DNA from: Escherichia coli | GTDB taxonomy: Bacteria; Pseudomonadota; Gammaproteobacteria; Enterobacterales; Enterobacteriaceae | Assembly (NCBI RefSeq): GCF_009931435.1 | Contig: NZ_CP043414.1 | Direction: 5' to 3' (one strand) | Length of the DNA: 64,000 bases | In this document: positions 1 to 64,000 of the stretch, in pieces | Layout: every line of letters starts with the position of its first letter | Position numbering within the stretch: position 1 is the first letter of the stretch | Made by a program: the position numbers and the translations under genes | Notes under the pieces: model-generated | Databases searched by the model: none | What the model saw: only the letters and a program-made list of their open reading frames with translations | Told to the model about the DNA's origin: nothing

Positions 1-314
1 GTTTGTGCCAGGTGAGCTTCAATTTTGCTCATAATGGCGTCAGCGCGTTTTACCGCGTCGCTGATGTTGACGCGCACAATGGTCTTGCCAGCAAAACGCT
101 CTTCAAACTTGATGCCGATATCTTTGGTCAGAATCACCATATCGGCGCTCGCCACGTCTTCCGCAGTCAGTTCATTTTCCAGACCAATCGAGCCCTGAGT
201 TTCTACTTTCACTTCCCAACCTTTCGCTTTCGCAGCGCTTTCAAGCGCCTCTGCCGCCATATAAGTATGGGCAACACCAGATGGACATGCGGTTACTGCA
301 ATAATTTTCGTCAT
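1..314 (-). CDS. frwB: PTS fructose-like IIB component, 3' end cut by window edge
   Basis: Reverse-complement translation from ATG at 312-314 gives MTKIIAVTACPSGVAHTYMAAEALE..., matching FrwB as recalled; not in ORF track because the stop lies outside the window. Confidence 0.8.
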   Translation of the reverse strand, partial: MTKIIAVTACPSGVAHTYMAAEALESAAKAKGWEVKVETQGSIGLENELTAEDVASADMVILTKDIGIKFEERFAGKTIVRVNISDAVKRADAIMSKIEAHLAQ

Positions 315-328
315 GGCTCGTTCCTCAA

Positions 329-1408
329 TTAATTAATTTCAAAATCCAGATCCAGGTCGTCTTCCTTCTCATCAGTCGAAGGCCCATTTTTACGCGCCAG
401 ACTTTTCAGCACGTTCACACAAACTGCTGTCACTACTGCCCCGACAGCCACTGCTGCGATATAACCCAGCTTGCCTTCAACCACAGGCAGCACAATCAGA
501 CCACCCCAGCCTGCATAGCATTGCGCACCGACCAGCGCCGCAGTCACTGCACCACAAACTGAACCGACCATGATGGAAGGAATGACACGCAGCGGATCGG
601 CAGCGGCGAAAGGAATCGCCCCTTCAGTAACCCCAACACACCCCATCACCAACGCCGCTTTGCCGGTTTCGCGCTCTTCTGCGGAGAAATTTTTACGACC
701 AATCAGCGTCGCCAGCCCCATCCCCAGCGGCGGGATACAAATACCCACGGCAGCAATGGCCACCACGGTATATACACCCTGAGCAACGCAAATCAGCATG
801 AAGGCATAGGCCACTTTGTTAACCGGACCACCCATATCGAACGCCAGCATCAGACCCATGATCACCGCCAGCATGACAATGCTGCCCTGCTGCATCCCCT
901 GTAGCCACTGAGTCAGGCTGTTGGTCAACGCACCCACCGGCTCGCCCAGTCCCCACATCATGACACCAGCGGTAATCAGTGTGCCGACGATCGGAATGAT
1001 GAAGATTGGCATCACCGAGCGCAGAACTTTATGCACCGGAATTTTCTTCAGATAATGCACCACGATGCCGCCGATAATCCCTGCGATCAGCGCACCAAAG
1101 AAGCCCGCGCCAAAGCTGTTACCAACCCAGGCACCGATGGCGCACGGAGCCAGCGCAGAACGTTCTGCAATGGAATAACCGATGTACGCTGCGAGGAAAG
1201 GCACCATCAGCGTCAACCCCGCAACGCCGATATCAAACAGTTTTTTCAGATTCGGATCGGCTACGGCATCCGGCACTGCACCTTTGCCATACAACATGAC
1301 GGAAACCGCCAGCAAAATACCGCCCGATACCACGAAGGGAATCATGTGTGAAACGCCCGTCATTAAATGCTGACGGGTATTTTTCAGGATCTGCACCAAC
1401 TCATTCAT
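329..1408 (-). CDS. frwC: PTS fructose-like IIC permease
   Basis: 359-aa ORF, polytopic membrane protein, position and length match K-12 FrwC. Confidence 0.9.
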   Translation of the reverse strand: MNELVQILKNTRQHLMTGVSHMIPFVVSGGILLAVSVMLYGKGAVPDAVADPNLKKLFDIGVAGLTLMVPFLAAYIGYSIAERSALAPCAIGAWVGNSFGAGFFGALIAGIIGGIVVHYLKKIPVHKVLRSVMPIFIIPIVGTLITAGVMMWGLGEPVGALTNSLTQWLQGMQQGSIVMLAVIMGLMLAFDMGGPVNKVAYAFMLICVAQGVYTVVAIAAVGICIPPLGMGLATLIGRKNFSAEERETGKAALVMGCVGVTEGAIPFAAADPLRVIPSIMVGSVCGAVTAALVGAQCYAGWGGLIVLPVVEGKLGYIAAVAVGAVVTAVCVNVLKSLARKNGPSTDEKEDDLDLDFEIN

Positions 1409-1716
1409 AAGCTGCTCCCGGGCTTGTGAAAGCCCATGTCCATATTTTTGATGAAGGAAACAATAGGCAATCGCAGGCAGAGCAAACAGTGGATAAAAAG
1501 GCCATTTACTGGACTTTTGTAATATCAGTACAAAAATGCGATCCGCCTCATAACTTGCGATAACCCGGAAGCCTGCCGCAAAACGGCGTCTTGTGAGACG
1601 TGTCGCAAATTGACGGTTACATTACATTTGTCCAGCTTTTGGCAGTTTTGTCACATGGCAGGCCGTTGCCGTGCGCTCTTATCCTGTAAACAGAAAACCG
1701 TACCGGGAGAGAGGCA

Positions 1717-4218
1717 ATGGCCCTGATTGTGGAATTTATTTGTGAGCTACCTAACGGCGTACATGCCCGTCCGGCAAGCCACGTTGAAACGCTGTGTAAT
1801 ACTTTTTCATCACAAATTGAGTGGCATAACCTGCGCACTGACCGCAAGGGCAACGCCAAAAGCGCCCTTGCGCTGATTGGCACCGATACGCTGGTGGGCG
1901 ATAGCTGCCAGTTACTGATTTCCGGGGCCGATGAACAGGAAGCGCATCAGCGTTTAAGCCAATGGCTGCGCGATGAATTTCCCCACTGCGACGCGCCGCT
2001 GGCGGAAATAAAATCTGACGAACTGGAGCCGCTGCCGGTATCATTAACCAACCTGAATCCGCGTATTATCCGCGCCCGCACCGTATGCAGTGGTAGCGCA
2101 GGCGGCATTCTGACGCCAATCTCTTCTTTAGATCTCAACGCGCTGGGTAACCTCCCCGCAACCAACGGCGTTGACGCCGAGCAATCCGCGCTGGAAAACG
2201 GCCTGACGCTGGTACTGAAAAATATTGAGTTTCGTCTGCTGGATAGCGACGGTGCTACCAGCGCGATTCTGGAAGCTCACCGCTCCCTGGCTGGCGATAC
2301 TTCCCTGCGCGAACATTTACTGGCAGGCGTCAGCGCCGGATTAAGCTGCGCCGAAGCAATTGTCGCCAGTGCGAATCACTTTTGCGAAGAGTTCGCCCGT
2401 TCCAGCAGCAGCTACCTGCAAGAACGCGCGCTGGATGTGCGCGATGTCTGCTTCCAGTTACTCCAGCAAATCTACGGCGAGAAACGCTTTCCGGCACCGG
2501 GCAAGCTGACGCAGCCCGCCATTTGTATGGCGGATGAACTGACCCCTAGCCAGTTCCTCGAACTGGATAAAAATCACCTCAAAGGATTGTTGCTCAAAAG
2601 TGGCGGCACTACCTCACACACGGTGATCCTTGCCCGTTCGTTCAACATTCCGACGCTGGTTGGTGTGGATATTGATGCCCTTACTCCGTGGCAGCATCAA
2701 ACGATTTATATCGACGGCAACGCTGGGGCGATTGTGGTTGATCCTGGAGAAGCCGTAGCCCGTTATTATCAGCAAGAAGCCCGCGTACAGAACGCCCTTC
2801 GTGAGCAACAGCGTGTCTGGCTGACCCAACAAGCCCGTACCGCTGACGGTATCCGCATTGAAATTGCCGCTAACATCGCTCACTCCGTCGAAGCGCAGGC
2901 CGCATTCGGCAATGGTGCGGAAGGCGTTGGTTTGTTCCGCACTGAAATGCTCTATATGGATCGCACCAGTGCACCGGGCGAAAGCGAGCTGTACAACATT
3001 TTTTGTCAGGCGCTGGAGTCCGCCAACGGACGCAGCATTATTGTGCGCACTATGGATATTGGCGGTGACAAACCCGTTGATTATCTGAATATTCCCGCAG
3101 AGGCAAACCCGTTCCTCGGTTATCGCGCCGTACGTATTTATGAAGAGTACGCCTCGTTGTTTACCACGCAGCTACGATCGATCCTGCGCGCCTCCGCTCA
3201 TGGCAGCCTGAAAATCATGATCCCGATGATCTCTTCAATGGAAGAGATCTTATGGGTGAAAGAAAAACTGGCGGAAGCTAAACAGCAGCTGCGTAACGAA
3301 CACATTCCGTTTGATGAGAAGATCCAGCTCGGTATCATGCTTGAGGTGCCGTCAGTAATGTTCATCATCGATCAATGCTGTGAAGAGATTGATTTCTTTA
3401 GTATTGGTAGTAATGATCTGACGCAATATCTGCTGGCAGTGGATCGCGATAACGCTAAGGTAACTCGTCACTACAACAGCCTGAATCCGGCATTCTTACG
3501 AGCGCTTGATTACGCCGTGCAGGCAGTGCATCGCCAGGGCAAATGGATTGGTCTGTGCGGTGAACTGGGGGCGAAAGGTTCCGTGCTGCCGTTGCTGGTC
3601 GGTTTAGGGCTGGATGAGTTGAGCATGAGTGCACCGTCAATTCCGGCGGCGAAAGCGCGGATGGCGCAACTTGATAGCCGCGAATGCCGCCAGTTACTCA
3701 ACCAGGCAATGGCCTGCCGTACTTCGCTGGAAGTGGAACACCTGCTGGCACAATTCCGCATGACGCAACAGGACGCACCGTTGGTCACCGCCGAGTGCAT
3801 CACGCTGGAAAGCGACTGGCGCAGCAAAGAAGAAGTGCTCAAAGGCATGACCGATAACCTGCTGCTGGCGGGCCGCTGCCGCTATCCGCGTAAACTGGAA
3901 GCCGACTTGTGGGCGCGCGAGGCCGTTTTCTCTACCGGTCTGGGCTTTAGTTTTGCCATTCCACACAGCAAATCAGAACACATTGAGCAGTCCACCATCA
4001 GCGTGGCGCGTCTGCAAGCGCCAGTGCGCTGGGGCGATGATGAAGCACAATTCATCATTATGTTAACCCTTAACAAACACGCTGCCGGCGATCAGCATAT
4101 GCGCATTTTCTCGCGCCTCGCTCGCCGCATCATGCACGAAGAATTCCGTAACGCGCTGGTTAACGCCGCCTCTGCCGACGCTATCGCCAGCCTGCTGCAA
4201 CATGAACTGGAACTGTAA
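1717..4218 (+). CDS. ptsA: Multiphosphoryl transfer protein (HPr/EI/IIA fusion)
   Basis: 833-aa ORF with HPr-like N-terminus, PEP-utilising EI core and IIA-like C-terminus; synteny with frwC and fsaB. Confidence 0.9.
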
Positions 4219-4229
4219 AAGGAAACATC

Positions 4230-4892
4230 ATGGAACTGTATCTGGACACCGCTAACGTCGCAGAAGTCGAACGTCTGGCACGCATATTCCCGATTGCCGG
4301 GGTAACAACTAACCCGAGCATTATCGCGGCCAGCAAGGAGTCCATCTGGGAAGTACTGCCGCGTTTGCAAAAAGCGATTGGTGATGAGGGTATTTTGTTT
4401 GCTCAGACCATGAGTCGTGACGCGCAGGGGATGGTGGAAGAAGCGAAGCGCCTGCGCGACGCCATTCCGGGCATCGTGGTGAAAATCCCGGTGACTTCCG
4501 AAGGTCTGGCCGCCATTAAGATGCTGAAAAAAGAGGGTATTACTACACTTGGCACCGCTGTATATAGCGCCGCACAAGGGTTATTAGCCGCGCTGGCAGG
4601 GGCAAAATATGTTGCTCCGTATGTTAACCGCGTCGACGCCCAGGGCGGTGACGGCATTCGTACGGTTCAGGAGCTGCAAGCGCTGTTGGAAATGCACGCG
4701 CCAGAAAGCATGGTGCTGGCTGCCAGCTTTAAAACACCGCGTCAGGCGCTGGATTGTTTGCTGGCAGGATGTGAGTCCATCACCCTACCCTTAGATGTAG
4801 CGCAACAAATGCTCAACACTCCTGCGGTAGAGTCGGCTATAGAGAAGTTTGAGCACGACTGGAATGCCGCATTTGGCACTACTCATCTCTAA
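4230..4892 (+). CDS. fsaB: Fructose-6-phosphate aldolase 2
   Basis: 220-aa [16 protein letters not shown]..., transaldolase-like; matches FsaB (TalC). Confidence 0.92.
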
Positions 4893-4902
4893 AGGAGCAA
4901 TT

Positions 4903-6006
4903 ATGGACCGCATTATTCAATCACCGGGTAAATACATCCAGGGCGCAGATGTCATTAATCGTCTGGGCGAGTACCTGAAGCCGCTGGCAGAACGCTGGTT
5001 AGTGGTGGGTGACAAATTTGTTTTAGGTTTTGCTCAATCCACTGTCGAGAAAAGCTTTAAAGATGCTGGACTGGTAGTAGAAATTGCGCCGTTTGGCGGT
5101 GAATGTTCGCAAAATGAGATCGACCGTCTGCGTGGCATCGCGGAGACTGCGCAGTGTGGCGCAATTCTCGGTATCGGTGGCGGAAAAACCCTCGATACTG
5201 CCAAAGCACTGGCACATTTCATGGGTGTTCCGGTAGCGATCGCACCGACTATTGCCTCTACCGACGCGCCGTGCAGCGCGCTGTCTGTTATCTACACCGA
5301 TGATGGTGAGTTTGACCGCTATTTGCTGTTGCCAAATAACCCGAATATGGTCATTGTCGACACCAAAATCGTCGCGGGCGCACCTGCACGTCTGTTAGCG
5401 GCGGGTATCGGCGATGCGCTGGCGACCTGGTTTGAAGCGCGTGCTTGCTCTCGTAGCGGTGCGACCACAATGGCGGGCGGTGAGTGTACTCAGGCAGCGC
5501 TGGCGCTGGCTGAACTGTGCTACAACACGCTGCTGGAAGAAGGCGAAAAAGCGATGCTTGCCGCCGAACAGCATGTAGTAACTCCAGCACTGGAACGCGT
5601 GATTGAAGCGAACACCTATTTGAGCGGCGTTGGCTTTGAAAGCGGTGGGCTGGCGGCGGCGCACGCGGTGCATAACGGCCTGACTGCAATCCCTGATGCC
5701 CATCACTATTATCACGGTGAAAAAGTGGCATTCGGTACGCTGACCCAGCTGGTTCTGGAAAATGCGCCGGTGGAAGAAATCGAAACCGTAGCTGCACTTA
5801 GCCATGCGGTAGGTTTGCCAATAACGCTCGCTCAACTGGATATTAAAGAAGATGTCCCGGCGAAAATGCGAATTGTGGCAGAAGCGGCATGTGCAGAAGG
5901 TGAAACCATCCACAACATGCCTGGCGGCGCGACGCCAGATCAGGTTTACGCCGCACTGCTGGTAGCTGACCAATACGGGCAGCGTTTCCTGCAAGAGTGG
6001 GAATAA
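4903..6006 (+). CDS. gldA: Glycerol dehydrogenase
   Basis: Internal start [17 protein letters not shown]... at 4903 preceded by AAGGAG; 367 aa; iron-type alcohol dehydrogenase fold. Confidence 0.92.
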
Positions 6007-6014
6007 CCTATGCC

Positions 6015-6039
6015 AAACTCCCGGCTTGTCCGGGAGTTT
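6015..6039 (+). terminator. Hairpin downstream of gldA (AAACTCCCGG-CTTGT-CCGGGAGTTT)
   Basis: Perfect stem seen directly 3' of the gldA stop; weak U-tract. Confidence 0.45.
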
Positions 6040-6052
6040 GAACGCAAAACTG

Positions 6053-6150
6053 CCTGATGCGCTACGCTTATCAGGCCTACGCAATCTCTGCAATATATTG
6101 AATTTTCGTGCTTTTGTAGGCCAGATAAGGCGTTCACGCCGCATCCGGCA
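6053..6150. repeat. REP/BIME palindromic units
   Basis: GCCTGATGCGCTACGCTTATCAGGCCTAC and GTAGGCCAGATAAGGCGTTCACGCCGCATCCGGCA match the E. coli REP consensus. Confidence 0.75.
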
Positions 6151-6279
6151 CTCTGTGCCAGTAATCTGAAACTCCCACGTTGTTCGGGAGTTTTTTATCC
6201 GCTTCTGGACATTTTCTCCACAGAACAATCGTTAGCCCTGAAGGTCGAATCTGTGAATATTTTTTCACGGACGAAACAG

Positions 6280-6897
6280 ATGAAAGCTTCACTGGCGTTG
6301 TTCAGTCTTCTGACGGTATTTACCAGTTACTCCTTAAAATCTCCCGCTGTTCCACCAACCGTGGTACAAATCCAGGCCAACACCAATCTTGCCATCGCAG
6401 ACGGTGCCAGACAGCAAATTGGCAGCACGCTATTTTACGATCCGGCGTATGTGCAGCTTACTTATCCTGGCGGTGATGTCCCACAAGAACGCGGTGTATG
6501 TTCCGATGTGGTGATCCGTGCTCTGCGCAGCCAGAAGGTCGATTTGCAGAAACTGGTTCACGAAGATATGGCGAAGAATTTTGCCGATTATCCGCAAAAG
6601 TGGCAGTTAAAGCGCCCGGACAGCAACATCGATCACCGTCGGGTGCCTAATCTGGAAACCTGGTTTACCCGCCACGATAAAACGCGCCCCACCAGCAAAA
6701 ACGCCAGTGACTACCAAGCGGGCGATATTGTCTCCTGGCGATTAGATAATGGGCTGGCACATATTGGGGTGGTTTCAGATGGCTTCGCCCGCGACGGTAC
6801 GCCGCTGGTGATACATAACATTGGCGCAGGCGCGCAGGAAGAAGACGTGCTGTTTAGTTGGCAGATGGTGGGGCACTATCGGTATTTTGCTAAATGA
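6280..6897 (+). CDS. yijF: DUF1287-family secreted protein
   Basis: ORF-track 214 aa; start placed at internal MKASLALFSLL signal peptide, giving K-12 length 205 aa. Confidence 0.8.
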   Translation: MKASLALFSLLTVFTSYSLKSPAVPPTVVQIQANTNLAIADGARQQIGSTLFYDPAYVQLTYPGGDVPQERGVCSDVVIRALRSQKVDLQKLVHEDMAKNFADYPQKWQLKRPDSNIDHRRVPNLETWFTRHDKTRPTSKNASDYQAGDIVSWRLDNGLAHIGVVSDGFARDGTPLVIHNIGAGAQEEDVLFSWQMVGHYRYFAK

Positions 6898-6921
6898 GCG
6901 CTCGCCCCACCTGTAAAAAAT

Positions 6922-7827
6922 TCAGATCCTTTTTACGCTGACGGCTTCTTTTTTCTTACGGCTCACCAGCGCCAGTGCCAGCACAATCAGCACAATACCG
7001 CTGCCTTCAACCGCGCCGGGATTTTCACCGAGCAGCCACCAGGAAAAGAGTACGCCGCAAACAGGAACTGCTAACGTGCTTAGGCTGGCGATACTGGCGG
7101 GTAAGTTTTTCAATACAAACAGCCATAAACTCCAGGCCAGCGCTGTCGCCAGAATCGCACTGTAGGCCAGCGCCCAGAACACGGTGGGCTGCCAGTCAAT
7201 TTCACGTTGCGGCACCAGCCAAGCGACTACGCTCATCACCAGCGCCGCATACAGCATCTGCCAGGATGTTAGCGACAATAAATCCACGCGCGGATGGCGG
7301 GCATACAGACGTTTAGCAACAATCGCGCTCGCCCCCCAACTCACACCGGAGAGGATTGCCAGCATGGCACTTTTCATCGAAGATAAATCGAGTTGCCACG
7401 GCTGCAACACCAAAAATAAGCCGAAAGCGGCAATGAGAATCGCGAAATATTGCCCGCGTCGCAGGCGTTCACCGAGAAACAACGCGGCGAAAATCACCAC
7501 CCAGAATGGCATGGTATAGCTCAGGATTGCCACCTTCCCTGCTCCGCCGCTCACCAGCGCCCACTGCGCCAGGCCAACCATCCCGCAGGTTTGTAACAGG
7601 GCAATGGCTAAGGTGTATTTAAAGGGCGTCGGGCGCATGCCGCGACCGCGTAATAAAAGGACGATGAATAAAACGAGAGCGCCGAAAATGCAGCGTAAAG
7701 CGGTAAAGTCGAAGGCACCGATGTAGCTGGTGACTTGCTTCATGAAAATCCAGCTATAACTCCAGATAAGTGTGAGCACAACCAGGCCACTGATTGCCAG
7801 TGGGTTGCTCTTTCCTGCGGCAGACAT
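6922..7827 (-). CDS. yijE: EamA/DMT-family inner-membrane transporter
   Basis: ORF-track 312 aa; start placed at [10 protein letters not shown] (301 aa); ten predicted TM helices. Confidence 0.8.
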
Positions 7828-7920
7828 GAGAGATCCAGTGTGTAGTTTTCCTGTGGACACTATACGCCGGTAAAGAAACTTCAGCGACTGCCTGAAAGAC
7901 AGTCGCTGAAGAAGGTCAGA

Positions 7921-10155
<2,235 letters not shown>

Positions 10156-10428
10156 TTATAATTGAATTAATCCACGGATGCGATAGTTGAGATCTTACAT
10201 ATTGTTGGTTAAAGAGATGTAGATCAAATTGATCGTAATTAAGACTTTTTGATTATGTCCGATTTCGGACAAATGCTTTATAAAAAAGGTTTTAGCTTCG
10301 TATTCTTCAAGAAATGAGGGAGAAAACAAGGCTGACTACCTTATTTTCTCACTCGCATTTCGAGGCAGCATTTTGTGCTCTGTTTAAAATTTGTGATCAC
10401 AGTGTGATTTTCACAAAAGGCACACTAT

Positions 10429-11322
<894 letters not shown>

Positions 11323-11361
11323 TTACCTCATCAATCGCTTGTAGTTATATGTTGTGTTGTG

Positions 11362-11392
11362 CACATCTATCCGTTTAGACGTCCAGATGTAA
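11362..11392 (-). promoter_or_regulatory. MetJ operator (tandem met boxes) in metF promoter
   Basis: Minus-strand reading ACATCTGGACGTCTAAACGGATAGATGT, tandem 8-bp repeats near consensus AGACGTCT, 45-75 bp upstream of metF start. Confidence 0.6.
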
Positions 11393-11701
11393 AGATGAAG
11401 GAAAAGCTGAAGGGCGTCAACCGAAAAATGACCAATGATGGTGAGGAAAAATCAGGGAAGATGAAAAAAACTCATCTTAATTAGAGGTAATAAAGAGATT
11501 TCTTTATAGCGCAATCAACCTCACTCGTTTTGACTGATATACAGGCAACACAACGGCACCTGTTCTCATTCGAAAAACAACGCCCTGCCACCGGATGGTG
11601 ATGCTAAAGCATCTGATTCGGCCTGCGCTCTCGTGTAGGCCGAATACAGAATCTGCGAAATCAACGGGTAACAAACAGTAGAGTCAACTCAGTGCGTACT
11701 T

Positions 11702-13261
11702 TTACTTAATATCTTTCACGCGCATACCGTTGATCTGTTCATCCGTGATGGTATTACCCGCTTTAAAGTAATCAACCACCGCGTGATAAACGTAATAACC
11801 GCCCGTCGTATTGCGCGCTTTACCCTCGGTAAACGCGGTAAAACCATCTCCACCATCAGCAAGGAAACTCTGAGTGGCAATGTGGTAAACCGTCGCATCT
11901 TCAATCGGTTTGCCATTCAGAGTCAGCGAGATAACCCGCTGACCAACCGGCTTGCTGCTGTCGTACTTCATTTCCAGGCCTTTCGATACCTGTAAAACGC
12001 CATTACTCAAACTTGCGCCGTGTTCCATCAAACCGCGTAATTGTTTACCCGTGAGTTCCATCGTCACCAGTTCGTTGGGGAACGGGAAGGTACTGATGAC
12101 GCCACCCATCGTAATTGCACCCGCCGGGATCTCATTGCGAATCCCACCAGAGTTGGTTAACGCCAACTGGGTATTTTTACCCGCCGCTACCAGTAAAGCG
12201 TCCGCCGCCAGGTTCCCCAGGGATGCCGATTCACCATAGGCACGTTTTAATTCAACTGGCGATTGCGCCACCGTTTGCTGCACGACTTCATCCAGCTTTT
12301 TATTCCAACTATCAATCACCTGTTTTGTTTGCGCATCGGGCTTCCACTCGTCGGCGTAAAGGGTTTTAAGCTCGAAGTTTTTCACCGTAAAAGTGTGCGG
12401 TTTCTCTTTGAAGTCGAGAACCAGTTTACCCACATCAATCCCTCCGCTGTCAGTGGAAAGGATGAGCGTATTGCCGACTTTAATCGGTTCCGGCGTACCC
12501 ACATGTGCATGTCCGGTGATCAAAATATCCAGCCCTTTCACCTGACTTGCCGTCTGTATATCTTTATCCAGCGCGCGACGCACATCTGTGCCTCCCATAC
12601 TGGACTGGCGGGCCGGAACACCTTCGTGAATCAGGGCGACGGTCAAATCAACCTTGCCTTTGAGTTCATCGATATAACGTTGTAACCACTTAATTTCATC
12701 ACGCGCTTCAATACCCACTCGCGTGGCAGCGGATACCGTGTCATTAAAGGCAAATACTCCGTGCAAACCAATCACACCAATTTTCACGCCGTCTTTTTCA
12801 ATAATGGTATATGGCTTATCCCAGAATGATTTACTGCTGTTCTGATAAAAAATATTACCCTGCACAATCGGGAATTTTGCCTGACTCAACTGTAATAGGG
12901 TGTTGTCCCAGCCGTGATCAAATTCATGATTCCCTATAGTGACCGCATCGAACGGCATGGTATTCATAATATCGATAATCGCCTTGCCTTTAGTCAGGCT
13001 GCTGATATACGGCCCGGTAAAATAGTCACCCGCATCAAAAAACCAGGTCGCTTTGTTTTTAGCTTTTTCTTGTTTAACAAGCGTAGTGATATTTGCCCAG
13101 CCGCCAATATCCCGTTTACCGTCAGCAATCCACGGCACTTTATAAGGCTCTACATGTGCATGGAGGTCGTTGGTATAAATAATGGTGACATCTTTGGCGC
13201 AGGCCCAAAACGGCAGTGTTAATGCGATACCCGCAGCAAGCATTTTAATTTTCATAAACAA
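11702..13261 (-). CDS. Secreted bifunctional metallophosphatase/5'-nucleotidase family protein (paralog A)
   Basis: 519 aa; N-terminal signal peptide; calcineurin-like motifs DLHAHV, GDYFTG, GNHEFD, HEG, GHAHVG; C-terminal 5'-nucleotidase-like domain (UshA/CpdB architecture). Confidence 0.8.
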
Positions 13262-13313
13262 TCCCTTCCAGTGAGATAAAGGATTGCTACATTACGTTCT
13301 GAAAGGCTTTTTT

Positions 13314-13331
13314 ATGTGAGAATACTCACAT
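13314..13331. promoter_or_regulatory. Perfect palindrome ATGTGAG-AATA-CTCACAT in divergent intergenic region
   Basis: 18-bp dyad seen between the divergently transcribed nucleotidase A and Cys-rich protein genes; candidate operator. Confidence 0.3.
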
Positions 13332-13387
13332 CCAGAGGCGATAACTGTAGGACAAAATCAACGACCTTATGAAATCGTTGGTGATAT

Positions 13388-14515
13388 ATGTCAAATCTGT
13401 TTGCGATTAATGTCTGTAAAACGTTCGGTTGTCGAAATTTGGGATTGGCCTCATCGGAAGATTACAGTTGGCCAGACTATAAACTGGGTTTTCCGGCACT
13501 GCACTGCCAGGCATGCGGAAGTTACCCCCCTTTGTTTGATGAACAACAATTTCGTGACTGGTTGTCAGTTCACATGACTGCGTGTGCCATAGAAACAGGG
13601 CATTTTTGTCCATCATGCTATTGTAAAGAAAAGATTTTTTATGGCCACAACCCGCAGGGAACACAACGCGTTCAATGCCGTTCATGCAAAAAAGTCTGGA
13701 CTCCGAAACAGCAGCCAGCAAGAGAAATTACGTATCCCCAGTCCATTGAAACCGTTCAACTGTTCATGCCCTTTCAAGGAGCCAGCGCAGTACAAAAGCT
13801 CTATGTTTTAGTCAGTCTTGACGCCACTCGTGGCAACATCCTTCATCTCTCCACGAATTATACGCAACATCAGACAGGAGACAGTCTGCGGTACAGTTAC
13901 AGAGGCAATACAGAACCAACTGAGCACCATAGCGATATTGTGCAGAGGGTAGATATGCGTGAAGCGCAATTCTTGCGCCGGAGCCAGTTCGATGAAATTC
14001 AGTATGGCAGTGCTGTGCTCAAGCGCAACGGCAAGGGAGCCATACTACGCCCGGTTATCACGGCACACGGGCATTTCAGAATACTGAAAATCCGCTTTCC
14101 ACATGTCAAAACGCATATCATTTCACACGAATGTTTTCTGAGAGGCGCAATTATTACAGCCTGGGCAGATCAGTTCCGCCAACAACAAGGCGAACTTTGG
14201 TTCGTAGAAGAAGAAATCAGCGACCGTAACGCTGATATTCCCTGGCATTTTCAGGGAACGACATACCATGGTTGGTGGCAAAATCAGTGGCAACGCTGGG
14301 GGCAGGGGAATAACAGCAAGATGGTCTGCCTGCTCACAGGAGTCTCCTTAGAAAGGGGCGCAAATGTTTCTCTGGCAACCAGTCGTTGCTTTATCACATG
14401 GCTGACAGACCAACACGACTTTACCCAAAGCGCGTTATTATCCGCAGGTCGCGTAACGAAAATGCTGACCTCACTGGCGTTAAAATACAATGAATCGCTC
14501 ACTCCATCTTGTTAG
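13388..14515 (+). CDS. Cys-rich (putative zinc-ribbon) protein of unknown function
   Basis: 375-aa ORF; N-terminal clusters C-x2-C...C-x2-C (CQACGS, CPSCYC, CRSCKK) resembling zinc-ribbon modules; no confident family assignment. Confidence 0.55.
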   Translation: MSNLFAINVCKTFGCRNLGLASSEDYSWPDYKLGFPALHCQACGSYPPLFDEQQFRDWLSVHMTACAIETGHFCPSCYCKEKIFYGHNPQGTQRVQCRSCKKVWTPKQQPAREITYPQSIETVQLFMPFQGASAVQKLYVLVSLDATRGNILHLSTNYTQHQTGDSLRYSYRGNTEPTEHHSDIVQRVDMREAQFLRRSQFDEIQYGSAVLKRNGKGAILRPVITAHGHFRILKIRFPHVKTHIISHECFLRGAIITAWADQFRQQQGELWFVEEEISDRNADIPWHFQGTTYHGWWQNQWQRWGQGNNSKMVCLLTGVSLERGANVSLATSRCFITWLTDQHDFTQSALLSAGRVTKMLTSLALKYNESLTPSC

Positions 14516-14744
14516 TCAATACACTCGACAAACGACCATAAATTAATGGGATCACTATTTCTCATTTAATTAAATATATGAATGTATGACTGAAAAATAT
14601 AATCACAGTCAATGTTTAATTAATAACATTATTTGTTACTAAGATCACATAATACTTTCCTGACCTATGCTCTTATAAAAATAAGACACGGTGTTCCTTT
14701 TATTTAAATAATTCAACCAATGTAACAACCCCTATCAAGGAGGG

Positions 14745-16298
14745 ATGATGAGAACTGTATTTACGACTTTATCAGTCATATTCAGCGTGATGTTTTCTCA
14801 CAGTATACTAGCTCAGGACGTTACTATTTATTATACGAATGATATTCACGCACATGTCAATCCGGCAAAAATTCCCGCTGTTGATAAGAACAGACTTGTA
14901 GGTGGTATGGCTAATATTGCAGGCATCGTTAATGAAGCGAAGAAAAAAAACAAAGATGTCTTTTTCTTTGATGCAGGCGACTATTTTACCGGTCCGTATA
15001 TCAGTACCCTGACCAAAGGTGAAGCTATTATTGATATCATGAACACCATGCCCTTTGATGCGGTGTCCGTTGGTAATCACGAGTTCGATCACGGCGTGCC
15101 CAATATGGTATCTCAGTTATCAAAAGCAAAATTCCCCATTCTGCTGGGAAATATTTACTACACCGATACAAATAGACCAGTTTGGGATCATCCGTGGACC
15201 ATTATCGAAAAAGATGGTTTAAAGATTGGTGTGATTGGATTGCATGGTGCATTCGCTTTCTATGATACAGTCGCGGCAAAAGCACGTGAAGGCGTAGAAG
15301 CCAGAGACGAAATTAAATATTTAAATAAAGCACTTGCAGAATTAAAAGGTAAAGTCGACATTACCGTTTTGCTAATTCACGAAGGTGTTCCGGCGCGTCA
15401 ATCAAGCTTTGGTAGTAAAGATGTGGAGCGGCTACTACAGGCAGATATTGAGACAGCTAAAAAAGTGAATGGTGTTGATGTCTTAATTACCGGTCACGCA
15501 CATGTCGGAACACCGCAACCAATAAAAGTTAATAACACATTAATTGTATCTACCGATGCATACGGCACCGACATCGGAAAACTTGTGCTTGATTACAATC
15601 CGAAAACAAAGAAAATTGATAGTTATAATGGTGAGTTAATCACCATCTTTGCAGATCAATTTAAACCTGACACCATCGTTCAAAATACTATCGATAAATG
15701 GAGCGTAAAGCTTAACAAAATCACACAGGAAGTTGTCGGCCATTCTCCCGTAGTTTTAACACGTGAGTATGGCAGTTCTTCTTCTACCGGTAACCTTATT
15801 CTGGATGCAATGATGGAAAAAGCACCTGATGCCATTGCCGGATTTCAAAATAGCGGTGGGATGCGAGCTGATTTTCCTAAAGGTGATATCACACTGGGAG
15901 ATGTTATTAGCACATTCCCCTTTAATAATGACCTCATCGAGATGGATTTGACGGGCCGCGATCTCAAATCATTGATGACGCATGCAACCAATCTAACTAA
16001 CGGTGTGTTACAGGTTTCAAAAAGCGTTGCGGTTGTCTATGACAGCAAAAAACCACTCAACCAGCGGTTAATCTCTTTCACCATTAACGGCAAACCCGTG
16101 GAAGATAATCAAACATATCGTATTGCCACGCACTCCTTTTGTGCCAGTGGTGGTGACGGTTTTGAAGCATTTTTGAATGGAAAAAATGTGAAGACGATAC
16201 CGGGAACAACCTCGGCGGAATCTATCATCGATTATTTCAAAAATCATAAACCTGTCACCCCAGACTTAACTAAACGAGTCATGGACGTCGCCAAATAA
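14745..16298 (+). CDS. Secreted metallophosphatase/5'-nucleotidase family protein (paralog B)
   Basis: 517 aa; signal peptide; same metallophosphatase motif set as paralog A but most divergent of the three. Confidence 0.8.
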   Translation: MMRTVFTTLSVIFSVMFSHSILAQDVTIYYTNDIHAHVNPAKIPAVDKNRLVGGMANIAGIVNEAKKKNKDVFFFDAGDYFTGPYISTLTKGEAIIDIMNTMPFDAVSVGNHEFDHGVPNMVSQLSKAKFPILLGNIYYTDTNRPVWDHPWTIIEKDGLKIGVIGLHGAFAFYDTVAAKAREGVEARDEIKYLNKALAELKGKVDITVLLIHEGVPARQSSFGSKDVERLLQADIETAKKVNGVDVLITGHAHVGTPQPIKVNNTLIVSTDAYGTDIGKLVLDYNPKTKKIDSYNGELITIFADQFKPDTIVQNTIDKWSVKLNKITQEVVGHSPVVLTREYGSSSSTGNLILDAMMEKAPDAIAGFQNSGGMRADFPKGDITLGDVISTFPFNNDLIEMDLTGRDLKSLMTHATNLTNGVLQVSKSVAVVYDSKKPLNQRLISFTINGKPVEDNQTYRIATHSFCASGGDGFEAFLNGKNVKTIPGTTSAESIIDYFKNHKPVTPDLTKRVMDVAK

Positions 16299-16332
16299 AA
16301 TATCATTTATCAGTCTATTTATTTAACAAGGA

Positions 16333-17958
16333 ATGCGAATGAAAACAGTGCAGCGTACTTTACTTGCCGCAACATTGCTGACTATTTTTTCGGTTTCAGT
16401 CATGGCGCAGGATGTCACGATTATTTATACAAATGATCTTCACGCTCATGTGGATTCTTATAAAGTGCCGTATATCGCAGACGGAAAACGCGACATTGGC
16501 GGCTTTGCCAATATATCTACTTTAGTAAAACAAGAGAAAGCGAAAAATAAAGCCACCTTTTATTTTGATGCTGGAGACTATTTCACCGGCCCTTATATCA
16601 GCAGTCTGACAAAGGGCGAAGCAATAATTGACATTATGAATACCATGCCTTTTGACGCAGTATCAATCGGTAATCATGAGTTTGACCATGGCTGGGATAA
16701 TGCCCTGCGACAATTAAGCAAAGCGAATTTTCCTGTTTTATTGGGCAATGTTTATCATAAAGAGAGTGAGAAACCCTTCTGGAACAAGCCCTACACCATC
16801 CTGGAAAAAGATGGCATCAAGATTGGTATTATTGGGCTACACGGCGTATTTGCATTTAATGATACGGTCTCGGAGCTCTCTCTCCAGGGACTCGATAATG
16901 ACAATAATAACCGCTTTGATAAATCTTCCGAGACCCTTAAGAATCAGGGGATTGAAGCACGTGATGAAGTGAAGTATTTGCAACATTATATCGACGAGTT
17001 ACGTGATAAGGTTGACCTCACTGTGGCGCTGGTTCATGAAGGCGTTCCGGCGCGTCAGTCCAGCATTGGCAATACAGATGTTAGACGCGCTCTTGATAAA
17101 GATATTCAAACCGCTAGCAAGGTGAAAGGATTGGATATTCTGATTACCGGGCATGCCCACGTCGGAACGCCAGAACCAATCAAAGTCGGCAACACCTTAA
17201 TCCTTTCAACTGATAGTGGCGGTATCGATATTGGTAAATTAGTCCTTGATGTCAACCCTACAGCTCGTACCCATAAAATGAAGAGCTTTGAGCTGAAAAC
17301 AGTTTATGCCGATGAATGGATACCCGATCCAACGACACAAAAAGTTATCAATGGCTGGAATAAAAAACTGGCGGATATTGTACGCCAACCAGTGGGTGAA
17401 TCATCGATTGCATTAACTCGCGCCTATGGTGAGTCATCGCAACTAGGCAACCTGTTTACCGATGCAATGCTTGTCGCTGCTCCGACTGCACAGATTGCAT
17501 TGATAAACTCCGGCAGCTTACGTGCGGATATAAATGCAGGCACGATTACCTTTGGCGACATTACCAGTACATTCCCCTTCAAGAATGAACTTACTGAAAT
17601 GGATCTCAGCGGTAAGGATCTGCGTAACCTACTGGAACACGGGGCATCGCTTACCAATGGCATCCTGCAAATGTCAAAAGGCGCAGAAATGCGCTATACC
17701 CCGCAGAAACCAGTAGGTCAGCGCATAGTATCTTTTAAAATTAATAGTGAAGAGATCGTTGATACGAATATTTACCATGTTGCAACAACGACTTTCCTTG
17801 CACTGGGGGGCGATGGTTTTCTGGCATTCAAAGAAGGGAAAAATGTTCAGGTCCGCGCCGGAAATAACATGTCCGATGTCGTGATCGATTATTTGAAGAA
17901 AGGCCACAAGATTACGCCTGCACAGGTAAATGAAATGCGGGTGGACGTTAGCAAATAA
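16333..17958 (+). CDS. Secreted metallophosphatase/5'-nucleotidase family protein (paralog C)
   Basis: 541 aa; closely related to paralog A over most of its length, with a 20-aa insertion (ELSLQGLDNDNNNRFDKSSE...). Confidence 0.8.
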   Translation: MRMKTVQRTLLAATLLTIFSVSVMAQDVTIIYTNDLHAHVDSYKVPYIADGKRDIGGFANISTLVKQEKAKNKATFYFDAGDYFTGPYISSLTKGEAIIDIMNTMPFDAVSIGNHEFDHGWDNALRQLSKANFPVLLGNVYHKESEKPFWNKPYTILEKDGIKIGIIGLHGVFAFNDTVSELSLQGLDNDNNNRFDKSSETLKNQGIEARDEVKYLQHYIDELRDKVDLTVALVHEGVPARQSSIGNTDVRRALDKDIQTASKVKGLDILITGHAHVGTPEPIKVGNTLILSTDSGGIDIGKLVLDVNPTARTHKMKSFELKTVYADEWIPDPTTQKVINGWNKKLADIVRQPVGESSIALTRAYGESSQLGNLFTDAMLVAAPTAQIALINSGSLRADINAGTITFGDITSTFPFKNELTEMDLSGKDLRNLLEHGASLTNGILQMSKGAEMRYTPQKPVGQRIVSFKINSEEIVDTNIYHVATTTFLALGGDGFLAFKEGKNVQVRAGNNMSDVVIDYLKKGHKITPAQVNEMRVDVSK

Positions 17959-17970
17959 TAAAAAAATTAT

Positions 17971-18007
17971 AATGCCATTCATTCACTGAATGGCATTATT
18001 TTTCTCT
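17971..18007 (+). terminator. Hairpin plus T-run between nucleotidase C and the tsx-like gene
   Basis: AATGCCATTCA-TTCAC-TGAATGGCATT followed by ATTTTTCTC. Confidence 0.45.
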
Positions 18008-18036
18008 AAATCAACAATAGATAATGAGATATATTT

Positions 18037-18897
18037 ATGTGTATAAAAAAGCACGGGATAGCTTTATCGATTCTATTAATACCTTGCATTGGAAACGCTC
18101 AGGAAATTAAAAGTGAGGAAGGCTGGTTACATCAAAGCTTGAATGTCATTGGTCGCACAGACTCTCGCTTTGGCCCAAGGCTGACTAACGACCTCTACCC
18201 TGAATATACTGTAGCAGGAAGAAAAGACTGGTTTGATTTTTATGGTTATGTTGATCTACCAAAATTCTTTGGCGTCGGCAGTCACTATGATGTTGGGATC
18301 TGGGATGAGGGCTCACCACTATTTACGGAAATAGAACCTCGGTTTTCCATTGACAAATTGACCGGATTAAATCTTGCGTTCGGCCCTTTTAAAGAATGGT
18401 TCATTGCAAACAACTATGTCTATGATATGGGTGACAACCAGTCATCCCGGCAAAGTACATGGTATATGGGGCTTGGTACAGATATCGACACGGGTCTACC
18501 AATTAAGCTTTCTGCCAATATATACGCCAAGTATCAGTGGCAAAACTATGGTGCCGCTAATGAAAATGAATGGGACGGATATCGATTCAAAATAAAATAT
18601 AGCATTCCTCTTACCCATTTATTCGGAGGGCGATTGGTATACAATAGTTTTACTAACTTTGATTTTGGCTCCGATCTTGCGGACAAATCACACAATAATA
18701 AACGAACCAGTAATGCTATTGCTTCAAGCCATATCCTTTCCCTGCTATATGAACACTGGAAATTTGCATTTACACTACGTTATTTTCACAACGGTGGACA
18801 ATGGAATGCTGGGGAGAAAGTTAACTTCGGAGATGGTCCATTTGAATTAAAAAACACAGGATGGGGAACCTATACTACTATTGGTTATCAATTTTAA
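18037..18897 (+). CDS. Tsx-family nucleoside-specific outer-membrane channel paralog
   Basis: 286 aa; signal peptide; long collinear similarity to E. coli Tsx ([72 protein letters not shown]-terminal GY-F). Confidence 0.85.
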
Positions 18898-19078
18898 ATC
18901 AGGTGATGTTTTAGATATTTTTACTTAATGCCATTTTGTAATTGTCATAAATAACTTCACCATTCACACTGTGAATTCATCGCTCAACACAAAAGCCCCC
19001 TTATTACCGGGGCACTGACCAAAGGCAAAATGACAATCAATCACCACCTCCGCAGGAGGTGGTTTAGAGGTGACAACA

Positions 19079-19104
19079 AAAGCTGGCAACTGCCAGCTTT
19101 TGTT
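19079..19104. terminator. Symmetric, bidirectional-type hairpin downstream of metL
   Basis: AAAAGCTGGCA-ACT-GCCAGCTTTT with U-tracts on both strands, immediately 3' of the metL stop. Confidence 0.55.
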
Positions 19105-19113
19105 CAATAATCA

Positions 19114-21546
19114 CTACAACAACTGCGCCAGACGGTTAATATCCGACTGAATCGCCCCGGCGGTGACGTCGCGCCCTGCGCCTGGCCCACGGATCACCAG
19201 CGGGTTGTCGCGATACCAGCGGCTTTCGATGGCAAAGACGTTATCGCACGGTAGTAGTGATGCCAGCGGATGGTCTTCTCGCACCGCTTCCACGCCTACT
19301 CGCGCTTTGCCGTTAGCATCGAAACGCGCCACGTAGCGCAACACCAGCCCCATTTCACGGGCCGCTTCCAACCGTTGTACCATCTGCTCATTAAGTTCAT
19401 CGCCATTTTCAAAGAAATGGTCGATGCTGCCACCTTCGCAATGGGTTGGCACCAGTGATTCAACACGCACCTGGTCCGGTTCAATGTTGTAACCCGCTTC
19501 ACGCGCCAGAATCACCAGCTTGCGCATCACGTCTTTGCCGGAGAGGTCATCACGCGGGTCAGGTTCAGTTAAGCCCTGCTGCCACGCCTGATCCACCAGC
19601 TCGGTAAACGGCACGCTACCGTCGAATTGCAGGAACAGCCAGGAGAGCGTGCCGGAGAAGATCCCGCTGATCGACAAAATAGTGTCGCCGCTGTCGATCA
19701 GATCGCGCACGGTATGGTTGATCGGCAAACCTGCGCCGACGGTGGCGTTGTATAGCCAGTGACGCCCGGTTTTTTCGAACGCGTCGTGGATCTGTCGATA
19801 TTTATTGCTGTCGCTGGCTCCCGCCAGTTTGTTGGCACTGATGACGTGGAAACCGTGGCTGGCGAAATCGAGATACTGATCAGCAAGCTGCTGGCTGGCA
19901 GTAACGTCCAGCACAACTAAATCATCATACGGATGGGCACGCATCCACAGGAACAGCGACTCTTCATCCTGTTCGACGGCTTCATCATTAAAGAAGGCTA
20001 GCGCACGGCTGGCGTCCAGCCCGTCATAGCTCAACAGGCTGCGACGGCTGTCCACCACGCCTGCCAGCACAAATTCAAAGCCGGTGCGCGCCGAGAGTGT
20101 ACTCTGCTCACGGGCGAACAGTTCCAGCCAGCGGGAACCGATATTGCCCTTACCGAACAATACCAGGCCGATGCGTTTTTCTGCGCGGAAGACGGACTGA
20201 TGCAGCCCCTGAATCAGGCTTTCGGTCGGGCCGGTGCGCAGTACTGCCACCAGGCTGATGCCGTCATCGGACTGCCAGGTAAACTCGACCGGCTGGCCTT
20301 TCAGTTGCTGCCAGAAGCGGTGGCAATGCAGCGGGTTACGGGTGACGCCCGCCCCAACCATCGCCACCAGCGCCAGCCCCTGACGCAGACGCAGTTCGCC
20401 GGGTAATCCTGCTTCGTCGAGGATTTTCAGCGCACTGTCGGCCACTTCCGAGGTGTAGCAAAATTGCAGCAACTGGCGATCGTTATGCACGCCAACTGCC
20501 AGTGGGCGCACCTGAGCACGTTTCAGGATTTGGTCGATCTCTTTATGCGCCAGTTTAAAATCCTGACTGGCGGGCACCTGAAACTCAATCAAACAGACAT
20601 CATCGTGGCTGGTGACAATACGCGCGCCAGTACCTGAGGCCAGCACGCGTTCAATGCGCGTGGAACCTTGATCCGGCGTGTAGCTACAGCGCAGCTGCAG
20701 GTCGATTTCGCTGCCAGAAACTGGCTGTAAAGTACGGGCGTGAAGAACGGGGGCCGCCAGACGCGCCAGTTCGCTGGCTTCATCCAGACGCAGCAACGGC
20801 AGCAGGCAGGCGTCTTTCACTTTACGCGGGTCGGCGCTATATACCCCGGCGACATCGCTCCAGATGGTTACGCGGGAAACTCCCGCCAGCGCACCGATTT
20901 GTGTCGCGGAATAGTCGGAACCGTTACGCCCCAGCAGCACCGTTTCACCGGCGTTGTTACGGCTGATAAACCCGGTCACCACCAGACGTTTGCCCGGATG
21001 TTGTACCAGTAGCTGTTGCAGCAACGGGTAAGAAAGCCCTTCATCAACCTGCGGCTGCGCGGCGCGTTCAGCGCGTAAAAACTCGCGGGCATCAAGCCAG
21101 GCCGCTGGCAGCCCTTGTTGATTAAGTACCGCAGACATCAGGCGCGCCGACCACACTTCACCGTGGCCCACCACTTCCGCATACACCGCATCGTTAATAC
21201 CGCTGTCGAGCAGCGCCGCCAGGCGTTCCAGATCGCTGACAAAAGCGCTAATGAGGCTATCGGCTTCTTCAGCGGGTAGCAGGCCGCTAATCAGATCGCA
21301 CTGATAGCGACGCAGCGTTTGTTGAACCTGATGCGCAGAGAGACGATCGGTCTGGCTTAGTTTCAACCAGTTAATCAACTGGTTAGTGGTGCTACCGGCG
21401 GCGGAAACCACCATCATATCGTCAGGCTGAGAGTACTCCGCCATAATGCCCGCGACACGCAAATAACACTTCACATCAGCCAGACTACTGCCACCAAATT
21501 TATGCAGTTGACGACCTTTCGCCCCTGCCTGCGCAATCACACTCAT
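19114..21546 (-). CDS. metL: Bifunctional aspartokinase II / homoserine dehydrogenase II
   Basis: 810-aa ORF; start overlaps metB stop region (operon metBL). Confidence 0.95.
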   Translation of the reverse strand: MSVIAQAGAKGRQLHKFGGSSLADVKCYLRVAGIMAEYSQPDDMMVVSAAGSTTNQLINWLKLSQTDRLSAHQVQQTLRRYQCDLISGLLPAEEADSLISAFVSDLERLAALLDSGINDAVYAEVVGHGEVWSARLMSAVLNQQGLPAAWLDAREFLRAERAAQPQVDEGLSYPLLQQLLVQHPGKRLVVTGFISRNNAGETVLLGRNGSDYSATQIGALAGVSRVTIWSDVAGVYSADPRKVKDACLLPLLRLDEASELARLAAPVLHARTLQPVSGSEIDLQLRCSYTPDQGSTRIERVLASGTGARIVTSHDDVCLIEFQVPASQDFKLAHKEIDQILKRAQVRPLAVGVHNDRQLLQFCYTSEVADSALKILDEAGLPGELRLRQGLALVAMVGAGVTRNPLHCHRFWQQLKGQPVEFTWQSDDGISLVAVLRTGPTESLIQGLHQSVFRAEKRIGLVLFGKGNIGSRWLELFAREQSTLSARTGFEFVLAGVVDSRRSLLSYDGLDASRALAFFNDEAVEQDEESLFLWMRAHPYDDLVVLDVTASQQLADQYLDFASHGFHVISANKLAGASDSNKYRQIHDAFEKTGRHWLYNATVGAGLPINHTVRDLIDSGDTILSISGIFSGTLSWLFLQFDGSVPFTELVDQAWQQGLTEPDPRDDLSGKDVMRKLVILAREAGYNIEPDQVRVESLVPTHCEGGSIDHFFENGDELNEQMVQRLEAAREMGLVLRYVARFDANGKARVGVEAVREDHPLASLLPCDNVFAIESRWYRDNPLVIRGPGAGRDVTAGAIQSDINRLAQLL

Positions 21547-21548
21547 TT

Positions 21549-22709
21549 TTACCCCTTGTTTGCAGCCCGGAAGCCATTTTCCAGGTCGGCAATTAAATCT
21601 TCGCCATCTTCAATACCGGTGGAGATACGCAGCAGCGTCTCGGAGATCCCGGCGGCAGCACGCGCTTCTGGTGCCATGCCTGCATGTGTCATGGTTGCGG
21701 CGTGAGAGATTAAACTTTCCACTCCCCCTAATGATTCCGCCAGCGTAAACAACGACACCCCGCCCAGGAAACGACGCAGCGTCTGCTCATCGCCATCCAG
21801 TTCAAAACTCAACATTGCGCCAAAGCCTTTTTGCTGGCGCGCGGCAATTTCATGCCCCTGATTTTCCGGCAGCGACGGGTGATACAGTTTTTTCACTAAC
21901 GGCTGGGTTTGCAGATATTTCACTATCGCCTGCGCGTTGCGCTGCGCCAGCTCCATACGCGGCACCAGCGTTCGCAAACCGCGCAGCAACAAATAACTGT
22001 CAAACGCGCCGCCCGTCACGCCAATATTGTTTGCCCACCAGGCCAGTTCGGTGACAACGTCCGGGTCTTTAGCAATCACCACGCCAGCCACTACATCTGA
22101 GTGACCGTTCAGATATTTCGTACATGAATGCAACACCAGATCGGCACCTAATGCCAGTGGATTTTGTAATGCCGGGCTTAAGAAGGTGTTATCCACCACG
22201 CTCACCGCCCCAACTTCCCTTGCCAGATGGCAGATTTTCGCAATATCCACGACGCGTAACAATGGATTACTGGGGCTTTCTACCAGTACCAGTTTGGGTT
22301 TTTCTGCCAGCGCCGCCCGTAATGCCTGTTCATCGCCCTGATCAACAAACAACACGCGATAGCAACCACGTTTCGCCAGGCTGTCGAACAGGCGATAGCT
22401 GCCGCCATAGCAGTCGTGCGGCGCAACCAGCAGATCGCCAGGTTTCAAAAAGACGGTCGTTACCAGGTGGATCGCGGACATGCCGGTATTAGTAAGTACT
22501 GCACCAGCACCGCCTTCCAGTTCAGCCAGCGCACGCTGAACCACATCGCGCGTTGGGTTGCCGCGACGCGAGTAATCATGCGCGCGCGGTTCATTAAATC
22601 CGGTAAAGTTATAGGTGCTGGAAAGATGGATTGGAGGGACAACGCAACCATACTGTTCGTCGTCATTTAACCCGCTACGCACTGCGATGGTGGCCTGTTT
22701 ACGCGTCAT
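21549..22709 (-). CDS. metB: Cystathionine gamma-synthase
   Basis: Internal start MTRKQATIAVRSGLNDDEQYG at 22709 gives 386 aa; the longer 445-aa ORF-track extension is rejected. Confidence 0.95.
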   Translation of the reverse strand: MTRKQATIAVRSGLNDDEQYGCVVPPIHLSSTYNFTGFNEPRAHDYSRRGNPTRDVVQRALAELEGGAGAVLTNTGMSAIHLVTTVFLKPGDLLVAPHDCYGGSYRLFDSLAKRGCYRVLFVDQGDEQALRAALAEKPKLVLVESPSNPLLRVVDIAKICHLAREVGAVSVVDNTFLSPALQNPLALGADLVLHSCTKYLNGHSDVVAGVVIAKDPDVVTELAWWANNIGVTGGAFDSYLLLRGLRTLVPRMELAQRNAQAIVKYLQTQPLVKKLYHPSLPENQGHEIAARQQKGFGAMLSFELDGDEQTLRRFLGGVSLFTLAESLGGVESLISHAATMTHAGMAPEARAAAGISETLLRISTGIEDGEDLIADLENGFRAANKG

Positions 22710-22772
22710 GTGATGAAGTTCCCTGGGCTTGGTCGGTGAAATGTCAGGCACCAGAGTAAACATTGTGTTAAT

Positions 22773-22808
22773 GGACGTCAATACATCTGGACATCTAAAC
22801 TTCTTTGC
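22773..22808. promoter_or_regulatory. MetJ operator (tandem met boxes) in metB/metJ divergent promoter region
   Basis: GGACGTCA ATACATCT GGACATCT AAACTTCT, four tandem 8-bp met-box-like repeats. Confidence 0.6.
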
Positions 22809-22985
22809 GTATAGATTGAGCAAATCCCAAATAGCCGTTAAAATTATATGCATTATCACGCCGACAGGTGCATTACACGATGTCACGGTAACGCCTGTAC
22901 GGTAAACTATGCGGGTTTACGGTCAGTACCCACATAAATTGTGTGGTCTGGTCTCAATTTATTGACGAAGAGGATTAAGTATCTC

Positions 22986-23303
22986 ATGGCTGAATGGAGC
23001 GGCGAATATATCAGCCCATACGCTGAGCACGGCAAGAAGAGTGAACAAGTCAAAAAGATTACGGTTTCCATTCCTCTTAAGGTGTTAAAAATCCTCACCG
23101 ATGAACGCACGCGTCGTCAGGTGAACAACCTGCGTCACGCTACCAACAGCGAGCTGCTGTGCGAAGCGTTTCTGCATGCCTTTACCGGGCAACCTCTGCC
23201 GGATGATGCCGACCTGCGTAAAGAGCGCAGTGACGAAATCCCGGAAGCGGCAAAAGAGATCATGCGTGAGATGGGGATTAACCCGGAAACGTGGGAATAC
23301 TAA
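22986..23303 (+). CDS. metJ: Methionine repressor
   Basis: Start [35 protein letters not shown]; 105 aa. Confidence 0.95.
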
Positions 23304-23362
23304 AGCGGAAAAGAGCGGCGCGGAGTTAACCAGCCGCTTTTTTCATACATGGACGTTTAACT

Positions 23363-23971
23363 ATGAAATACAGGCTACTGATCCTCAGCCTGCTGGTTTC
23401 TGTGCCTGCCCTTGCCTGGCAGCCGGAAACTGGCGACATCATCTTTCAGATCTCTCGCTCATCGCAAAGTAAAGCAATCCAACTGGCGACCCATTCCGAT
23501 TACAGCCACACCGGTATGCTGGTGATGCGTAACAAAAAGCCCTACGTTTTTGAAGCGGTCGGCCCGGTGAAATACACCCCGCTCAAGCAGTGGATCGCCC
23601 ATGGTGAAAAGGGCAAATACGTTGTTCGCCGCGTTGAAGGCGGACTGAGTGTTGAACAACAGCAAAAACTGGCGCAAACGGCAAAACGTTATCTCGGAAA
23701 ACCGTACGATTTCAGCTTCTCATGGAGCGACGATCGCCAGTACTGTTCGGAAGTGGTGTGGAAGGTTTACCAGAATGCGCTGGGGATGCGCGTGGGTGAA
23801 CAGCAAAAACTGAAAGAGTTCGATCTCAGCAACCCGCTGGTTCAGGCGAAGCTCAAAGAACGTTACGGGAAAAATATTCCGCTTGAGGAAACGGTGGTCT
23901 CGCCACAAGCCGTTTTCGATGCGCCACAACTCACCACAGTCGCCAAAGAATGGCCGCTGTTTTCGTGGTAA
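23363..23971 (+). CDS. yiiX: Putative lipid-binding hydrolase (permuted papain-like family)
   Basis: 202-aa ORF with signal peptide; synteny next to metJ. Confidence 0.88.
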   Translation: MKYRLLILSLLVSVPALAWQPETGDIIFQISRSSQSKAIQLATHSDYSHTGMLVMRNKKPYVFEAVGPVKYTPLKQWIAHGEKGKYVVRRVEGGLSVEQQQKLAQTAKRYLGKPYDFSFSWSDDRQYCSEVVWKVYQNALGMRVGEQQKLKEFDLSNPLVQAKLKERYGKNIPLEETVVSPQAVFDAPQLTTVAKEWPLFSW

Positions 23972-23974
23972 TGG

Positions 23975-24298
23975 ATGATGAAAAAAATAATTCCCGCCGT
24001 AGTCTGTTTGTTGCTTTGTAGTTGCACGACCTTTCCGCAAGCTGTCGCTCCGGCAGGGAAAGATTACGAAAGCCCGCTCCCCGCAAGGACTGACGCCAGA
24101 TACTTTCTGTCCATGGCTGCTTTTCGCATCTTACGTCTTAACCCTGCCTTGAATACCTTATCATTCGTTAAAATATTAATAGCGATGTGCCGTATCCCTG
24201 AAAATAATTCTGCGGCGTTTCCTCTTCGTATTTTGCAGTCGTCTTCATTCATTACCACGTCCAGACGCCAGTGCAGCTTATTCTCCACGTGCCAGTGA
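23975..24298 (+). other. ORF with lipoprotein-like N-terminus running into the antisense strand of the H-repeat element; probably a truncated or chimeric gene
   Basis: MMKKIIPAVVCLLLCSCTTF lipobox-like start 3 nt after yiiX stop; downstream part is antisense to the transposase pseudogene. Confidence 0.25.
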
Positions 24299-25199
24299 TT
24301 TCGGATCGCTGTGGCGAACTTTTCTGCGGTTAAATCAGCAGAACTGATATAATATCTGACCGTCATTTCTGGCTCTTTCTTTTGTTCTGCTATTATTGAC
24401 CGAAAGGAGAATGCCACGCATAATTTCTTCAGTCCTTTCCATTCAAACGTGAAATCAATAAGTTCATCACGGACATCGCAAACAATATGAAGACGGATTT
24501 CTTCTCTGCCGTGACTCTTTTCACTCATTGCGTAACTGTCATGCTCTGGATTATTTAATTCTTTCAGCGGAAATTTTTCCTCGAAGGCTTTATTTAGCCG
24601 CCCCTGATTTCCTTTTACAGAGAATAAATAATCACCTCCCTGTTTTTGTATCTTCTCTGCAATATCTTTCTGGCAACCCATCGCATCAGTTGTGATAATT
24701 TTTCCTTTATATCCAGCATGTTAAGAAGTTCAGGGATAGCAGTAATCTCATTGGATTTCTCATCCGTCTTGATCTGTCCGATGACCAGACTGTGCATTGT
24801 TGAGAACGCACTAATGACATGAATCGCTCCCCTGCGGCGACTCTTGTCATAAGAATGCCGGAGTGTTTTTCCATCAATTGCGATGACGTCTTTATCATCT
24901 GAAGTATGGCAATCTCGCATCCAGTTAATAAAGCACTCGTGAAATTTTGAAGGACTGATACAGGATACAACTCTGGCGATGGTATCGTGAACAGGAATAC
25001 CATTTTCAAAATCACCATATTGTTTTAAAAAATCGCGATGTGCTTCCCCAAAATCCTCTATATGTTCCCAGCCTTCTGCACCAGAAATAACGGCACAAAT
25101 AGTCAACAGTAGAATATCCGACAATTTATGTTTCACTTTTGCAGGATTGTCTGCAATCGGGAATAACAGAAATATGTTCCATCAATTTTTTAAGTTCCA
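24064..25199 (-). pseudogene. ISAs1-family (H-repeat-associated) transposase, disrupted by frameshifts
   Basis: Three pieces ([11 protein letters not shown]... from 25199; 173-aa ORF 24615-25136; 205-aa ORF 24064-24681) are jointly collinear with the ~378-aa E. coli H-rpt protein (YhhI-like) as recalled. Confidence 0.8.
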
Positions 25200-25350
25200 T
25201 TCTTTTCTCCTTAATTATGTAAGGAGTATTTGATCATGTATAAGCAATAAAAAAACAGCTTCAGGCAATGAGGAATATCTCAATTTTTAAACATAAAATG
25301 CGAATTGTTTAGTACAAAAAAGCAGCGTTAAGTGATCTTTCCCTGTCGGC

Positions 25351-25665
25351 ATGTTGACCACTGACGAATGGGGTAGTTACGCTAGAGAGTTACCAAAGGA
25401 GAAGCATCTGACTGGTAAGATTTTTACTCAGCATATTGAGCGTAACAATCTGACCCTGAGAACCCGAATCAAACGTCTGGCCCGCAGAACCATCTGTTTC
25501 TCGCGTTCTGTAGAACTTCATGAAAAAGTCATCGGTGCTTTTATCGAAAATATATGTTCTACTAATTGGAGTCATCACCCTTCTGATGAGCTTTCCTTGG
25601 ATGATTACCAGACTGAATACATAGCCAAAGATTTTTACCTCATTCTGCTTTTTTTTCTCAAATGA
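25351..25665 (+). pseudogene. IS1-family InsB-like transposase C-terminal fragment
   Basis: TDEWGSY...FTQHIERNNLTLRTRIKRLARRTICFSRSVELHEKVIG parallels the IS1 InsB C-terminus (TDGWPLY...[38 protein letters not shown]); the N-terminal catalytic part is missing. Confidence 0.6.
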
Positions 25666-25958
25666 CATATATTATATTTTATATCATATTCATAGGCATA
25701 TGACATTCCCCCGCCCCCCATTATGTCATTGTGGGTTGATGTTGGGCTTTCATAAAAAAATACATCTTTTTTTGAACTAGCATTAATTATATTTACTTTA
25801 TATATTAAAATATTTTCTCCATCTGGAAATATTTTAGCCACACAATATAAAGCAGCTAAATCCGAATTACTTAAAAATATATTGTCATCACTCATAACTC
25901 CAGCCATTAAATGACTGGAGACTAAAGCAAGGAAATAACAACATTGTATTACCTTCAT
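25635..25958 (-). CDS. Candidate Rhs immunity protein
   Basis: ATG 2 nt after the rhs stop (TAA-a-ATG coupling); 107 aa from MKVIQCCYFLALVSSHLMAG (hydrophobic, signal-like N-terminus); strongly AT-rich. Confidence 0.5.
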   Translation of the reverse strand: MKVIQCCYFLALVSSHLMAGVMSDDNIFLSNSDLAALYCVAKIFPDGENILIYKVNIINASSKKDVFFYESPTSTHNDIMGGGGMSYAYEYDIKYNICHLRKKSRMR

Positions 25959-25959
25959 T

Positions 25960-28900
25960 TTAATTACTCCCTTGCCTGATAATTGTAACTCCATTCCCTT
26001 TAGCTTTGGGATTATATTTTAGATAGGTGTTATTTGGTGTTCCCAAGTAACTACTGTATTCTTTTTTTCCCATTCCATTCATATAAGAATTCGTTAAATC
26101 TTTGCTTGAAAAATTTAGACTATCATAAACATCATTTTCTTTTGTTACTTTATTTCCTTTATCGTCAGAGTAAAAACCGTGAGTGTGATAATCGCCTACT
26201 CTCTCTGAACCTTCAGGGCATTTTATATTTCGCAAGTCTACACTATCATTATCATTTGAACTTATCGGATTCATGGGGAAATATTCACCTTGCTTCTTAC
26301 ATATTAGTCCACCATATTCTTTATTCTCGTTAATTGATTCTCCATTACACATTGCCAATGCAAATATTCCAATATCATCTATATTTTTTGATTTAAATTC
26401 ATATAATCCTAATGGATCCATGCCATTCACCGGGCTCAGCGGATATGTATACAGGTTCCATCCCCCCTTCAGCCCAATCGGATCCTGAGTGATATACCGC
26501 CCCTGCAGCGGGTCATAATAGCGGTGGCGGTTGTAATACAGGCCGGACTCCTCATCATACTGCTGACCCGGCAGGCGGATGAGCTGCTGCAGCTGGTGCG
26601 GGTTCTCTTCATTCAGCAGGTTGCCCCATTCATCGTATTCTGCGCACCATTCTGTTGCCCCTTCCGTGCTGATAAGCACCAGCGGCAGGCCGCGATGGTC
26701 GCAGTGGTACAGGTGGATTTTTCGCGCCGGCGTGTACACCGGTTCCATCTGGTTTTGCATCTGCGCCACCGTCAGGCCGCACGATGCCAGCCAGCGGCGG
26801 CTTTCCTCACTCACCCGGTCAGCCAGGATTTCACTTTCCAGCCGGTCGAGCATCTGCACCAGCACCGGCGGGAACACCACACTGCCACCGTCTTCGCCGC
26901 CGGACTGCTGAAGCGCATCCGCCAGGCTGCGGCGCTGCGTTTTCGCCAGCTCACCGGTGGCGGTTTCGACCCTGATGAGTGGCGTGAAGCTCCCCGGCTG
27001 ATAAACCGTCTGGATGCGGGTTCTGTCGTTCTGTATCGTGGTCAGCCGGTCGCCGTCCCAGCCGTACCAGGTCACTTCCGGTTTCCGTGACAGCGACATC
27101 CAGCCCGTCAGGTCCCGTTCACGCCGCCACACCCGTTTTGCCACCCTGCGGCCCAGCGGGTCGTAAAGATAGCGACTTTCGACCAGCGGCTCTGCATATT
27201 GTGTCCGCGTGTAGTGCACCAGCCGGTGCCGGCTGTCGTAATGGTACCGGTGAGTCCGCTCATCATCCGTGCGGATAACCCCTTCCGGGATGAGGTCGGT
27301 TTTCTCTGTCAGCCTGCCGTGACGGTCATACCGGTAAAGATAGTGCGCGTCACGGGCGATACGGTTATCCGGCCACATGCTGAGGGTGCTGTCCGGGTGC
27401 AGCTCCGGGTCGGGCAGGCGGTTACCTGCCGGGTCCGTGGCATACGGGATGCGGATATCCAGATTCGCTGCGGTGGTGTGAACGCCGGTCAGCCTGCCGG
27501 TGGTGCTGTAGCTGTAACTCCGGGTCTGGCGCGGGCTGCTGATGCGAATGAGTTCGCCGTTGTCGTTCCAGGTGTAATCGCGGTCATACTGCAGGCTGTT
27601 CAGGTGCTGGCTCTGTAACTGCCCGGCAGGGGTGTAAGCGGTGGTGAGTTCATAACGGCCGAAGCTGCGCAGCGTTTCCCGGTGCAGGCGGTCGCGGGTG
27701 AAATCCACCAGCGGTGTGTCGCCGAGTTTCATCCCTGCCAGGTAACCACTGCCATAAGTCAGCCATTCCACGGCGGGCAGGCTGTCCGGTATACAGCGGT
27801 TCGCCAGCCCCTGCGCGTTGTACGCATGTCTGGTTTCATGCTGCCAGAGCAGTGCTTCCGTCTGCGGGTGATGCACCGTCTGGCGCTCACCGGTCAGGCG
27901 GCCTTTCTCATCATACCCGTAATGCACCGTCACCCGGTGCCCTTCGCTGAGATGGCTGATGCCTGTCAGCCAGCCGCGTTCGTCGTACCGCCACTGTTCT
28001 GCGGTTTCACCATTCACCGTTCGCTGCGTGATGCGGTCTGCTTCGTCATAGTGCCAGTGGGTGACCAGTCCCTCATCCTCGCTGCGGATAAGTTTGCCGG
28101 TCAGGTCGTGGTGATAACGCTGTGTGCGGCCGTCAAAGCCGGTTTCCTGTATCAGCCGGTCGAGTACATCGTAACGGAAGGTGGTGTGGCTGCCGTTTTC
28201 GTTTGTCAGGCGGATGACCCGTCCTGCAGCATCGTATTCCATACTGCGGGTCAGCCCGCCCTGCGTGGTACGGACGGCCTTTCCCCACGCATCGTACTGT
28301 GCCCCGTATCTGCTGCCGTCCGGGGCAATGACGGTGGTCAGGTCACCGGCGGCGTTGTATTCATACCGCGTTTCATGGCCCTGCGTGTCTTTCACCGCAA
28401 TTAACTGTCCATGGCTGTCGTATGCGCGGCACTGGCTCAGGCCTTCCTCGCGGTGCACCGCCGTCATCTGCCCGAAGCGGTCATGGTCATAACGGGTCTG
28501 GTAGCCGGAACAGTCGGTGAAGGTCAGCAACTGACCGTAACGGCTCCACGTCATGGTTTTCCGGCTGCCGGTGGCATCTTCCGTTGCGCAGGGGAAGTCA
28601 CTGTGTGGATTATCATAACGGTAGCGGATGATATCGCCGTCAGGGGCAGTTTCCTGAATCAGACGGCCGGATTCATCATATTCCCGGCGTATTTCCAGCC
28701 CGTCAGGCCCGGTGGCTGACGTTAACTGGTTGTGGTGGTTATAGTAAAACGCCGATGCCCTGCCATCCGGCGTGGTGATGCGCGTGATGAGTCCCGTCAC
28801 CACATCCGGGCTGTATTCTGTTGTCCGGCCTGCGGCATCCGTCTGTGTCCTGAGCCTGCCCACCGCGTCAAACTGACTCTGCGTGACGCTGCCGTCCGCG

Positions 28901-30144
28901 TGTTCCTTTTTCACCACCCGCTTCAGCCCGCCTTCGCCTGCGGTATGCAGGACTTCATGGCGGTCCAGGCTGTCGGTGATGGTGATGCGGTCTTTCTCAT
29001 ACTGATACGTGTAGCTTAAGCCTGCCGGGTTTAGCTGTTCTGTCACCCGCCCGTCGCTGTCGTAACGGTAACGGATTTCCGGCCGGCCCGTGTGACGGTG
29101 CGCCACCATCCGGCCCCGGTATTTATCATCGTAAGTAAAGCTGCGCACCTGTGTATTGCTGCGGTCATACACCGCCGCCAGTTCGCCGCGCGGCGTCCAG
29201 CCATAGCGCACCAGCGGCGTGGCTGGCAGGTTGTCCGGGTATTCCGGGTCGTGCGTCAGCCACACGGCAGACAGACGGATACCGTTGTCCCGGCCATATT
29301 CCGTGTAGTCCGGCAGGGTATCAGGAAAAGCGGACTGTTCCGCCCCGCCGGAAGAGGCCTGCTGCCGGGCCTCTTCTGCCCGCTGCGCCTGCGTGGTCAG
29401 TGCCAGCCGGAAGTGACGCCCGGCACCATCCGTCACGCCGGTGATTTCGCCGCTGAATTCACCGGCGGCTTCGCGGTGAAACGTCTGTGTGCGCCCGAAG
29501 CGGTCCACCAGCCCGGTCAGTACCCGGTACGGCGGCAGCGGCGCGGGCAGCACCTCATCCGCCTCCGGCACCCGCTCACACCAGCCGAGTACCCACCACG
29601 GCCCCTGCGGACTGTTCGTCGCCAGATAACGATGCGGACTCAGGCGAAGCTCTTCCGGCAGCGCCTGCCAGAGTGCGGCCAGCCGGTGACCTTCATCCAG
29701 TCTCAGGACGCCGCCGCGCACCAGCCAGAGTGACTCGCTGCGGCTGTAACCGTCCTCACCGGGAAACAGGTGCTCAAAATACAGGCTTCTGCCGCCGTTA
29801 TCACTGAGTATCAGTGTGTTATCGCGCAGCTGTAAGCGGATATCCGCAGGCATTTTCCAGCCGGGGCCGAGAATACCCACCGGCGCGGGCGTTTTTGTCC
29901 GGTAACTGCTGTACGTGCGGGAGAGGATGAACGGCAGCGGTCCGGGCAGGGCAATGTCTGTCTCGCCGGGAAGGACCTTTGCACCGAGCAGGGGATTGAC
30001 CGGATGGCCGGACGTCACCCCGCCGGGGCACACCGAACAGGCCACGCCGGTGGGGGCACCAATACGTACCCCGGCTGAACCCTGAACAATGCTACCGCCA
30101 TACTGCGTCATGTCGCCCTGACGCGCCGCCGGTTTTCCGCTCAT
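25960..30144 (-). CDS. Rhs-family protein with variable C-terminal toxin domain
   Basis: 1394 aa; N-terminus [23 protein letters not shown] typical of E. coli RhsA/B/C-class; YD repeats; DPLGL boundary motif then a 147-aa AT-rich C-terminal tip. Confidence 0.9.
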
Positions 30145-30262
30145 CGTAAAATCCTTTTAAAATAAATAAGAACCAGAAGCCTAGCGCCAGTCAACAACAG
30201 GAAATGATAATGAGTTAACACCCCGGAATTTTTCAGAATTTATAAAAGGCAAATTACAGGCA

Positions 30263-30290
30263 CAAAAAAAGCGCCGTGCGGCGCTTTTTT
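30263..30290 (-). terminator. rpmE intrinsic terminator
   Basis: AAAAAAAGCGCCGTGCGGCGCTTTTTT, a symmetric hairpin with U-tract just 3' of rpmE. Confidence 0.6.
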
Positions 30291-30303
30291 CGGAAATCCG
30301 GTC

Positions 30304-30555
<252 letters not shown>

Positions 30556-30559
30556 CTAA

Positions 30560-32917
<2,358 letters not shown>

Positions 32918-33072
32918 TGCGCAAACGATGCGAGGCGGATCGAAAAATTCAATATTCATCACACTTTTCATGAAAATTCTGTAACCGTTTTCACGCGCTA
33001 TCTGCTAAAAATGTTGCCGATGTGAAGTAAACATGGAAGTAGTACGCCTGCCGTGCCGGGCGAGGAGTGAGT

Positions 33073-34098
33073 GTGAAAGCGAAGAAGCAGGAAACTGCCG
33101 CGACCATGAAAGACGTTGCCCTGAAGGCAAAAGTCTCTACAGCGACCGTCTCCCGAGCATTAATGAATCCCGATAAAGTCTCCCAGGCCACCCGTAATCG
33201 GGTTGAAAAAGCGGCCCGGGAAGTAGGTTATTTGCCGCAGCCTATGGGGCGCAACGTCAAGCGTAATGAATCCCGTACCATTCTGGTGATTGTCCCGGAT
33301 ATCTGCGATCCCTTCTTTAGCGAAATTATTCGCGGTATCGAAGTTACGGCGGCAAATCACGGATATCTGGTGCTGATTGGCGACTGTGCGCATCAAAATC
33401 AGCAGGAAAAAACCTTTATCGATTTGATTATCACCAAGCAAATTGATGGCATGTTGCTGCTGGGTTCAAGGCTGCCGTTTGATGCCAGCATTGAGGAACA
33501 GCGTAATCTGCCGCCGATGGTGATGGCGAACGAATTTGCGCCGGAACTGGAGCTGCCTACAGTTCATATCGACAATTTGACCGCGGCATTTGATGCAGTA
33601 AATTATTTATATGAGCAAGGTCATAAACGGATTGGCTGTATAGCCGGTCCCGAAGAGATGCCGCTGTGTCACTACCGCCTGCAAGGCTACGTTCAGGCGC
33701 TGCGTCGCTGCGGCATTATGGTTGATCCGCAATACATCGCCCGGGGCGACTTCTCCTTTGAAGCCGGAAGCAACGCGATGCAACAGCTGCTTGCTCTTCC
33801 GCAACCGCCTACTGCTGTCTTCTGCCATAGCGATGTAATGGCGCTCGGCGCACTTTCTCAGGCAAAACGCCAGGGGCTGAAAGTCCCGGATGATCTGTCC
33901 ATAATCGGTTTTGATAACATCGACCTGACGCAATTTTGTGATCCGCCGCTGACAACCATCGCGCAGCCGCGTTACGAAATCGGTCGGGAAGCTATGCTGT
34001 TATTGCTTGATCAAATGCAGGGGCAACACGTTGGCAGTGGCTCTCGTTTAATGGACTGCGAACTTATCATCCGGGGATCAACGCGCGCGTTACCTTAA
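33073..34098 (+). CDS. cytR: LacI-family transcriptional repressor CytR
   Basis: GTG start, 341 aa (KAKKQETAATMKDVALKAKVSTATVSRAL HTH). Confidence 0.88.
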   Translation: MKAKKQETAATMKDVALKAKVSTATVSRALMNPDKVSQATRNRVEKAAREVGYLPQPMGRNVKRNESRTILVIVPDICDPFFSEIIRGIEVTAANHGYLVLIGDCAHQNQQEKTFIDLIITKQIDGMLLLGSRLPFDASIEEQRNLPPMVMANEFAPELELPTVHIDNLTAAFDAVNYLYEQGHKRIGCIAGPEEMPLCHYRLQGYVQALRRCGIMVDPQYIARGDFSFEAGSNAMQQLLALPQPPTAVFCHSDVMALGALSQAKRQGLKVPDDLSIIGFDNIDLTQFCDPPLTTIAQPRYEIGREAMLLLLDQMQGQHVGSGSRLMDCELIIRGSTRALP

Positions 34099-34189
34099 AG
34101 TAAACCTTTAAGACTGCCGTGACTGGTCAAAGGCCCGCCGCTTAAGTAACATGGCGGGCTGACGAACGAATAAATACAGCGAAACGATA

Positions 34190-35137
34190 GTGGCACAACG
34201 AGATTATGTACGCCGCAGCCAACCGGCACCTTCGCGGCGAAAAAAAAGCACCTCACGGAAAAAGCAACGAAATCTGCCTGCGGTTTCTCCCGCAATGGTC
34301 GCTATTGCTGCCGCCGTTCTTGTGACCTTTATCGGTGGTCTGTACTTCATTACGCATCACAAGAAAGAAGAGTCCGAGACGCTGCAAAGCCAGAAAGTGA
34401 CCGGAAACGGATTACCACCGAAACCAGAAGAACGCTGGCGCTACATTAAAGAGCTGGAAAGTCGCCAGCCGGGTGTGCGTGCACCAACAGAACCTTCTGC
34501 CGGTGGTGAAGTGAAAACGCCGGAGCAACTGACACCAGAACAACGTCAGCTTCTTGAACAAATGCAGGCTGATATGCGCCAGCAGCCAACGCAGCTGGTT
34601 GAAGTTCCGTGGAATGAACAGACGCCGGAACAGCGTCAGCAAACGCTTCAACGTCAGGCACAACAGCGTCAGATTCAGGCGGCTCAACAGCAGCAGCGTC
34701 AGGCTGAGCAGGCATATCAACAACCGCGTACCGCGCAAGCGCAGCAACCACCGCGCCAGACGCAGCAGACTCGCCAGGCGGCTCAGCAGCCGTACCAGGA
34801 TCTCCTGCAAACGCCAGCACACACTGCCGCGGCGCAGCCGAAGTCACAGCAAGTCGCGCCTGTTAGCCGGGCCGCTGACGCGCCAAAACCGACGGCGGAG
34901 AAAAAAGACGAACGCCGCTGGATGGTGCAGTGCGGTTCGTTCAGAGGCGCGGAACAGGCAGAGACGGTACGTGCTCAGCTGGCGTTTGAAGGCTTTGACT
35001 CGAAAATTACCACCAACAATGGCTGGAATCGTGTGGTGATTGGCCCGATTAAAGGGAAAGAAAATGCCGACGGCACCCTGAATCGCCTGAAGATGGCGGG
35101 TCATACAAACTGTATTCGACTCGCTACCGGGGGTTGA
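34190..35137 (+). CDS. ftsN: Cell division protein FtsN
   Basis: 315 aa; basic N-terminus, TM segment, Q-rich linker, C-terminal SPOR domain. Confidence 0.9.
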   Translation: MAQRDYVRRSQPAPSRRKKSTSRKKQRNLPAVSPAMVAIAAAVLVTFIGGLYFITHHKKEESETLQSQKVTGNGLPPKPEERWRYIKELESRQPGVRAPTEPSAGGEVKTPEQLTPEQRQLLEQMQADMRQQPTQLVEVPWNEQTPEQRQQTLQRQAQQRQIQAAQQQQRQAEQAYQQPRTAQAQQPPRQTQQTRQAAQQPYQDLLQTPAHTAAAQPKSQQVAPVSRAADAPKPTAEKKDERRWMVQCGSFRGAEQAETVRAQLAFEGFDSKITTNNGWNRVVIGPIKGKENADGTLNRLKMAGHTNCIRLATGG

Positions 35138-35163
35138 AACCCTCAAAATCCCCCCCATCTATA
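35134..35163 (+). promoter_or_regulatory. Sigma-32 heat-shock promoter of hslVU
   Basis: TTGAAA ... CCCCATCTA with about 13-bp spacing, close to the sigma-32 consensus, about 70 bp upstream of hslV. Confidence 0.55.
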
Positions 35164-35229
35164 ATTGCATTATGCCCCGTACTTTTGTACGGGGTTTGTA
35201 CTCTGTATTCGTAACCAAGGGGTCAGCTC

Positions 35230-35760
35230 GTGACAACTATAGTAAGCGTACGCCGTAACGGCCATGTGGTCATCGCTGGTGATGGTCAGGCCACGTTGGG
35301 CAATACCGTAATGAAAGGTAACGTGAAAAAGGTCCGCCGTCTGTACAACGACAAAGTCATCGCGGGCTTTGCGGGCGGTACTGCGGATGCTTTTACGCTG
35401 TTCGAACTGTTTGAACGTAAACTGGAAATGCATCAGGGCCATCTGGTCAAAGCCGCCGTTGAGCTGGCAAAAGACTGGCGTACCGATCGCATGTTACGCA
35501 AACTTGAAGCACTGCTGGCAGTCGCGGATGAAACCGCTTCACTGATCATCACCGGTAACGGTGACGTGGTGCAGCCAGAAAACGATCTTATTGCTATCGG
35601 CTCCGGCGGCCCTTACGCCCAGGCTGCGGCGCGCGCGCTGTTAGAAAACACTGAACTAAGCGCCCGTGAAATTGCTGAAAAGGCGTTGGATATTGCAGGC
35701 GACATTTGCATCTATACCAACCATTTCCACACCATCGAAGAATTAAGCTACAAAGCGTAA
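35230..35760 (+). CDS. hslV: ATP-dependent protease subunit HslV
   Basis: 176 aa, N-terminal Thr ([11 protein letters not shown]). Confidence 0.95.
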
Positions 35761-35769
35761 GGATCTCCC

Positions 35770-37101
35770 ATGTCTGAAATGACCCCACGCGAAATCGTCA
35801 GCGAACTGGATAAACACATCATCGGCCAGGATAACGCCAAGCGTTCCGTGGCGATTGCACTGCGTAACCGCTGGCGTCGCATGCAGCTTAACGAAGAGCT
35901 GCGCCATGAAGTGACCCCGAAAAATATCCTGATGATCGGCCCGACCGGTGTCGGTAAAACTGAAATCGCTCGTCGTCTGGCTAAGCTGGCGAATGCGCCG
36001 TTCATTAAAGTTGAAGCGACCAAATTCACCGAAGTGGGCTATGTAGGTAAGGAAGTGGATTCTATTATCCGCGATCTGACCGATGCCGCCGTGAAAATGG
36101 TACGCGTCCAGGCTATTGAGAAAAACCGTTATCGCGCTGAAGAACTGGCAGAAGAACGTATTCTCGACGTGCTGATCCCACCGGCTAAAAACAACTGGGG
36201 ACAGACCGAACAACAGCAGGAACCGTCCGCTGCTCGTCAGGCATTCCGCAAAAAACTGCGTGAAGGCCAGCTCGATGACAAAGAAATCGAGATCGATCTT
36301 GCCGCAGCACCGATGGGCGTTGAAATTATGGCGCCTCCGGGAATGGAAGAGATGACCAGCCAGCTGCAGTCCATGTTCCAGAACCTGGGTGGTCAGAAAC
36401 AAAAAGCGCGTAAGCTGAAAATCAAAGACGCCATGAAGCTGCTGATTGAAGAAGAAGCGGCGAAACTGGTGAATCCGGAAGAGCTGAAGCAAGACGCTAT
36501 CGACGCCGTTGAACAGCACGGGATCGTGTTTATCGACGAAATCGACAAAATCTGTAAGCGCGGCGAGTCTTCCGGTCCGGATGTTTCTCGTGAAGGTGTT
36601 CAGCGTGACCTGCTGCCGCTGGTAGAAGGTTGCACCGTTTCCACCAAACACGGGATGGTCAAAACTGACCACATTCTGTTTATCGCTTCTGGCGCGTTCC
36701 AGATTGCGAAACCGTCTGACCTGATCCCGGAACTGCAAGGTCGTCTGCCAATCCGCGTTGAACTGCAGGCACTGACCACCAGCGACTTCGAGCGTATTCT
36801 GACCGAGCCGAATGCCTCTATCACCGTGCAGTACAAAGCACTGATGGCAACTGAGGGCGTAAATATTGAGTTTACCGACTCCGGTATTAAGCGCATCGCG
36901 GAAGCAGCATGGCAGGTGAACGAATCTACCGAAAACATCGGTGCTCGTCGTTTACATACTGTTCTGGAGCGTTTAATGGAAGAGATTTCCTACGACGCCA
37001 GCGATTTAAGCGGTCAAACTATCACTATTGACGCAGATTATGTGAGCAAACATCTGGATGCGTTGGTGGCAGATGAAGATCTGAGCCGTTTTATCCTATA
37101 A
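35770..37101 (+). CDS. hslU: ATP-dependent protease ATPase subunit HslU
   Basis: 443 aa, Walker A GPTGVGKT. Confidence 0.95.
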
Positions 37102-37130
37102 TCGCGTTCAATCATTTTCATCATTGTTTG

Positions 37131-37155
37131 ATGGGGCTGAAAGGCCCCATTTTTA
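37131..37155 (+). terminator. hslVU intrinsic terminator
   Basis: GGGGCTGAAAGGCCCC followed by ATTTTTATT. Confidence 0.6.
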
Positions 37156-37167
37156 TTGGCGCGTATT

Positions 37168-38094
37168 ATGACTGAACAACAAATTAGCCGAACTCAGGCG
37201 TGGCTGGAAAGTTTACGACCTAAAACCCTTCCCCTCGCCTTTGCTGCAATTATCGTCGGGACGGCGCTGGCATGGTGGCAAGGTCACTTCGATCCGCTGG
37301 TCGCCCTGCTGGCACTGATTACCGCCGGACTGCTTCAAATTCTCTCTAACCTCGCTAATGATTACGGCGATGCAGTAAAAGGCAGCGATAAACCTGACCG
37401 CATTGGCCCGCTACGTGGCATGCAAAAAGGGGTCATTACCCAGCAAGAGATGAAACGGGCGCTCATTATTACCGTCGTGCTCATCTGTCTCTCCGGACTA
37501 GCACTGGTTGCAGTGGCGTGCCATACGCTGGCCGATTTTGTCGGTTTCCTGATTCTTGGCGGGTTGTCGATCATTGCCGCTATCACCTACACCGTGGGCA
37601 ATCGTCCTTATGGTTATATCGGTCTGGGTGATATTTCCGTACTGGTTTTCTTTGGCTGGTTAAGCGTCATGGGCAGCTGGTATTTACAGGCTCATACGTT
37701 GATTCCGGCGTTGATCCTTCCGGCGACCGCATGCGGCCTGCTGGCAACGGCAGTACTGAACATTAATAACCTGCGTGATATCAATAGCGACCGCGAAAAT
37801 GGCAAAAACACGCTGGTGGTGCGCTTAGGTGAAGTGAACGCGCGTCGTTATCATGCCTGCCTGCTGATGGGCTCTCTGGTGTGTCTGGCGCTGTTTAATC
37901 TCTTTTCACTGCATAGCCTGTGGGGCTGGCTGTTCCTGCTGGCGGCACCATTACTGGTGAAGCAAGCCCGTTATGTGATGCGGGAAATGGACCCGGTGGC
38001 GATGCGACCGATGCTGGAACGCACTGTCAAGGGAGCGTTACTGACTAACCTGCTGTTTGTTTTAGGGATATTCCTAAGCCAGTGGGCAGCATAA
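37168..38094 (+). CDS. menA: 1,4-dihydroxy-2-naphthoate octaprenyltransferase
   Basis: Start MTEQQISRTQAWLESLRPKTL; 308 aa; UbiA-family membrane prenyltransferase. Confidence 0.9.
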   Translation: MTEQQISRTQAWLESLRPKTLPLAFAAIIVGTALAWWQGHFDPLVALLALITAGLLQILSNLANDYGDAVKGSDKPDRIGPLRGMQKGVITQQEMKRALIITVVLICLSGLALVAVACHTLADFVGFLILGGLSIIAAITYTVGNRPYGYIGLGDISVLVFFGWLSVMGSWYLQAHTLIPALILPATACGLLATAVLNINNLRDINSDRENGKNTLVVRLGEVNARRYHACLLMGSLVCLALFNLFSLHSLWGWLFLLAAPLLVKQARYVMREMDPVAMRPMLERTVKGALLTNLLFVLGIFLSQWAA

Positions 38095-38186
38095 CTGACA
38101 AATATCAATTAACAATTGATGATTTTGCCAACAGCCCACATAGCGCGATATACTGAAAATTCTCGCAGCAACTGAATGTTAAGCCT

Positions 38187-38672
38187 ATGAAATACGATAC
38201 TTCCGAGCTTTGTGACATCTATCAAGAAGATGTTAACGTCGTGGAACCGCTGTTCTCCAACTTTGGCGGACGGGCGTCGTTTGGCGGACAAATAATCACG
38301 GTAAAATGTTTCGAGGACAACGGGTTGCTGTACGATCTGCTCGAACAGAATGGCCGTGGTCGTGTTCTCGTCGTTGATGGCGGTGGTTCTGTTCGTCGCG
38401 CACTGGTCGATGCTGAGCTGGCGCGTCTGGCAGTACAAAATGAATGGGAAGGCCTGGTCATTTACGGCGCGGTGCGTCAGGTAGATGACCTGGAAGAGCT
38501 GGATATCGGCATCCAGGCGATGGCAGCAATTCCAGTCGGTGCCGCTGGCGAAGGCATTGGCGAAAGCGATGTCCGCGTTAATTTTGGCGGCGTCACCTTC
38601 TTCTCCGGTGACCATCTTTATGCCGACAATACCGGAATTATTCTTTCAGAAGATCCGCTGGATATTGAATAA
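38187..38672 (+). CDS. rraA: RNase E regulator RraA
   Basis: 161 aa [28 protein letters not shown]. Confidence 0.92.
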
Positions 38673-38930
38673 GTACCTGCCATGCGTTAAAAGGGGAATT
38701 AAATTCCCCTTTTTTATATGCAAAATATTCATAAAGACTATCGTTTGTTTTTATTTAATTCATTTTAAATATCAATAGTTCACATCTGACAATATAAATT
38801 AATTATCGATAAATCATTTCATAAAAATATGCAGCATTAAAAATTAATGCTATATGGTAAATTAACTATTCTGGGAATAGGGATATGAATCATCGTTAGT
38901 AGCGAACGTATTATATAATAAGGGATTGAT

Positions 38931-39647
38931 ATGAGATACGTTATCTTATTAATACTATGGATAATAACTACTTTTCTTAGTCATCTTCAGCACAGCAACC
39001 TACTGTCTGGAGATCCTGGCATGGTTGGCGAGTATATCGGTTCAGTATTTCTGGGGCCGTTGTTACTTCCCGTGCTTGTGTCAGGTATTCTGTGCGCATT
39101 TATTAAAAAAAAACGTAACTTCGCCAGTTTTACTCGCGGGTGCTGTTGGGTATTGGGAATCCTGCTTTTATCCAAAGTCGGCAATACGTTTCGTATGTTT
39201 ACCCCGTGGCAATATACCTTTGAGAATGCTGCGATAACCGTGACTATCCCGAACCGACACTGGAATACGGTTTCCATCAGTACTAATAAAACCATTGATA
39301 TAAGAAGTGAGGATAATAGCGTCTTCATTTCTGCTTTCCGCCTGCCCGCAGGACGTAGCGCCGATGACCCGCTGGAAGCGTTAAAGAAGAAGCAGCGAGA
39401 CAATCTCAAGGATCAATACAATGAGGAAGCCTTCCAGTTTCATGATTGTAATGCCAAACATTTCACCTGTAAGTATCAGGATGTGTTGATAAATTTTGAT
39501 GGTCAGCAGAAAAGAACCATCAGTGTTTATCTTGAAGACACCCCCAGGGCTGTGGGGATCATTGCATTAATGGCGCCAGATACGGCAGATAAATATCGCC
39601 AACAGGCGATGGAGATTATGCTTTCCGCTAAAAATGCAGTGAAGTAA
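38931..39647 (+). CDS. Hypothetical membrane-anchored protein (strain-specific)
   Basis: 238-aa ORF; N-terminal hydrophobic segments (predicted TM) then a ~150-aa soluble domain; preceded by ~240 bp of very AT-rich DNA; no family recognised. Confidence 0.5.
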   Translation: MRYVILLILWIITTFLSHLQHSNLLSGDPGMVGEYIGSVFLGPLLLPVLVSGILCAFIKKKRNFASFTRGCCWVLGILLLSKVGNTFRMFTPWQYTFENAAITVTIPNRHWNTVSISTNKTIDIRSEDNSVFISAFRLPAGRSADDPLEALKKKQRDNLKDQYNEEAFQFHDCNAKHFTCKYQDVLINFDGQQKRTISVYLEDTPRAVGIIALMAPDTADKYRQQAMEIMLSAKNAVK

Positions 39648-39653
39648 AAAATA

Positions 39654-39675
39654 AGGCGCCTTGCGGCGCCTCTGC
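39654..39675. terminator. Hairpin shared by the 238-aa ORF and zapB 3' ends
   Basis: AAGGCGCC-TTGC-GGCGCCT between convergent genes. Confidence 0.4.
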
Positions 39676-39685
39676 GTGGAAGAGA

Positions 39686-39994
<309 letters not shown>

Positions 39995-40356
39995 TTAATA
40001 AATACGAGCGCACTTTAGTTAGCTCCGATTGTATGAAGCCGCGCCATCGCTGTCCAGCGGCACGCCTTGCAGATTACGGTTTGCCACACTTTTCATCCTT
40101 CTCCTGGAGACATAATCCACGCAAATCGAAAATGTTAATAAATTTGTTGCGCGAATGATCTAACAAACATGCATCATGTACAATCAGATGGAATAAATGG
40201 CGCGATAACGCTCATTTTATGACGAAGCACACACATTTTAAGTTCGATATTTCTCGTTTTTGCTCGTTAACGATAAGTTTACAGCATGCCTACAAGCATC
40301 GTGGAGGTCCGTGACTTTCACGCATACAACAAACATTAACTCTTCAGGATCCGATT

Positions 40357-42733
<2,377 letters not shown>

Positions 42734-42766
42734 TATCAGGCATCTGAACCAATTGCCTGATACTGA

Positions 42767-42858
42767 TCGCCTGATGCGACGCTTACGCGTCTTATCAGGC
42801 CTACGAGCCGATGCCATTTTGTGTAGGCCGGATAAGGCGTTCACGCCGCATCCGGCAT
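42767..42858. repeat. REP/BIME palindromic units
   Basis: CCTGATGCGACGCTTACGCGTCTTATCAGGCCTAC and GTAGGCCGGATAAGGCGTTCACGCCGCATCCGGCA. Confidence 0.75.
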
Positions 42859-42963
42859 GTCGTAGACTCTGAAATCGTGCGGGGGCAACCCCCGCACACA
42901 TCAATAATCCTGCCCTTCCCCTGTGCTACACTTCGCGCCATTCCTTACTGCTTAGAGTTTGCT

Positions 42964-43974
42964 ATGAGACGAGAACTTGCCATCGAATTTTCCCGCGTCA
43001 CCGAATCTGCGGCGCTGGCTGGCTACAAATGGTTAGGACGCGGCGATAAAAACACCGCGGACGGCGCGGCGGTTAACGCCATGCGTATTATGCTCAACCA
43101 GGTCAACATTGACGGCACCATCGTCATTGGTGAAGGTGAAATCGACGAAGCACCGATGCTCTACATTGGTGAAAAAGTCGGTACCGGTCGCGGTGATGCG
43201 GTAGATATTGCTGTTGATCCGATTGAAGGCACGCGCATGACGGCGATGGGCCAGGCTAACGCGCTGGCGGTGCTGGCAGTAGGCGATAAAGGCTGCTTCC
43301 TCAACGCGCCGGATATGTATATGGAAAAGCTGATCGTCGGGCCGGGAGCGAAAGGCGTCATTGACCTGAATCTGCCGCTGGCGGATAACCTGCGCAATGT
43401 TGCGGCGGCGCTCGGCAAACCGTTGAGCGAACTGACGGTAACGATTCTGGCAAAACCGCGCCACGATGCCGTTATCGCAGAAATGCAGCAACTCGGCGTG
43501 CGCGTATTTGCTATTCCGGATGGCGATGTGGCAGCCTCAATTCTCACCTGTATGCCAGACAGCGAAGTTGACGTGCTGTACGGTATTGGTGGCGCGCCGG
43601 AAGGCGTGGTTTCTGCGGCGGTGATCCGCGCATTAGATGGCGACATGAATGGTCGTCTGCTGGCACGTCATGACGTCAAAGGCGACAACGAAGAAAATCG
43701 CCGCATTGGCGAGCAGGAGCTGGCTCGCTGCAAAGCGATGGGCATCGAAGCGGGTAAAGTGTTGCGTCTGGGCGATATGGCGCGCAGCGACAACGTCATC
43801 TTTTCTGCCACTGGCATCACCAAAGGTGATCTGCTGGAAGGTATTAGCCGCAAAGGCAATATCGCCACCACCGAAACACTGCTGATCCGCGGTAAATCAC
43901 GCACCATTCGTCGCATTCAATCCATCCACTATCTGGATCGTAAAGACCCGGAAATGCAGGTGCACATTCTCTGA
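42964..43974 (+). CDS. glpX: Fructose-1,6-bisphosphatase class II
   Basis: Start MRRELAIEFSRVTESAALAGYKW; 336 aa. Confidence 0.93.
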   Translation: MRRELAIEFSRVTESAALAGYKWLGRGDKNTADGAAVNAMRIMLNQVNIDGTIVIGEGEIDEAPMLYIGEKVGTGRGDAVDIAVDPIEGTRMTAMGQANALAVLAVGDKGCFLNAPDMYMEKLIVGPGAKGVIDLNLPLADNLRNVAAALGKPLSELTVTILAKPRHDAVIAEMQQLGVRVFAIPDGDVAASILTCMPDSEVDVLYGIGGAPEGVVSAAVIRALDGDMNGRLLARHDVKGDNEENRRIGEQELARCKAMGIEAGKVLRLGDMARSDNVIFSATGITKGDLLEGISRKGNIATTETLLIRGKSRTIRRIQSIHYLDRKDPEMQVHIL

Positions 43975-44070
43975 GTGATTTGATCGATTGAGCCTTCCAG
44001 TCCTTCGGGACTGGAATTTTTTTGTTCGGAGAACGAAGATAAGGCAAGTCAATCAAAACAGGAGAAAAAC

Positions 44071-44817
44071 ATGGCTGATTGGGTAACAGGCAAAGTCACT
44101 AAAGTGCAGAACTGGACCGACGCCCTGTTTAGTCTCACCGTTCACGCTCCCGTGCTTCCATTTACTGCCGGGCAATTCACCAAACTAGGCCTTGAAATTG
44201 ACGGCGAACGCGTCCAGCGTGCCTATTCCTACGTTAACTCTCCTGATAATCCCGATCTGGAGTTTTACCTGGTGACCGTCCCCGATGGAAAATTAAGCCC
44301 ACGATTAGCGGCACTGAAACCGGGCGATGAAGTACAGGTGGTTAGCGAAGCAGCTGGCTTCTTTGTGCTGGATGAGGTCCCTGACTGCGAAACACTGTGG
44401 ATGCTGGCAACCGGTACAGCGATTGGCCCTTATTTATCAATTCTGCAACTGGGCAAAGATTTAGATCGCTTCAAAAATCTGGTTCTGGTTCACGCCGCAC
44501 GTTATGCCGCCGACTTAAGTTATCTGCCACTGATGCAAGAACTGGAAAAACGCTACGAAGGGAAACTGCGCATTCAGACGGTGGTCAGTCGGGAAACGGC
44601 GGCGGGTTCGCTCACCGGGCGAATACCGGCGTTAATTGAAAGTGGTGAACTGGAAAGTGAGGTGGGCTTGCCGATGGATAAAGAAACCAGCCATGTGATG
44701 CTGTGCGGCAATCCACAGATGGTTCGCGATACGCAACAGTTGCTAAAAGAAACCCGGCAGATGACGAAACATTTACGTCGTCGACCGGGCCATATGACAG
44801 CGGAGCATTACTGGTAA
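44071..44817 (+). CDS. fpr: Ferredoxin/flavodoxin-NADP+ reductase
   Basis: 248 aa MADWVTGKVTKVQNWTDALFSL. Confidence 0.93.
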   Translation: MADWVTGKVTKVQNWTDALFSLTVHAPVLPFTAGQFTKLGLEIDGERVQRAYSYVNSPDNPDLEFYLVTVPDGKLSPRLAALKPGDEVQVVSEAAGFFVLDEVPDCETLWMLATGTAIGPYLSILQLGKDLDRFKNLVLVHAARYAADLSYLPLMQELEKRYEGKLRIQTVVSRETAAGSLTGRIPALIESGELESEVGLPMDKETSHVMLCGNPQMVRDTQQLLKETRQMTKHLRRRPGHMTAEHYW

Positions 44818-44821
44818 GCGG

Positions 44822-45250
44822 TTACTTATCGATAAACGGCACGATGAGCAGATCCGCTTTCAACTTATTGATCATCCCGCGGTATGCCGGCATCAAACGG
44901 TTGATAAATGAGTGGTGATGACCACAGACAAGGAGGTCGCACTGCTCTTGTTGCATAATATCCAGCAGTGTTTCCGGCATTTCCCCACGTTCAATACGCA
45001 GTTTTGTCTTCGGCCATTGAATATTTTTCGTCAGTTTATACAGCTTGTTATCCGACTTATTCTTCAACAATTGAAGAATATCCTCTGTTGCAGGGAAGTA
45101 GATACCCGGATACAACTCGCTTAAGCCATCATCAATATGAATTAACGTCAGGTGAGCGTCATTATGTCTGGCGAGCTCCAGGGCTTTATTCACCAGTAAG
45201 GCATCTTCTTCATTCCCGGAAATTGCCACGCCAATGTGTTTATAAGCCAT
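44822..45250 (-). CDS. uspD: Universal stress protein D
   Basis: 142 aa [20 protein letters not shown]. Confidence 0.9.
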
Positions 45251-45276
45251 GTTTAACTCCTTCTAAAGCAACTCCA

Positions 45277-45576
45277 TCAAGCTAACGAACGCAGTGATAA
45301 CTCAAAAATAATCATCTCGGCCTGGCATGAGAAGGTGAAGGCCGCATCAAGCTCAACTTGCCCCTCCAGATCCTTAATCTTATAGGCCACGCTGGCCCCT
45401 TCATCCGCAGAGGATGCAGCGGCGGCAAGCTCTTTCAGTTTAGTCATAAAGGACTCTGCTTCTTCGCGGGTGGCAAAAAAGCGCGAAAACTTACTGGTAC
45501 AGTTGTCGTTATCAATCACCGTACCGATATCAATCGCACATCCTTTAGTACTGCATTTATCTACGACATCTTTCAT
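45277..45576 (-). CDS. yiiS: DUF406-family protein
   Basis: 99-aa ORF, synteny. Confidence 0.85.
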
Positions 45577-45787
45577 AGGGCACCTCTGTATATTCGCCTC
45601 TCTGTCGATTACGACTTAAGAATAATGCGCCGTTAAGGGAAGAACAAACAAGTAATGATCTTATGGATTACCATTTTTTTTGATATTGCTTAAGGTGAAG
45701 AGATCAGAAGGATTTTCCGGGCATTGTCATTTTCAACGTGGAAATAACAAACCCGGAAAAAAATAGCAGTAAGAGATATATTAAAGG

Positions 45788-46228
45788 TTAATTACTTGAT
45801 TTATTGTCGGCTTTATACTTCACATCCTGAGTATCTTTACCATATTTATTTTCGCCTTGTGTGCCAACAAACGCCCCAAGATCGATAAGCATCATCACCA
45901 GAATCAACGTCGGGACAAAACGCCCCACCGCCCATTGCCAGACACCAGGTAAAATCGCCCAGTTACCCGCCAGCAGCATCCACGCCACAATCATCAGAAA
46001 TGCCCATGCGCCGGAACGCCCGCGATCATGCAAGCGCTTAACGGTTACTGCCGCTGTTGGCCAAAGCAAGCACACAAGGCAAAACGCCGCGGTCTGAATA
46101 TCGAGTAAATTTTTACCCGCCAGTGAGAAAAGCACCAGCATGCCTGCGAACCACAGGCCTATCCAAATCCAGAAATCACGGCGTCCAATACGCCCTTTAA
46201 ATGAAAATAACCATTGCTGTATGGTCAT
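45788..46228 (-). CDS. yiiR: DUF805-family inner-membrane protein
   Basis: 146-aa ORF, hydrophobic, synteny. Confidence 0.85.
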   Translation of the reverse strand: MTIQQWLFSFKGRIGRRDFWIWIGLWFAGMLVLFSLAGKNLLDIQTAAFCLVCLLWPTAAVTVKRLHDRGRSGAWAFLMIVAWMLLAGNWAILPGVWQWAVGRFVPTLILVMMLIDLGAFVGTQGENKYGKDTQDVKYKADNKSSN

Positions 46229-46328
46229 GTAAGTTCCTTGATGGTTGTCTTTTCCAGGATTCTACCCTTTTGACAAGGGCGACAGATATCGTTTTAATCG
46301 GAGCCAGTCATAACAAAAGGTACTGTCA

Positions 46329-46928
46329 ATGAAGCCAGGGTGTACGCTGTTTTTTCTCTTATGTTCTGCATTAACCGTTACAACAGCGGCGCATGCACAA
46401 ACACCAGATACGGCAACGACCGCGCCTTATCTGCTGGCTGGAGCCCCTACTTTCGATCTCTCCATCAGCCAGTTTCGAGAAGACTTTAACAGCCAGAACC
46501 CCAGCCTGCCACTGAACGAATTTCGTGCCATCGACAGCAGTCCCGACAAAGCCAATCTCACTCGTGCTGCAAGTAAAATTAATGAGAACTTGTATGCTTC
46601 TACAGCGCTGGAGCGCGGTACCTTAAAAATCAAAAGCATTCAAATGACCTGGCTACCCATCCAGGGGCCAGAGCAAAAAGCCGCGAAAGCGAAAGCTCAG
46701 GAATACATGGCAGCGGTGATCCGCACACTCACCCCATTAATGACCAAAACACAAAGCCAGAAAAAACTGCAGTCGCTACTAACGGCGGGGAAAAACAAAC
46801 GTTATTACACCGAGACCGAAGGTGCACTGCGTTATGTTGTCGCGGACAACGGCGAAAAGGGGCTGACCTTCGCTGTTGAACCGATTAAGCTGGCGCTATC
46901 TGAATCGCTTGAAGGTTTGAATAAATGA
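46329..46928 (+). CDS. yiiQ: DUF1454-family periplasmic protein
   Basis: 199-aa ORF with signal peptide, synteny. Confidence 0.85.
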   Translation: MKPGCTLFFLLCSALTVTTAAHAQTPDTATTAPYLLAGAPTFDLSISQFREDFNSQNPSLPLNEFRAIDSSPDKANLTRAASKINENLYASTALERGTLKIKSIQMTWLPIQGPEQKAAKAKAQEYMAAVIRTLTPLMTKTQSQKKLQSLLTAGKNKRYYTETEGALRYVVADNGEKGLTFAVEPIKLALSESLEGLNK

Positions 46929-47035
46929 CAAAAAGCAAAGCCTTTGTGCCGATGAATCTCTATACTGTTTCACAGACCTGCTGCCCTGCGGGGCGGCCAT
47001 CTTCCTTTATTCGCTTATAAGCGTGGAGAATTAAA

Positions 47036-47803
47036 ATGCGACATCCTTTAGTGATGGGTAACTGGAAACTGAACGGCAGCCGCCACATGGTTCACGAGCT
47101 GGTTTCTAACCTGCGTAAAGAGCTGGCAGGTGTTGCTGGCTGTGCGGTTGCAATCGCACCACCGGAAATGTACATCGATATGGCGAAGCGCGAAGCTGAA
47201 GGCAGCCACATCATGCTGGGTGCGCAAAACGTGGACCTGAACCTGTCCGGCGCATTCACCGGTGAAACCTCTGCTGCTATGCTGAAAGACATCGGCGCAC
47301 AGTACATCATCATCGGCCACTCTGAACGTCGTACTTACCACAAAGAGTCTGACGAACTGATCGCGAAAAAATTCGCGGTGCTGAAAGAGCAGGGTCTGAC
47401 TCCGGTTCTGTGCATCGGTGAAACCGAAGCTGAAAACGAAGCGGGCAAAACTGAAGAAGTTTGTGCACGTCAGATCGACGCGGTACTGAAAACTCAGGGT
47501 GCTGCAGCATTCGAAGGTGCGGTAATCGCTTACGAACCAGTATGGGCAATCGGTACTGGCAAATCGGCAACTCCGGCGCAGGCACAGGCTGTTCACAAAT
47601 TCATCCGTGACCACATCGCTAAAGTTGACGCTAACATCGCTGAACAAGTGATCATCCAGTACGGCGGCTCTGTAAACGCGTCTAACGCTGCAGAACTGTT
47701 TGCTCAGCCAGACATCGACGGCGCGCTGGTTGGCGGTGCTTCTCTGAAAGCTGACGCTTTCGCAGTGATCGTTAAAGCTGCAGAAGCGGCTAAACAGGCT
47801 TAA
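47036..47803 (+). CDS. tpiA: Triosephosphate isomerase
   Basis: 255 aa [15 protein letters not shown] ... [11 protein letters not shown]. Confidence 0.96.
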
Positions 47804-47857
47804 GTCTGACAGGTGCCGGATTTCATATCCGGCACTTACTTTCCTTAACTCCTCGCC

Positions 47858-48613
47858 TTAACGCAAAATCTCACACTGATGATCCTGGATTTCCTCGGCT
47901 GAAGCACGGTTCAGCGTCAGTAGATTTCGTTGTGTCGCCAGCAACACAAACGAATTATCACTCTGCCGCACCATCGCCAGCCCGTAGCTTCCCATATGTT
48001 CCCGCGCTTCAGGCACTTCTTCTGCAAGCATCATAAATGGGCTGCGTTGTACCAGTTCGCTTTCCGTTACCCGACGCGCCAGGTATTCATGCCCGTGCAA
48101 ACCACCTGGCAGTGGCAACCAGCGGCTGCTGATGTTCGCCAGATTGTTATCCAGCTGTTCGCGCACATCAGGACGAATACAAGAGATATGAATATGAAAA
48201 TGGTTTTGCGTACGCCCGGTGCGAGAGTTGATCGCCAAAGAAACCGCGCGATCGGGAACCGGCTGGCCGTATTTTTTGCTCATAAAATCACGCGCCTGCC
48301 AGGCCAACCAAAAGAAGTTCGGCGTTGAAGGATCGGTCAACAAAGGACTTTCAGTACCGTTAATACGATACGTTGGCATCAACAGATATTGCAGTGGGCC
48401 ATTAAGATCTTTTAAAACCACGTATCCGGCATTAGGTTTGACTTCCGCACATGGCGAAGGATTTTGATTTTGCTGCTGATTGGGCAAACATTCCTCAAGG
48501 ACAATCTTACGTAATGTATCCGACTCTTCACCGGTTAATTTCCAGTAACCAATACCGGCAGCCACAACGGCGATAACTATCATCACCAAAAAAAGAAGAC
48601 CCGCTTTTTTCAT
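47858..48613 (-). CDS. cdh: CDP-diacylglycerol pyrophosphatase
   Basis: Internal start [20 protein letters not shown] at 48613 (251 aa); the longer 315-aa ORF-track extension is rejected. Confidence 0.9.
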
Positions 48614-48719
48614 CTTTTTTTCCCTGTACCTCAAAGAGATGCAAGGGTAACGCAAAATCGTGACAAATAAAAAACCCGGTCGCGAGAAACCACCGGGTTT
48701 GATAATTATCCTGTGGAAA

Positions 48720-49709
48720 TCAGCGTTTGCTGATCTGATCGAACGTACCGCCGTTAGCAAAATGCTCTTTTTGCGCTTTCGTCCAGCCGCCGAACTCTTC
48801 ATCAATGGTGAATAACTTCAATTTTGGAAACGCATTTTCGTACTTTTTCGCTACCTCAGCGTCGCGCGGACGGTAGTAGTTTTTCGCGGCAATTTCCTGA
48901 CCTTCTGGCGAGTAGAGATATTTCAGGTAGGCTTCCGCCACCTCTTTAGTACCTTTTTTCTCAACCACTTTATCGACCACCGACACGGTTGGCTCTGCGA
49001 GGATAGACTCACTCGGCGTGACGATTTCGAATTTATCTTTCCCCAGTTCATTCGCTGCCAGCAGAGCTTCGTTTTCCCAGGCAATCAGTACATCGCCAAT
49101 TCCGCGCTCGACAAAAGTGTTAGTGGAGCCGCGCGCGCCAGAATCCAGAACTTCGACGTTTTTATACAGTGCCCGAACAAAATCCTGCGCTTTTGCCTGA
49201 TCGTTGTTGTTGTGGTGCAGCGCGTAGCCCCAGGCAGCCAGGTAGTTCCAGCGCGCGCCACCAGAGCTTTTCGGATTAGGCGTGATCACCGAAACACCCG
49301 GTTTAATCAGATCGTTCCAGTCATGGATCTGCTTCGGATTGCCCTTACGTACCAGGAAAACAATGGTGGAAGTGTACGGTGCGGAGTTATCCGGCAGACG
49401 TTTGATCCACTCTTTATCAATCCGCCCGCGTTCCGCAATTGCGTCCACGTCATAGGCCAGAGCCAGAGTGACAACATCAGCTTCAATACCATTGATTACC
49501 GACGTCGCTTGTTTGCCTGAACCACCGTGTGACTGACGAATCACCACGTTATCGCCAGTTTGCTGTTTCCAGTGGGCGCTGAATGCCTTGTTGTACTGTT
49601 CGTACAATTCGCGCGTTGGATCATATGAAACGTTAAGAAGCTGAATATCCTTTGCCATAACGCTGGTTGCCGCCAGCAAAAATGTTAACCCTACGCCCCA
49701 CTTGTTCAT
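48720..49709 (-). CDS. sbp: Periplasmic sulfate-binding protein
   Basis: 329 aa [35 protein letters not shown]. Confidence 0.95.
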
Positions 49710-49874
49710 CGCCCGACTCTCTTATGTTGTGTTGTGATGAGCAAAGCGTGCCAGAAGGTTAACCAAACATTAAAGAATAAAAAAAGATTGGCTATAACTT
49801 GCGGGTATATGTTGGGGGATTAAAAAGGCGGAAGAAATCCGCCTTAGATTGCTGACAAAGTGCGCTTTGTCCAT

Positions 49875-49972
49875 GCCATATGCGGCGCGAACGCCTTATA
49901 CGGCCTACAAAAGTTTGCAAATTCAATAAATTGCAGAATTCATGTAGGCCTGATAAGCGAAGCGCATCAGGC
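49875..49972. repeat. REP/BIME palindromic units
   Basis: GCCATATGCGGCGCGAACGCCTTATACGGCCTAC and GTAGGCCTGATAAGCGAAGCGCATCAGGC. Confidence 0.75.
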
Positions 49973-50028
49973 ATTTTTGCTTCTGTCATCGGTTTCAGGC
50001 TAAAGGAATCTGCCTTTTTCCGAAATCA

Positions 50029-50991
50029 TTAATACAGTTTTTTCGCGCAGTCCAGCCAGTCGCCTTTGAACGGACGCTTCATGTTTTCGATAGCGTCGAT
50101 GATGTCGTGGTGAACCAGCTGTTCGTTCTGGATACCTACACAACGACCGCCGTAACCTGCCAGCAGCAGTTCAATGGCGTAAGCACCCATACGGGAAGCC
50201 AGAATACGGTCGTAAGGCACCGGAGAACCACCACGCTGAATGTGGCCCAACACAGTTGCACGGGTTTCACGACCAGTTTCTTTCTCGATGAAATGCGCCA
50301 GTTCGTCAACATCACACATGTGTTCGGTAATCGCCACAATGGCGTGTTTCTTACCTTTCGCGATACCCGCTTTGATTTCATTTACCAGGTCATCACGGCT
50401 GAATTCAACTTCCGGAACCACAACGAATTCACAACCACCGGCGATGGCCGCAGCCAGGGTCAGATCGCCACAGTAACGCCCCATCACTTCCACCACGGAA
50501 ATACGCTGGTGAGAAGAAGAGGTGTCACGCAGGCGGTCGATCGCTTCTACAACGGTGCTCAGCGCAGTGAAGAAACCGATAGTGTAGTCAGTGCCTTTGA
50601 TGTCGTTGTCGATAGTGCCCGGCAGGCCGATGCACGGGAAGCCCATTTCGGTCAGACGCATTGCACCCATGTAGGAACCGTCACCGCCGATAACCACCAG
50701 CGCGTCGATACCACGTTTTTTCAGGTTTTCGATAGCCACGGCGCGGATGTTCTCGTCGCGGAATTCCGGGAAACGCGCAGAACCGAGGAACGTACCGCCA
50801 CGGTTGATCATGTCAGACACGCTGTAACGGTCTAGCTGTACCATACGGTCTTCATACAGACCCAGATAGCCGTCATAAATACCCATTACTTCCAGACCTT
50901 CTGTCAGCGCAGAACGAACAACCCCGCGAATTGCGGCGTTCATGCCTGGCGCATCACCGCCGCTTGTCAACACACCGATTTTCTTAATCAT
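50029..50991 (-). CDS. pfkA: 6-phosphofructokinase I
   Basis: Internal start [23 protein letters not shown] at 50991; 320 aa. Confidence 0.96.
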
Positions 50992-51171
50992 GACTACCTC
51001 TGAACTTTGGAATGCAAAATGAAATCTGTTGCCGGAAGTCTTCTTGCACATCGAAGTGATCCAACGAATGTGCAAATAGTATAACAATCACTTCCTGCTG
51101 AATTGATTCAGGTCAGGCCAAATGGCGGTATTTTATACACAAAATGCGGGTCTGGCTCTCTTTTATACTGA

Positions 51172-52074
51172 TTATGAAAGCATAGACCGTTTACCCTCCC
51201 TGGGTACGACGGAACAGGGGTCCTGATGGATAATCACATCCGATCCCGGAAAACGCCGTAAAATAGCCTGCTCTACCTGATCCGCCACCATATGTGCCTG
51301 AACCAAAGGCAGAGAGTCTTCCATTTCCAAATGAATCTGAATAAAGCGGGTCGGCCCTGACTGCCGCGTGCGAAGATCGTGAGCGCCGCTAACACCCGGC
51401 CAGGAAATCACGATATCAATAATTTCTTGCCGTTCCTCATCAGGTAATGCGCGATCCAGTAATGACTGTACCGCCTCATATCCCATGCGTAACGCGCTAT
51501 ATAAAATATAGATGCCGATTCCCAATGCAAACAGAGCATCGGCGCGATGCCAGCCGTACCAGGACAACCCCAGCGCCAGCAGAATTGCGCCGTTCATCAT
51601 AACATCAGACTGGTAATGTAGCATATCAGCCCGCACCGCCTGGCTTTGCGTCCGGCGCACCACCCACCGCTGAAACGAGACAAGGATAATCGTACAAATT
51701 AGCGCCACAATTGTCACGATAACCCCGACGCCTGGATCTGTCATCGGTGTTGGAGATACCAGATGTTGAATACCCGTCAAAAACAGGAATAGTGCCGAAC
51801 CGGAGATAAACATACTTTGCGCCAGCGCCGCGAGGGACTCAGCTTTACCGTGACCAAACGAGTGATTATCGTCGGCAGGTTGCAGGGAATATCGCACCAC
51901 CAGTAAATTCGTCAACGACGCGCCGATATCCACCAGCGAATCCACCAGCGCGGCGAGAATACTCACCGACCCGGTATACCACCATGCAAAAATTTTAATC
52001 AGCAATAACAGCGAAGCCATCGCCGTTGCAGCAATCGCCGCCCGACTGACCAGCCGTCCATAAGATTGATTCAT
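51172..52074 (-). CDS. fieF: Cation-diffusion-facilitator ferrous iron/zinc efflux pump
   Basis: Start [13 protein letters not shown]; 300 aa. Confidence 0.92.
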
Positions 52075-52153
52075 AAATACTCCCGCTATCAACTGACGGT
52101 AGTATAACGGAAGCAAATCATCTGCAATGCATTAAGCAGTAGGCAAATTGAGG

Positions 52154-52222
52154 ATAAAAAAAACCCCCACATCATGTGGGGGAAGACAGGGATGGTGTCT
52201 ATGGCAAGGAAAACAGGGTTTA
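52154..52222 (-). ncRNA. cpxQ: CpxQ sRNA (processed 3' UTR of cpxP) with its intrinsic terminator
   Basis: Directly 3' of the cpxP stop: ...CCUUGCCAUAGACACCAUCCCUGUCUUCCCCCACAUGAUGUGGGGGUUUUUUUU, matching the known CpxQ 3' region as recalled. Confidence 0.5.
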
Positions 52223-52723
52223 CTACTGGGAACGTGAGTTGCTACTACTCAATAGCTTCAACGATGAACTTTTTTGCCATTGCGTCACGTCGCGCAACTG
52301 CTCCATTCGTTGTTGATGTTTCTCGTTTAAAACCGCTTGCTGCTCCGGCGTTAACAGGCGATACATTTGGTTGCGGACTTTTGCCATCTCAACCTGACGA
52401 GCAATTTGCTCATTCGCCATTTTTTCTGCCTGTGCGCGCACAGCGTTTTCATCAAAATTTTCTGCGGTGACAAGGCGATGCATTGTCTCCAGTTCGCTAA
52501 CATTAACAGGAGGCTGTTCGTGCCGGGCCTGTTGCATAAGATCTCGCATCTGCTGACGCTGATGTTCGGTTAAACTTATGCCGTCGAACATATGGCTCTG
52601 CGTACTGCGCTGCGTAAGTTCTTCACCCGGATGCCAGTTATCGCCTGAACCGACTTCAGCAGCGTGGCTTAATGAACTGACTGCCAGCGTTGAGGCCATG
52701 ACGGCAGCGGTAACTATGCGCAT
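52223..52723 (-). CDS. cpxP: Periplasmic Cpx pathway inhibitor/chaperone CpxP
   Basis: 166 aa [21 protein letters not shown], two LTxxQ motifs. Confidence 0.93.
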
Positions 52724-52802
52724 CATTTGCTCCCAAAATCTTTCTGTCGCGATTCAACGATAGAGAGTTTACGATTCAGGCTGCAAACATGCGTCAGGGG
52801 GT

Positions 52803-52817
52803 GTAAAACAACGTAAA
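52803..52817. promoter_or_regulatory. CpxR-P binding site in cpxP/cpxR divergent promoter
   Basis: GTAAA-acaac-GTAAA, an exact match to the GTAAA-N5-GTAAA consensus. Confidence 0.7.
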
Positions 52818-52872
52818 GTCATGGATTAGCGACGTCTGATGACGTAATTTCTGCCTCGGAGGTATTTAAACA

Positions 52873-53571
52873 ATGAATAAAATCCTGTTAGTTGATGATG
52901 ACCGAGAGCTGACTTCCCTGTTAAAGGAGCTGCTCGAGATGGAAGGCTTCAACGTGATTGTTGCCCACGATGGGGAGCAGGCGCTTGATCTTCTGGACGA
53001 CAGCATTGATTTACTTTTGCTTGATGTCATGATGCCGAAGAAAAATGGTATCGACACATTAAAAGCACTTCGCCAGACACACCAGACGCCTGTCATTATG
53101 TTGACGGCGCGCGGCAGTGAACTTGATCGCGTTCTCGGCCTTGAGCTGGGCGCAGATGACTATCTCCCGAAACCGTTTAATGATCGTGAGCTGGTGGCAC
53201 GTATTCGCGCGATCCTGCGCCGTTCGCACTGGAGCGAGCAACAGCAAAACAACGACAACGGTTCACCGACACTGGAAGTTGATGCCTTAGTGCTGAATCC
53301 AGGCCGTCAGGAAGCCAGCTTCGACGGGCAAACGCTGGAGTTAACCGGCACTGAGTTTACCCTGCTCTATTTGCTGGCACAGCATCTGGGTCAGGTGGTT
53401 TCCCGTGAGCATTTAAGCCAGGAAGTGCTGGGCAAACGCCTGACGCCTTTCGACCGCGCTATCGATATGCACATTTCCAACCTGCGTCGTAAACTGCCGG
53501 ATCGTAAAGATGGTCACCCGTGGTTTAAAACCTTGCGTGGTCGCGGCTATCTGATGGTTTCTGCTTCATGA
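52873..53571 (+). CDS. cpxR: Envelope stress response regulator CpxR
   Basis: 232 aa MNKILLVDDDRELTSLLKELLEMEGF. Confidence 0.96.
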   Translation: MNKILLVDDDRELTSLLKELLEMEGFNVIVAHDGEQALDLLDDSIDLLLLDVMMPKKNGIDTLKALRQTHQTPVIMLTARGSELDRVLGLELGADDYLPKPFNDRELVARIRAILRRSHWSEQQQNNDNGSPTLEVDALVLNPGRQEASFDGQTLELTGTEFTLLYLLAQHLGQVVSREHLSQEVLGKRLTPFDRAIDMHISNLRRKLPDRKDGHPWFKTLRGRGYLMVSAS

Positions 53572-54941
53572 TAGGCAGCTTAACCGCGCGCATCTTCGCC
53601 ATCTTCTGGCTGACGCTGGCGCTGGTGTTGATGTTGGTTTTGATGTTACCCAAGCTCGATTCACGCCAGATGACCGAGCTTCTGGATAGCGAACAGCGTC
53701 AGGGGCTGATGATTGAGCAGCATGTCGAAGCGGAACTGGCGAACGATCCGCCCAACGATTTAATGTGGTGGCGGCGTCTGTTCCGGGCGATTGATAAGTG
53801 GGCACCGCCAGGACAGCGTTTGTTATTGGTGACCACCGAGGGCCGCGTGATCGGCGCTGAACGCAGCGAAATGCAGATCATTCGTAACTTTATTGGTCAG
53901 GCCGATAACGCCGATCATCCGCAAAAGAAAAAGTATGGCCGCGTGGAACTGGTCGGTCCGTTCTCCGTGCGTGATGGCGAAGATAATTACCAACTGTATC
54001 TGATTCGTCCAGCCAGCAGTTCTCAATCCGATTTCATTAACTTACTGTTTGACCGCCCGCTATTACTGCTGATTGTCACCATGCTGGTCAGTACGCCGCT
54101 GCTGTTGTGGTTGGCCTGGAGTCTGGCAAAACCGGCGCGTAAGCTGAAAAACGCGGCCGATGAAGTTGCCCAGGGAAACTTACGCCAGCACCCGGAACTT
54201 GAAGCGGGGCCACAGGAATTCCTTGCCGCTGGTGCCAGTTTTAACCAGATGGTCACCGCGCTGGAGCGCATGATGACCTCTCAGCAGCGTCTGCTTTCTG
54301 ATATCTCTCACGAACTGCGCACGCCACTGACGCGCCTGCAACTGGGTACGGCGTTATTGCGCCGTCGTAGTGGTGAAAGCAAGGAACTGGAGCGTATTGA
54401 AACCGAAGCCCAGCGTCTGGACAGCATGATCAACGACCTGTTGGTGATGTCACGTAATCAGCAGAAAAACGCGCTGGTGAGCGAGACATTGAAAGCTAAC
54501 CAGTTGTGGGGTGAAGTGCTGGATAACGCGGCGTTCGAAGCGGAACAAATGGGCAAGTCGTTTACGGTTAACTTCCCGCCTGGGCCGTGGCCTCTGTATG
54601 GCAACCCGAACGCTCTGGAAAGTGCGCTGGAAAACATTGTTCGTAATGCTCTGCGTTATTCCCATACGAAGATTGAGGTGGGCTTTGCGGTAGATAAAGA
54701 TGGTATCACCATTACGGTGGACGACGATGGTCCTGGCGTTAGCCCGGAAGATCGCGAGCAGATTTTCCGTCCGTTCTATCGCACCGATGAAGCGCGCGAT
54801 CGTGAATCTGGCGGTACGGGCTTAGGGCTGGCGATTGTCGAAACAGCTATCCAGCAGCACCGTGGTTGGGTGAAGGCAGAAGACAGCCCGCTGGGCGGTT
54901 TGCGGCTGGTGATTTGGCTGCCGCTGTATAAGCGGAGTTAA
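53568..54941 (+). CDS. cpxA: Envelope stress sensor histidine kinase CpxA
   Basis: 457 aa; ATGA overlap with cpxR; H-box SHELRTPLTR. Confidence 0.96.
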   Translation: MIGSLTARIFAIFWLTLALVLMLVLMLPKLDSRQMTELLDSEQRQGLMIEQHVEAELANDPPNDLMWWRRLFRAIDKWAPPGQRLLLVTTEGRVIGAERSEMQIIRNFIGQADNADHPQKKKYGRVELVGPFSVRDGEDNYQLYLIRPASSSQSDFINLLFDRPLLLLIVTMLVSTPLLLWLAWSLAKPARKLKNAADEVAQGNLRQHPELEAGPQEFLAAGASFNQMVTALERMMTSQQRLLSDISHELRTPLTRLQLGTALLRRRSGESKELERIETEAQRLDSMINDLLVMSRNQQKNALVSETLKANQLWGEVLDNAAFEAEQMGKSFTVNFPPGPWPLYGNPNALESALENIVRNALRYSHTKIEVGFAVDKDGITITVDDDGPGVSPEDREQIFRPFYRTDEARDRESGGTGLGLAIVETAIQQHRGWVKAEDSPLGGLRLVIWLPLYKRS

Positions 54942-54950
54942 ACTCCGCAT

Positions 54951-55040
54951 TTGTAGGCCAGATAAGGCGTTACGCCGCATCCGGCGTTTGAGCAGAATGC
55001 CTGATGCGACGCTGATAGCGTCTTATCAGGCCTACTCTCC
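54951..55040. repeat. REP/BIME palindromic units
   Basis: GTAGGCCAGATAAGGCGTTACGCCGCATCCGGCG and GCCTGATGCGACGCTGATAGCGTCTTATCAGGCCTAC. Confidence 0.75.
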
Positions 55041-55045
55041 GGGGG

Positions 55046-55720
55046 TTATTTTCCCCACAACCGCCGTGAAAAATCTTCGATTTTGCCGCTCAGTCGGCGT
55101 TTCTGCATCGTCCGCGTCCAGCTTTTCGATAACCCGGCAGCGGAGAGTAAACGGTGATACTGCTCGTCATCAAACGGCATATGCCATGCGATGGCAGCAG
55201 CCTCCTGCACGGTCAAATCGCTGACACGGGAAACCAACTCCAGCGGCGCATCAGCAGATACCAACCCTGGCGCAATCACGCTATACAACCACCCCACTTT
55301 ACCCGTGTTTTGCATCAACTGCGCTATATCGTTGATATCAAAATGGTAATTGAGTTTATAGCAAGGGGAGCGTGGCTGGCTGACCTGAATTAATGCCTCT
55401 CCCCAGCGGAAAATATCGCCAATATAAACATTACTTTCCGTCAGACCGTCGGTTGAGAGATTTTCGCCAAACGCAGGCGCAACAAACAACTCCGCCTGTT
55501 CCGGAAATTCCCGCGCCCAGTAGAGATAGTGCTCACGAGGATAATGACACAGCGCTCTGTCTGGCCCGCCGTGAACCTTCTTCTCCGCCTGCTCGTCACC
55601 TTCCAGCCCCAGCTCCGTCAGCATCAACTCACCATCAACCTGGATTTTGGCAATTGCGCTGGGTTTGCCTTCGGGATAAGCCTGAATCTTGCCTGTGTAT
55701 ACATCAACCGGATATCGCAT
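55046..55720 (-). CDS. yiiM: MOSC-domain protein (6-N-hydroxylaminopurine resistance)
   Basis: Start MRYPVDVYTGKIQAYPEGKPSAIAK; 224 aa. Confidence 0.88.
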   Translation of the reverse strand: MRYPVDVYTGKIQAYPEGKPSAIAKIQVDGELMLTELGLEGDEQAEKKVHGGPDRALCHYPREHYLYWAREFPEQAELFVAPAFGENLSTDGLTESNVYIGDIFRWGEALIQVSQPRSPCYKLNYHFDINDIAQLMQNTGKVGWLYSVIAPGLVSADAPLELVSRVSDLTVQEAAAIAWHMPFDDEQYHRLLSAAGLSKSWTRTMQKRRLSGKIEDFSRRLWGK

Positions 55721-55868
55721 CTGTTCCCTCTCCACGAGAAATTTCCCCATTAGACCATATTTATTTTATGTCAGGCGTGCTGTTTTCGCGGTATGTATCC
55801 AGGCAGGAGCTCAATCGCAAACCGGACGAACGTTAGTTCATCCGGCTGTGGGGATTAAGGAAGCAGGT

Positions 55869-56852
55869 TTATTTTACCGTGCCTAAAATTTCGATTTTCG
55901 CCACTCTGGCTTTGACTTTACGTGACCAGATAGAGGTAAGAATTGGCACCAGAATCGAAGTCACAATGACCGCCGTCGCGACCAGCGAAGTTGCTGCCGG
56001 AGCCATCGGTTTAAACGCAGGCACCATTTCTGCAATCAGCACAGGTGTCGCTACCGCGGCCCCTGCGGAACTGGAAGCGGCAATTCCGGCAGTACCATCG
56101 CCACCGCCAATCAATTTATCGGCGATAATCAACGGAATACCGGTCACGATAATTACTGCCACACCCAACAGGATCCCCAGCAAACCTGTCTGGGCAATTA
56201 CAGTCAAATCAATGGTATTGCCCAGCGCGAAGGCAAAGAATGGAATCAGCGTCTGCACCGCTTTGCTGAAAAATTCTCGTAATTCAGGGTCAAGGTTCCC
56301 AAGGGCAAAGCCCACCAGGAACGGTAATACTGCACCGACGAAAACATGCGGTTCAAACGAGGCAATCCCGGCAGTGCCCAGAATAATCATCGTCATGAGC
56401 GGCCCGGACTCCAATGACATCAACACAAATGCCCCAGCTTCTTCTTTCGTGCCGTACTGCTGCATGATGGAAGCGTAAAGTCCGCCGTTGGTCATATCCA
56501 TCGCCGCCACCAGCGCCAACGTTGAAAGTCCGGCAAAAAATCCAACTTCAATACCATGTTCCGGAATAATGCGCGAGGCAATTGTCGCAACCACCCACGC
56601 GACGGCAATTTTTGTTACCACCAGCGTACCGGATTTACGCAATACCGTTCCCGTCGCGCTTAATTTTATTGACGCCCCCATGCAAAAAAACCACACCGCC
56701 AGAATGGGCACCGTACCGGTAATCATCCCGTTGGTGAATGATCCAAAATATTTCCCCGCCCCCGGCGAGAAGGTGTGGCACAGTGCGCCAAGGAATAGCG
56801 GGACGAGCATCATCCCCCCCGGGATTTTCTCAATCGAGCGTTTTATCTGCAT
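55869..56852 (-). CDS. kdgT: 2-keto-3-deoxygluconate permease
   Basis: Start [23 protein letters not shown]; 327 aa; polytopic. Confidence 0.9.
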
Positions 56853-57111
56853 TTCCATCACCTGTCGGCATATTTTTAAGGGCTGATGCGTAATTCCTCA
56901 ACGGAGCATCAGTGTTGATGAAAACGAAGATAGACATTCATTTAATCAATAAAAGTGATCAAAACCACTTCAATTGAAGCACTGTTTTATTTTTATCGGA
57001 TCATTGTTTTTATTTTGAAATTGATCACAAAAAAACCACCGCCGTTGGCGATGGTTCATTTTTTAAGCTGATATGCGGCGTAAACGCCTCATATCAGCAG
57101 GCGGCAAATGA

Positions 57112-57732
57112 TTATTTTTTCGCCGCGAAACGTGCCGCTGCTTCATCCCAGTTCACCACGTTCCAGAACTCTTTGATGTAGTCAGGACGGCGGTTCTGGA
57201 ATTTCAGGTAGTAAGCATGTTCCCACACATCCAGGCCCAGAATCGGGAAGCCGGAAGCGCCAGAAATAGCTTCGCCCATCAGCGGGGAGTCCTGGTTAGC
57301 AGTAGAAACCACCGCCAGTTTATCGCCTTTCAGCACCAGCCATGCCCAGCCGGAACCAAAGCGGGAAGCTGCCGCTTTTTCAAATTCTGCTTTGAAGTTA
57401 TCTACGGAACCGAAATCACGTTCGATAGCCGCTTTCAGGTCACCCTGTAAGGTGGTGCCTTTTTTCAGACCTTTCCAGAACAGGCTGTGGTTAGCGTGAC
57501 CGCCAGCGTTGTTGCGCAGTACGGTTTTCTTGTCTGCTGGCAGCTGGTCCAGTTTGGTGATCAGCTCTTCAACCGGCAGGTTGGCAAATTCTGGCAGGCT
57601 TTCCAGCGCCGCGTTGGCGTTGTTGACGTAGGTCTGATGGTGTTTGGTGTGGTGGATTTCCATGGTCTGCTTATCGAAGTGCGGTTCCAGGGCATCGTAA
57701 GCATACGGCAGGGATGGCAGGGTATAGCTCAT
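57112..57732 (-). CDS. sodA: Manganese superoxide dismutase
   Basis: Start [32 protein letters not shown]; 206 aa. Confidence 0.96.
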
Positions 57733-57803
57733 ATTCATCTCCAGTATTGTCGGGCGGCCGATTGTTAATGCCGCGTAAGCAGTTGGTTCATTATAGTTAA
57801 TTA

Positions 57804-57828
57804 AATGATATTGAAAATGATTATCAAT
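57804..57828. promoter_or_regulatory. Fur-box-like site in sodA promoter
   Basis: AATGATATTGAAAATGATTATCAAT resembles the GATAATGATAATCATTATC consensus, about 75-100 bp upstream of sodA. Confidence 0.4.
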
Positions 57829-58016
57829 GCCGTACTTTTCGTAAGGGTATGGTTTTGCAGGAAAATGCCCGAGATGTGAAGCAAATCACCCACTTAATGC
57901 CGTGATTGCCAGTAAATCGACAACGGCGGCAACAGGCGAAAGGTTAATCGACAGCACGATTTTTACACTCATCTCGTCGGAGAAGTGACGCGACGAAAAA
58001 TGATGAGGATAAGAAG

Positions 58017-59051
58017 ATGAGTAACGCGATTACGATGGGGATATTTTGGCATTTGATCGGCGCGGCCAGTGCAGCCTGTTTTTACGCGCCGTTCAAAAAA
58101 GTAAAAAAATGGTCATGGGAAACCATGTGGTCAGTCGGTGGGATTGTTTCGTGGATTATTCTGCCGTGGGCCATCAGCGCCCTGTTACTACCGAATTTCT
58201 GGGCGTATTACAGCTCGTTTAGTCTCTCTACGCTGCTGCCTGTTTTTCTGTTCGGCGCTATGTGGGGGATCGGTAATATCAACTACGGCCTGACCATGCG
58301 TTATCTCGGCATGTCGATGGGAATTGGCATCGCCATTGGCATTACGTTGATTGTCGGTACGCTGATGACGCCAATTATCAACGGCAATTTCGATGTTCTG
58401 ATTAATACCGAAGGCGGACGCATGACGTTGCTCGGCGTTCTGGTGGCGCTGATTGGCGTAGGGATTGTAACCCGCGCCGGGCAGTTGAAAGAGCGCAAGA
58501 TGGGCATAAAAGCCGAAGAGTTCAACCTGAAAAAAGGGCTGGTGCTGGCGGTGATGTGCGGCATTTTCTCTGCCGGGATGTCCTTTGCGATGAACGCCGC
58601 AAAACCGATGCATGAAGCAGCTGCCGCACTGGGCGTCGATCCACTGTATGTCGCTCTGCCAAGCTATGTTGTCATCATGGGAGGCGGCGCGATCATCAAC
58701 CTCGGTTTCTGCTTCATTCGTCTGGCAAAAGTGAAGGATTTGTCGCTAAAAGCCGACTTTTCGCTGGCAAAACCGCTGATCATTCACAACGTGTTACTCT
58801 CGGCACTGGGCGGTTTGATGTGGTATCTGCAATTCTTTTTCTATGCCTGGGGCCACGCCCGCATTCCGGCGCAGTATGACTACATCAGCTGGATGCTGCA
58901 TATGAGCTTCTATGTATTGTGCGGCGGTATCGTCGGGCTGTTGCTGAAAGAGTGGAACAATGCAGGTCGCCGTCCGGTAACGGTGTTGAGCCTCGGTTGT
59001 GTGGTGATTATTGTCGCCGCCAACATCGTCGGCATGGGCATGGCGAATTAA
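58017..59051 (+). CDS. rhaT: L-rhamnose-proton symporter
   Basis: 344-aa polytopic ORF, synteny with rhaRS. Confidence 0.93.
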
Positions 59052-59986
59052 TCTTTCTGCGAATTGAGATGACGCCACTGGCTGGGCGTCATCCCGGTTT
59101 CCCGGGTAAACACCACCGAAAAATAGTTACTATCTTCAAAGCCACATTCGGTTGAAATATCACTGATTAACAGGCGGCTATGCTGGAGAAGATATTGCGC
59201 ATGACACACTCTGACCTGCCGCAGATATTGATTGATGGTCATTCCAGTCTGCTGGCGAAATTGCTGACGCAAAACGCGCTCACTGCACGATGCCTCATCA
59301 CAAAATTCATCCAGCGCAAAGGGACTTTTCAGGCTGGCCGCCAGCCGGGTAATCAGCTTATCCAGCAACGTTTCGCTGGATGTTGGCGGCAACGAATCAC
59401 TGGTGTAACGATGGCGATTCAGCAACATCACCAACTGCCCGAACAGCAACTCTGCCATTTCGTTAGCAAACGGCACATGCTGACTACTTTCATGCTCAAG
59501 CTGACCGATAACCTGCCGCGCCTGTGCCATCCCCATGCTACCTAAGCGCCAGTGTGGTTGCCCTGCGCTGGCGCTAAATCCCGGAATCGCCCCCTGCCAG
59601 TCAAGATTCAGCTTCAGCCGCTCCGGGCAATAAATAATATTCTGCAAAACCAGATCGTTAACGGAAGCGTAGGAGTGTTTATCGTCAGCATGAATGTAAA
59701 AGAGATCGCCACGGGTAATGCGATAAGGGCGATCGTTGAGTACATGCAGACCATTACCGCGCCAGACAATTACCAGCTCACAAAAATCATGTGTATGTTC
59801 AGCAAAGACATCTTGCGGATAACGGTCAGCCACAGCGACTGCCTGCTGGTCGCTGGCAAAAAAATCATCTTTGAGAAGTTTTAACTGATGCGCCACCGTG
59901 GCTACCTCGGCCAGAGAACGAAGTTGATTATTCGCAATATGGCGTACAAATACGTTGAGAAGATTCGCGTTATTGCAGAAAGCCAT
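59048..59986 (-). CDS. rhaR: AraC-family activator RhaR
   Basis: Start chosen at [16 protein letters not shown] (312 aa); 17-nt overlap with rhaS 3' end. Confidence 0.85.
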
Positions 59987-60806
59987 CCCGTCCCTGGCGA
60001 ATATCACGCGGTGACCAGTTAAACTCTCGGCGAAAAAGCGTCGAAAAGTGGTTACTGTCACTAAATCCGCAACGATAGGCGATGTCAGTAACGCTGGCCT
60101 CGCTGTGGCGTAGCAGATGTCGGGCTTTCATCAGTCGCAGGCGGTTCAGGTAACGCTGAGGCGTCAGTCCCGTTTTCTGCTTAAGCTGCCGATGTAGCGT
60201 ACGCAGCGAAAGAGAAAATTGATCCGCCACGGCATCCCAATTTACCTCATCGGCAAAATGGTCCTCCAGCCAGGCCAGAAGCAAGTTGAGACGTGATGCG
60301 CTGTTTTCCAGGTTCTCCTGCAAACTGCTTTTACGCAGCAAGAGCAGTAATTGCATAAACAAGATCTCGCGACTGGCGGTCGAGGGTAAATCATTTTCCC
60401 CTTCCTGCTGTTCCATCTGTGCAACCAGCTGTCGCACCTGCTGCAACACGCTGTGGTTAACGCGCCAGTGAGACGGATACTGCCCATCCTGCTCTTGTGG
60501 CAGCAACTGATTCAGCCCGGCGAGAAACTGAAATCGATCCGGCGAGCGATACAGCACATTGGTCAGACACAGATTATCGGTATGTTCATACAGATGCCGA
60601 TCATGATCGCGTACGAAACAGACAGTCCCACCGGTGATGGTATAGGGCTGCCCATTAAACACATGAATACCCGTGCCATGTTCGACAATCACAATTTCAT
60701 GAAAATCATGATGATGTTCAGGAAAATCCGCCTGCGGGAGCCGGGGTTCTATCGCCACGGACGCGTTACCAGACGGAAAAAAATCCACACTATGTAATAC
60801 GGTCAT
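59970..60806 (-). CDS. rhaS: AraC-family activator RhaS
   Basis: 278 aa [37 protein letters not shown]. Confidence 0.93.
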
Positions 60807-60966
60807 ACTGGCCTCCTGATGTCGTCAACACGGCGAAATAGTAATCACGAGGTCAGGTTCTTACCTTAAATTTTCGACGGAAAACCACGTAAAAAACGTC
60901 GATTTTTCAAGATACAGCGTGAATTTTCAGGAAATGCGGTAAGCATCACATCACCACAATTCAGCA

Positions 60967-60988
60967 AATTGTGAACATCATCACGTTC
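60967..60988. promoter_or_regulatory. CRP site of the rhaBAD promoter (RhaS half-sites follow downstream)
   Basis: TGTGA-acatca-TCACG in the sequence CACCACAATTCAGCAAATTGTGAACATCATCACGTTCATCTTTCCCTGG, recognised as the classic PrhaBAD. Confidence 0.65.
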
Positions 60989-61060
60989 ATCTTTCCCTGG
61001 TTGCCAATGGCCCATTTTCCTGTCAGTAACGAGAAGGTCGCGAATTCAGGCGCTTTTTAG

Positions 61061-63819
<2,759 letters not shown>

Positions 63820-63821
63820 AC

Positions 63822-63880
63822 ACTGCCGGATGCGGCGCGAGCGCCTTATCCGGCCTACGGGTCGTGCATCCGACAACACC
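63822..63880. repeat. REP palindromic unit between rhaA and rhaD
   Basis: GCCGGATGCGGCGCGAGCGCCTTATCCGGCCTAC. Confidence 0.7.
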
Positions 63881-63901
63881 GAATTTACAGGAACACAGAA
63901 C

Positions 63902-64000
63902 ATGCAAAACATTACCCAGTCCTGGTTTGTCCAGGGAATGATCAAAGCCACCACCGACGCCTGGCTGAAAGGCTGGGACGAGCGCAATGGTGGTAACCTG
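63902..64000 (+). CDS. rhaD: Rhamnulose-1-phosphate aldolase, 5' fragment cut by window edge
   Basis: [33 protein letters not shown]... Confidence 0.85.

Follow-up and report, generated by a model that had tools for sequence, protein, structure and literature searches.

The insert found downstream of gldA in the DNA analysed here belongs to BIME-1, a class of repeats also named RIP, RIB or 'RU-3'. BIME-1 is defined by a Y REP, an L linker with an IHF site, and a Z1 REP (PMC3333891). RU-3, the BIME-1 core, was listed with a '?' for its target-site duplication (TSD) and was called probably immobile by Delihas (PMC2229807). The current model assigns the mobility of REPs and BIMEs to RAYT, an IS200/IS605-like Y1 HUH transposase that acts on REP doublets. 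In transposition of the IS200/IS605 (RAYT) type, neither terminal inverted repeats nor a target duplication is involved (PMC3333891, PMC2817692). According to PMC2229807, the YPAL (RU-2) elements of Yersinia are non-coding sequences of ~168 nt that are co-transcribed with the upstream gene, and the same source, citing De Gregorio 2006, gives their target duplications as 3-26 bp, spanning or adjoining dyad symmetries. For BIMEs, no mention of target duplication was found in the accessible literature, the older BIME papers lying outside that coverage.

The locus described here is placed in a stretch of Escherichia coli DNA of 64,000 nucleotides (the window), in which a BIME-1 unit separates two similar hairpins, H1 and H2, in the spacer between gldA and yijF. 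Probably, the gldA terminator was long ago the target site of a BIME-1 insertion, and H1 and H2 are the copies produced by its duplication.

The gldA-yijF spacer and its insert

The gene order in this part of the window is ptsA-fsaB-gldA(+)-yijF(+)-yijE(-)-katG(-). The features considered are the following, including two that serve for comparison elsewhere in the window:

4903..6006, + strand: gldA coding sequence, from the open reading frame list and from the RefSeq annotation of the 100%-identical strain R32_14_1F and of other strains
6004-6006: gldA stop codon TAA, 8 nt upstream of H1
6015..6039, + strand: H1, upstream copy of the putative terminator palindrome, AAACTCCCGGCTTGTCCGGGAGTTT, whose 3' end abuts the insert
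6040..6168, - strand: BIME-1 unit, 129 nt in the window, lying in the orientation 'end B ... end A' on the + strand
6040..6051, + strand: remnant of terminus B, GAACGCAAAACT
6052..6080, + strand: Y-type REP (palindromic unit)
6081..6115: L-type linker, 35 nt, A+T-rich, with a candidate IHF-like site at 6091-6103
6116..6149, - strand: Z-type REP, inverted relative to the Y REP
6150..6168, - strand: degenerate terminus A, which reads CAGATTACTGGCACAGAGT on the - strand against the consensus CAGATTGCTGACAAAGTGCGC and abuts H2
6169..6198, + strand: H2, downstream copy of the palindrome (AAACTCCCACGTTGTTCGGGAGTTT at 6169-6193) together with the putative original T-tract
6280..6897, + strand: coding sequence of yijF (DUF1287), the downstream neighbour of gldA
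7879..7911, - strand: hairpin of katG used as comparator, CTTCAGCGACTGCCTGAAAGACAGTCGCTGAAG, single and just downstream of the katG stop
49845..49997, + strand: second BIME-1 unit of the window, in the pfkA-sbp spacer, full length, 153 nt

The first-pass annotation of this DNA had described near-identical direct stem-loop repeats around a REP pair, and this was borne out at 6015-6039 and 6169-6198, since a repeat search recovered H1 and H2 as a 25-nt direct repeat with 21/25 identical positions (84%) and a spacing of 154 nt. H1 is an inverted repeat with 11-bp arms (the flanking C-G pair included) and a 5-nt loop, and H2 is one with 8-bp arms and a 9-nt loop; as RNA, H1 is predicted to fold with -19.2 kcal/mol and the window allele of H2 with -11.5 kcal/mol. 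The same annotation was also right in assigning a U-tract to the second copy only. The core of H2 (6169-6193) is followed by TTTTTTAT, and with the TTTAT after 6193 a run of six T is formed at 6191-6196, followed by AT, whereas H1 has no such run and continues into GAACGCAAAA.

Within the 64 kb, the pattern AAACTCCC-N9-GGGAGTTT, with up to 2 mismatches, was matched by the H1 and H2 sites only, and it was found 0 times in 100 dinucleotide-preserving shuffles. A simple terminator scan called neither hairpin, because H1 has no T run and because the 9-nt loop of H2 exceeds the limit of 8 set in the scan. No promoter-like site for yijF was detected by a promoter scan between H2 and the start codon, and an Rfam search of the locus returned sub-threshold matches only, to REP-derived families (naRNA4, ES036), and no curated RNA. 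The idea that H1 is a dispersed repeat was discarded, as BLAST of H1 with its flanks found one place per genome, in a search whose sensitivity was low (H2 itself was missed).

The arms of the Y and Z REPs are 93% complementary. At 6091-6103, the linker reads ATTCAATATATTG on the - strand, with one mismatch to the IHF consensus WATCAANNNNTTR, and an identical IHF-like motif is found at 49921-49933, in the linker of the second BIME-1 unit of the window. This consensus is loose, with 83 matches in the window against 55 expected, so that the match alone is weak and is read at the sequence level only. A REP pair had been named as the inserted entity by the first-pass annotation; the pair is real, but what was inserted is a longer unit with inverted termini and not a bare REP pair.

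This unit is 129 nt long in the window, 141 nt at the Escherichia locus L012, and 153 nt in the consensus obtained elsewhere, which was defined by scanning metagenome contigs for AGATTGYTGACAAMGTGCGC and then by a profile search. The layout of the 153-nt unit is (T)CAGATTGYTGACAAAGTGCGC..TTCA - Z REP - linker - Y REP - TTTTGCGTTTGTCATCAGTCTCA, and its termini are imperfect inverted repeats (TCAGATTGCTGACAAAG... / ...GTCATCAGTCTCA). An nhmmer model of the 153-nt units recovered the L012 orthologue end to end. In L012 and in E. whittamii, the insert starts with GAGACTGATGACAAGCGCAAAA directly after H1 and ends with ...CCAGTAATCTGA directly before H2; the flanks in L012, where the termini are intact, read ...CGGGAGTTT|CAGATTACTG...ATCAGTCTCA|AACTCCCG.... 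Part of terminus B, 11 nt, is present in E. whittamii and L012 and absent from E. coli and E. albertii, and the termini of the gldA copy in the window are degenerate or shortened. BIME-1 matches were found at between a median of 21 and at least 40 places per E. coli genome, and every copy examined was intergenic.

The termini TGAGACTGATGACAAAC and TCAGATTGCTGACAAAG are common to BIME-1 units, to a boxC-like element described below and to YPAL. We know of no cognate transposase or autonomous parent with these termini. The terminal signature shared by the BIME-1 unit, the boxC-like element and the Yersinia YPAL/RU-2 can be written as T[C/G]AG[A/G]yTGnTGACAAAs, the YPAL/RU-2 sequence used in this comparison being taken from PMC2759123.

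The gldA locus in E. coli and in other species

In a sample of 5426 complete E. coli genomes, the BIME arrangement was present in 4588 (matches covering at least 80% of a 551-nt query). A different insert of ~190 nt, boxC-like and with no REP at the site, was found in 631 of the 5426; palindromes of the forms CCCTCTCCCC/GGGGAGAGGG and CCCTCACCC/GGGTGAGGG abound in it, and its family is small and dispersed. In strain WW2, the one representative of the 631 whose sequence was read, this insert lies between the same two hairpins and has the same boundaries as BIME-1. One strain carries the boxC-like insert with an internal deletion, and in another one IS621 is placed inside the Y REP. By BLAST, H1 with its flanks was recovered from 5422 of the 5426 genomes (93-100% identity) and H2 with its flanks from 5423. 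No BIME-less E. coli strain with a single hairpin at gldA was seen, as expected of an insertion older than the species.

The presence of a different element between the same hairpins in 631 genomes requires, under an origin by BIME-1 insertion, a secondary replacement. As judged from the sequences, the state of these genomes is such a replacement of the BIME-1 core by the related boxC-like element, and the shared termini would offer a route for a precise swap of the core, by recombination between related elements. H2 of WW2 is identical to the decayed H2 allele of K-12, which places this swap later than the duplication. The comparison between strains that had been suggested at the outset would take the duplication as unrelated to REP insertion if strains without REPs here carried both hairpins. 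Taken literally, this is what was found, yet the result is uninformative on the origin of the duplication, because in these strains the BIME-1 core was secondarily replaced by a related element with like termini.

H2 is polymorphic within the species. In 2390 genomes (~44%) it corresponds to the K-12 allele (...CAGGAAT), in which the stem is lost and the predicted stability is -3.2 kcal/mol; in strain 8D, one that was read, the stem is compensated (CCT/AGG), and in the window allele it is intact. On this comparison of alleles, H1 is conserved and H2 is decaying in many E. coli lineages.

Other species were scanned with one genome for each species possessing GldA, which gave 80 loci. Among these, yijF follows gldA in four Escherichia loci (L008, L009, L011 and L012) and in two of Pseudocitrobacter. 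The arrangement H1-BIME-H2 was found in E. albertii, E. whittamii, Escherichia sp. E1V33 and L012, that is, in 4/4 of the syntenic Escherichia species loci. Since both hairpins occur in these four loci and in 5422-5423 of the 5426 E. coli genomes, the insertion probably predates the radiation of Escherichia.

In a further locus, L010, the contig ends inside a tandem array of units, before any yijF could appear. Its H1 is followed by units in opposite orientation, which gave rise to the idea of an inversion between the hairpins; this could not be confirmed, the contig ending where it does and the corresponding junction being found in no E. coli genome.

A single hairpin of the same family, immediately followed by a T-tract, lies after gldA in Citrobacter sp. 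MGH106, C. amalonaticus, Phytobacter, Kosakonia and Pluralibacter species, of which GACTCCCGGCTCACGCCGGGAGTCTTTTTG and CACTCCCGGCAATGTCCGGGAGTGTTTCTTTAT are examples. As these outgroup genera have one copy, the single hairpin is taken as ancestral and the two hairpins as derived. The stem-loop of H1 joined to the tail of H2 gives CTCCCGGCTTGTCCGGGAGTTTTTTAT, a close match to the terminator of Citrobacter sp. R56, CTCCCGGCATTGTCCGGGCGTTTTTTTAT, as reconstructed by removing a MITE and one TSD copy from it. The event at gldA is thus reconstructed from other genera, because the search for an empty gldA site among Escherichia genomes gave none, and the right flank is not strictly orthologous in the comparison, because the single-hairpin outgroup genera lack yijF.

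The MITE just mentioned, an element of ~120 nt with terminal inverted repeats, interrupts the loop of the orthologous terminator after gldA in Citrobacter sp. R56, Awk 4 and NCU1, which makes the gldA terminator a recurrent landing site. It produced a 10-bp duplication, GGCATTGTCC, of a short and typical fixed length, and splits the hairpin. In the Escherichia event, in contrast, the whole palindrome was duplicated and the length varies with the target; the two elements are unrelated.

The two hairpins also differ among lineages. Between Escherichia lineages, the stem of H1 shows a compensatory change (CCGG/CCGG versus CCGC/GCGG), which suggests selection on the structure of H1 as far as sequences can tell. 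In L012, H1 (GCGTCAGC) and H2 (GCGTTAGC) are closer to each other than to their E. coli orthologues, a resemblance that indicates gene conversion or parallel change and would blur the history of the two copies.

Other BIME-1 loci and the origin of the duplication

The same footprint was found at other BIME-1 loci. At 6 of 14 independent loci, the direct repeats flanking the unit scored above all, or above 99.5%, of 182 mismatched pairs of flanks, and in all 6 the repeat is a hairpin, one copy of which stops at terminus A and the next of which begins at terminus B. The other 8 of the 14 have no long flanking repeat, or at most ~3 nt, and hairpin duplication is therefore not obligatory. The architecture of hairpin, unit, and hairpin with T-tract was seen at five BIME-1 loci other than gldA, four of which have orthologous empty sites with a single hairpin:

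yijE-katG: empty in the window (7879-7911), in E1V33 and in E. albertii (these two being L009 and L011); filled in E. whittamii; filled in 0/5426 E. coli
yqjF-yqjG: empty in K-12 (AACGAGGAGGAAGCTCCTCGTTTTTGC); filled in 77/5426 genomes
rlmC-artJ: empty in ST131; filled in 3191/5426 genomes
uidC-ydgA: empty in AR434; filled in 1751/5426 genomes

In E. whittamii, the BIME-1 of the yijE-katG spacer is flanked by two copies of the katG hairpin, for which the window itself, at 7879-7911, provides the empty site. At all four loci, the filled allele exceeds the empty one by the unit (153 nt at three of them and 150 at uidC-ydgA) plus one hairpin copy of 17-29 nt. At the hairpin-flanked loci, the T-tract is retained only by the copy next to it and is missing from the other one, and two adjacent hairpins without an insert were seen at none of the loci compared.

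Two further loci add to this picture. In the pfkA-sbp spacer, terminus A of the unit lies against a hairpin at 49822-49844, of which the far side of the unit has no more than a weak second copy; this unit is nearly fixed (5311/5426 genomes), and no empty allele was present among the 30 matches listed. At L178, downstream of acnB, a different terminator occupies that position in E. coli, and this locus therefore has no part in the comparison with empty sites.

In yqjF-yqjG, rlmC-artJ and uidC-ydgA, the three loci polymorphic in E. coli, at least one sequenced variant has, on the side of terminus A, a hairpin copy whose loop is still that of the empty site, and the copy on the side of terminus B has several loop changes with identical arms. 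In these recent insertions, the loop differences between copies exceed the prediction of a simple fill-in. An inversion of the loop was considered as their source and rejected, the two loops not being reverse complements.

The comparison of filled and empty alleles shows, at the level of sequence, that the duplicated segment is the whole palindrome and that its length follows the palindrome and not a fixed stagger. It likewise shows the element joined at the feet of the stem, the repeats ending and starting at the unit termini within an uncertainty that comes from A/T runs shared by hairpin and terminus. On this basis, the history of the gldA locus may be reconstructed as follows. Before the insertion, gldA would have ended in one intrinsic terminator, approximately AAACTCCCGGCTTGTCCGGGAGTTTTTTAT. 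In an Escherichia ancestor, a non-coding mobile BIME-1 of ~150 nt, made of a Y REP, an IHF-type linker and a Z REP between imperfect inverted termini (TGAGACTGATGACAAAC... / ...CTTTGTCAGCAATCTGA), would have integrated at the foot of this palindrome. We infer that the element was joined at the two feet of the extruded palindrome (a hairpin or a cruciform), one on each strand, and that fill-in of the gaps after joining would copy the palindrome on both sides. In this way the whole stem-loop (~25 bp) would have been duplicated, with the upstream copy, H1, losing the T-tract and the downstream copy, H2, keeping it; later on, H1 would have been conserved, H2 would have decayed in many E. coli lineages, and the core would have been swapped for the boxC-like element in 631 genomes.

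Joining at the feet of the palindrome followed by fill-in would explain why the length of the duplication tracks the size of the palindrome (17-29 bp). Integration of a CRISPR spacer also duplicates a palindromic repeat, and the proposed joining and fill-in may be compared with it as a formal analogy, with no homology claimed. Of the two origins offered by the first-pass annotation, a terminator duplicated at the insertion of the BIME is the one favoured by the single-hairpin outgroups, by the coincidence of the repeat edges with the insert termini and by the other loci. A REP insertion that split and regenerated the terminator does not agree with the locus, where each copy is a whole stem-loop with no interruption.

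The alternatives differ in what they take as the first event. A tandem duplication of the terminator might have come first, for example by slippage at the palindrome, with BIME-1 and later the boxC-like element landing between the copies as in a hot spot; this would account for two different elements filling exactly the same interval in different E. coli lineages, and for both hairpins being present in essentially all E. coli (5422-5423/5426), whatever lies between them. It is nevertheless improbable, as four other loci have one hairpin when empty and two when filled, no insert-free allele with two hairpins was seen at any locus, and the decayed K-12 allele carried by WW2 places the arrival of the boxC-like element after the duplication, which leaves that element with no bearing on the origin. 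The order of the two elements could also be reversed, the boxC-like element of ~190 nt being the original duplicating insert and BIME-1 its later replacement. Termini of the same kind and the same boundaries agree with this order; however, BIME-1 is found in E. albertii, E. whittamii, E1V33, L012 and 4588/5426 E. coli, and the boxC-like element was seen within E. coli only, which leaves this order very unlikely.

The remaining two explanations dispense with an insertion as the cause of the duplication. If the end of gldA had undergone recombination or horizontal replacement, H1 and H2 could be a resident and an imported terminator of different origin. The sequence TAATCTGA just before H2 does resemble TAAAATCTGA, found just after the gldA stop in some Citrobacter, and the region is unusually divergent in the window from other E. 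coli (identity of at most 95.7%). But AATCTGA is the BIME-1 unit's own terminus and recurs at unrelated loci, for which reason we also rejected the idea that the end of gldA left a fragment in front of H2; there is no further gldA homology upstream of H2, and the identical architecture at other loci with empty sites would be left unexplained, so that we attribute hardly any probability to such a scar. The similarity could also be produced, with no insertion origin, by selection and gene conversion acting on two hairpins of separate function, for example one that stabilises gldA mRNA and one that terminates it, a view that draws on the near identity of H1 and H2 in L012, where both are unlike the E. 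coli copies, and on the compensatory change in the stem of H1 between lineages (CCGG...CCGG versus CCGC...GCGG). Conversion, however, needs prior homologous copies, and the outgroups have one; moreover, H2 is visibly decaying in E. coli and not maintained, and this explanation seems to us highly improbable. Duplication of the terminator palindrome by the insertion of BIME-1 is the reading retained in what follows.

Predicted consequences for gldA transcripts and relation to known elements

As modelled, H1 is not a canonical terminator in form, because it has no U-tract, and the window allele of H2, with its stem and U6, has the predicted form of an intrinsic terminator. Transcripts of gldA would be expected to read through H1 and BIME-1 and to stop, if at all, at an H2 with an intact stem, in which case H1 and the REP hairpins would become structures of the gldA 3' UTR. 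In strains without the H2 stem, the 3' ends might be formed by the REP hairpins or by Rho, or transcription might read through into yijF. A search for mapped 3' ends of gldA gave none, and in the supplementary tables of a published 3'-end mapping study, neither gldA nor yijF is present.

At this locus, a terminator would thus have been copied, its U-tract moved 154 nt downstream and BIME-1 placed in a 3' UTR, and the erosion of H2 in many strains raises the question of how gldA transcription ends. Regeneration of the hairpin and U-tract downstream of the insert may be what makes such insertions tolerated. The loci that are polymorphic in the species (filled in 77, 1751 and 3191 of 5426 genomes) form natural pairs in which effects on mRNA ends and stability could be followed. 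The duplication of palindrome length, with matched empty sites, is a mechanistic clue to the spread of BIME-1 and speaks against the chemistry of RAYT, the enzyme usually invoked, which makes no duplication.

The gldA locus itself is of an ordinary, already-explained kind, the footprint left by a mobile repeat together with the repeat. More widely, a YPAL-like BIME-1 that duplicates terminator palindromes and is polymorphic within the species makes a modestly novel lead, with no counterpart found in the accessible literature. A bolder reading would hold that BIME-1 are YPAL-type miniature transposons of 153 nt, mobile in E. coli and not REP doublets moved by RAYT, that they duplicate a whole terminator palindrome at its foot so that termination is rebuilt downstream, and that neither this mode of insertion nor the relationship among BIME-1, the boxC-like element and YPAL through shared termini had been described before; taken as a whole, we put it forward tentatively, as possible and still rather unlikely.

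Compared with the elements already described, the core of the insert in the window (6052-6149) has the composition of BIME-1, and it is likewise extragenic, with dozens of matches per genome. In the accessible descriptions, however, BIME-1 is a REP doublet of ~100 nt whose target duplication is given as unknown or absent, and the repeated unit seen here measures 153 nt, has inverted termini, is polymorphic between E. coli strains and often has a duplicated hairpin at its flanks. With the REPIN/RAYT system it shares a REP doublet that forms a long hairpin, a non-autonomous nature and vertical persistence, but the REPs on either side of the RAYT gene of E. coli are of types Y and Z2 (BIME-2) and not Z1. 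Where a REPIN moved by RAYT is expected to have neither a duplication nor inverted termini, the present loci have duplications of hairpin length and inverted termini, which makes them a poor fit to IS200/IS605-type (RAYT) chemistry.

The kinship of BIME-1 with YPAL, which we infer because their ends are similar over ~17 nt and because both duplicate their targets in like manner, was not found stated in the accessible literature, the primary YPAL study lying outside that coverage. YPAL and the BIME-1 unit are alike in being non-coding, in their terminal signature and in duplications of variable length at dyad symmetries; they are unlike in their interior, which in YPAL is unrelated and has neither REPs nor an IHF linker.

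Hairpin arms and loops at the BIME-1 flanks

The duplicated hairpin copies flanking BIME-1 units presented identical arms and different loops (L090, L160, L095, L114, L193 and L008), and the loops of the paired copies compared were not reverse complements. At polymorphic BIME-1 insertions, which are possibly recent, the copy beside the CAGATTG terminus retained the loop of the empty site, the orthologous locus with a single hairpin, and the copy away from this terminus showed several loop changes. In an Escherichia lineage (L012, 3614-3798), H1 (AACTCCCGCGTCAGCGGGAGTT) and H2 (AAACTCCCGCGTTAGCGGGAGTTTTTTAT), the copies on either side of the unit downstream of gldA, were both perfect hairpins. 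Since they were near-identical to each other, yet unlike H1 and H2 of E. coli, their sequences suggest gene conversion between the two copies.

A second unit was found in the window, near fixation in E. coli (5311 of 5426 complete genomes):

49845-49997, full-length BIME-1 unit of 153 nt, in the pfkA-sbp spacer (within 49822-50020)

It is adjoined by the hairpin located 3′ of pfkA, AAAAAGGCGGAAGAAATCCGCCT, and its other flank, CTAAAGGAATCTGCCTTTTT, looks by its sequence like a decayed, shortened hairpin copy.

In Escherichia sp. MOD1-EC7003 (L010, 3613-4324), H1 ran directly into a tandem array of at least four BIME-1 units, all oppositely oriented, and the contig stops within the array. This arrangement could have resulted from inversion between the palindromic hairpins together with amplification, or it could reflect an assembly break; the junction between H1 and a reversed unit was absent from all E. 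coli genomes searched.

Variation of the gldA-yijF region in E. coli

The window segment 5850-6400 was matched with 100% identity in only one of the 5426 genomes (strain R32_14_1F, from a goat), and identity to the remaining ones was at most 95.7%, whereas the pfkA-sbp region of the window shared 97-99% identity with typical strains. The divergence is thus local to the gldA-yijF region. In 631 of the 5426 genomes, a boxC-like palindromic element of roughly 190 nt, with termini similar to those of BIME-1 units and of the Yersinia element YPAL, replaced the BIME-1 core between H1 and H2.

Elements found in this spacer in other strains:

L002 488-675 (strain WW2; window equivalent 6040-6168), boxC-like element between the same hairpin pair
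L003 about 200-1500 (window equivalent about 6078), IS621 insertion, junction after ...ATCAGGCCT

The boxC-like element carried an internal deletion in strain 28Eco12 (L006), and K-12 has a copy of it in the gcvP-ygfF interval (L007). The IS621 copy, of the IS110 family, interrupts the Y REP of the gldA-yijF BIME in E. coli O111:H11 strain 8D; REPs are known as the target of IS621.

Elements at the gldA terminator in other genera

Immediately past gldA stop (L062, L070), CCCTCTCCCC/GGGGAGAGGG palindromic repeats
About 20-170 nt past gldA stop (L013, L017, L018), Citrobacter element, inverted termini TGACACCGTT...AACGGTGTCA

In Kluyvera and related bacteria, at least one copy of the palindromic family lies between gldA and its terminator, and thus the same repeat family has also settled at the corresponding position in a different genus. 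In Citrobacter spp., an element of about 120 nt, accompanied by a 10-bp duplication (GGCATTGTCC), lies inside the loop of the orthologous terminator. This is a second, independent insertion into the gldA terminator, and the element differs from the BIME-1 insert found there in Escherichia.

Follow-up and report, generated by a model that had tools for sequence, protein, structure and literature searches.

A probable two-layer nucleotide-scavenging locus between metF and metL of Escherichia coli and its putative control by cAMP-CRP

Introduction

The described systems closest to the locus examined here are UshA, the periplasmic UDP-sugar hydrolase/5'-nucleotidase of Escherichia coli, the outer-membrane nucleoside channel Tsx and the nucleoside regulon of K-12 that is governed by CRP and CytR. 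In some bacteria, periplasmic nucleotidases have a phosphate-scavenging role.

A five-gene region at metL..metF has been catalogued as “GR31” of the APEC strain BEN2908 and of other ExPEC/AIEC strains (PMC12928451), and the passages describing it infer that its three UshA-like nucleotidases and Tsx form a coordinated nucleotide/nucleoside system. The original prediction for the DNA presented here had not recognised the region as characterised; both the island and the functional guess made for it are already published as GR31 (PMC12928451), and crystal structures (3IVD and 3IVE) exist for Nuc1, one of the nucleotidases. The GR31 passages list only four ORFs and treat the region as one accessory block; nothing is said in them of the Cys-rich gene, the two-gene short form, the synteny across genera or the CRP sites.

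Here, we analyze the metF-metL interval of an E. coli genome (contig NZ_CP043414.1) within a window of 64 kb, by which we mean the whole stretch of DNA that was analyzed. We regard this interval, with moderate confidence, as a nucleotide-scavenging locus built in two layers, with cAMP-CRP as its probable activator.

Results

Organization of the Locus

In the window, metF and metL are separated by five intact genes, all under purifying selection, that encode Nuc1, a Cys-rich protein, Nuc2, Nuc3 and a Tsx paralog. Their ORFs (519, 375, 517, 541 and 286 aa) lie where the original prediction had placed them; if the start codons are taken from the NCBI annotation of a genome that is 99.8% identical, Nuc1, Nuc2 and Nuc3 measure 517, 516 and 539 aa. 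The ORFs and the Pfam/NCBIfam assignments also agree with the gene content proposed at that time, namely three secreted metallophosphatases of the UshA superfamily, a Tsx paralog and a Cys-rich protein.

K-12 lacks the segment, as had been supposed, and the metF-metL spacer of MG1655 is only 348 bp. At the position of the island K-12 carries 198 bp of its own that differ from the window sequence, so the two states differ by replacement and not by a clean insertion. In blastn, the sequence shared with K-12 ends at window position 11469 on the metF side and, on the metL side, at the stop codon of that gene. The metF upstream region common to both (11320..11469; 99.2% identity over 250 bp, to 11469) includes the met-box operator AGACGTCC (11377-11384), and it is followed by a locus-specific spacer 3' of Nuc1 that has no K-12 counterpart (11470..11701). 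The expectation that both flanking core genes keep their signals is therefore borne out for the metF met boxes, but not for metL. Two hairpins lie 3' of both the Tsx paralog and metL, a GC-rich one (19042-19063) and a second (19076-19103) that is a strong intrinsic terminator in both directions (z = -6.6 on one strand, -6.5 on the other); the hairpin DNA at 19042..19103 is absent from K-12, and the 19076-19103 hairpin, which sits in island-specific DNA, is thus not the K-12 metL terminator.

Two Layers with Different Histories

The locus falls into two layers. In layer 1 (11702-14515; GC 0.48), Nuc1 is divergent from the Cys-rich gene. Layer 2 (14516-19113) is a low-GC block (0.40-0.44, the window as a whole having 0.51) with the Nuc2-Nuc3-Tsx genes (14745-18897, plus strand) and a second CRP-like site. 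Among 5,426 complete E. coli genomes, 1,838 (34%) have Nuc1 and the Cys gene and 658 (12%) have all five genes, while some 1,180 carry a two-gene short form without Nuc2-Nuc3-Tsx. The order metF-...-Nuc1<- ->Cys-metL recurs in some 20 species, which belong to at least eight genera; the pair occupies the same site in Citrobacter, Klebsiella, Pseudocitrobacter, Superficieibacter, Kluyvera, S. enterica arizonae and other Escherichia. One E. coli strain retains a deletion remnant in which Nuc1 and the Cys gene are both truncated. Set against the short form, the window shows a break in divergence between Nuc1 (dS 0.24) and the Cys gene (dS 1.8).

The single 7.7-kb insertion originally proposed is not compatible with this distribution, by which layer 1 can be recognised as an old Enterobacteriaceae resident of the metF-metL site. 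Given the occupation of the same site in these genera, the short-form genomes and the remnant strain, the K-12 state is best read as a loss: K-12 most likely lost the Nuc1/Cys pair, and layer 1 would likewise have disappeared from about two thirds of E. coli. An acquisition specific to E. coli is suggested for Nuc2-Nuc3-Tsx alone; the Nuc2 and Nuc3 that layer 2 added are older paralogs. The residence of layer 1 was not strictly vertical, since genera do also exchange the Nuc1/Cys module laterally. Between Pseudocitrobacter and the E. coli short form, identity is 92-95% in the module, whereas it is 85% in the flanks. Strain MS20659 (locus L049) and similar human isolates carry a full-form allele to which that of the window is only ~94.5% identical. 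The sequence nearest to the window comes from a goat isolate.

The Three Nucleotidases and the Tsx Paralog

Nuc1 (11702..13255, minus strand; 517 aa from its ATG) is a secreted dinuclear metallophosphatase of the 5'-nucleotidase superfamily, and its paralogs Nuc2 (14745..16298) and Nuc3 (16333..17958), both on the plus strand, are 56% and 68% identical to it; Nuc3 has a 23-aa Asn/Asp-rich insertion. Pfam Metallophos and 5_nucleotid_C domains are found in all three. Each begins with a basic-hydrophobic-AxA leader, which confirms the signal peptides originally assigned, and the crystallised ortholog begins at the predicted mature end of Nuc1. The proposed complete metal-binding sets are likewise present: UshA residues D41, H43, D84, N116, H117, D120, H217, H252, R410, F429, N431, F498 and D504 are kept in the three enzymes, every metal ligand and the catalytic His/Asp pair included, while the position of Q254 is His. 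This conservation argues against their being pseudo-enzymes. NCBIfam scores for UshA, CpdB, NadN, SoxB and Nt5e are far below the cut-offs, and hence none of these specificities can be transferred.

Judged by its ~98% identity to the protein of PDB 3IVD/3IVE (for 3IVD, over residues 19-517), Nuc1 is its ortholog; these two structures are the sole experimental data on the enzymes, and the literature searched contained no expression, binding or enzyme data for the five genes. Nuc1 is 88-98% identical in amino acid sequence at the same site across genera. The nearest relatives of Nuc2 (GC 0.41, GC3 0.38) outside E. coli reach 76% identity, and the Nuc3 orthologs of Enterobacter-type loci reach 85-87%. 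Their dN/dS values are 0.02-0.04 (Nuc1), 0.12 (Nuc2) and 0.08 (Nuc3). The idea that triplication reflects distinct specificities gains only indirect support from the conservation of each paralog type as an ortholog in Enterobacter and Citrobacter; the known substrate-contact residues, however, are identical among the three.

The plus-strand Tsx paralog (18037..18897; 286 aa) is an outer-membrane nucleoside channel by NCBIfam (NF011686, Tsx, 491.8 bits against a cut-off of 311), Pfam (Channel_Tsx, E = 5.6e-70) and BLASTP (65% identity to K-12 Tsx over the barrel), and has a dN/dS of 0.12. Between Nuc3 and this gene, a plus-strand hairpin with a 13-bp stem and a U-run (17969..17999; z = -5.4) could be a terminator or an attenuator.

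The resemblance of the enzymes to Nt5e-type ecto-nucleotidases and human CD73 raises the question of whether they mainly attack host extracellular ATP, AMP, NAD or cyclic dinucleotides, in the manner of the surface 5'-nucleotidases of Staphylococcus and Streptococcus, and so generate adenosine or remove danger signals. The add-on block would then be an ExPEC fitness factor, and the full five-gene form is indeed common to the APEC, UPEC, NMEC and AIEC model strains compared in the GR31 passages (PMC12928451). We consider such a host-directed function unlikely. The enzymes score 80-152 bits against an Nt5e/LPXTG nucleotidase cut-off of 1050 and have no cell-surface anchor, environmental and commensal genera keep layer 1, and the window's best match comes from a goat. 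Moreover, control appears to be by CRP, as in catabolic genes, and relatives of the Cys-rich gene adjoin nutrient-use genes, namely nucleoside transporters and phosphorylases.

Control Regions

The divergent Nuc1/Cys control region (13256..13387; 132 bp) contains a perfect CRP site, TGTGAGAATACTCACA (13315-13330), which lies ~65 bp from each start codon and is the sole zero-mismatch CRP consensus within the 64-kb window. It is accompanied by three invariant blocks, TTACGTTCTGAAAG (13292-13305), the -10-like CAAAAT (13353-13358) and AAATCGTTGGTGA (13372-13384), and 15 loci from at least seven genera have kept both the site and these blocks. The spacer before Nuc2 (14516..14744), whose AT-richness had been pointed out and is evident in its GC of 0.28, probably carries the promoter of Nuc2-Nuc3(-Tsx). 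It contains a CRP-like site with one mismatch, TGTTACTAAGATCACA (14634-14649), that is kept in the MS20659 allele. In distant bacteria, related loci are likewise preceded by CRP sites that have no more than one mismatch. For CytR, no convincing operator turned up, only two weak CytR-like octamers at 14710-14726.

Nor was any Pho-box-like sequence (≤4 mismatches) detected in the three intergenic regions, where there are CRP sites instead. It is consequently quite improbable that inorganic phosphate, and not nucleosides, is the main product of the module under phosphate limitation, even though the enzyme reaction liberates phosphate and some bacteria use periplasmic nucleotidases in this way. 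The partner of the enzymes is a nucleoside channel, and in relatives nucleoside transporters and phosphorylases take this place.

The Cys-Rich Protein

The cytoplasmic product of the remaining gene (13388..14515, plus strand; 375 aa) has 14 Cys, two Cys4 zinc ribbons (C10/C15/C40/C43 and C74/C77/C97/C100) and, C-terminal to these, an RNase H-like fold of the DDE-transposase type. The informative relatives of this gene, distant ones included, all adjoin nucleotide/nucleoside genes: in some loci a 5'-nucleotidase or Tsx, in others a class B acid phosphatase with a class II cNMP phosphodiesterase and a porin, and in others again a NupC-type transporter with a nucleoside phosphorylase. This constant association with scavenging genes is the basis for our view that the protein is probably a domesticated IS1-like transposase acting as their regulator.

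That the gene is instead a decaying or still-mobile IS1-like transposase, functionally unlinked to the nucleotidases, as its InsA-type zinc ribbon, its DDE-transposase-like fold and the “IS1 family transposase” label of its AFDB50 relatives might suggest, is very improbable in view of those neighbors, its single copy per genome, a position and an orientation that stay constant across at least eight genera, a short-form 3' end that overlaps metL and leaves no room for terminal repeats, a dN/dS of 0.10-0.26, the want of a conserved Asp at the canonical beta1 and post-beta4 positions, a score of 20 bits where the cut-off for IS1 transposases is 100, and the small size of its family (162 clusters among 1.84 billion proteins).

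Discussion

We read the metF-metL locus, from its sequence, as a catabolite-controlled module for periplasmic nucleotide-to-nucleoside scavenging. When glucose is scarce, CRP would switch the genes on, if the sites are a guide. The three signal-peptide enzymes, with their metal site and His-Asp pair intact, would strip phosphate from nucleotides in the periplasm, the Tsx paralog, being so similar to Tsx, would raise the outer-membrane flux of nucleosides, and housekeeping inner-membrane nucleoside transporters would presumably take up the products. The role in nucleotide dephosphorylation and nucleoside uptake originally suggested is thus plausible from the gene content and the intact active sites. 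The Cys-rich protein may serve as a locus-specific regulator or sensor; within the locus it holds the greatest interest, and it is a newer point beyond the published GR31.

In comparison with UshA, the enzymes share the two-domain Metallophos and 5_nucleotid_C architecture, the signal peptide, the dinuclear-metal ligands, the catalytic His-Asp, the base-stacking Phe pair and R410, but they are just 25-27% identical to it, have His in place of Gln254 and occur as three clustered paralogs. The wider family likeness extends to CD73, T. thermophilus 2Z1A and the C-terminal half of B. subtilis YfkN. The channel is a second, locus-linked paralog of the Tsx family. With IS1, the likeness of the Cys-rich protein is confined to InsA, InsB giving no sequence match. 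Homology links its second zinc ribbon to the N-terminal ribbon of InsA and, in relatives, also covers the HTH that follows (hhalign probability 96.5%; NCBIfam, Pfam). Unlike InsA, it has an additional N-terminal ribbon, and in the window's clade the HTH is deleted, which weakens a simple DNA-binding-regulator model for that clade. Unlike IS1, moreover, the gene is single-copy, syntenic, free of terminal repeats and under purifying selection, and Asp is not conserved at the canonical catalytic positions. With the K-12 CRP/CytR nucleoside regulon, finally, the locus shares CRP consensus sites upstream of nucleoside-related genes and a logic in which nucleotides are converted outside the inner membrane and nucleosides are then imported; it differs in that its locus-linked candidate regulator is transposase-derived and not of the LacI type.

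The Five Genes Between metF and metL

As the original prediction had described, five intact open reading frames lie in the window between metF (10429-11319, minus strand) and metL (19114-21546, minus strand). The first of these, Nuc1, occupies 11702-13261 on the minus strand (NCBI places its ATG at 13255, giving a product of 517 aa), and the gene divergent from it, at 13388-14515 on the plus strand, encodes a protein of 375 aa with 14 cysteines, here called the Cys-rich protein. They are followed on the plus strand by Nuc2 (14745-16298), Nuc3 (16333-17958), and a Tsx-like gene (18037-18897); the spacer ahead of Nuc2 (14516-14744), which had been described as AT-rich, has a GC content of 28%. 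The domain assignments were likewise borne out by Pfam: all three Nuc proteins combine a calcineurin-like Metallophos domain (PF00149) with the C-terminal substrate-binding domain 5_nucleotid_C (PF02872), and the last protein has a Channel_Tsx domain (E = 5.6e-70).

Alignment to K-12 UshA, to which Nuc1-3 are 25-27% identical, reveals that all three keep the metal ligands (D41, H43, D84, N116, H217, and H252), the catalytic H117/D120 pair, and the residues R410, N431, and D504 together with the stacking F429/F498; UshA Q254 is replaced in all three by His, a residue common among family members. The possibility that the three might be pseudo-enzymes is ruled out by these retained catalytic and metal residues and by dN/dS values of 0.02-0.12. 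All five genes of the locus are under purifying selection: when the window is set against the 94.5%-identical five-gene allele of MS20659, a strain isolated from human blood, the Cys gene has a dN/dS of 0.26, and the enzymes and the Tsx paralog fall between 0.02 and 0.12. The Nuc proteins nevertheless score far below the NCBIfam cut-offs of the characterized equivalogs, with 153-165 for UshA (cut-off 600), 83-102 for CpdB (486), 122-133 for NadN (436), 144-154 for SoxB (550), and 136-152 for Nt5e (1050). They are members of the 5'-nucleotidase/UshA superfamily but, judged on these scores, orthologs of no characterized enzyme. Structures of Nuc1 have in effect already been deposited, since it is ~98% identical to PDB 3IVD/3IVE, described simply as "Nucleotidase"; these appear to come from structural-genomics work on CFT073 c4898 and to contain bound uridine and cytidine. 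Nuc3 has, at residues ~181-203 within its metallophosphatase domain, a 23-residue Asn/Asp-rich insertion (LQGLDNDNNNRFDKSSETLKN...) that is missing from Nuc1 and Nuc2.

The N-termini have predicted leaders composed of basic residues, a hydrophobic stretch, and an A-x-A motif (ACA/KD, ILA/QD, and VMA/QD, the slash marking the predicted cleavage point), and the 3IVD chain begins at the predicted cleavage point of Nuc1. Lipoprotein anchoring of Nuc1 via the Cys in "FWAC" was ruled out, as the 3IVD ortholog has Leu there. Nuc1-3 are thus presumably periplasmic, and would hydrolyze nucleotides as their putative substrates. The Tsx paralog is a predicted nucleoside channel by profile match (NCBIfam NF011686, 491.8 bits against a cut-off of 311, residues 2-286) and is 65% identical to K-12 Tsx. 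In strain R32_14_1F, whose locus is 99.8% identical to the window, this gene (9718-10563 of the extracted locus L001) carries a pseudogene label ("missing C-terminus"); by tblastn its product is nevertheless full-length and matches the window's 286 aa exactly, and the label is probably an annotation artefact. Both enzymes and channel are ordinary in kind, pointing to periplasmic nucleotide scavenging by three conserved paralogs that share identical core active sites.

States of the Site in E. coli

The absence of the segment from K-12 had been predicted, and in MG1655 the metF-metL spacer is indeed only 348 bp. Sequence common to K-12 and the window ends at window position 11469 and restarts exactly at the metL stop codon; the 198 bp of K-12's own DNA between these boundaries (L002 3151-3348), which in a search resembled neither occupied form of the site, holds a REP-like palindrome, GCCGGATTCGTCGTAAACGCTTAATCCGGCC. 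An insertion that preserved the signals of both flanking genes had been envisaged, and this holds on one side only. Since the common sequence runs to 11469, the met-box region of metF is shared with K-12, whereas the supposed metL terminator is island DNA: neither the strong bidirectional terminator at 19076-19103 nor the hairpin at 19042-19063 represents a signal that metL has conserved.

In a set of 5,426 complete E. coli genomes, the whole five-gene segment is found in 658, Nuc1 plus the Cys gene in 1,838, and neither gene in ~3,580. Hence ~1,180 genomes have a short form with two genes only, whose Cys gene runs into the 3' end of metL. Two matching places in this collection are plasmid-borne rather than chromosomal. 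One strain, 2018-05-2CC, has truncated remnants of both Nuc1 and the Cys gene. These are C-terminal fragments, annotated as pseudogenes and adjoining metL (L050 3001-3705), and PTS EIIC and MalI-like genes sit between them and metF; the remnant looks like a snapshot of deletion toward the empty, K-12-type state.

At least Nuc1 is carried by one third of E. coli, the major ExPEC lineages included, as well as by Klebsiella pneumoniae and Citrobacter. A host-directed role for the locus, through adenosine or danger signals, draws some support from the ExPEC/AIEC distribution described in the BEN2908 comparative paper (PMC12928451), but its conservation in non-pathogens and its catabolic context speak against such a role.

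A Probable Old Resident Pair

The cross-species distribution was surveyed with the Cys-rich protein as query and one genome per species, which returned 30 loci. The gene order metF-(variable cargo)-Nuc1<- ->Cys-metL-metB is found repeatedly across genera: in at least seven species or isolates of Citrobacter, in K. pneumoniae, K. oxytoca, and K. spallanzanii, in Pseudocitrobacter and Superficieibacter, in Salmonella enterica subsp. arizonae, in Escherichia whittamii and one further Escherichia isolate and, in decayed form, in Kluyvera. Across these genera Nuc1 is 88-98% identical, a conservation close to that of MetF and MetL, and, like the flanks, it is saturated for synonymous changes relative to Citrobacter and Klebsiella. 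Layer 1, as we call the Nuc1-Cys pair (11702-14515), has a GC content of 0.48. The reading of the entire interval as a single insertion thus had to be abandoned, for the pair is syntenic across genera and only 14516-19113 behaves as acquired. On this comparative evidence, the Nuc1/Cys pair is most simply seen as long established at the metF-metL site and lost from K-12-type genomes. A view of the locus centered on K-12 can invert such a history, making an apparent island of what is partly an old gene pair.

The history of layer 1 is not purely vertical. Between Pseudocitrobacter vendiensis (L005 8363-11101) and the E. coli short form (L003), DNA identity is 92-95% for the Nuc1-Cys module but only 85-86% for the flanking metF and metL, which suggests that the module was laterally replaced in place not long ago. 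Similarly, the window and the E. coli short form have Cys alleles separated by a dS of 1.8, against 0.24 for the adjacent Nuc1. The metF-to-Nuc1 interval is itself a variable cargo site in other genera (loci L005, L007, L008, L016, L020, L023, L025, and L026), occupied by a LysR-type regulator with a carboxymuconolactone-decarboxylase-like gene, by PTS EIIC with a LacI/MalI-like regulator, or by an acetyltransferase with other open reading frames.

A Probable Acquired Add-on

The Nuc2-Nuc3-Tsx block (14516-19113), or layer 2, behaves as an acquired add-on. Atypical composition together with a patchy distribution (658/5,426 genomes) is found for this segment only, with a GC content of 0.40-0.44 and a GC3 of 0.36-0.43 against 0.51 GC for the window. 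The block was seen at metF-metL in no other species among the 30 loci of the one-genome-per-species scan, and the closest relative of Nuc2 outside E. coli is 76% identical. Classical island boundaries were ruled out: no integrase or tRNA gene was found at the locus, and its edges have no flanking direct repeats beyond an 11-bp chance repeat. PADLOC and PHROGs searches of the locus returned nothing relevant, and an anti-phage defence system was rejected as PADLOC matched 0/5 of the locus proteins.

In Enterobacter and in some Citrobacter and Escherichia, these genes are found at another chromosomal location, where they are arranged as Nuc3-Tsx-Nuc2-Nuc1<- ->Cys. The Enterobacter-type genes are ~90% (Nuc1), ~86% (Nuc3), and ~72% (Nuc2) identical to their counterparts in the window, whose own Nuc paralogs are 56-68% identical among themselves. 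Each paralog is thus closer to its counterpart than to its sisters, and the triplication must predate these genera. In E. coli SCPM-O-B-8794 (L014) and Escherichia sp. MOD1-EC7003 (L029) a second locus, Nuc3-Tsx-Nuc2(-Nuc2)-Nuc1<- ->Cys, lies away from metF-metL and accompanies the short form; both are draft assemblies in which contamination is possible.

Predicted Control Signals

The 132-bp spacer between Nuc1 and the Cys gene holds, at 13315-13330, the sequence TGTGAGAATACTCACA, a 10/10 match to TGTGA-N6-TCACA and the sole perfect CRP consensus within the 64-kb window. This predicted site lies ~65 bp from both start codons and is kept in 15 loci of at least seven genera; the spacer has further invariant blocks at 13292-13305, 13353-13358, and 13372-13384. 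A second CRP-like sequence (9/10 match) at 14634-14649, ~100 bp upstream of Nuc2, is kept between E. coli alleles, and distant bacteria have CRP-like sites, at most one mismatch from the consensus, ahead of their related loci. Such conservation suggests that the locus, with its putative operon structure, would be CRP dependent. The rival reading of the enzymes as phosphate scavengers is not supported, because no Pho box was found in the locus spacers, and Pho regulon control was rejected on the same ground.

The search of the spacers for a CytR operator yielded two weak octamers only, GTTGAATT and GTTACATT, each one mismatch from the half-site GTTGCATT. They are adjacent, at 14710-14726 on the minus strand, past the CRP-like site and ahead of the Nuc2 start, in a spacer where ~0.2 would be expected by chance. 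The gap between Nuc3 and the Tsx paralog holds a hairpin with a 13-bp stem and a U-run. Structured RNAs or riboswitches were excluded, there being no Rfam match in the spacers at E <= 1. A hairpin masking the ribosome-binding site of the Cys gene (13359-13380) was also discarded: its left arm varies without compensation and its right arm is invariant, a pattern that makes a protein site or constraint on the ribosome-binding site itself likelier.

The Cys-rich Protein

Homologs of the Cys-rich protein are named "cytoplasmic protein" in the databases, and from Pfam and NCBIfam it obtains a weak InsA/IS1 zinc-ribbon signal and nothing else. A profile search of 1.84 billion representatives defined a family of 162 clusters, whose full-length relatives have 400-520 aa and 19-30% identity. 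With an alignment of 50 distant relatives, AlphaFold2 gave a model of pLDDT 93.9 and pTM 0.93 (15 close homologs had reached a pLDDT of 39 only); in the model, a pair of Cys4 zinc ribbons is followed by an alpha/beta core and then a helical tail, the predicted fold being RNase H-like. Invariant throughout the family are R198, H229, H247/E248, W296/W297/W301, N368, and eight ribbon cysteines.

The relation to IS1 emerges from profile comparison. With hhalign, family alignment A4 matches IS1 InsAB' (probability 96.5%, E = 7e-10) over family columns 70-150 and InsAB' residues 4-87, which comprise the InsA zinc ribbon and helix-turn-helix (HTH). Pfam Zn_ribbon_InsA is detected in 8-20 of 50 family members, and one relative matches NF050000 with 34.3 bits (cut-off 28). 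By contrast, the IS1 transposase profile NF033558 gives 20 bits against a cut-off of 100, over profile positions 1-62 only, and hhalign found no InsB profile match in the family. In the modeled core, where catalytic positions were mapped by secondary structure rather than by superposition, beta1 has a conserved Thr/Ser instead of Asp and beta4 is followed by Arg-Pro, with only E248 kept; the canonical DDE triad thus appears to have been lost.

Nucleotide or nucleoside genes adjoin every informative relative, after omission of two relatives with no record, one on a short contig, and one whose contig was cut on the informative side. They include a 5'-nucleotidase at a purL-linked site; a porin with a class B acid phosphatase and a class II cNMP phosphodiesterase; a NupC-type transporter with a nucleoside phosphorylase; and a phosphodiesterase-type gene with Tsx and a 5'-nucleotidase. 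One relative lies directly downstream of a 5'-nucleotidase, another downstream of a nucleoside phosphorylase, and a third is divergent from a 5'-nucleotidase. That the Cys gene is a passenger or a decaying transposase is contradicted by this family-wide association, by its synteny, and by the selection acting on it. We conclude that the Cys-rich protein is a domesticated IS1-like transposase tied functionally to nucleotide scavenging, and that, most simply, it would act as a regulator or sensor.

Proposed Role and Comparison with Known Systems

The locus is best pictured as a catabolite-controlled periplasmic module that would convert nucleotides to nucleosides and have its own outer-membrane channel, assembled in two layers and joined to a transposase-derived partner protein. 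A more general proposal, which we offer tentatively and to which we give rather less than even weight, is that the Cys-rich proteins make up a small family, not previously described, of IS1-type transposases that became domesticated (an InsA zinc ribbon, the HTH present or absent, and a catalytically degenerate RNase H-like core) and were recruited in the Enterobacteriaceae and distant relatives as a dedicated regulator or ligand sensor of nucleotide/nucleoside scavenging operons, jointly with CRP.

Part of this theme was known. In the BEN2908 comparative paper, the five-gene region is recorded as GR31 (metL..metF), with three UshA-like open reading frames that have preserved active sites and a Tsx homolog, and coordinated nucleotide/nucleoside processing is proposed for it (PMC12928451). 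The enzymes and the channel are therefore new members of known families in an island already recorded. A literature search of limited coverage turned up no account of the Cys-rich family, of the short form, of the synteny across genera, or of the CRP sites, and queries with locus tags and PDB codes brought up no pertinent work. The novelty rests on the transposase-derived partner within a known nucleoside-scavenging theme.

Compared with the IS1 transposase, the Cys-rich family shares the InsA-type N-terminal zinc ribbon. The InsA HTH that follows it is kept in relatives but has been deleted in the window's clade, where this region measures 22 residues against a family median of 75, some 50 residues having been removed. 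Without the HTH, the metF-metL clade may act via its zinc ribbons or protein-protein contact, and not by classical operator binding. The marks of IS1-style mobility (multiple copies, terminal inverted repeats, and variable location) are absent from the Cys gene: it has a median of one place per E. coli genome, it keeps the same site and orientation across genera, and no flanking repeats were found. The Cys-rich protein is the more surprising part of the locus, a concrete example of transposase domestication and a candidate for a new class of regulator of nucleoside metabolism; if the proposal is true, a bacterial transposase has been turned into a metabolic transcription factor.

Follow-up and report, generated by a model that had tools for sequence, protein, structure and literature searches.

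Canonical CRP-N sites are 16-bp boxes of the form TGTGA-N6-TCACA in which the sequence of the spacer is free. The lac CRP site, for example, reads TGTGAGTTAGCTCACT. Such boxes are found in the intergenic promoter regions of genes for carbon or nucleoside scavenging, and their G and C contacts are the most conserved bases. The CRP consensus, together with the special weight of the G at box position 4 and the C at box position 13, comes from Genomic SELEX of 323 sites (PMC3105977). Few natural sites have a perfect core; within the first quarter of Table S4 of the same paper, azuC (TGTGATTTGTATCACA) is the only K-12 site listed that has one (PMC3105977). The site described here, in a 64-kb stretch of Escherichia coli DNA (the window, by which the whole analysed stretch is meant), shares the box, the free spacer, the kind of setting and the strongly conserved G and C contacts. 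It differs from the canonical examples in that it belongs to an accessory island that K-12 lacks, does not figure in any regulon list, and combines a perfect core with an additional invariant G at 13320.

One CRP site may also serve two divergent promoters, and 11 such pairs in K-12 as well as a model system have been described (PMC3105977). In araBAD-araC, xylAB-xylFGHR and glpEGR-glpD a single box lies midway in a short region, as it does at this locus. The difference would be that both promoters here are class II, with the site at about -41 of each, as judged from -10-like hexamers. El-Robh and Busby reportedly carried out the model study of a single CRP site shared by divergent promoters in 2002.

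The promoters that combine CRP with CytR (deoP2, udp, cdd, tsx-P2, nupC and nupG) have the same theme as the genes considered here, that is, the catabolite-controlled uptake and breakdown of external nucleosides and nucleotides, and a Tsx paralogue is present in the island. In contrast to those promoters, the intergenic region in the window contains neither tandem CRP boxes nor the TTGCA core of the CytR octamer (GTTGCATT). A CytR-CRP complex was rejected for the window on these grounds, and the local partner of CRP, if there is one, would be another protein.

The last comparison concerns the elements next to the CRP dyad and not the dyad itself. InsA of IS1 is a repressor with a zinc finger and a helix-turn-helix, and it binds the IS1 ends, which overlap its own promoter. 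The Cys-rich protein encoded to the right of the dyad has a weak N-terminal match to the IS1/IS1595 zinc domain and a transposase-like core, and an invariant inverted repeat overlaps the 5' region of its own gene. Unlike the IS1 gene, the Cys-rich gene is single-copy, syntenic, linked to nucleoside genes and not mobile, and the match to the zinc domain falls below the threshold.

The island between metF and metL

The dyad lies in an accessory island of E. coli between metF and metL. The order of genes is nucleotidase A, the Cys-rich gene, nucleotidases B and C, and a Tsx-type nucleoside channel; all three nucleotidases are periplasmic. A genome paper of 2026 refers to the island as 'GR 31, metL..metF' and suggests a role in nucleoside processing, without regulatory data. 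A search found no literature on the regulation of the island and no binding or expression record for the site. K-12 lacks the island, so resources on the K-12 regulon do not cover the site. The 132-bp region that contains the dyad is present in 1841 of 5426 complete E. coli genomes (about one third), including UTI89.

The reference annotation was the RefSeq annotation of NZ_CP074749, which is 99.9% identical to the window. Nucleotidase A (11702-13255, minus strand) is a UshA-like metallophosphatase/5'-nucleotidase (Pfam Metallophos and 5_nucleotid_C; NCBIfam; RefSeq) with an N-terminal signal-like sequence. In the reference genome its start is the ATG at 13255 and not the TTG at 13261. The intergenic region therefore extends from 13256 to 13387 and has a length of 132 bp, not the 126 bp given in an earlier note on this DNA. 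The same note placed the dyad in the centre of the region, and that placement holds, since the dyad is centred at 13322.5, 1 bp from the midpoint of the region (13321.5). The divergent right-hand gene (13388-14515, plus strand) encodes a Cys-rich 'cytoplasmic protein' of 375 amino acids with N-terminal zinc-finger-like Cys pairs and an RNase H-like core that resembles those of transposases and integrases. Its start at 13388 is backed by the conservation of homologues from M1 onward.

The make-up of the island varies. In Citrobacter, Klebsiella, Kosakonia, Phytobacter and some Escherichia, metL directly follows the Cys-rich gene. Since the Cys-rich gene abuts metL in most other species, the divergent pair of genes is the conserved unit. 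By comparison of window positions 13388-18897 with the other loci, nucleotidases B and C and the tsx paralogue were added to the pair in this E. coli lineage and in B2 strains, among them UTI89. Two diverged nucleotidase/Cys-rich modules on separate contigs occur in Escherichia sp. MOD1-EC7003, E. coli SCPM-O-B-8794 and Citrobacter sp. wls619, and each copy has its own CRP box (loci L005/L030, L007/L012 and L020/L034). Within E. coli at least three alleles of the Cys-rich protein are found (100%, ~89% and ~73% identity to that of the window).

The dyad and its conservation

The 18-mer ATGTGAGAATACTCACAT at 13314-13331 was described in the earlier note as a perfect palindrome. Its position is correct and its 7-bp arms, ATGTGAG and CTCACAT, are perfectly complementary. 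The centre, AATA, is not self-complementary (A13321 faces A13324), and 16 of the 18 positions are symmetric. The description as TGTGAG-N4-CTCACA is accurate. Read as a 16-bp box, 13315-13330 is TGTGA-GAATAC-TCACA, the exact core consensus of cAMP-CRP, centred at 13322.5 within a full 22-bp site at 13312-13333. The likeness of TGTGA to a CRP half-site had been remarked on, and that remark understated the case: TGTGA and TCACA are both present, at exactly the canonical 6-bp separation.

In the 64-kb window the exact sequence TGTGA-N6-TCACA occurs once, against 0.06 copies expected, and at least one copy was seen in 6 of 100 shuffles. When up to two mismatches are allowed there are 34 matches against 27 expected, so it is only the exact box that stands out. 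The dyad as a whole (7+4+7) is likewise found once in the window even with two mismatches allowed (0.19 expected). Any CRP weight matrix would give an exact consensus core a score close to its maximum.

Two related types of site were considered for the dyad and rejected. CRP-S sites have the form TGCGA-N6-TCGCA. The window has TGTGA and TCACA instead; a left half of TGCGA is seen in four Enterobacter orthologues only, and the right half is always TCACA. A LacI-type operator would have TGTGAGC and GCTCACA abutting at a central CG, whereas the half-sites here are 4 bp apart (AATA) and C13325 is not conserved.

A few features of the window touch on the box. The left half-site holds a minimal start-stop reading frame, ATG-TGA (13314-13319), and a Shine-Dalgarno-like GAAAGG (13301-13306), which is part of a conserved block, lies 7 nt ahead of it; this mini-ORF is probably incidental to the CRP sequence. 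Other CRP-like boxes with one or two mismatches are located upstream of genes at 1592-1607, 40218-40233, 57014-57029, 57875-57890 and 60970-60985. For example, a box with one mismatch is found about 120 bp upstream of a ptsA/ptsP-like ORF (1717-4218), and one with two mismatches about 130 bp upstream of a 281-aa ORF (40357-41202) taken to be glpF. As rough comparators, these boxes illustrate how seldom the core is perfect in real or likely sites.

Conservation was examined by a profile search for the Cys-rich protein in species-representative genomes. This yielded 37 loci, from which 28 distinct orthologous intergenic regions of about 13 genera were aligned, among them Escherichia, Citrobacter, Klebsiella, Enterobacter, Kluyvera, Kosakonia, Phytobacter, Pluralibacter, Pseudocitrobacter, Silvania, Superficieibacter and a contig labelled Rahnella. 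At nearly all the Enterobacteriaceae loci the Cys-rich gene is divergent from an orthologue of nucleotidase A. The CRP core is found 64-66 bp upstream of the Cys-rich start codon at these loci (72 bp in Klebsiella).

The conservation resembles a CRP footprint. The right half-site, TCACA (13326-13330), is invariant in all 28 orthologues, and thus so are C13327 and C13329 (box positions 13 and 15). In the left half G13316 and G13318 (box positions 2 and 4) are also kept in 28 of 28, with T13317 kept in 23 and A13319 in 24. Changes in this half-site are confined to T1, T3 and A5, giving TGCGA, TGTGC, CGTGC or TGGGG. The spacer between the half-sites is fixed at 6 bp in every orthologue and variable in sequence; positions 13321-13325 have 0.4-1.0 bits, compared with 2.0 at the contact bases. 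The parts of the dyad that extend beyond the CRP core fare differently. The outermost pair, A13314/T13331, is kept in 14 of 28 and the innermost, G13320/C13325, is kept as G-C in 12, the base at 13325 being C in 12 orthologues, T in 9 and A in 7. G13320 itself is invariant while its symmetric partner is not. No compensatory change was detected in the dyad arms among the 28 orthologues; 30 of 196 cells are broken, all of them on one side only. One-sided, uncompensated decay of a half-site is what is expected of a protein site and not of a structure. The interval 13272-13382 is free of indels in all 28, although 13331-13352 varies freely in sequence, which indicates that the distance between the site and the flanking elements is constrained. 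Taken as a whole, the pattern fits a pair of half-sites read by a conserved global factor and neither a hairpin nor a dedicated operator that co-evolves with its protein.

More distant relatives give a similar picture. Next to Cys-rich homologues that are only 24-38% identical, four of the seven independent intergenic regions contain a CRP core with no or one mismatch (TGTGATCATACTCACA and TGTGATCGCAATCACG, among others); these regions cannot otherwise be aligned. By our estimate a core with at most one mismatch would occur by chance in roughly 1-2% of intergenic regions of that size. CRP is nearly invariant in these bacteria. That the core recurs beside proteins so diverged disfavours a private operator of the Cys-rich protein.

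The proposal in the earlier note that the dyad is an operator for a dimeric regulator gains support from the two half-sites at exact N6 and from conservation that matches the CRP contacts in the 28 orthologues. From this comparison of sequences the dyad is very probably such an operator, and the evidence favours CRP as the regulator. We consider it quite likely that 13314-13331 is a functional CRP site, and one of high affinity. As a control element it is of an ordinary kind, unrecorded so far for this island.

Candidate promoters and flanking elements

A single -10-like hexamer is conserved downstream of the site on the minus strand, toward nucleotidase A. This hexamer, TAATGT (13289-13294), lies 28.5 bp from the CRP centre and would place CRP at about -40.5. 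Its positions 1, 2, 3 and 6 (on the plus strand A13294, T13293, T13292 and A13289) are the same in all 28 orthologues, and position 4 varies freely. On the plus strand, between the site and the ATG of the Cys-rich gene, CAAAAT (13353-13358) alone is both conserved and plausible as a -10-like hexamer. It lies 30.5 bp from the CRP centre, which would put CRP at about -41.5 to -42.5; A13354, A13357 and T13358 (positions 2, 5 and 6) do not vary among the orthologues, and 27 of the 28 have C13353. For class II sites the canonical distance to the -10 element is 29.5 bp, and both candidate geometries are 1 bp off the ideal of -41.5. Activating CRP sites at -40.5, -41.5 and -42.5 are all found in the RegulonDB data given in Table S4 of Shimada et al. 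(PMC3105977). Both candidates are weak, with 3-4 of 6 matches; a strict sigma-70 scan of the intergenic region returned no promoter, and the region contains no -35-like hexamer. The absence of a -35 element together with a weak -10 is typical of class II promoters that depend on an activator.

These features suggest the following mechanism. When glucose is low and cAMP rises, the CRP homodimer would bind the box in the middle of the 132-bp divergent region. From there one dimer would most likely activate transcription in both directions, leftward into nucleotidase A and rightward into the Cys-rich gene. With the site about 41 bp upstream of each presumed start, CRP would take the place of the missing -35 element on either side. 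The two start sites would be only about 82 bp apart. In this way the nucleotide-scavenging module would come under catabolite control, as do deo, udp, cdd, tsx, nupC and nupG. Occupancy by CRP, activation in place of repression, the two promoters and their starts, and use in both directions are each predicted from the arrangement of the motifs. The full model, in which a single CRP dimer activates both divergent promoters from class II positions, is one that we regard as evenly balanced.

Conservation in the region is not limited to the CRP box. A nearly invariant block in the 28-orthologue alignment, TTACGTTCTGAAAG (13292-13305), lies between the CRP site and the -10 candidate of nucleotidase A and is a possible second operator. 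If transcribed, the block could base-pair, through its reverse complement CCTTTCAG, with the Shine-Dalgarno region CTGGAAGG (13271-13264). On the other side of the site the alignment contains an inverted repeat, ATCAACGA-N10-TCGTTGGT (13357-13382, left arm 13357-13364). The right arm with its flank, AAATCGTTGGT (13372-13382), is the same in all 28 orthologues, a degree of conservation that exceeds that of the CRP box. The repeat would lie at or just after the plus-strand start, and it abuts the ribosome-binding site of the Cys-rich gene. When G-U pairs are counted 96.9% of its cells pair, without compensatory change, and variants of the left arm ATCAACGA keep G-U pairing on the plus strand. 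The predicted fold is weak (-4.4 kcal/mol, z = -1.9). This repeat is a candidate for a second operator or for a hairpin in the 5' UTR. A terminator scan had its sole match at the repeat (13359-13380, minus strand), where there is no upstream gene to use it. Neither flanking block had a good fit to Cra-like, LacI-like, DeoR, PurR, PhoB or IHF sites in a by-eye comparison with consensus sequences.

The stretches at 13292-13305 and 13372-13382 equal or surpass the CRP core in conservation. Since G13320, the block at 13292-13305 and the invariant stretch at 13372-13382 are conserved in ways that CRP does not explain, at least one further factor, or else RNA structure, would have to be involved. 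If the conserved repeats are transcribed as RNA structures, the starts would be further upstream than proposed above.

About 103 bp upstream of nucleotidase B there is a second CRP-like box, TGTTACTAAGATCACA (14634-14649, one mismatch), through which CRP might also control the nucleotidase B-C-tsx genes. The box is identical in UTI89, where the whole intergenic region is 94% identical, so its conservation there says little. Most of the other species are without nucleotidase B, C and tsx.

The Cys-rich protein and rival readings of the dyad

The Cys-rich protein has no match to a Pfam family. Residues 74-136 have a sub-threshold match to the N-terminal zinc domain of IS1/IS1595 (InsA-like), with 20 bits against a cut-off of 100 bits. 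AlphaFold models the protein with confidence (pLDDT 92.7). It belongs to a small family, for which 123 of 1.84 billion representatives match at E <= 0.001. Among distant homologues, genes for nucleoside or nucleotide scavenging are adjacent in 6 of the 7 contexts read, usually in divergent orientation. For example, in Motilimonas the homologue is divergent from deoD-like and deoB-like genes and is itself followed by tsx. Other contexts have nupC with a nucleoside phosphorylase; deoB, a phosphorylase and a NupG-like transporter; or a porin with a class B acid phosphatase and a class II phosphodiesterase. In two of the distant contexts 5'-nucleotidases are the neighbours. The protein may be a transposase-derived one that is tied to nucleoside scavenging, and possibly a local regulator beside CRP.

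This family bears directly on how the dyad is read, since the earlier note also raised the option of a dedicated repressor site, where a dimer of the Cys-rich zinc-finger protein would bind TGTGAG-N4-CTCACA and repress one or both genes. Divergent pairs of a regulator and its target are common, and the Cys pairs, the weak InsA-like match and the transposase- or integrase-like core make DNA binding by this protein plausible. Its family persistently adjoins scavenging genes, and the invariance of G13320 goes beyond what CRP requires. However, the arm features that would distinguish such an operator are kept in only 14 and 12 of the 28 orthologues, and conservation coincides exactly with the CRP core at N6. 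An operator private to this protein should drift as the protein does, yet the core recurs next to homologues of only 24-38% identity, and the elements at 13292-13305 and 13357-13382 are better candidates for the target of a local regulator. Furthermore, a CRP site at about -41 from both candidate promoters would normally activate and not repress. Repression by the Cys-rich protein through the dyad is thus an idea that we find very unlikely. Less probable again is a role of the dyad through its structure, as a DNA cruciform, as an RNA hairpin that terminates or attenuates transcription, or as the remnant of a mobile-element end. The stem, folded as single-stranded DNA, is more stable than shuffled sequence (-6 kcal/mol, z = -3.7), and a transposase-like gene adjoins the dyad. 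Against this, the terminator scan predicts none at the dyad, neither strand has a T-run after it, Rfam gives no match at E <= 1, no pair has changed on both sides in the 28 orthologues, and the single copy in the window is located inside the module and not at its ends. A chance palindrome without function can practically be dismissed: an exact CRP core does appear in a few window shuffles, and a few are expected per whole genome, but position-specific conservation over some 13 genera, where both the spacer and the flanks vary, excludes neutrality.

The remaining alternative accepts CRP as the ligand and alters only the use made of it. CRP might serve one gene only, or it might act negatively, in an anti-activated or repressing complex of the CytR-CRP type with a second factor. 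Two additional invariant blocks flank the site, and TTGCA or TGCAA cores adjoin the CRP box in 9 of the 28 orthologues. The nucleoside genes are the classical CytR regulon, and cytR appears to be in the same window (ORF 33067-34098, identified from gene order). In the window's own intergenic region, however, there is no TTGCA or TGCAA and no second conserved CRP box; the sole other match with at most two mismatches, at 13380-13395, overlaps the start codon and has variable positions. Use for one gene only is countered by the two -10 candidates, which are equally conserved and equally placed. Asymmetric or negative use is therefore rated as unlikely, and activation of both genes by CRP is the preferred reading. 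In orthologues with a CytR-type core the core lies beside the CRP box, in the part aligned to 13331-13352, as in Phytobacter ursingii (CATTTGCAATAGTTGCAGG); it is absent from the window allele. Co-regulation by CytR and CRP may thus occur in some genera only.

A bolder extension of the CRP reading makes the box one half of a switch. In it the Cys-rich protein, as a domesticated IS1/IS1595-like transposase with an RNase H-like core, would regulate nucleoside and nucleotide scavenging genes by binding TTACGTTCTGAAAG and ATCAACGA-N10-TCGTTGGT, acting with or against CRP. Such a switch would resemble that of CytR with CRP, with an unrelated, transposase-derived protein as the partner. It is offered as a speculative idea that is doubtful as it stands.

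If the CRP site is confirmed, the CRP regulon would gain an accessory island for nucleotide scavenging that is carried by about one third of E. coli, including ExPEC such as UTI89, and by many Enterobacteriaceae. It would also provide a compact natural case of one CRP dimer at class II distance from two divergent promoters. The CRP site itself is a routine extension of the regulon, and it offers a testable handle on genes of uncharacterised function and regulation. The more novel lead is the Cys-rich, transposase-like family, which tracks nucleoside genes across bacterial orders.

Follow-up and report, generated by a model that had tools for sequence, protein, structure and literature searches.

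A Cys-rich gene lies in an accessory island of nucleotide-scavenging genes within the 64-kb window, by which we mean the whole stretch of E. coli DNA that was analyzed (Table 1). The original prediction had it transcribed away from nucleotidase A and in the same direction as nucleotidases B and C and a tsx-like gene; this order is confirmed, and the predicted 375-aa reading frame matches exactly. In E. coli IAI39, its RefSeq entry is WP_000067197.1, "hypothetical protein." For nucleotidase A, the ATG at 13255 given in RefSeq is most likely the start, rather than the TTG at 13261. The Cys-rich gene is the only member of the island that encodes neither a nucleotidase nor a channel, and the island is low in G+C. 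The Tsx-like protein is reported to share 67% identity with Tsx (PMC12928451), and the accessory nucleotide-scavenging island appears as GR31 in the same study of strain BEN2908, which does not list the Cys-rich open reading frame (ORF). Our literature search found that island description (PMC12928451) and no publication or experiment on the Cys-rich family itself. Database records name family members "cytoplasmic protein," "IS1 family transposase," or "lactate dehydrogenase," all of which are misleading.

Table 1. Genes, protein domains, and candidate control elements at the Cys-rich locus (window coordinates)
Feature	Coordinates	Strand	Remarks
5'-nucleotidase A, UshA-like, signal peptide	11702..13255	-	invariant divergent partner
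Divergent control region, 132 bp	13256..13387	.	between nucleotidase A and Cys-rich gene; conserved across Enterobacteriaceae
Block TTACGTTCTGAAAG	13292..13305	.	near-invariant; overlaps putative -35 of nucleotidase A promoter; candidate operator
Perfect CRP consensus TGTGAGAATACTCACA	13315..13330	.	sole exact match in the 64 kb (expected, 0.06)
Candidate -10 hexamer CAAAAT for Cys-rich gene	13353..13358	+	conserved; position predicted from sequence
Palindrome CAACGA-N10-TCGTTG	13359..13380	.	putative transcription start/5' UTR, then GGTGAT-ATG; candidate auto-operator
Cys-rich protein CDS	13388..14515	+	375 aa, ATG start; transposase-derived, immobile
Zinc ribbon 1, N-terminal	13409..13531	+	aa 8-48; C10, C15, C40, C43; motif NxCKxxGCxNxG...CxxCG
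Zinc ribbon 2, InsA/IS1-type	13601..13708	+	aa 72-107; C74, C77, C97, C100
Short linker	13709..13741	+	aa 108-118; occupies site of ~70-aa InsA-like helix-turn-helix in longer relatives
RNase H-like (DDE transposase/integrase) fold	13742..14338	+	aa 119-317
C-terminal helical bundle	14348..14500	+	aa 321-371; ends in conserved YN motif (N368); AF2 model and conservation
Second CRP-like site TGTTACTAAGATCACA	14634..14649	.	1 mismatch; ~100 bp upstream of nucleotidase B
5'-nucleotidase B, accessory	14745..16298	+	
5'-nucleotidase C, accessory	16333..17958	+	
Tsx-like nucleoside-specific outer-membrane channel, accessory	18037..18897	+	

The Cys-rich gene occurs in about one-third of complete E. 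coli genomes, ExPEC lineages included, and is also present in Salmonella, Klebsiella, Citrobacter, Enterobacter, Vibrio, and Photobacterium. At every one of the 35 enterobacterial loci that include an upstream flank, the gene and one and the same nucA-type nucleotidase gene are divergently transcribed. The original prediction raised the possibility that homologues always accompany 5'-nucleotidase and tsx genes. Among 5426 E. coli genomes, this co-occurrence is near-perfect for the nucleotidase A partner (Cys-rich gene in 1841, nucA in 1843); nucleotidases B and C and tsx are found together in 660. Conservation concerns the two genes for nucleotidase A and the Cys-rich protein and does not extend to the island as a whole. 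Relatives at 23 to 39% identity adjoin 5'-nucleotidases, nupC-deoCABD, a PNP/Udp gene, or a porin-AphA-PDEase_II operon, with 1 of 10 informative distant contexts being without a nucleotide-related neighbor. At several distant loci, the family gene is located downstream of a nucleotidase gene and is co-directional with it, an operon-like placement less typical of a regulator.

All three C-x2-C pairs that had been noticed in the N-terminal part, C40-x2-C43 (CQAC), C74-x2-C77 (CPSC), and C97-x2-C100 (CRSC), are confirmed, and a fourth pair absent from that list, C10-x4-C15, completes two zinc ribbons. All 18 enterobacterial homologues compared keep every one of the eight paired Cys. Among 51 homologues with <45% identity, C10, C15, C40, C43, C97, and C100 are Cys wherever the residue is present, C77 is Cys in 49 of 50, and C74 is Cys in 42 of 51. 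Chance is far from accounting for the spacing, which is kept in both the close and the distant sets; the C79 in "CYC" shows no conservation. Zinc ribbon 1, which AF2 models as short beta strands and whose Cys are conserved in homologues, is without a counterpart in IS1 InsA. The helix-turn-helix (HTH) of IS1 InsA is thought to read DNA ends; in a diverse family alignment, this element is present in relatives of 400 to 570 aa and deleted in the 375-aa subfamily.

The resemblance to InsA and IS1595 zinc ribbons suggested by the original prediction is real, although weak for the single protein and significant only at the family level. Alone, the Cys-rich protein scores 20.4 bits against the NCBIfam IS1 transposase model NF033558 (E=4e-4, covering only aa 74-136; cut-off, 100 bits) and E=0.043 against Pfam Zn_ribbon_InsA (PF03811). 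Distant members reach 26 to 37 bits with NF033558, extending to model position 137 of 199, and 8 of 61 members match Zn_ribbon_InsA (best, 1.4e-7). An hhalign comparison of the family profile with IS1 InsAB' residues 5-88, which comprise the zinc ribbon and the HTH, gave a probability of 97% (E 1e-10), the target showing a gap opposite the InsA HTH. The only PHROGs match is a zinc-ribbon transposase. For the C-terminal domain, hhalign with the InsB part of IS1 was not significant (probability, 0.3%), and calling this half IS1-derived thus rests on its fold similarity together with the N-terminal homology. The IS1595 DDE domain model (NF033547) matched neither the target nor 8 distant members, whereas true IS1595 proteins (P0259, P0260) score 122 to 156 bits against it; their only tie to the Cys-rich family is the zinc ribbon.

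The C-terminal ~250 aa had been reported to match nothing, which holds for sequence searches but not for structure. Among sequence comparisons, no Pfam DDE domain was found in 61 family members, no nuclease family matched the Cys-rich protein, a PDB search with the single protein gave no match, and PADLOC defense models returned 0 families at E<=1. The only PDB matches obtained with the profile were C2H2 zinc fingers, which we ascribe to Cys/His spacing and composition, not to homology. AlphaFold modeling required distant members in the alignment: a shallow alignment of the 18 close homologues reached a pLDDT of only 40.8, and the deeper one reached 93.8 (pTM 0.93). The model shows a DDE-transposase fold, with the order beta1 (119-128), beta2 (136-145), beta3 (151-156), alpha (184-197), beta4 (242-246, followed by H247-E248), and beta5 (269-276), and then a beta-rich insertion (287-317) with GWWxNxW. 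The original prediction passed over this RNase H-like fold, as well as the two-gene conserved unit, the HTH loss, and the extra N-terminal zinc ribbon.

Catalytic positions were mapped by secondary structure and alignment, not by three-dimensional superposition, and on this mapping the D2 position is E248, acidic in 50 of 51 distant members; the putative D1 position is T122/V123 in the target (T/S in 46 of 51 distant members, or non-acidic in 37 of 51); and the third acidic position is N299 throughout the E. coli subfamily, or unidentifiable, with D/E at 299 in 34 of 49 distant members. Of the DDE triad that the original prediction proposed to look for, the D2 position remains acidic, but the canonical first and third acids are mostly gone; as far as the alignment can tell, the triad is degenerate on a retained RNase H-like fold. 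H229 (50 of 51), R198 (50 of 51), N157 (48 of 51), and W301 (49 of 49) are near-invariant in distant members. An intact fold under purifying selection, with E248 and conserved His, Arg, and Asp residues, could equally reflect residual or novel catalysis. The protein might be an enzyme whose noncanonical RNase H-like active site (E248, H247, H229, D202, D145) cleaves or rearranges nucleic acid, either as a cytoplasmic nuclease feeding nucleotide salvage or in site-specific DNA processing at the locus. The acidic D2, the near-invariant residues, the D/E at 299 in most distant members, and the operon-like order behind a nucleotidase in several of them would all suit such an enzyme. However, D1 is mostly T/S or non-acidic, the third acid is N299 in the E. 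coli subfamily, the gene is surrounded by neither inverted repeats nor an invertible segment, the locus structure is stable across genera, and no nuclease family is matched by sequence; we consider this reading unlikely.

The preferred reading, a transposase descendant turned regulator, draws on the control region shared with nucleotidase A. In an alignment of 34 distinct sequences (the window plus 33 loci), blocks of this region are conserved while synonymous sites are saturated. The block TTACGTTCTGAAAG is unique in the window at 0 mismatches, the palindrome CAACGA-N10-TCGTTG is likewise unique there, and the CRP site TGTGAGAATACTCACA is conserved both in orthologous loci and in HTH-containing loci. 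Taking CAAAAT as the -10 hexamer would put the CRP site near -42, a class II geometry. HTH-containing relatives, for instance those of the Enterobacter asburiae and Citrobacter amalonaticus types, have another palindrome, ACTGA-N5-TCAGT, at the equivalent position. Neither the palindrome nor TTACGTTCTGAAAG recurs upstream of nucleotidase B, nucleotidase C, or tsx, and hence no regulon motif can be defined within the window. Another possibility is that CRP, RNA polymerase, or other factors are all that bind the conserved promoter blocks.

The same region bears on a nontranscriptional role, in which the protein would act as an RNA-binding zinc-ribbon protein on the translation or stability of the nucleotidase mRNA or its own, or as a cytoplasmic sensor working by protein contact, for example, with CRP. 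Linkage was kept in the E. coli subfamily after loss of the HTH, a conserved inverted repeat lies in the predicted 5' UTR beside the ribosome-binding region, and an A-to-G change in one arm (locus L016) retains a G-U pair. Arm substitutions at two other loci (L019, L023), by contrast, break the pairing, and descent from a DNA-binding protein speaks against such a role. Relative to shuffled sequence, the 5' UTR hairpin has no unusual stability (z=-1.28), and Rfam gave no match in the island; an RNA element is thus not favored, and we regard an accessory factor of this kind as quite improbable.

The gene no longer moves. No terminal inverted repeats (~23 bp in IS1) bracket it within 11300-19200, nor is there full-length homology to an IS transposase, the combination that would have marked an ordinary IS. 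The GGTGAT/GGTAAT immediately preceding the ATG is similar to the outermost bases of IS1 ends, a match too short to evaluate and given no evidential weight. The gene is chromosomal and present in one copy per genome in the 1841 E. coli genomes; two placements on plasmid-labeled records are really mis-assigned chromosomal records. A profile search of genome contigs with the closer-homologue alignment, whose reach is Enterobacteriaceae only, placed 23 of 36 loci between metF and metL, in Escherichia, Citrobacter, Klebsiella, Kosakonia, Phytobacter, Pseudocitrobacter, Superficieibacter, Kluyvera, and Salmonella, and synteny extends across >10 genera. With dN/dS values of 0.09 to 0.19 and dS up to 2.6, the gene is, by codon comparison, under purifying selection. 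An ordinary or decaying IS1/IS1595-family insertion sequence sitting in the island by chance, as the weak zinc-ribbon matches, the "IS1 family transposase" labels of some relatives, and the low G+C of the island might suggest, is rejected because flanking inverted repeats are lacking, and it is made very improbable by a score of 20 bits where the IS1 cut-off is 100, the fixed site of the one chromosomal copy across 1841 E. coli genomes and many genera, the low dN/dS sustained over such dS, the single ORF lacking an insA/insB frameshift, the degenerate triad, and the conserved promoter common to a host gene. In its ancestry, lost mobility, orthologous position, and purifying selection, the Cys-rich gene is a domesticated transposase, an option that the original prediction had listed beside a dedicated regulator of the island and a novel enzyme and that N-terminal InsA homology and the C-terminal DDE fold now strongly support.

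We propose that the Cys-rich protein is an immobile descendant of an IS1-like transposase that lies beside the nucleotidase gene and has become a regulator or sensor dedicated to the scavenging of extracellular nucleotides and nucleosides. We give this reading as a whole a probability of about one-half; the transposase origin within it is well supported, and the regulatory role would fit the tight linkage and the conserved promoter, while DNA binding, effector sensing, and promoter geometry are what we infer from sequence. An IS1-like DDE transposase would have kept its InsA-type ribbon and gained a second N-terminal ribbon, with the InsA-like HTH being lost in the short form of Enterobacteriaceae. 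The gene forms a two-gene module with that of a periplasmic 5'-nucleotidase, the two being inherited together, and they would share a compact CRP-dependent divergent promoter. By binding TTACGTTCTGAAAG at the nucleotidase promoter and the palindrome where its own transcript would start, the protein may tune expression jointly with cAMP-CRP; because the E. coli short form is without the HTH, its zinc ribbons and RNase H-like domain would have to mediate DNA binding. The former catalytic pocket (H229, H247, E248, D202, R198, R252) may be reused for effector binding or oligomerization.

More tentatively, the whole gammaproteobacterial family of DDE (IS1-like) transposase descendants may consist of nucleotide- or nucleoside-responsive transcription factors whose dead pocket binds the effector. 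If so, their targets would be periplasmic 5'-nucleotidases, Tsx, the deo operon, and AphA/CpdP-type phosphatases, and they would represent, as far as our literature search showed, the first bacterial metabolic regulator derived from a DDE transposase. The locus presents a DDE, IS1-like transposase turned into a fixed chromosomal gene with a clear metabolic association, and this gene is a candidate that can be tested as the missing regulator of the accessory nucleotide-scavenging island. Forms with and without the HTH provide a natural series in which to follow the conversion of a transposase to a host role, and the analysis corrects the misleading database names of family members.

Among transposases, IS1 InsAB' shares with the Cys-rich protein the InsA-type zinc ribbon formed by C74, C77, C97, and C100. 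The Cys-rich protein differs in its extra N-terminal zinc ribbon, its beta-rich insertion, its C-terminal helical bundle, and its missing HTH, and its gene is a single uninterrupted 375-aa ORF without the insA/insB -1 frameshift of IS1 (IS1A taken as the reference). IS6/IS26 TnpA and IS256/Mutator transposases (ISCth4, PDB 6xg8) show 6 to 12% identity, with no sequence-level relationship detected, and their N-terminal architecture differs. Among regulators, CytR, DeoR, and CRP control nucleoside catabolism genes (tsx, deo, udp, nupC/G) in E. coli and Vibrio. The Cys-rich system resembles theirs in the kinds of putative target genes (a Tsx channel, the deo operon, nucleotidases) and in the CRP site at its promoter, although no CytR-type tandem CRP architecture was seen at the Cys-rich locus. 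CytR and DeoR belong to the LacI and DeoR families and are unrelated to this transposase-derived protein, and no homology is claimed.

Eukaryotes offer well-documented cases of transposases domesticated as host regulators, among them transposase-derived transcription factors; TldR proteins are TnpB-derived repressors. To our knowledge, bacterial conversions of transposases to regulators amount to only a few cases, none of them DDE, and we know of no link between nucleotide scavenging and TnpA-REP/RAYT or TldR. TnpA-REP has been described as the first prokaryotic domesticated transposase (PMC8266576). Like TnpA-REP/RAYT, TldR, and the eukaryotic factors, the Cys-rich gene would combine a single locus, purifying selection, and altered or lost catalysis with a host function. 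The bacterial examples differ from it in ancestry: TnpA-REP/RAYT and TldR derive from HUH (IS200/IS605) transposases or TnpB, whereas the Cys-rich protein derives from a DDE, IS1-like transposase.

The Cys-rich gene lies where the original prediction placed it, encoding 375 aa from an ATG start, in an island of the E. coli chromosome flanked by metF and metL. The island, at 11.7 to 18.9 kb, has a G+C content of 0.39 to 0.49 versus about 0.55 in its flanks. RefSeq names the product "hypothetical protein" (WP_000067197.1, strain IAI39) or "cytoplasmic protein." For nucleotidase A (nucA), a UshA-like 5'-nucleotidase, the longest ORF starts with TTG at 13261 and RefSeq gives an ATG at 13255; the latter (517 aa) is backed by RefSeq and by cross-species alignment. 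The tsx-like ORF of the window is complete (286 aa, signal peptide, terminal ...GYQF) and in other strains the annotation treats it as intact; in IAI39 (locus L001, 12838 to 13683) RefSeq labels it a pseudogene, "missing C-terminus." Elsewhere, between 24000 and 30000, G+C is 0.35 at 25 to 26 kb and then 0.60 to 0.64 at 27 to 30 kb, accompanied by strongly negative AT skew, which suggests a further stretch that is foreign or unusual and has no connection with the Cys-rich gene.

Features of the nucleotidase island and of the control region between nucleotidase A and the Cys-rich gene
Feature	Coordinates	Strand	Remark
Nucleotidase A	11702-13255	-	island gene
TTACGTTCTGAAAG	13292-13305		conserved block
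TGTGAGAATACTCACA	13315-13330		conserved block; perfect CRP consensus
CAAAAT	13353-13358		conserved; possible -10, would place CRP near -42
CAACGA-N10-TCGTTG	13359-13380		palindrome just 5' of GGTGAT-ATG
Cys-rich gene	13388-14515	+	island gene
CRP-like site	14634-14649		one mismatch; ~100 bp 5' of nucleotidase B
Nucleotidases B and C			island genes
tsx-like gene	18037-18897		island gene

The CxxC pairs first quoted for the protein are all present, and a C10-x4-C15 pair was missing from that list. The eight Cys (10, 15, 40, 43, 74, 77, 97, and 100) are invariant across 18 enterobacterial homologs and almost invariant in 51 homologs of <45% identity, with their spacing kept in both sets, and form two four-Cys zinc ribbons (10, 15, 40, 43 and 74, 77, 97, 100). 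Single-protein searches gave only weak matches, every one to the second ribbon: the NCBIfam models for IS1 transposase (20 bits, cutoff 100; E = 4e-4) and the IS1/IS1595 Zn domain (E = 0.026), Pfam Zn_ribbon_InsA (E = 0.043), and a transposase in PHROGs (E = 0.003). PADLOC returned no match, and a PDB sequence search gave nothing above noise (best E = 2.2, flavohaemoglobin). Membership tests rejected the protein from the IS1 and IS1595 transposase families. Enterobacteriaceae homologs form 252 clusters at 90% identity, and an exhaustive profile search of 1.84 billion representatives yielded 141 clusters, among them full-length proteins of 400 to 570 aa with 19 to 42% identity from Vibrio, Photobacterium, Thaumasiovibrio, Agarivorans, Plesiomonas, Salmonella, Proteus, and Serratia. 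Database names of the relatives conflict: "cytoplasmic protein," "IS1 family transposase," "InsA N-terminal zinc ribbon domain-containing protein," and "lactate dehydrogenase," the last, in several Vibrionaceae records (Photobacterium P0284-P0286 and P0291; AFDB A0A1B9PDJ0 and A0A9X3CP58), being an obvious propagated misannotation.

The predicted resemblance to InsA-type zinc fingers, weak for the single protein, reached an hhalign probability of 97% (E = 1e-10) when the family alignment profile was compared with E. coli IS1 InsAB', reconstructed from IS1A of K-12; family columns 72 to 155 matched InsAB' residues 5 to 88, covering zinc ribbon and helix-turn-helix (HTH). In long relatives an HTH-like segment of ~70 aa links the second ribbon to the C-terminal domain; in the alignment the 375-aa enterobacterial subfamily is without it, and opposite the InsA HTH the Cys-rich protein itself has a gap. 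The IS1 model scores distant members at 26 to 37 bits, with alignments running to model position 130 to 137 of 199, the start of the catalytic domain. The C-terminal half had no sequence-level match to IS1 InsB (probability 0.3%).

A 61-sequence alignment gave an AlphaFold model with a pLDDT of 93.8 and a pTM of 0.93; an alignment of close homologs only gave no usable model. In this model the C-terminal 250 aa, previously unrecognized, have the order beta1-beta2-beta3-alpha-beta4-alpha-beta5 and then a beta-rich insertion and a helical bundle, which is a transposase catalytic fold. The best 50 Foldseek matches in AFDB50 were family members only. The N-terminal homology and the fold similarity together argue for IS1 parentage of the whole protein. 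Catalytic positions were inferred by mapping conservation among the 51 distant members onto the modeled secondary structure. The second acidic position of the DDE triad (D2, after beta4) corresponds to E248, acidic in 50 of 51 and preceded by H247. At the first (D1, on beta1), position 122 is T/S in 46/51, and position 123 is acidic in just 14/51 and Val in the Cys-rich protein. No conserved acidic residue was found on a helix after beta5. The GWWx[D/E/N]xW motif is conserved; its variable position is D/E in 34/49 distant members and N299 in the subfamily of the Cys-rich protein. Because of these substitutions, the canonical triad appears degenerate, yet the pocket would not be random; N157, Y169, R198, D202, H229, R252, W297, W301, and N368 are also near-invariant.

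One genome per species gave 36 enterobacterial loci. In all 35 with upstream flank, a nucA-type 5'-nucleotidase gene is transcribed divergently from the Cys-rich gene at a constant spacing of about 130 bp, and in 23 of the 36 this two-gene module sits between metF and metL (Escherichia, Citrobacter, Klebsiella, Kosakonia, Phytobacter, Pseudocitrobacter, Superficieibacter, Kluyvera, and Salmonella). A paralogous locus occurs in Enterobacter, Citrobacter, and some Escherichia; there nucC-tsx-nucB-nucA is transcribed divergently from the gene. Among E. coli genomes, nucA occurs in 1843 and the Cys-rich gene in 1841. In two-gene islands (L017, L018, L019, L030, and L031, about 8098 to 8122), its 3' end touches or overlaps that of convergent metL by a few bases. 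Between five-gene and two-gene E. coli islands (window 13256 to 14515 versus L019, SCPM-O-B-8794), nucleotidase A is 97 to 98% identical in protein sequence and the Cys-rich protein only 72% (dS about 1.6), which implies a recombination breakpoint near the common promoter and allele replacement together with nucB-nucC-tsx.

The contexts of distant members vary. A 5'-nucleotidase is divergent in Vibrio taketomensis (29% identity to the Cys-rich protein, as for the values that follow) and a metagenome member (42%) and lies directly upstream of three further members, including Plesiomonas (23 to 25%). The Agarivorans gene (26%) is divergent from nupC-deoC-deoA-deoB-deoD, with TatD and a nucleoside ABC transporter adjoining; that of Photobacterium (19%) adjoins a PNP/Udp-family phosphorylase; and that of Salmonella Give (27%) is divergent from a porin-AphA-class II phosphodiesterase operon. 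One member (24%) has no nucleotide or nucleoside neighbor, and two (19 to 21%) lie on contigs too short for context, so that 9 of the 10 distant contexts that are informative involve the breakdown of nucleotides or nucleosides. IS3-family transposase genes lie near the Salmonella Give operon (L004-L007; cyclic-nucleotide phosphodiesterase), which looks like a separate accessory nucleotide-scavenging island.

Terminal inverted repeats, the mark of an ordinary IS, were not found bracketing the gene. Any allele is present in 1841/5426 complete E. coli genomes (the five-gene island in 660), at one copy per genome and in all but two places on the chromosome. The inspected plasmid-labeled hit is a mis-assigned chromosomal fragment with katG-metF-metL-metB; most other plasmid-collection hits either are Mb-sized or contain metL too, and every one is predicted to be non-mobilizable. 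The 148-kb "plasmid 3" of Salmonella Senftenberg NCTC10384 (L055, NZ_LN868945.1) carries katG-metF-nucleotidase-Cys-rich gene-hypothetical-mscS-metL-metB and is evidently a chromosomal piece, and the same mislabeling seems to affect several "plasmid" records of Mb size in PLSDB. Orthologs show a dN/dS of 0.09 to 0.19 with dS up to 2.6. Transposase ancestry, immobility, an orthologous location in many genera, and selection of the purifying kind establish the gene as a domesticated IS1-like transposase, one of the options in the original prediction.

The 132 bp separating the two start codons show much stronger conservation than do synonymous sites. The perfect CRP consensus TGTGAGAATACTCACA occurs once in 64 kb, where 0.06 occurrences are expected, and judging from this site and the one-mismatch site 5' of nucleotidase B the whole island looks catabolite-controlled, like classical nucleoside genes. 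In HTH-containing relatives a CRP-like site is also present, and another palindrome, ACTGA-N5-TCAGT, occupies the equivalent position, as expected for an operator co-evolving with its protein. The palindrome before the Cys-rich start codon may instead form an RNA hairpin, but this is not unusually stable (z = -1.28) and has no Rfam match. Neither the palindrome nor the 14-mer TTACGTTCTGAAAG recurs in the 64-kb window. The GGTGAT directly 5' of the ATG (13380 to 13387; GGTAAT in Citrobacter) equals the outermost IS1 inverted-repeat bases (GGTGATG/GGTAATG); it could be a relic of the ancestral element end or chance, the match being too short to judge.

We favor a protein dedicated to regulating or sensing nucleotide scavenging, which would act at the CRP-dependent promoter common to nucleotidase A and its own gene. 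Four observations point this way: its ancestor InsA is a DNA-binding repressor; all other island genes encode enzymes or a channel; the divergent orientation has been conserved, as have the operator-like elements; and the association persists to 19 to 29% identity at a range of nucleotide and nucleoside loci. There are two main reservations on this regulatory reading. One is the HTH loss in the 375-aa subfamily; the other is that the catalytic fold is retained in full, with conserved acidic, His, and Arg residues in its pocket, so that the protein could instead be an enzyme or bind an effector.

The island has been described as GR31 in APEC BEN2908, with three nucleotidases and Tsx named and the Cys-rich gene absent from the list (PMC12928451); this was the only description found in the searchable literature, which yielded nothing on the protein family. 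The case reads as the domestication of a DDE transposase in bacteria, linked to a metabolic module. In its presumed way of working, the Cys-rich protein is most like known domesticated transposases.

Follow-up and report, generated by a model that had tools for sequence, protein, structure and literature searches.

Genomic context of the AT-rich spacer

The window analyzed here, a 64,000-nucleotide stretch of Escherichia coli DNA, covers the frwB-frvX segment of the chromosome and contains a spacer of very low GC content (14516-14744) directly upstream of the nucleotidase gene nucB. The first-pass annotation had taken this composition as the mark of a horizontally acquired promoter region bound by H-NS. 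The locus raises the question of whether the spacer is indeed a silenced promoter, and which cue would open it, or whether its AT-richness simply belongs to the DNA with which it arrived.

The spacer lies in an accessory island. Homology to the metL-metF region of K-12 stops at 11469 and restarts at 19115, and the island between these points is missing from K-12. Its GC content is about 43%, compared with 54-58% in the flanks. The island, its genes and its neighbors are as follows.

10429-11319, minus strand: metF, neighbor of the island
11470-19114, no strand assigned: whole accessory island, 7.6 kb, in the metF-metL interval, relative to the empty site of K-12
11702-13255, minus strand: nucA, UshA-family nucleotidase (PGAP coordinates; the ORF list extends it to 13261)
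13388-14515, plus strand: cyt, annotated as 'cytoplasmic protein', without a Pfam family
14479-19112, plus strand: nested module (AT-rich leader, nucB, nucC and tsx-like), 4.6 kb, ends approximate
14748-16298, plus strand: nucB, UshA-family metallophosphatase/5'-nucleotidase with Pfam Metallophos and 5_nucleotid_C
16339-17958, plus strand: nucC, second UshA-family nucleotidase, by Pfam
17969-17999, plus strand: strong terminator-like hairpin in the nucC/tsx-like interval, 13-bp stem and T run
18037-18897, plus strand: tsx-like, nucleoside-specific outer-membrane channel (Pfam Channel_Tsx, 4.9e-70)
19114-21546, minus strand: metL, neighbor of the island

The spacer is bounded by the stop codon of the 375-aa ORF at 13388-14515 and by the first ATG of nucB. 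The N-terminus of NucB is a signal-peptide-like sequence, and all of its NCBIfam matches of the UshA type were under the cut-off. The tsx-like product matched NCBIfam PRK15106 with 491.8 bits, which is over the cut-off of that model. The AlphaFold model of the cyt product had a pLDDT of 38.5 and was unusable.

A smaller, two-gene form of the island, consisting of cyt and nucA only, occupies the same site in other genera and in many E. coli strains. When the window was compared with such islands (loci L013-L018), they aligned up to approximately 14478 and then again from 19113. Because the alignment breaks and resumes at these points, nucB-nucC-tsx together with the AT-rich spacer is a nested insertion into an older nucA/cyt island, at the junction of cyt and metL, with the spacer as its 5' leader. 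The C-terminus of the cyt product differs beyond ...SLA between the two-gene and the full island, and in the two-gene form the 3' end of cyt overlaps the 3' end of metL at a convergent junction. The coding GC content of the module is 42.0%, versus 47.8% for nucA and cyt. This insertion history, as read from the alignments, is a new but small finding.

Among 5426 complete E. coli genomes, the full five-gene island was present in 658 (about 12%) and the two-gene island in 1181 (about 22%), and the remaining genomes (about 66%) had an empty metF/metL site. Carriers of the full island include CFT073, Nissle 1917, LF82 and SMS-3-5. The absence of the island from K-12, its distribution (658/5426) and the nested insertion support the horizontal acquisition that the first-pass annotation had proposed. 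A plasmid search gave no match to the module, and none of 16 related loci of other genera contained a nucleotide homolog of the leader. Outside E. coli, the NucB proteins nearest in sequence share only 76% identity and belong to a differently arranged cluster, cyt(-) / nucB tsx nucC. One locus (L031), in which nucB is joined to high-GC DNA exactly at the start codon, was judged to be a chimeric assembly and was set aside.

Base composition and allelic variation of the leader

The strong AT-richness noted at first sight is confirmed, since the spacer has a GC content of 28.4% over its 229 bp (whole window, 51%), and both of the AT runs quoted in the first-pass annotation were found in place. 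A sliding-window calculation put the spacer in the lowest 0.6% of 229-bp windows within the 64 kb, and windows with a GC content equal to or below that of the spacer form three clusters (14477-14796, 25604-26163 and 38609-39017). We also compared the spacer with 38 intergenic regions, each annotated and 50 bp or longer, from the collinear genome NZ_CP074749.1, whose identity is 99% to the window and 100% over the spacer. The mean GC content of these regions was 43.1% (sd 7.3%), and the spacer ranked second from the bottom; only the 78-bp spacer between nucC and tsx in this cassette was lower. Among the regions longer than 100 bp it was the lowest, and the rraA-hyp region, with 28.7%, was approximately tied with it. 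The TA-step frequency of the leader, measured on the CFT073 allele, was 0.12, compared with 0.03-0.08 in genes, and the leader is the AT-rich and TA-step-rich extreme of the module, the short nucC-tsx spacer excepted.

Relative to its own genes, the spacer is unexceptional. Its GC content lies 13.6 points below that of the cassette coding sequences (28.4% vs 42.0%; offset -13.6), and the mean intergenic GC content lies 11.9 points below that of the core coding sequences (43.1% vs 55.0%; offset -11.9). Since these offsets are similar, the AT-richness of the spacer mostly reflects the low GC content of the cassette as a whole, to which the normal intergenic bias is added.

Within E. coli there are effectively two leader alleles available for comparison. 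The F-type allele, which is that of the window, differs from the B2-type allele at 25 of the 229 positions (10.9%), a divergence close to that of nucB (8%) and nucC (16%) at 4-fold degenerate sites. The longest run of invariant positions, 42 bp at 14608-14649, is not significant (P 0.12-0.23). Because the divergence is near the synonymous rate and the longest block is insignificant, most of the leader is not visibly constrained.

Occupancy of the island genes by H-NS and StpA

ChIP-seq data for H-NS, StpA and RNA polymerase (RNAP) have been published for CFT073 cultured in glucose-containing MOPS rich defined medium (Hustmyer et al. 2022, PMC9765446). CFT073 carries the island with the same gene order and the same gene lengths (861, 1620, 1551, 1125 and 1554 nt after metL), and because order and lengths match, c4894-c4898 are the island genes. 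Their wild-type H-NS occupancies in Data set S1E (PMC9765446), tabulated per gene and for the B2 allele (about 89% identical, leader GC 28.9%) rather than for the allele of the window, are as follows.

c4894, tsx-like: 0.504
c4895, nucC: 0.260
c4896, nucB: 0.425
c4897, cyt: 0.114
c4898, nucA: 0.117

All five genes belong to the 'H-NS bound gene' set, and their StpA values are almost equal to those of H-NS. Deletion of hns leaves c4894-c4896 in the bound class, and anti-StpA signal is retained at c4894 and c4896 in the hns stpA double deletion, a class of persisting signal that the authors equate with the highest affinity. Occupancy of 0.43-0.50 is comparable to that of fimB (0.45) and above that of papI, adiY and cadC in the table portion examined. 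Across the five island genes, H-NS occupancy was negatively correlated with gene GC content (Spearman -0.9, n=5), and between cyt and nucB, that is, across the leader, it steps from 0.11 to 0.43. H-NS binding, which the first-pass annotation had predicted and proposed to check against ChIP data, is therefore supported at the gene level, as nucB, nucC and tsx-like of CFT073 are listed as bound. Because the table is per gene, we infer the binding of H-NS on the spacer itself. The H-NS high-affinity motif TCGATAAATT has one weak match (8/10) in the leader, and its enrichment in the module is only about 2-fold.

The source also reports background or low RNAP at 676 of 795 H-NS-bound CFT073 genes, a figure that we took as a prior only. 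The H-NS binding of these genes is already public in that data set, in which the locus is undiscussed. Literature searches by the CFT073 locus tags and for transcription-start maps of B2 strains gave nothing usable on the expression of these genes or the start of their transcript.

These observations bear on the simplest alternative, namely that the spacer is a compositional by-product. According to this explanation, the spacer would have no silencing role, H-NS would be there incidentally, and the genes would be expressed mainly by read-through from a CRP-dependent cyt promoter. The explanation fits the near-equality of the two GC offsets and the approximately neutral rate at which the spacer has evolved, and it draws further support from the scans described below, in which no terminator was called between cyt and nucB and no strong promoter was found in the spacer. 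However, the step in H-NS occupancy from cyt to nucB speaks against uniform transcription of the two genes as one unit. Moreover, neither the CRP-like site nor the tandem octamers of the leader are likely to have arisen by chance, and the hexamers of a candidate promoter and the Shine-Dalgarno sequence lie within invariant blocks. We consider it unlikely that the spacer is a by-product of this kind.

Candidate promoters and the start region of nucB

The elements of the leader that could serve in transcription and translation initiation are the following.

14598-14603, plus strand: candidate for an alternative promoter, with a perfect TATAAT as -10-like hexamer, a poor -35 and a start near 14610
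14683-14712, plus strand: candidate sigma-70 promoter AAGACA-18-AATAAT, 9/12 match in the consensus scan
14737-14750, plus strand: Shine-Dalgarno sequence AAGGAGGG and start of nucB, ATG at 14745 (ORF list) or 14748 (PGAP)

No strong sigma-70 promoter was found on the coding strand of the leader, where the best score was average for any 280-bp window. Weak promoter-like sites are numerous in the spacer, with 6 on the plus strand and 15 on the minus strand versus a mean of 1.8 per 280 bp elsewhere, an excess that AT-rich DNA would be expected to show. The top score on the plus strand (7.8 bits) belongs to the TATAAT at 14598-14603, and this hexamer is kept in both alleles. AAGACA-18-AATAAT has a modest score (5.8 bits), with a predicted start near A14719 and a predicted 5' UTR of 29 nt. 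Its hexamers fall in the invariant blocks 14678-14690 and 14697-14717, and the variable positions 14691, 14695 and 14696 are in its spacer. On the basis of the sequence comparison, AAGACA-18-AATAAT is the best-conserved candidate promoter of the leader. A third candidate start, besides those near 14610 and 14719, is located near 14678.

CRP-like sites in the island

Two sites resembling the CRP consensus TGTGA-N6-TCACA stand out in the island.

13315-13330, no strand assigned: CRP core TGTGAGAATACTCACA without mismatch, in the divergent promoter region of nucA and cyt
14634-14649, no strand assigned: CRP-like site TGTTACTAAGATCACA, TGTTAC(T/C)AAGATCACA, 9/10 core positions, in the leader

Sites with at most one mismatch to the consensus number six in the 64 kb; all of them are intergenic, two are in the island, and the others include sites in the spacers upstream of rhaB and rhaT. 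The site at 13315-13330 is the sole perfect CRP match in the 64 kb (shuffle P approximately 0.0002). Its half-sites are conserved and its spacer is variable across Citrobacter, Enterobacter, Phytobacter, Kluyvera and other loci, and its distance to the conserved TAAnnT -10 element of nucA is that of a class II site. The older part of the island is thus predicted to be CRP-wired.

The leader site at 14634-14649 occurred with P of approximately 0.007 in composition-matched shuffles of the leader. Its cores are invariant in all alleles examined, one base of its spacer varies between strains, and one half-site has T where the contacted G is expected. The center of the site is located at approximately -77.5 relative to the start at 14719 and at approximately -36.5 or -44 to -47 relative to the nearer -10 candidates, and all of these positions are non-canonical. 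The CRP-like site of the leader is a new, small finding.

The leader can also be compared with the class II-type CRP promoter of nucA-type genes in Enterobacteriaceae. Both belong to the same gene family and island, and both have a CTTTC...TGA...-10-like stretch after the CRP core. The nucA-type promoter, however, is divergent from cyt and about 130 bp long, whereas the nucB leader is in tandem with cyt and 229 bp long. The leader is also much more AT-rich, one of its CRP half-sites is imperfect, and the distance from its CRP core to its -10-like element is about 4 bp less.

CytR-type octamers and a DeoR-like palindrome

Two further motifs point to the regulators of nucleoside metabolism.

14613-14628, no strand assigned: 16-bp near-palindrome TGTTTAATTAATAACA with DeoR-operator-like ends, also a 7/10 CRP-like core
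14710-14726, plus strand: tandem CytR-type octamers AATTCAAC-c-AATGTAAC, direct repeat with a 1-bp spacer; consensus AATGYAAC

The tandem octamers match the degenerate consensus GTTGCATT/AATGYAAC at 15 of 16 positions and have the format of an operator: a direct repeat with a 1-bp spacer is known from two natural operators, those of cytR and cdd, as well as from SELEX sites (PMC3454398). They are the only match with two or fewer mismatches in the window (shuffle P approximately 0.0005). Both octamers are invariant, the intervening base being C or A depending on the allele, and they overlap the candidate promoter AAGACA-18-AATAAT in its -10/+1 region.

CytR operators are usually flanked by two CRP sites. 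Beside the octamers of the leader no CRP-like core of at least 7/10 was found, the nearest one ending 60 bp upstream, and no CRP match with three or fewer mismatches is adjacent to them at the standard 6-bp spacing. A CRP site within about 5 bp has been described as a requirement of CytR operators (PMC3454398), and because this feature is missing here, the leader is not filed under the CytR regulon. An additional CRP site considered for a CytR-type tandem arrangement, at 14591-14607, was rejected, as its spacing is 7 bp and it is not conserved in the B2 allele. When the natural cytR and cdd operators were used as controls, their fit to the simple octamer consensus was poor, and agreement or disagreement with that consensus therefore proves little. 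The tandem octamers are, again, a new and small finding.

For DeoR, the reference was the 16-bp palindrome TGTTAGAA.TTCTAACA, with the operators read in K-12. Compared with deoO1 as read in K-12, TGTTAGAATTCTAACA, the leader palindrome matches at 11 of 16 positions with the ends kept, which is insignificant in shuffles (P=0.26). The palindrome is invariant in all alleles. TTGCA/TGCAA cores are absent from the leader, and the internal spacers of related clusters in other genera showed no CytR/DeoR-type pattern.

One could read these motifs as primarily a promoter of the nucleoside regulon, like those of tsx, deo and cdd, with CytR and perhaps DeoR as repressors and CRP as activator. The cue would then be cytidine/adenosine or deoxyribose-5-phosphate and not relief from H-NS, although such a promoter is compatible with the H-NS-coated promoter region that we favor. 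The functions of the genes suit the regulon, as the cassette codes for nucleotidases and a Tsx paralog. The octamers agree with the CytR consensus and form a direct repeat with 1 bp between the copies, the leader has a CRP-like site at 14634-14649, and TGTTTAATTAATAACA has the TGTT...AACA ends and the 16-bp frame of the K-12 deo operators. On the other hand, the one CRP site that is convincing is 60 bp away from the octamers; the TTGCA/TGCAA cores are missing and the DeoR-like match is not significant (P=0.26); the pattern does not recur in the internal spacers of the other-genus clusters; and the natural cytR/cdd controls fit the simple consensus poorly. We hold this reading to be improbable, on a par with the compositional by-product.

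A comparison with known promoters under CRP and CytR (and DeoR) control, such as tsx P2, deoP2, cdd, udp, nupG and cytR, shows both kinds of features. The nucleoside theme and the CRP-like site are shared with them, the octamer direct repeat with its 1-bp spacer is shared with the cdd and cytR operators, and the 16-bp TGTT...AACA palindrome is shared with the deo operators. Unlike in those promoters, the one CRP site of the leader is apart from the octamers and in non-canonical geometry to any candidate start, and the octamers lie over a candidate -10/+1 region instead of between CRP sites.

Possible remnants and RNA features in the leader

A weak hairpin is found near the 5' end of the leader.

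14536-14566, plus strand: weak hairpin CCAT-AAATTA-ATGG (14536-14549) with a T-rich tail (to about 14566)

A terminator scan of the cyt-nucB interval called no terminator on the plus strand, this hairpin included. Nevertheless, a 24-nt stretch of the hairpin matches the post-nucC hairpin of another locus (L008) at 87.5% (E=0.029), and the hairpin resembles the tail of the window's own nucC terminator, AATGGCATTATTTTTCTC. Hairpins homologous to that at 17969-17999 are also located 3' of nucC in other genera. We tentatively suggest that the 14536-14566 hairpin is possibly a degenerate remnant of the terminator that follows nucleotidase genes.

Such a remnant would fit a third explanation, in which the spacer is decayed DNA, composed of a terminator remnant and a degenerate nucA-type class II CRP promoter, in front of a near-dead cassette heading for loss. 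The stretch after the CRP core of the leader, TAATACTTTCCTGACCTATGCT, resembles the nucA-type promoter TAAAAAAGCCTTTCAGAACGTAATGT and is about 4 bp shorter, so the class II geometry would be broken in the leader. Frameshifted, IS1-interrupted or truncated cassette genes, annotated in some genomes, point in the same direction. Against this, most of the 658 genomes, like the window, have intact cassette ORFs, and the amino-acid differences between the F and B2 forms are few (13, 14 and 6). So few changes imply purifying selection and hence expression somewhere, and in our judgment decay is a rather poor account of the locus, less probable than either of the explanations considered above.

It is very improbable that the spacer encodes a small peptide, an sRNA or a structured leader RNA of the riboswitch or attenuator kind: the spacer is long (229 bp) and an 18-codon ORF (ATG at 14587) is retained in both alleles, but this ORF is without a Shine-Dalgarno sequence and shows synonymous and non-synonymous changes mixed, no part of the island matched an Rfam family at E<=1, and the leader RNA folds no better than shuffled sequences (z-score -0.84; 39 of 200 shuffles fold as well).

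Proposed control of the cassette

In our view the spacer is probably, though by no means certainly, the H-NS-coated promoter region of an acquired cassette with CRP input. The 229-bp AT-rich leader came in with the acquired 4.6-kb nucB-nucC-tsx-like cassette, whose genes code for a pair of periplasmic nucleotidases of the UshA type and for a nucleoside pore of the Tsx type. Because leader and cassette both far exceed the core genome of E. coli in AT content, H-NS and StpA coat the cassette genes, as the gene-level data from CFT073 show, and would also coat the leader, a likely nucleation or high-occupancy point. Under such a coat, transcription of the cassette in glucose-rich laboratory medium should be low, as the weak promoter or promoters of the leader would be occluded and read-through from cyt would be blocked.

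Under carbon limitation, cAMP-CRP at 14634-14649 would then act as an activator and/or a counter-silencer. We regard cAMP-CRP as the most likely cue because a conserved CRP-like site is present in the leader and a perfect, conserved one in the nucA/cyt region; the first-pass annotation had predicted silencing in the laboratory and induction by a specific cue, but had not named CRP or CytR as candidates. CytR binding to the tandem octamers might add a cytidine/nucleoside input; we treat this as a lead only, and a real role of CytR at the leader seems unlikely to us. The predicted gene functions fit the scavenging of nucleotides and nucleosides. A more elaborate scheme would make the cassette a B2/F, ExPEC-enriched operon for scavenging extracellular nucleotides, with a CRP-independent CytR operator over the promoter and a distal CRP site that counter-silences H-NS/StpA. 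This scheme as a whole is a long shot, distinctly less probable than a CytR role by itself.

Relation to known systems

The preferred reading, an H-NS-coated promoter region with CRP input, places the locus among cases of xenogeneic silencing by H-NS/StpA. It resembles them in its lineage-specific low-GC DNA, in its AT-rich and TA-step-rich spacer, and in the H-NS and StpA ChIP signal on the cassette genes, whose levels are like those of fimB, pap and cadC in the table portion examined. Many weak promoter-like sites on both strands are also a feature of H-NS-silenced loci. In contrast to such loci, the counter-silencer is here only proposed (CRP). Of the four features that define an H-NS-silenced acquired promoter, three are present, namely AT-richness, lineage-specificity and gene-level H-NS occupancy, and the fourth, low transcription that is relieved by loss of H-NS/StpA, is predicted for the cassette. 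For an accessory operon it is no surprise to have an AT-rich promoter region to which H-NS binds, and the locus is an ordinary example of a well-known kind.

If the proposed control is true, the locus would offer a compact, testable case of a foreign low-GC cassette that is coated by H-NS/StpA and usable only via global regulators of the host, CRP and perhaps CytR. If a CRP-independent CytR operator is true, it would represent a new CytR architecture and an example of a xenogeneic operon joining a host regulon. Extraintestinal and probiotic B2 strains (CFT073, Nissle 1917 and LF82) are among the carriers, and with such strains included in a carriage of about 12%, the control of the cassette could bear on nucleotide and nucleoside scavenging in the gut and the urinary tract. 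Some genomes, as mentioned above, are annotated with frameshifted, IS1-interrupted or truncated genes of the cassette.

Finally, the cassette proteins share the domain architectures of K-12 UshA and Tsx (Metallophos with 5_nucleotid_C, and Channel_Tsx, respectively). However, they are paralogs and not orthologs of the K-12 proteins, the score against the NCBIfam UshA equivalog being 165 versus a cut-off of 600, and, unlike the K-12 genes, the cassette genes are clustered and accessory, occurring in only about 12% of complete genomes.

Composition of the island at the metL-metF junction

Among the complete E. coli genomes, the metL-metF junction (11470-19114 in the window) was found in three states. 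The site is empty in K-12 and O157:H7, while a two-gene island consisting of cyt and nucA is carried by 1181 genomes and the five-gene island by 658. When the five-gene form was compared with the two-gene form of E. coli, the cyt proteins showed only about 73% identity but nucA showed about 97%, which makes the island a mosaic. In further genomes, the island has taken up an IS1 element, or its nucB carries a frameshift.

Features of the five-gene island
13315-13330: perfect CRP core TGTGAGAATACTCACA, a sequence match in the nucA/cyt divergent spacer
13359-13380: inverted repeat CAACGACC-ttatga-AATCGTTG, directly 5' of the cyt start codon, conserved across genera
13388-14515: cyt, 375-aa 'cytoplasmic protein'
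17969-17999: strong terminator-like hairpin with a 13-bp stem and a T run, between nucC and the tsx-like gene
18037-18897: tsx-like ORF of 286 aa, intact in the window and matching Tsx models over its full length

The nucA/cyt divergent spacer

The CRP core between nucA and cyt is the sole perfect match within the 64 kb, and it lies at a class II distance from the conserved -10 element of nucA (TAAnnT). Its half-sites are kept in Citrobacter, Enterobacter, Phytobacter, Kluyvera and other loci, with a variable spacer between them. The allele in the window is also identical at 14 of 16 positions to the K-12 deoO2 operator, TGTTAGAATACTAACA. The inverted repeat in front of cyt was scored as terminator-like on the - strand, and on the + strand the pairing in some variants is possible only as G-U. 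This repeat could serve as an operator, or it could form a hairpin in the 5' UTR.

The cyt protein

The cyt gene is widespread in Enterobacteriaceae, and a UshA-type nucleotidase gene was divergent from it in all of the other-genus loci that we examined. When the protein was searched against Pfam, zero families scored above threshold. Two CxxC...CxxC clusters are present in it. Zinc ribbons of InsA/IS1595-type transposases were matched weakly but repeatedly, by 15 of 20 homologs with a best E of 1.9e-4, and the NCBIfam IS1 transposase N-terminus was matched with an E of 4e-4. The AlphaFold model, with a pLDDT of 38.5, was too poor for use. We suggest that cyt could act as a DNA-binding regulator or could derive from a transposase.

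The nucB-nucC-tsx-like module

Hairpins homologous to that at 17969-17999 are located 3' of nucC in other genera. With a terminator-like hairpin in this position, only about 35 bp ahead of the tsx-like start, the tsx-like gene may need either read-through or a promoter that was not recognised. In the annotation of the nearly identical genome NZ_CP074749.1, the tsx-like gene is a C-terminally incomplete pseudogene. A related locus from a Logan contig (L031, ERR5355665, positions 1-1607) carries nucB-nucC with 97% identity, and high-GC DNA with MFS and TetR-like genes joins nucB precisely at the start codon. A chimeric assembly, or else an engineered construct, is the most likely source of this join.

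Other segments of the window

A second AT-rich spacer precedes a 208-aa hypothetical gene located between rraA and zapB, and the lowest-GC 229-bp window of the 64 kb (22.7%) falls inside it. In addition, a 6.2-kb segment at 24056-30253 stands in place of about 550 bp in strain R32_14_1F, in the region of a TIGR02117-family gene.

Features of the two segments
~38673-39020 (R32 coordinates 33025-33372): AT-rich spacer of 348 bp, 28.7% GC, 5' of the 208-aa hypothetical gene
24064-25136: DDE_Tnp_1 transposase in two fragments, within the 6.2-kb segment
25960-30144, - strand: RHS-repeat protein of 1394 aa, encoded at about 60-64% GC; DUF4329 forms its C-terminal tip

The low-GC tail of the 6.2-kb segment, where GC falls to 26% near 25.7 kb, contains a 119-aa ORF without family. 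The segment resembles a typical Rhs toxin element, complete with its AT-rich tip and what may be an immunity gene.

Follow-up and report, generated by a model that had tools for sequence, protein, structure and literature searches.

In the window analysed here, a stretch of 64,000 nucleotides from the chromosome of Escherichia coli, an accessory island is flanked by katG and metF at one end and by metL, metB, and metJ at the other. The island lies between metF and metL and is composed of the genes for nucleotidase A, a hypothetical protein, nucleotidase B, nucleotidase C, and a Tsx-family channel (Table 1). Nucleotidase C is 541 amino acids long when counted from the first ATG, and in the NCBI annotation the UTI89 orthologue starts two codons downstream, at the equivalent of position 16339 in the window. 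The Tsx-like gene directly adjoined the nucleotidase carrying the loop described below at every locus that we examined, and the minimal module among these loci consisted of two genes, nucleotidase C and the Tsx-like channel. Gene C was present in 658 of the 5,426 complete E. coli genomes, including those of UTI89 and 536, as one copy per genome that was chromosomal in all carriers. E. coli strains such as UTI89, 536, and CFT073, which are extraintestinal pathogenic strains, keep three or four nucleotidase paralogues.

Table 1. Positions in the window of the genes, the insertion, and the arms of the inverted repeat.
Feature	Position	Strand	Description	Evidence
katG	7921-10140	minus		
metF	10429-11319	minus		
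Nucleotidase A	11702-13261	minus	Loop-less paralogue; orthologue of E. coli CFT073 c4898 (PDB 3IVD/3IVE)	ORF list, alignments, structure match
Hypothetical protein	13388-14515		375 aa	
Nucleotidase B	14745-16298	plus	Loop-less paralogue	ORF list, alignments
Nucleotidase C	16333-17958	plus	Periplasmic metallophosphatase/5'-nucleotidase paralogue	ORF list, Pfam, RefSeq annotation of the UTI89 orthologue, AlphaFold2
Left arm of the 9-bp inverted repeat	16866-16874		GGTCTCGGA; third base of T178, V179, S180, first two bases of E181	
60-bp insertion	16873-16932	plus	ELSLQGLDNDNNNRFDKSSE; E181-E200	Best placement against loop-less relatives
Right arm of the 9-bp inverted repeat	16927-16935		TCCGAGACC, exact reverse complement of the left arm; codons S199-E200-T201	
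Tsx-family nucleoside channel gene	18037-18897	plus	Immediately downstream of nucleotidase C	NCBIfam PRK15106, E = 6e-148

Nucleotidase C contains the Pfam domains Metallophos (PF00149, E = 5.6e-11) and 5_nucleotid_C (PF02872, E = 5.3e-36), both with scores above the gathering scores, and the two domains are common to A, B, and C. The motifs of the dimetal site (N-D-x-H, G-D, G-N-H-E, H-E-G, and G-H-x-H) were all found in C. The residues D35, H37, D82, N114, H115, H235, H274, and H276, which by analogy with UshA and CD73 are presumably the metal ligands, were invariant in an alignment of 78 sequences. In the NCBIfam search, none of A, B, and C reached an equivalog cut-off; for example, C scored 153.7 bits with the UshA model against a cut-off of 600. 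The AlphaFold2 model of C, which was built on a 78-row alignment, showed a mean pLDDT of 84.8 and a pTM of 0.83, and a Foldseek comparison of this model with 3IVD gave an E value of 6e-84, TM-scores of 0.89/0.96, and an rmsd of 2.2 Å. The entries 3IVD and 3IVE describe the orthologue of A, c4898 of E. coli, as a “putative 5'-nucleotidase” complexed with uridine or cytidine. This protein, the nearest relative of C with a solved structure, is approximately 66% identical to C, adopts the same two-domain fold, and belongs to the same island. A literature search on c4898 returned nothing relevant. Human CD73 (e.g., PDB 4H2I and 6S7F) and E. coli UshA (1USH and 1HP1) share with C an architecture of an N-terminal dimetal metallophosphatase domain and a C-terminal nucleotide-binding domain, although they are only 20–25% identical to C; the TM-score between the C model and closed CD73 was 0.75–0.77. 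Nucleotidase C is a member of the 5'-nucleotidase/UshA/CD73 superfamily by its domains, motifs, and two-domain fold.

We compared C with A and B at the site between the conserved segments F-N-D-T-[VI]-S and G-I-E-A-R-D-E. At this site, C has 25 residues (ELSLQGLDNDNNNRFDKSSETLKNQ), whereas A and B have five (AATRV and AKARE, respectively), and the turn AATRV of 3IVD faces the 25 residues of C across a clean 20-residue gap in the phmmer alignment. The net gain of C relative to A and B in the protein and DNA alignments is 20 codons, corresponding to 60 bp in frame. The first-pass annotation had described the difference as a discrete in-frame indel of 60 bp rather than gradual divergence, and these lengths bear it out. 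In the best placement against the loop-less relatives, the insertion spans E181 to E200. The boundaries are uncertain by a few codons, as divergence in the 15 nt following the gap prevents an exact placement. P0016, which is the nearest of these relatives, reads ...DTVS-APMRQ-GIEARDE, and with this placement TLKNQ of C is homologous to APMRQ. The insertion was present in all 658 E. coli carriers as a single unbroken alignment.

One conceivable source of the 60 bp, which is compatible with the single ancient insertion favoured below, is a tandem duplication of the next 20 codons ([AT]LKNQGIEARDEVKYLQHY[IL]) followed by divergence of the upstream copy. The loop and the following 20 residues share the pattern L..QG[LI][DE]......[RK][FY] in an exact 20-residue register, CAGGG recurs 60 nt apart, and the in-register BLOSUM62 score exceeded those of shuffled sequences in six of seven orthologues (p = 0.009–0.025). 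However, the Citrobacter orthologue gave a p value of 0.11, the DNA identity at the 60-nt offset was only 18–23 of 60 positions, and the p values are to be read with the pattern having been noticed before testing and six registers or directions having been tried. The in-register test gave p values of approximately 0.02–0.15 for a duplication of the upstream flanking 20 codons. Moreover, unconstrained local alignments between the loop and the remainder of each orthologue were not significant (p = 0.34–0.79). We regard a tandem duplication as possible but somewhat improbable. A copy of the loop from elsewhere in the protein was also considered and was rejected on the same local alignments.

The distribution of the loop was determined in the 78-sequence alignment. 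The site has 25 residues in 12 of the 78 homologues and exactly five in the other 66, which include all outgroups. The loop was found in all homologues that are 81–99% identical to C and in none with an identity of 75% or less. Its carriers are E. coli, an E. albertii-type contig, Citrobacter, Enterobacter, and at least one unassigned enterobacterial contig, and its consensus is ELS[IL]QGLDN[DN]x[NS]NRFDKS[AS][AE][AST]LKNQ. When the loop columns were excluded and a neighbour-joining tree was built, the 12 loop-bearing sequences were monophyletic, their sister was loop-less, and no loop-less member was placed among them. One loop-bearing clade with a loop-less sister indicates one insertion event rather than multiple deletions. 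The gain in the lineage of C, as the first-pass annotation had it, agrees with both the site lengths and the tree.

The reverse polarity, with a loop that was already present in the ancestor of all the paralogues and was later deleted from A, B, and other lineages, is very unlikely. The site is length-variable in the wider superfamily, and CD73 and UshA have several residues more than five in an approximate alignment, in which the CD73 sequence agrees with 15 published residue numbers; at the insertion site, their loops have fewer residues than the loop of C and bear no sequence relationship to it. Against this, the 66 five-residue homologues are 55–75% identical and include those of Vibrio and Providencia, and the loss of the loop outside a single terminal clade with a loop-less sister needs many independent, identical 60-bp deletions. 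The first-pass annotation had taken the presence of the loop in the orthologues of A as the sign that the loop was ancestral and the inverted repeat a coincidence. As a rule, the loop was not found there, and the coincidental nature of the repeat follows by another route, namely the comparison of the arms among orthologues. The assembly GCA_001520995.1 contains an A/C mosaic, which may represent either a real gene conversion or a chimera of the assembly.

We calculated the substitutions in the loop between genera. The loop showed pS values of 0.5–0.9 and pN values of 0.0–0.2, and the pooled pN/pS of the loop was 0.126, compared with 0.093 in the remainder of the gene. The amino acids were kept while the synonymous sites diverged, which indicates a constraint on the peptide and not on the DNA or RNA. 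This pattern of substitutions indicates that the loop is maintained by purifying selection on the protein.

The 60 bp had been reported to be bracketed by a perfect 9-bp inverted repeat. The sequence of the repeat and the coordinates of its left arm were confirmed, and the right arm lies at the position given in Table 1 and not at 16926–16934. The arms are separated by 52 nt, and the pairing is not extendable at either end. The description as bracketed needs a qualification: the right arm is located at the 3' end of the insert, and nearly all of the left arm falls within the conserved codons of T178-V179-S180, which pre-date the insertion. At these codons, the loop-less paralogues have ACG GTA TCC (A) and ACA GTC GCG (B). 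Within the window and under liberal tolerances, only 0.23% of the positions would have a 60-nt segment between the arms of a perfect inverted repeat of at least 9 bp, and 0.84% between those of a repeat of at least 8 bp. The window holds 67 perfect 9-mer inverted-repeat seeds (spacers of 3–100 nt) against 24 ± 8 in mononucleotide shuffles, and gene C alone contains three independent perfect inverted repeats of at least 9 bp, i.e., two in addition to the one reported. The repeat at 16866/16927 was picked out post hoc. In isolation, the bracketing is modestly more than expected by chance, and it could be set aside as a coincidence only with the comparative data.

The arms were then compared among the alleles and orthologues. 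E. coli has two allele classes of gene C, one of 97 genomes at an identity of at least 99% and one of 561 genomes at 95–99%. The 70-mer identical to that of the window occurs only in 97 of the 658 carriers, and the allele in the window is the minority one. In all four alleles read from the majority class of 561 genomes (UTI89, 25DN, 536, and MS10860), the right arm has GCG in place of GAG. The arms of UTI89 are TGTCTCGGA (left) and TCCGCGACC (right); 25DN and 536 retain the left arm intact with TCCGCGACC as the right arm, and the right arm of MS10860 is TCCGCGCCC. The orthologues read outside E. coli were those of the E. albertii-type contig, Citrobacter enshiensis, Enterobacter chuandaensis, E. 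asburiae, and the unassigned contig; the last of these is only 81% identical and still bears the loop. Their codons at the position of the left arm are ACA ATT TCA GAG, ACT GTT TCA GAA, or ACG ATT TCC GTT, and in Enterobacter ACG ATT TCA followed by GAG (E. chuandaensis) or GAA (E. asburiae). The codons at the position of the right arm are GCG GCC AGT, GCC GCC GCC, GCT GCG GCC, or GGC GCT GCT. Neither complementarity between the arms nor compensatory change was found in these five loop-bearing orthologues.

At the middle codon of the right arm, all sequences read have GCN (Ala), with the sole exception of the allele in the window, which has GAG. GCN occurs both in the allele of the UTI89 type and in each of the five orthologues read outside E. 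coli, so that GAG is derived by parsimony. Two substitutions complete the pairing; one is non-synonymous (Ala to Glu), and the other is at an unlinked, synonymous, polymorphic site. The arms are complementary in the allele of the window alone and GAG is derived, which indicates that the repeat was assembled by recent point substitutions long after the insertion. In the examination of the orthologues for the 60-bp segment, which the first-pass annotation had proposed, the segment was present throughout the C clade, and the inverted repeat was not conserved with it.

We also considered whether the repeat could be a hairpin of recent origin with a function in the mRNA or DNA of this E. coli allele, such as an RNase site, a translational pause, or a recombination hotspot. 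The minimum-free-energy fold pairs the two arms, and the repeat is intact in 97 sequenced genomes. The stability of the hairpin, however, was within the range of dinucleotide shuffles both as RNA (−18.0 kcal/mol, z = −1.26) and as DNA (−6.5 kcal/mol, z = −0.29), and an Rfam scan of positions 16300–17500 gave no family at E ≤1. The nature of the two completing substitutions, of which one changes the protein and the other is polymorphic, and the two other equally good inverted repeats in gene C also count against a functional hairpin. Furthermore, ribosomes translating the open reading frame would unwind such a stem of 9 bp with its 52-nt loop. A functional hairpin is, on this evidence, highly improbable. 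A nested hairpin or inverted duplication of the upstream sequence was also tried: the segment 16800–16834 forms imperfect pairs with the insert (74–83% complementary), but the pairs are not nested and cannot be produced by one inverted duplication or template switch, and we treated them as chance.

The first-pass annotation had suggested searching the genome for other copies of the bracketed sequence. With up to 3 mismatches allowed, the 60-mer matched the window only at its own position, and the 70-mer was found at one place in each of the 658 carriers and nowhere in the other 4,768 E. coli genomes (E-value limit of 10, word size of 11). No direct repeat that could represent a target-site duplication was found outside the arms (...TGATAC/CTTAAG...), and none was listed at the boundaries. 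The origin first proposed for the 60 bp was a mobile or small palindromic insertion, such as a REP or a miniature transposable element, or an excision footprint, with the arms as its termini and in frame by chance. This origin is extremely unlikely in spite of the perfect 9-bp repeat near the indel boundaries and the rarity of such bracketing (approximately 0.2% of positions), because the arms are absent from the loop carriers read outside E. coli and interrupted in the majority-class alleles read, GAG is derived, the left arm lies inside ancestral T-V-S codons common to the loop-less paralogues, the segment is single-copy with no target duplication beside the arms, the hairpin is no more stable than shuffled sequences, and the interior of the insert is conserved as protein and not as DNA. 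The REP/BIME, ERIC, and miniature transposable elements of enterobacteria and transposon excision footprints are likewise short segments with inverted termini, and here such termini occur in one allele only; unlike these elements, the segment in C is single-copy, intragenic, and conserved as protein, with unconserved termini, no target-site duplication, and an unstable stem. As judged from the alleles and orthologues compared, the inverted repeat had no role in the origin of the insertion and has no detectable structural role in DNA or RNA. The false lead of a mobile element, a footprint, or a structured RNA at the site is thereby removed, and the case is a warning that later point mutations can produce a perfect short inverted repeat at the site of an indel.

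The explanation that we consider very probable is a single ancient insertion, a loop constrained as protein, and a coincidental inverted repeat. A single in-frame insertion of 60 bp took place in the ancestor shared by the C-type nucleotidases and converted the five-residue turn between F-N-D-T-[VI]-S and the strand/helix of G-I-E-A-R-D-E to a 25-residue loop. The loop has since been kept by purifying selection on the protein, and the 9-bp inverted repeat, as the comparison shows, is a side effect of point substitutions that came later in a single E. coli allele.

We examined the position of the loop in the AlphaFold2 model. Residues 179–204 are modelled as a low-confidence coil without secondary structure, with pLDDT values below 50 in a region covered by only 12 loop-bearing alignment rows; the low values may reflect the shallow alignment rather than true disorder. 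The segment lies in the N-terminal domain between the helix 172–178 and the strand 207–209 and helix 212–226. The new surface loop that the first-pass annotation had predicted is consistent with this placement between conserved elements of the metallophosphatase domain, while the conformation of the loop is modelled at low confidence. In the alignment with CD73 (approximately 24% identity, in a variable region), the insertion site falls between Leu184 and Ser185. In co-crystals of CD73, Ser185 and Asn186 form an N-terminal-lobe pocket in the interdomain cleft, which is contacted by substituents on the base moiety of the inhibitors (PMC8403083; PMC13077603). The insertion site of C is probably located on the rim of the substrate cleft.

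From the sequence comparison, we infer that the loop would most likely make C different from A and B in substrate access, base specificity, or domain closure. Such a change would represent a sub-functionalisation of C within a periplasmic nucleotide-scavenging module composed of the nucleotidases and the Tsx-like channel. A more specific proposal is that the Asn/Asp-rich loop is a functional module, either a lid on the cleft that sets the specificity or a metal-binding or docking element that couples C to the Tsx-like channel; we consider this proposal unlikely. If it were true, the substrate range or the localisation of C would be distinct from those of A and B. A Pfam search with the loop peptide gave no match. 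The segment DNDxNNRFD was also tried as an EF-hand-type Ca2+ loop. In the 12-residue EF-hand loop (PS00018), positions 1, 3, 5, and 9 provide oxygen ligands, position 8 is aliphatic, and position 12 is Glu or Asp. By eye, positions 1 (D), 3 (D/N), 5 (N/S), and 9 (D/S) fit the pattern and position 4 is variable as expected, but position 8 is Phe and position 12 is Ser, Ala, or Gly, so that the bidentate acidic ligand is missing and the candidate was rejected.

The insertion in C is ordinary paralogue divergence, that is, a lineage-specific loop insertion in the 5'-nucleotidase superfamily. Lineage-specific loop indels that separate enzyme paralogues are a general phenomenon, and the loop of C has the same features: it is discrete, in frame, placed in a length-variable loop of the fold, fixed in one paralogue clade, constrained thereafter, and probably near the cleft. 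Compared with such indels in general, C shows nothing unusual. The loop, apparently on the rim of the cleft, offers a concrete target for mutagenesis. It also serves as a marker for one clade of uncharacterised accessory periplasmic nucleotidases that travel with a Tsx-like channel, and the family with this channel occurs in E. coli strains such as UTI89, 536, and CFT073 and in some Citrobacter and Enterobacter.

The module formed by the nucleotidases, the Tsx-like nucleoside channel and a hypothetical protein of about 375 aa occupied different chromosomal sites in different genera, as seen from the window and the compared loci L002, L004, L005, L006 and L008. The metL-metF interval contained the module in E. 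coli and in Citrobacter enshiensis. In Enterobacter, its neighbour was an arylsulfotransferase gene. In the E. albertii-type contigs, the module contained four nucleotidases and adjoined a DAHP synthase gene, and genes for ChaC-family proteins and two-component regulators were nearby. A minimal pair of the C-type nucleotidase and Tsx-like genes was found in L005, adjoining a gene that encodes methylenetetrahydrofolate dehydrogenase/cyclohydrolase (FolD-type) domains. At every locus examined, the Tsx-like gene directly adjoined a C-type gene bearing the loop, the in-frame 20-codon insertion of gene C. The genus-dependent location and the constant adjacency of these two genes suggest that this scavenging module is horizontally mobile and has a conserved C+Tsx pair at its core. 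The coordinates of the features are summarized in the table.

Coordinates of the module and of features in and around its nucleotidase genes
Feature	Location	Strand	Length	Remark
Module	window 11702-18897
Paralogue A	window 11702-13261	minus		c4898 orthologue
Cys-rich hypothetical protein	window 13388-14515	+	375 aa	divergent from nucleotidase A
Start of gene C ORF (ATG AGA ATG)	window 16333-16341
Perfect inverted repeat, gene C	window 17123-17132 / 17199-17208		10 bp	gene offsets 791/867
Perfect inverted repeat, gene C	window 17627-17635 / 17710-17718		9 bp	gene offsets 1295/1378
P0015 gene	L009 3398-5011			counterpart of window 11702-13261

The gene encoding P0015, from the E. coli draft assembly GCA_001520995.1, occupied the paralogue A site adjoining metF and was a clean A/C mosaic. 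A C-type tract of approximately 400 bp (alignment columns about 317-710), in which all 163 successive sites distinguishing A from C carried the C allele, included the 60-bp loop segment and was flanked by A-type sequence. This mosaic reflects either gene conversion from C to A or a chimera of the draft assembly. If the mosaic is real, the loop is tolerated by the A backbone.

Besides the repeat bracketing the loop, gene C contained two further perfect inverted repeats with spacers of less than 100 nt, and no indel was associated with either. These repeats show that chance alone yields perfect inverted repeats of this kind in gene C. The true start of gene C is probably 16339, because the second ATG was assigned as the start of the UTI89 orthologue (539 aa) by NCBI's pipeline.

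Structures of c4898 with bound uridine and cytidine are available (PDB 3IVD/3IVE). A full-text search for the name c4898 returned nothing relevant, and the island enzymes thus appear to be structurally known and functionally uncharacterised.

Unannotated genes for 374-383-aa proteins with no Pfam family on record occurred in the loci of the E. albertii-type contigs, Citrobacter and Enterobacter, matching the gene for the Cys-rich protein in position and approximately in size. The sole similarity found for the 375-aa protein was a weak one to the N-terminal zinc ribbon of the IS1 transposase/InsA (NCBIfam E = 4e-4, far under the cut-off; Pfam E = 0.68). This protein could act as a regulator, or it could be what is left of a domesticated transposase.
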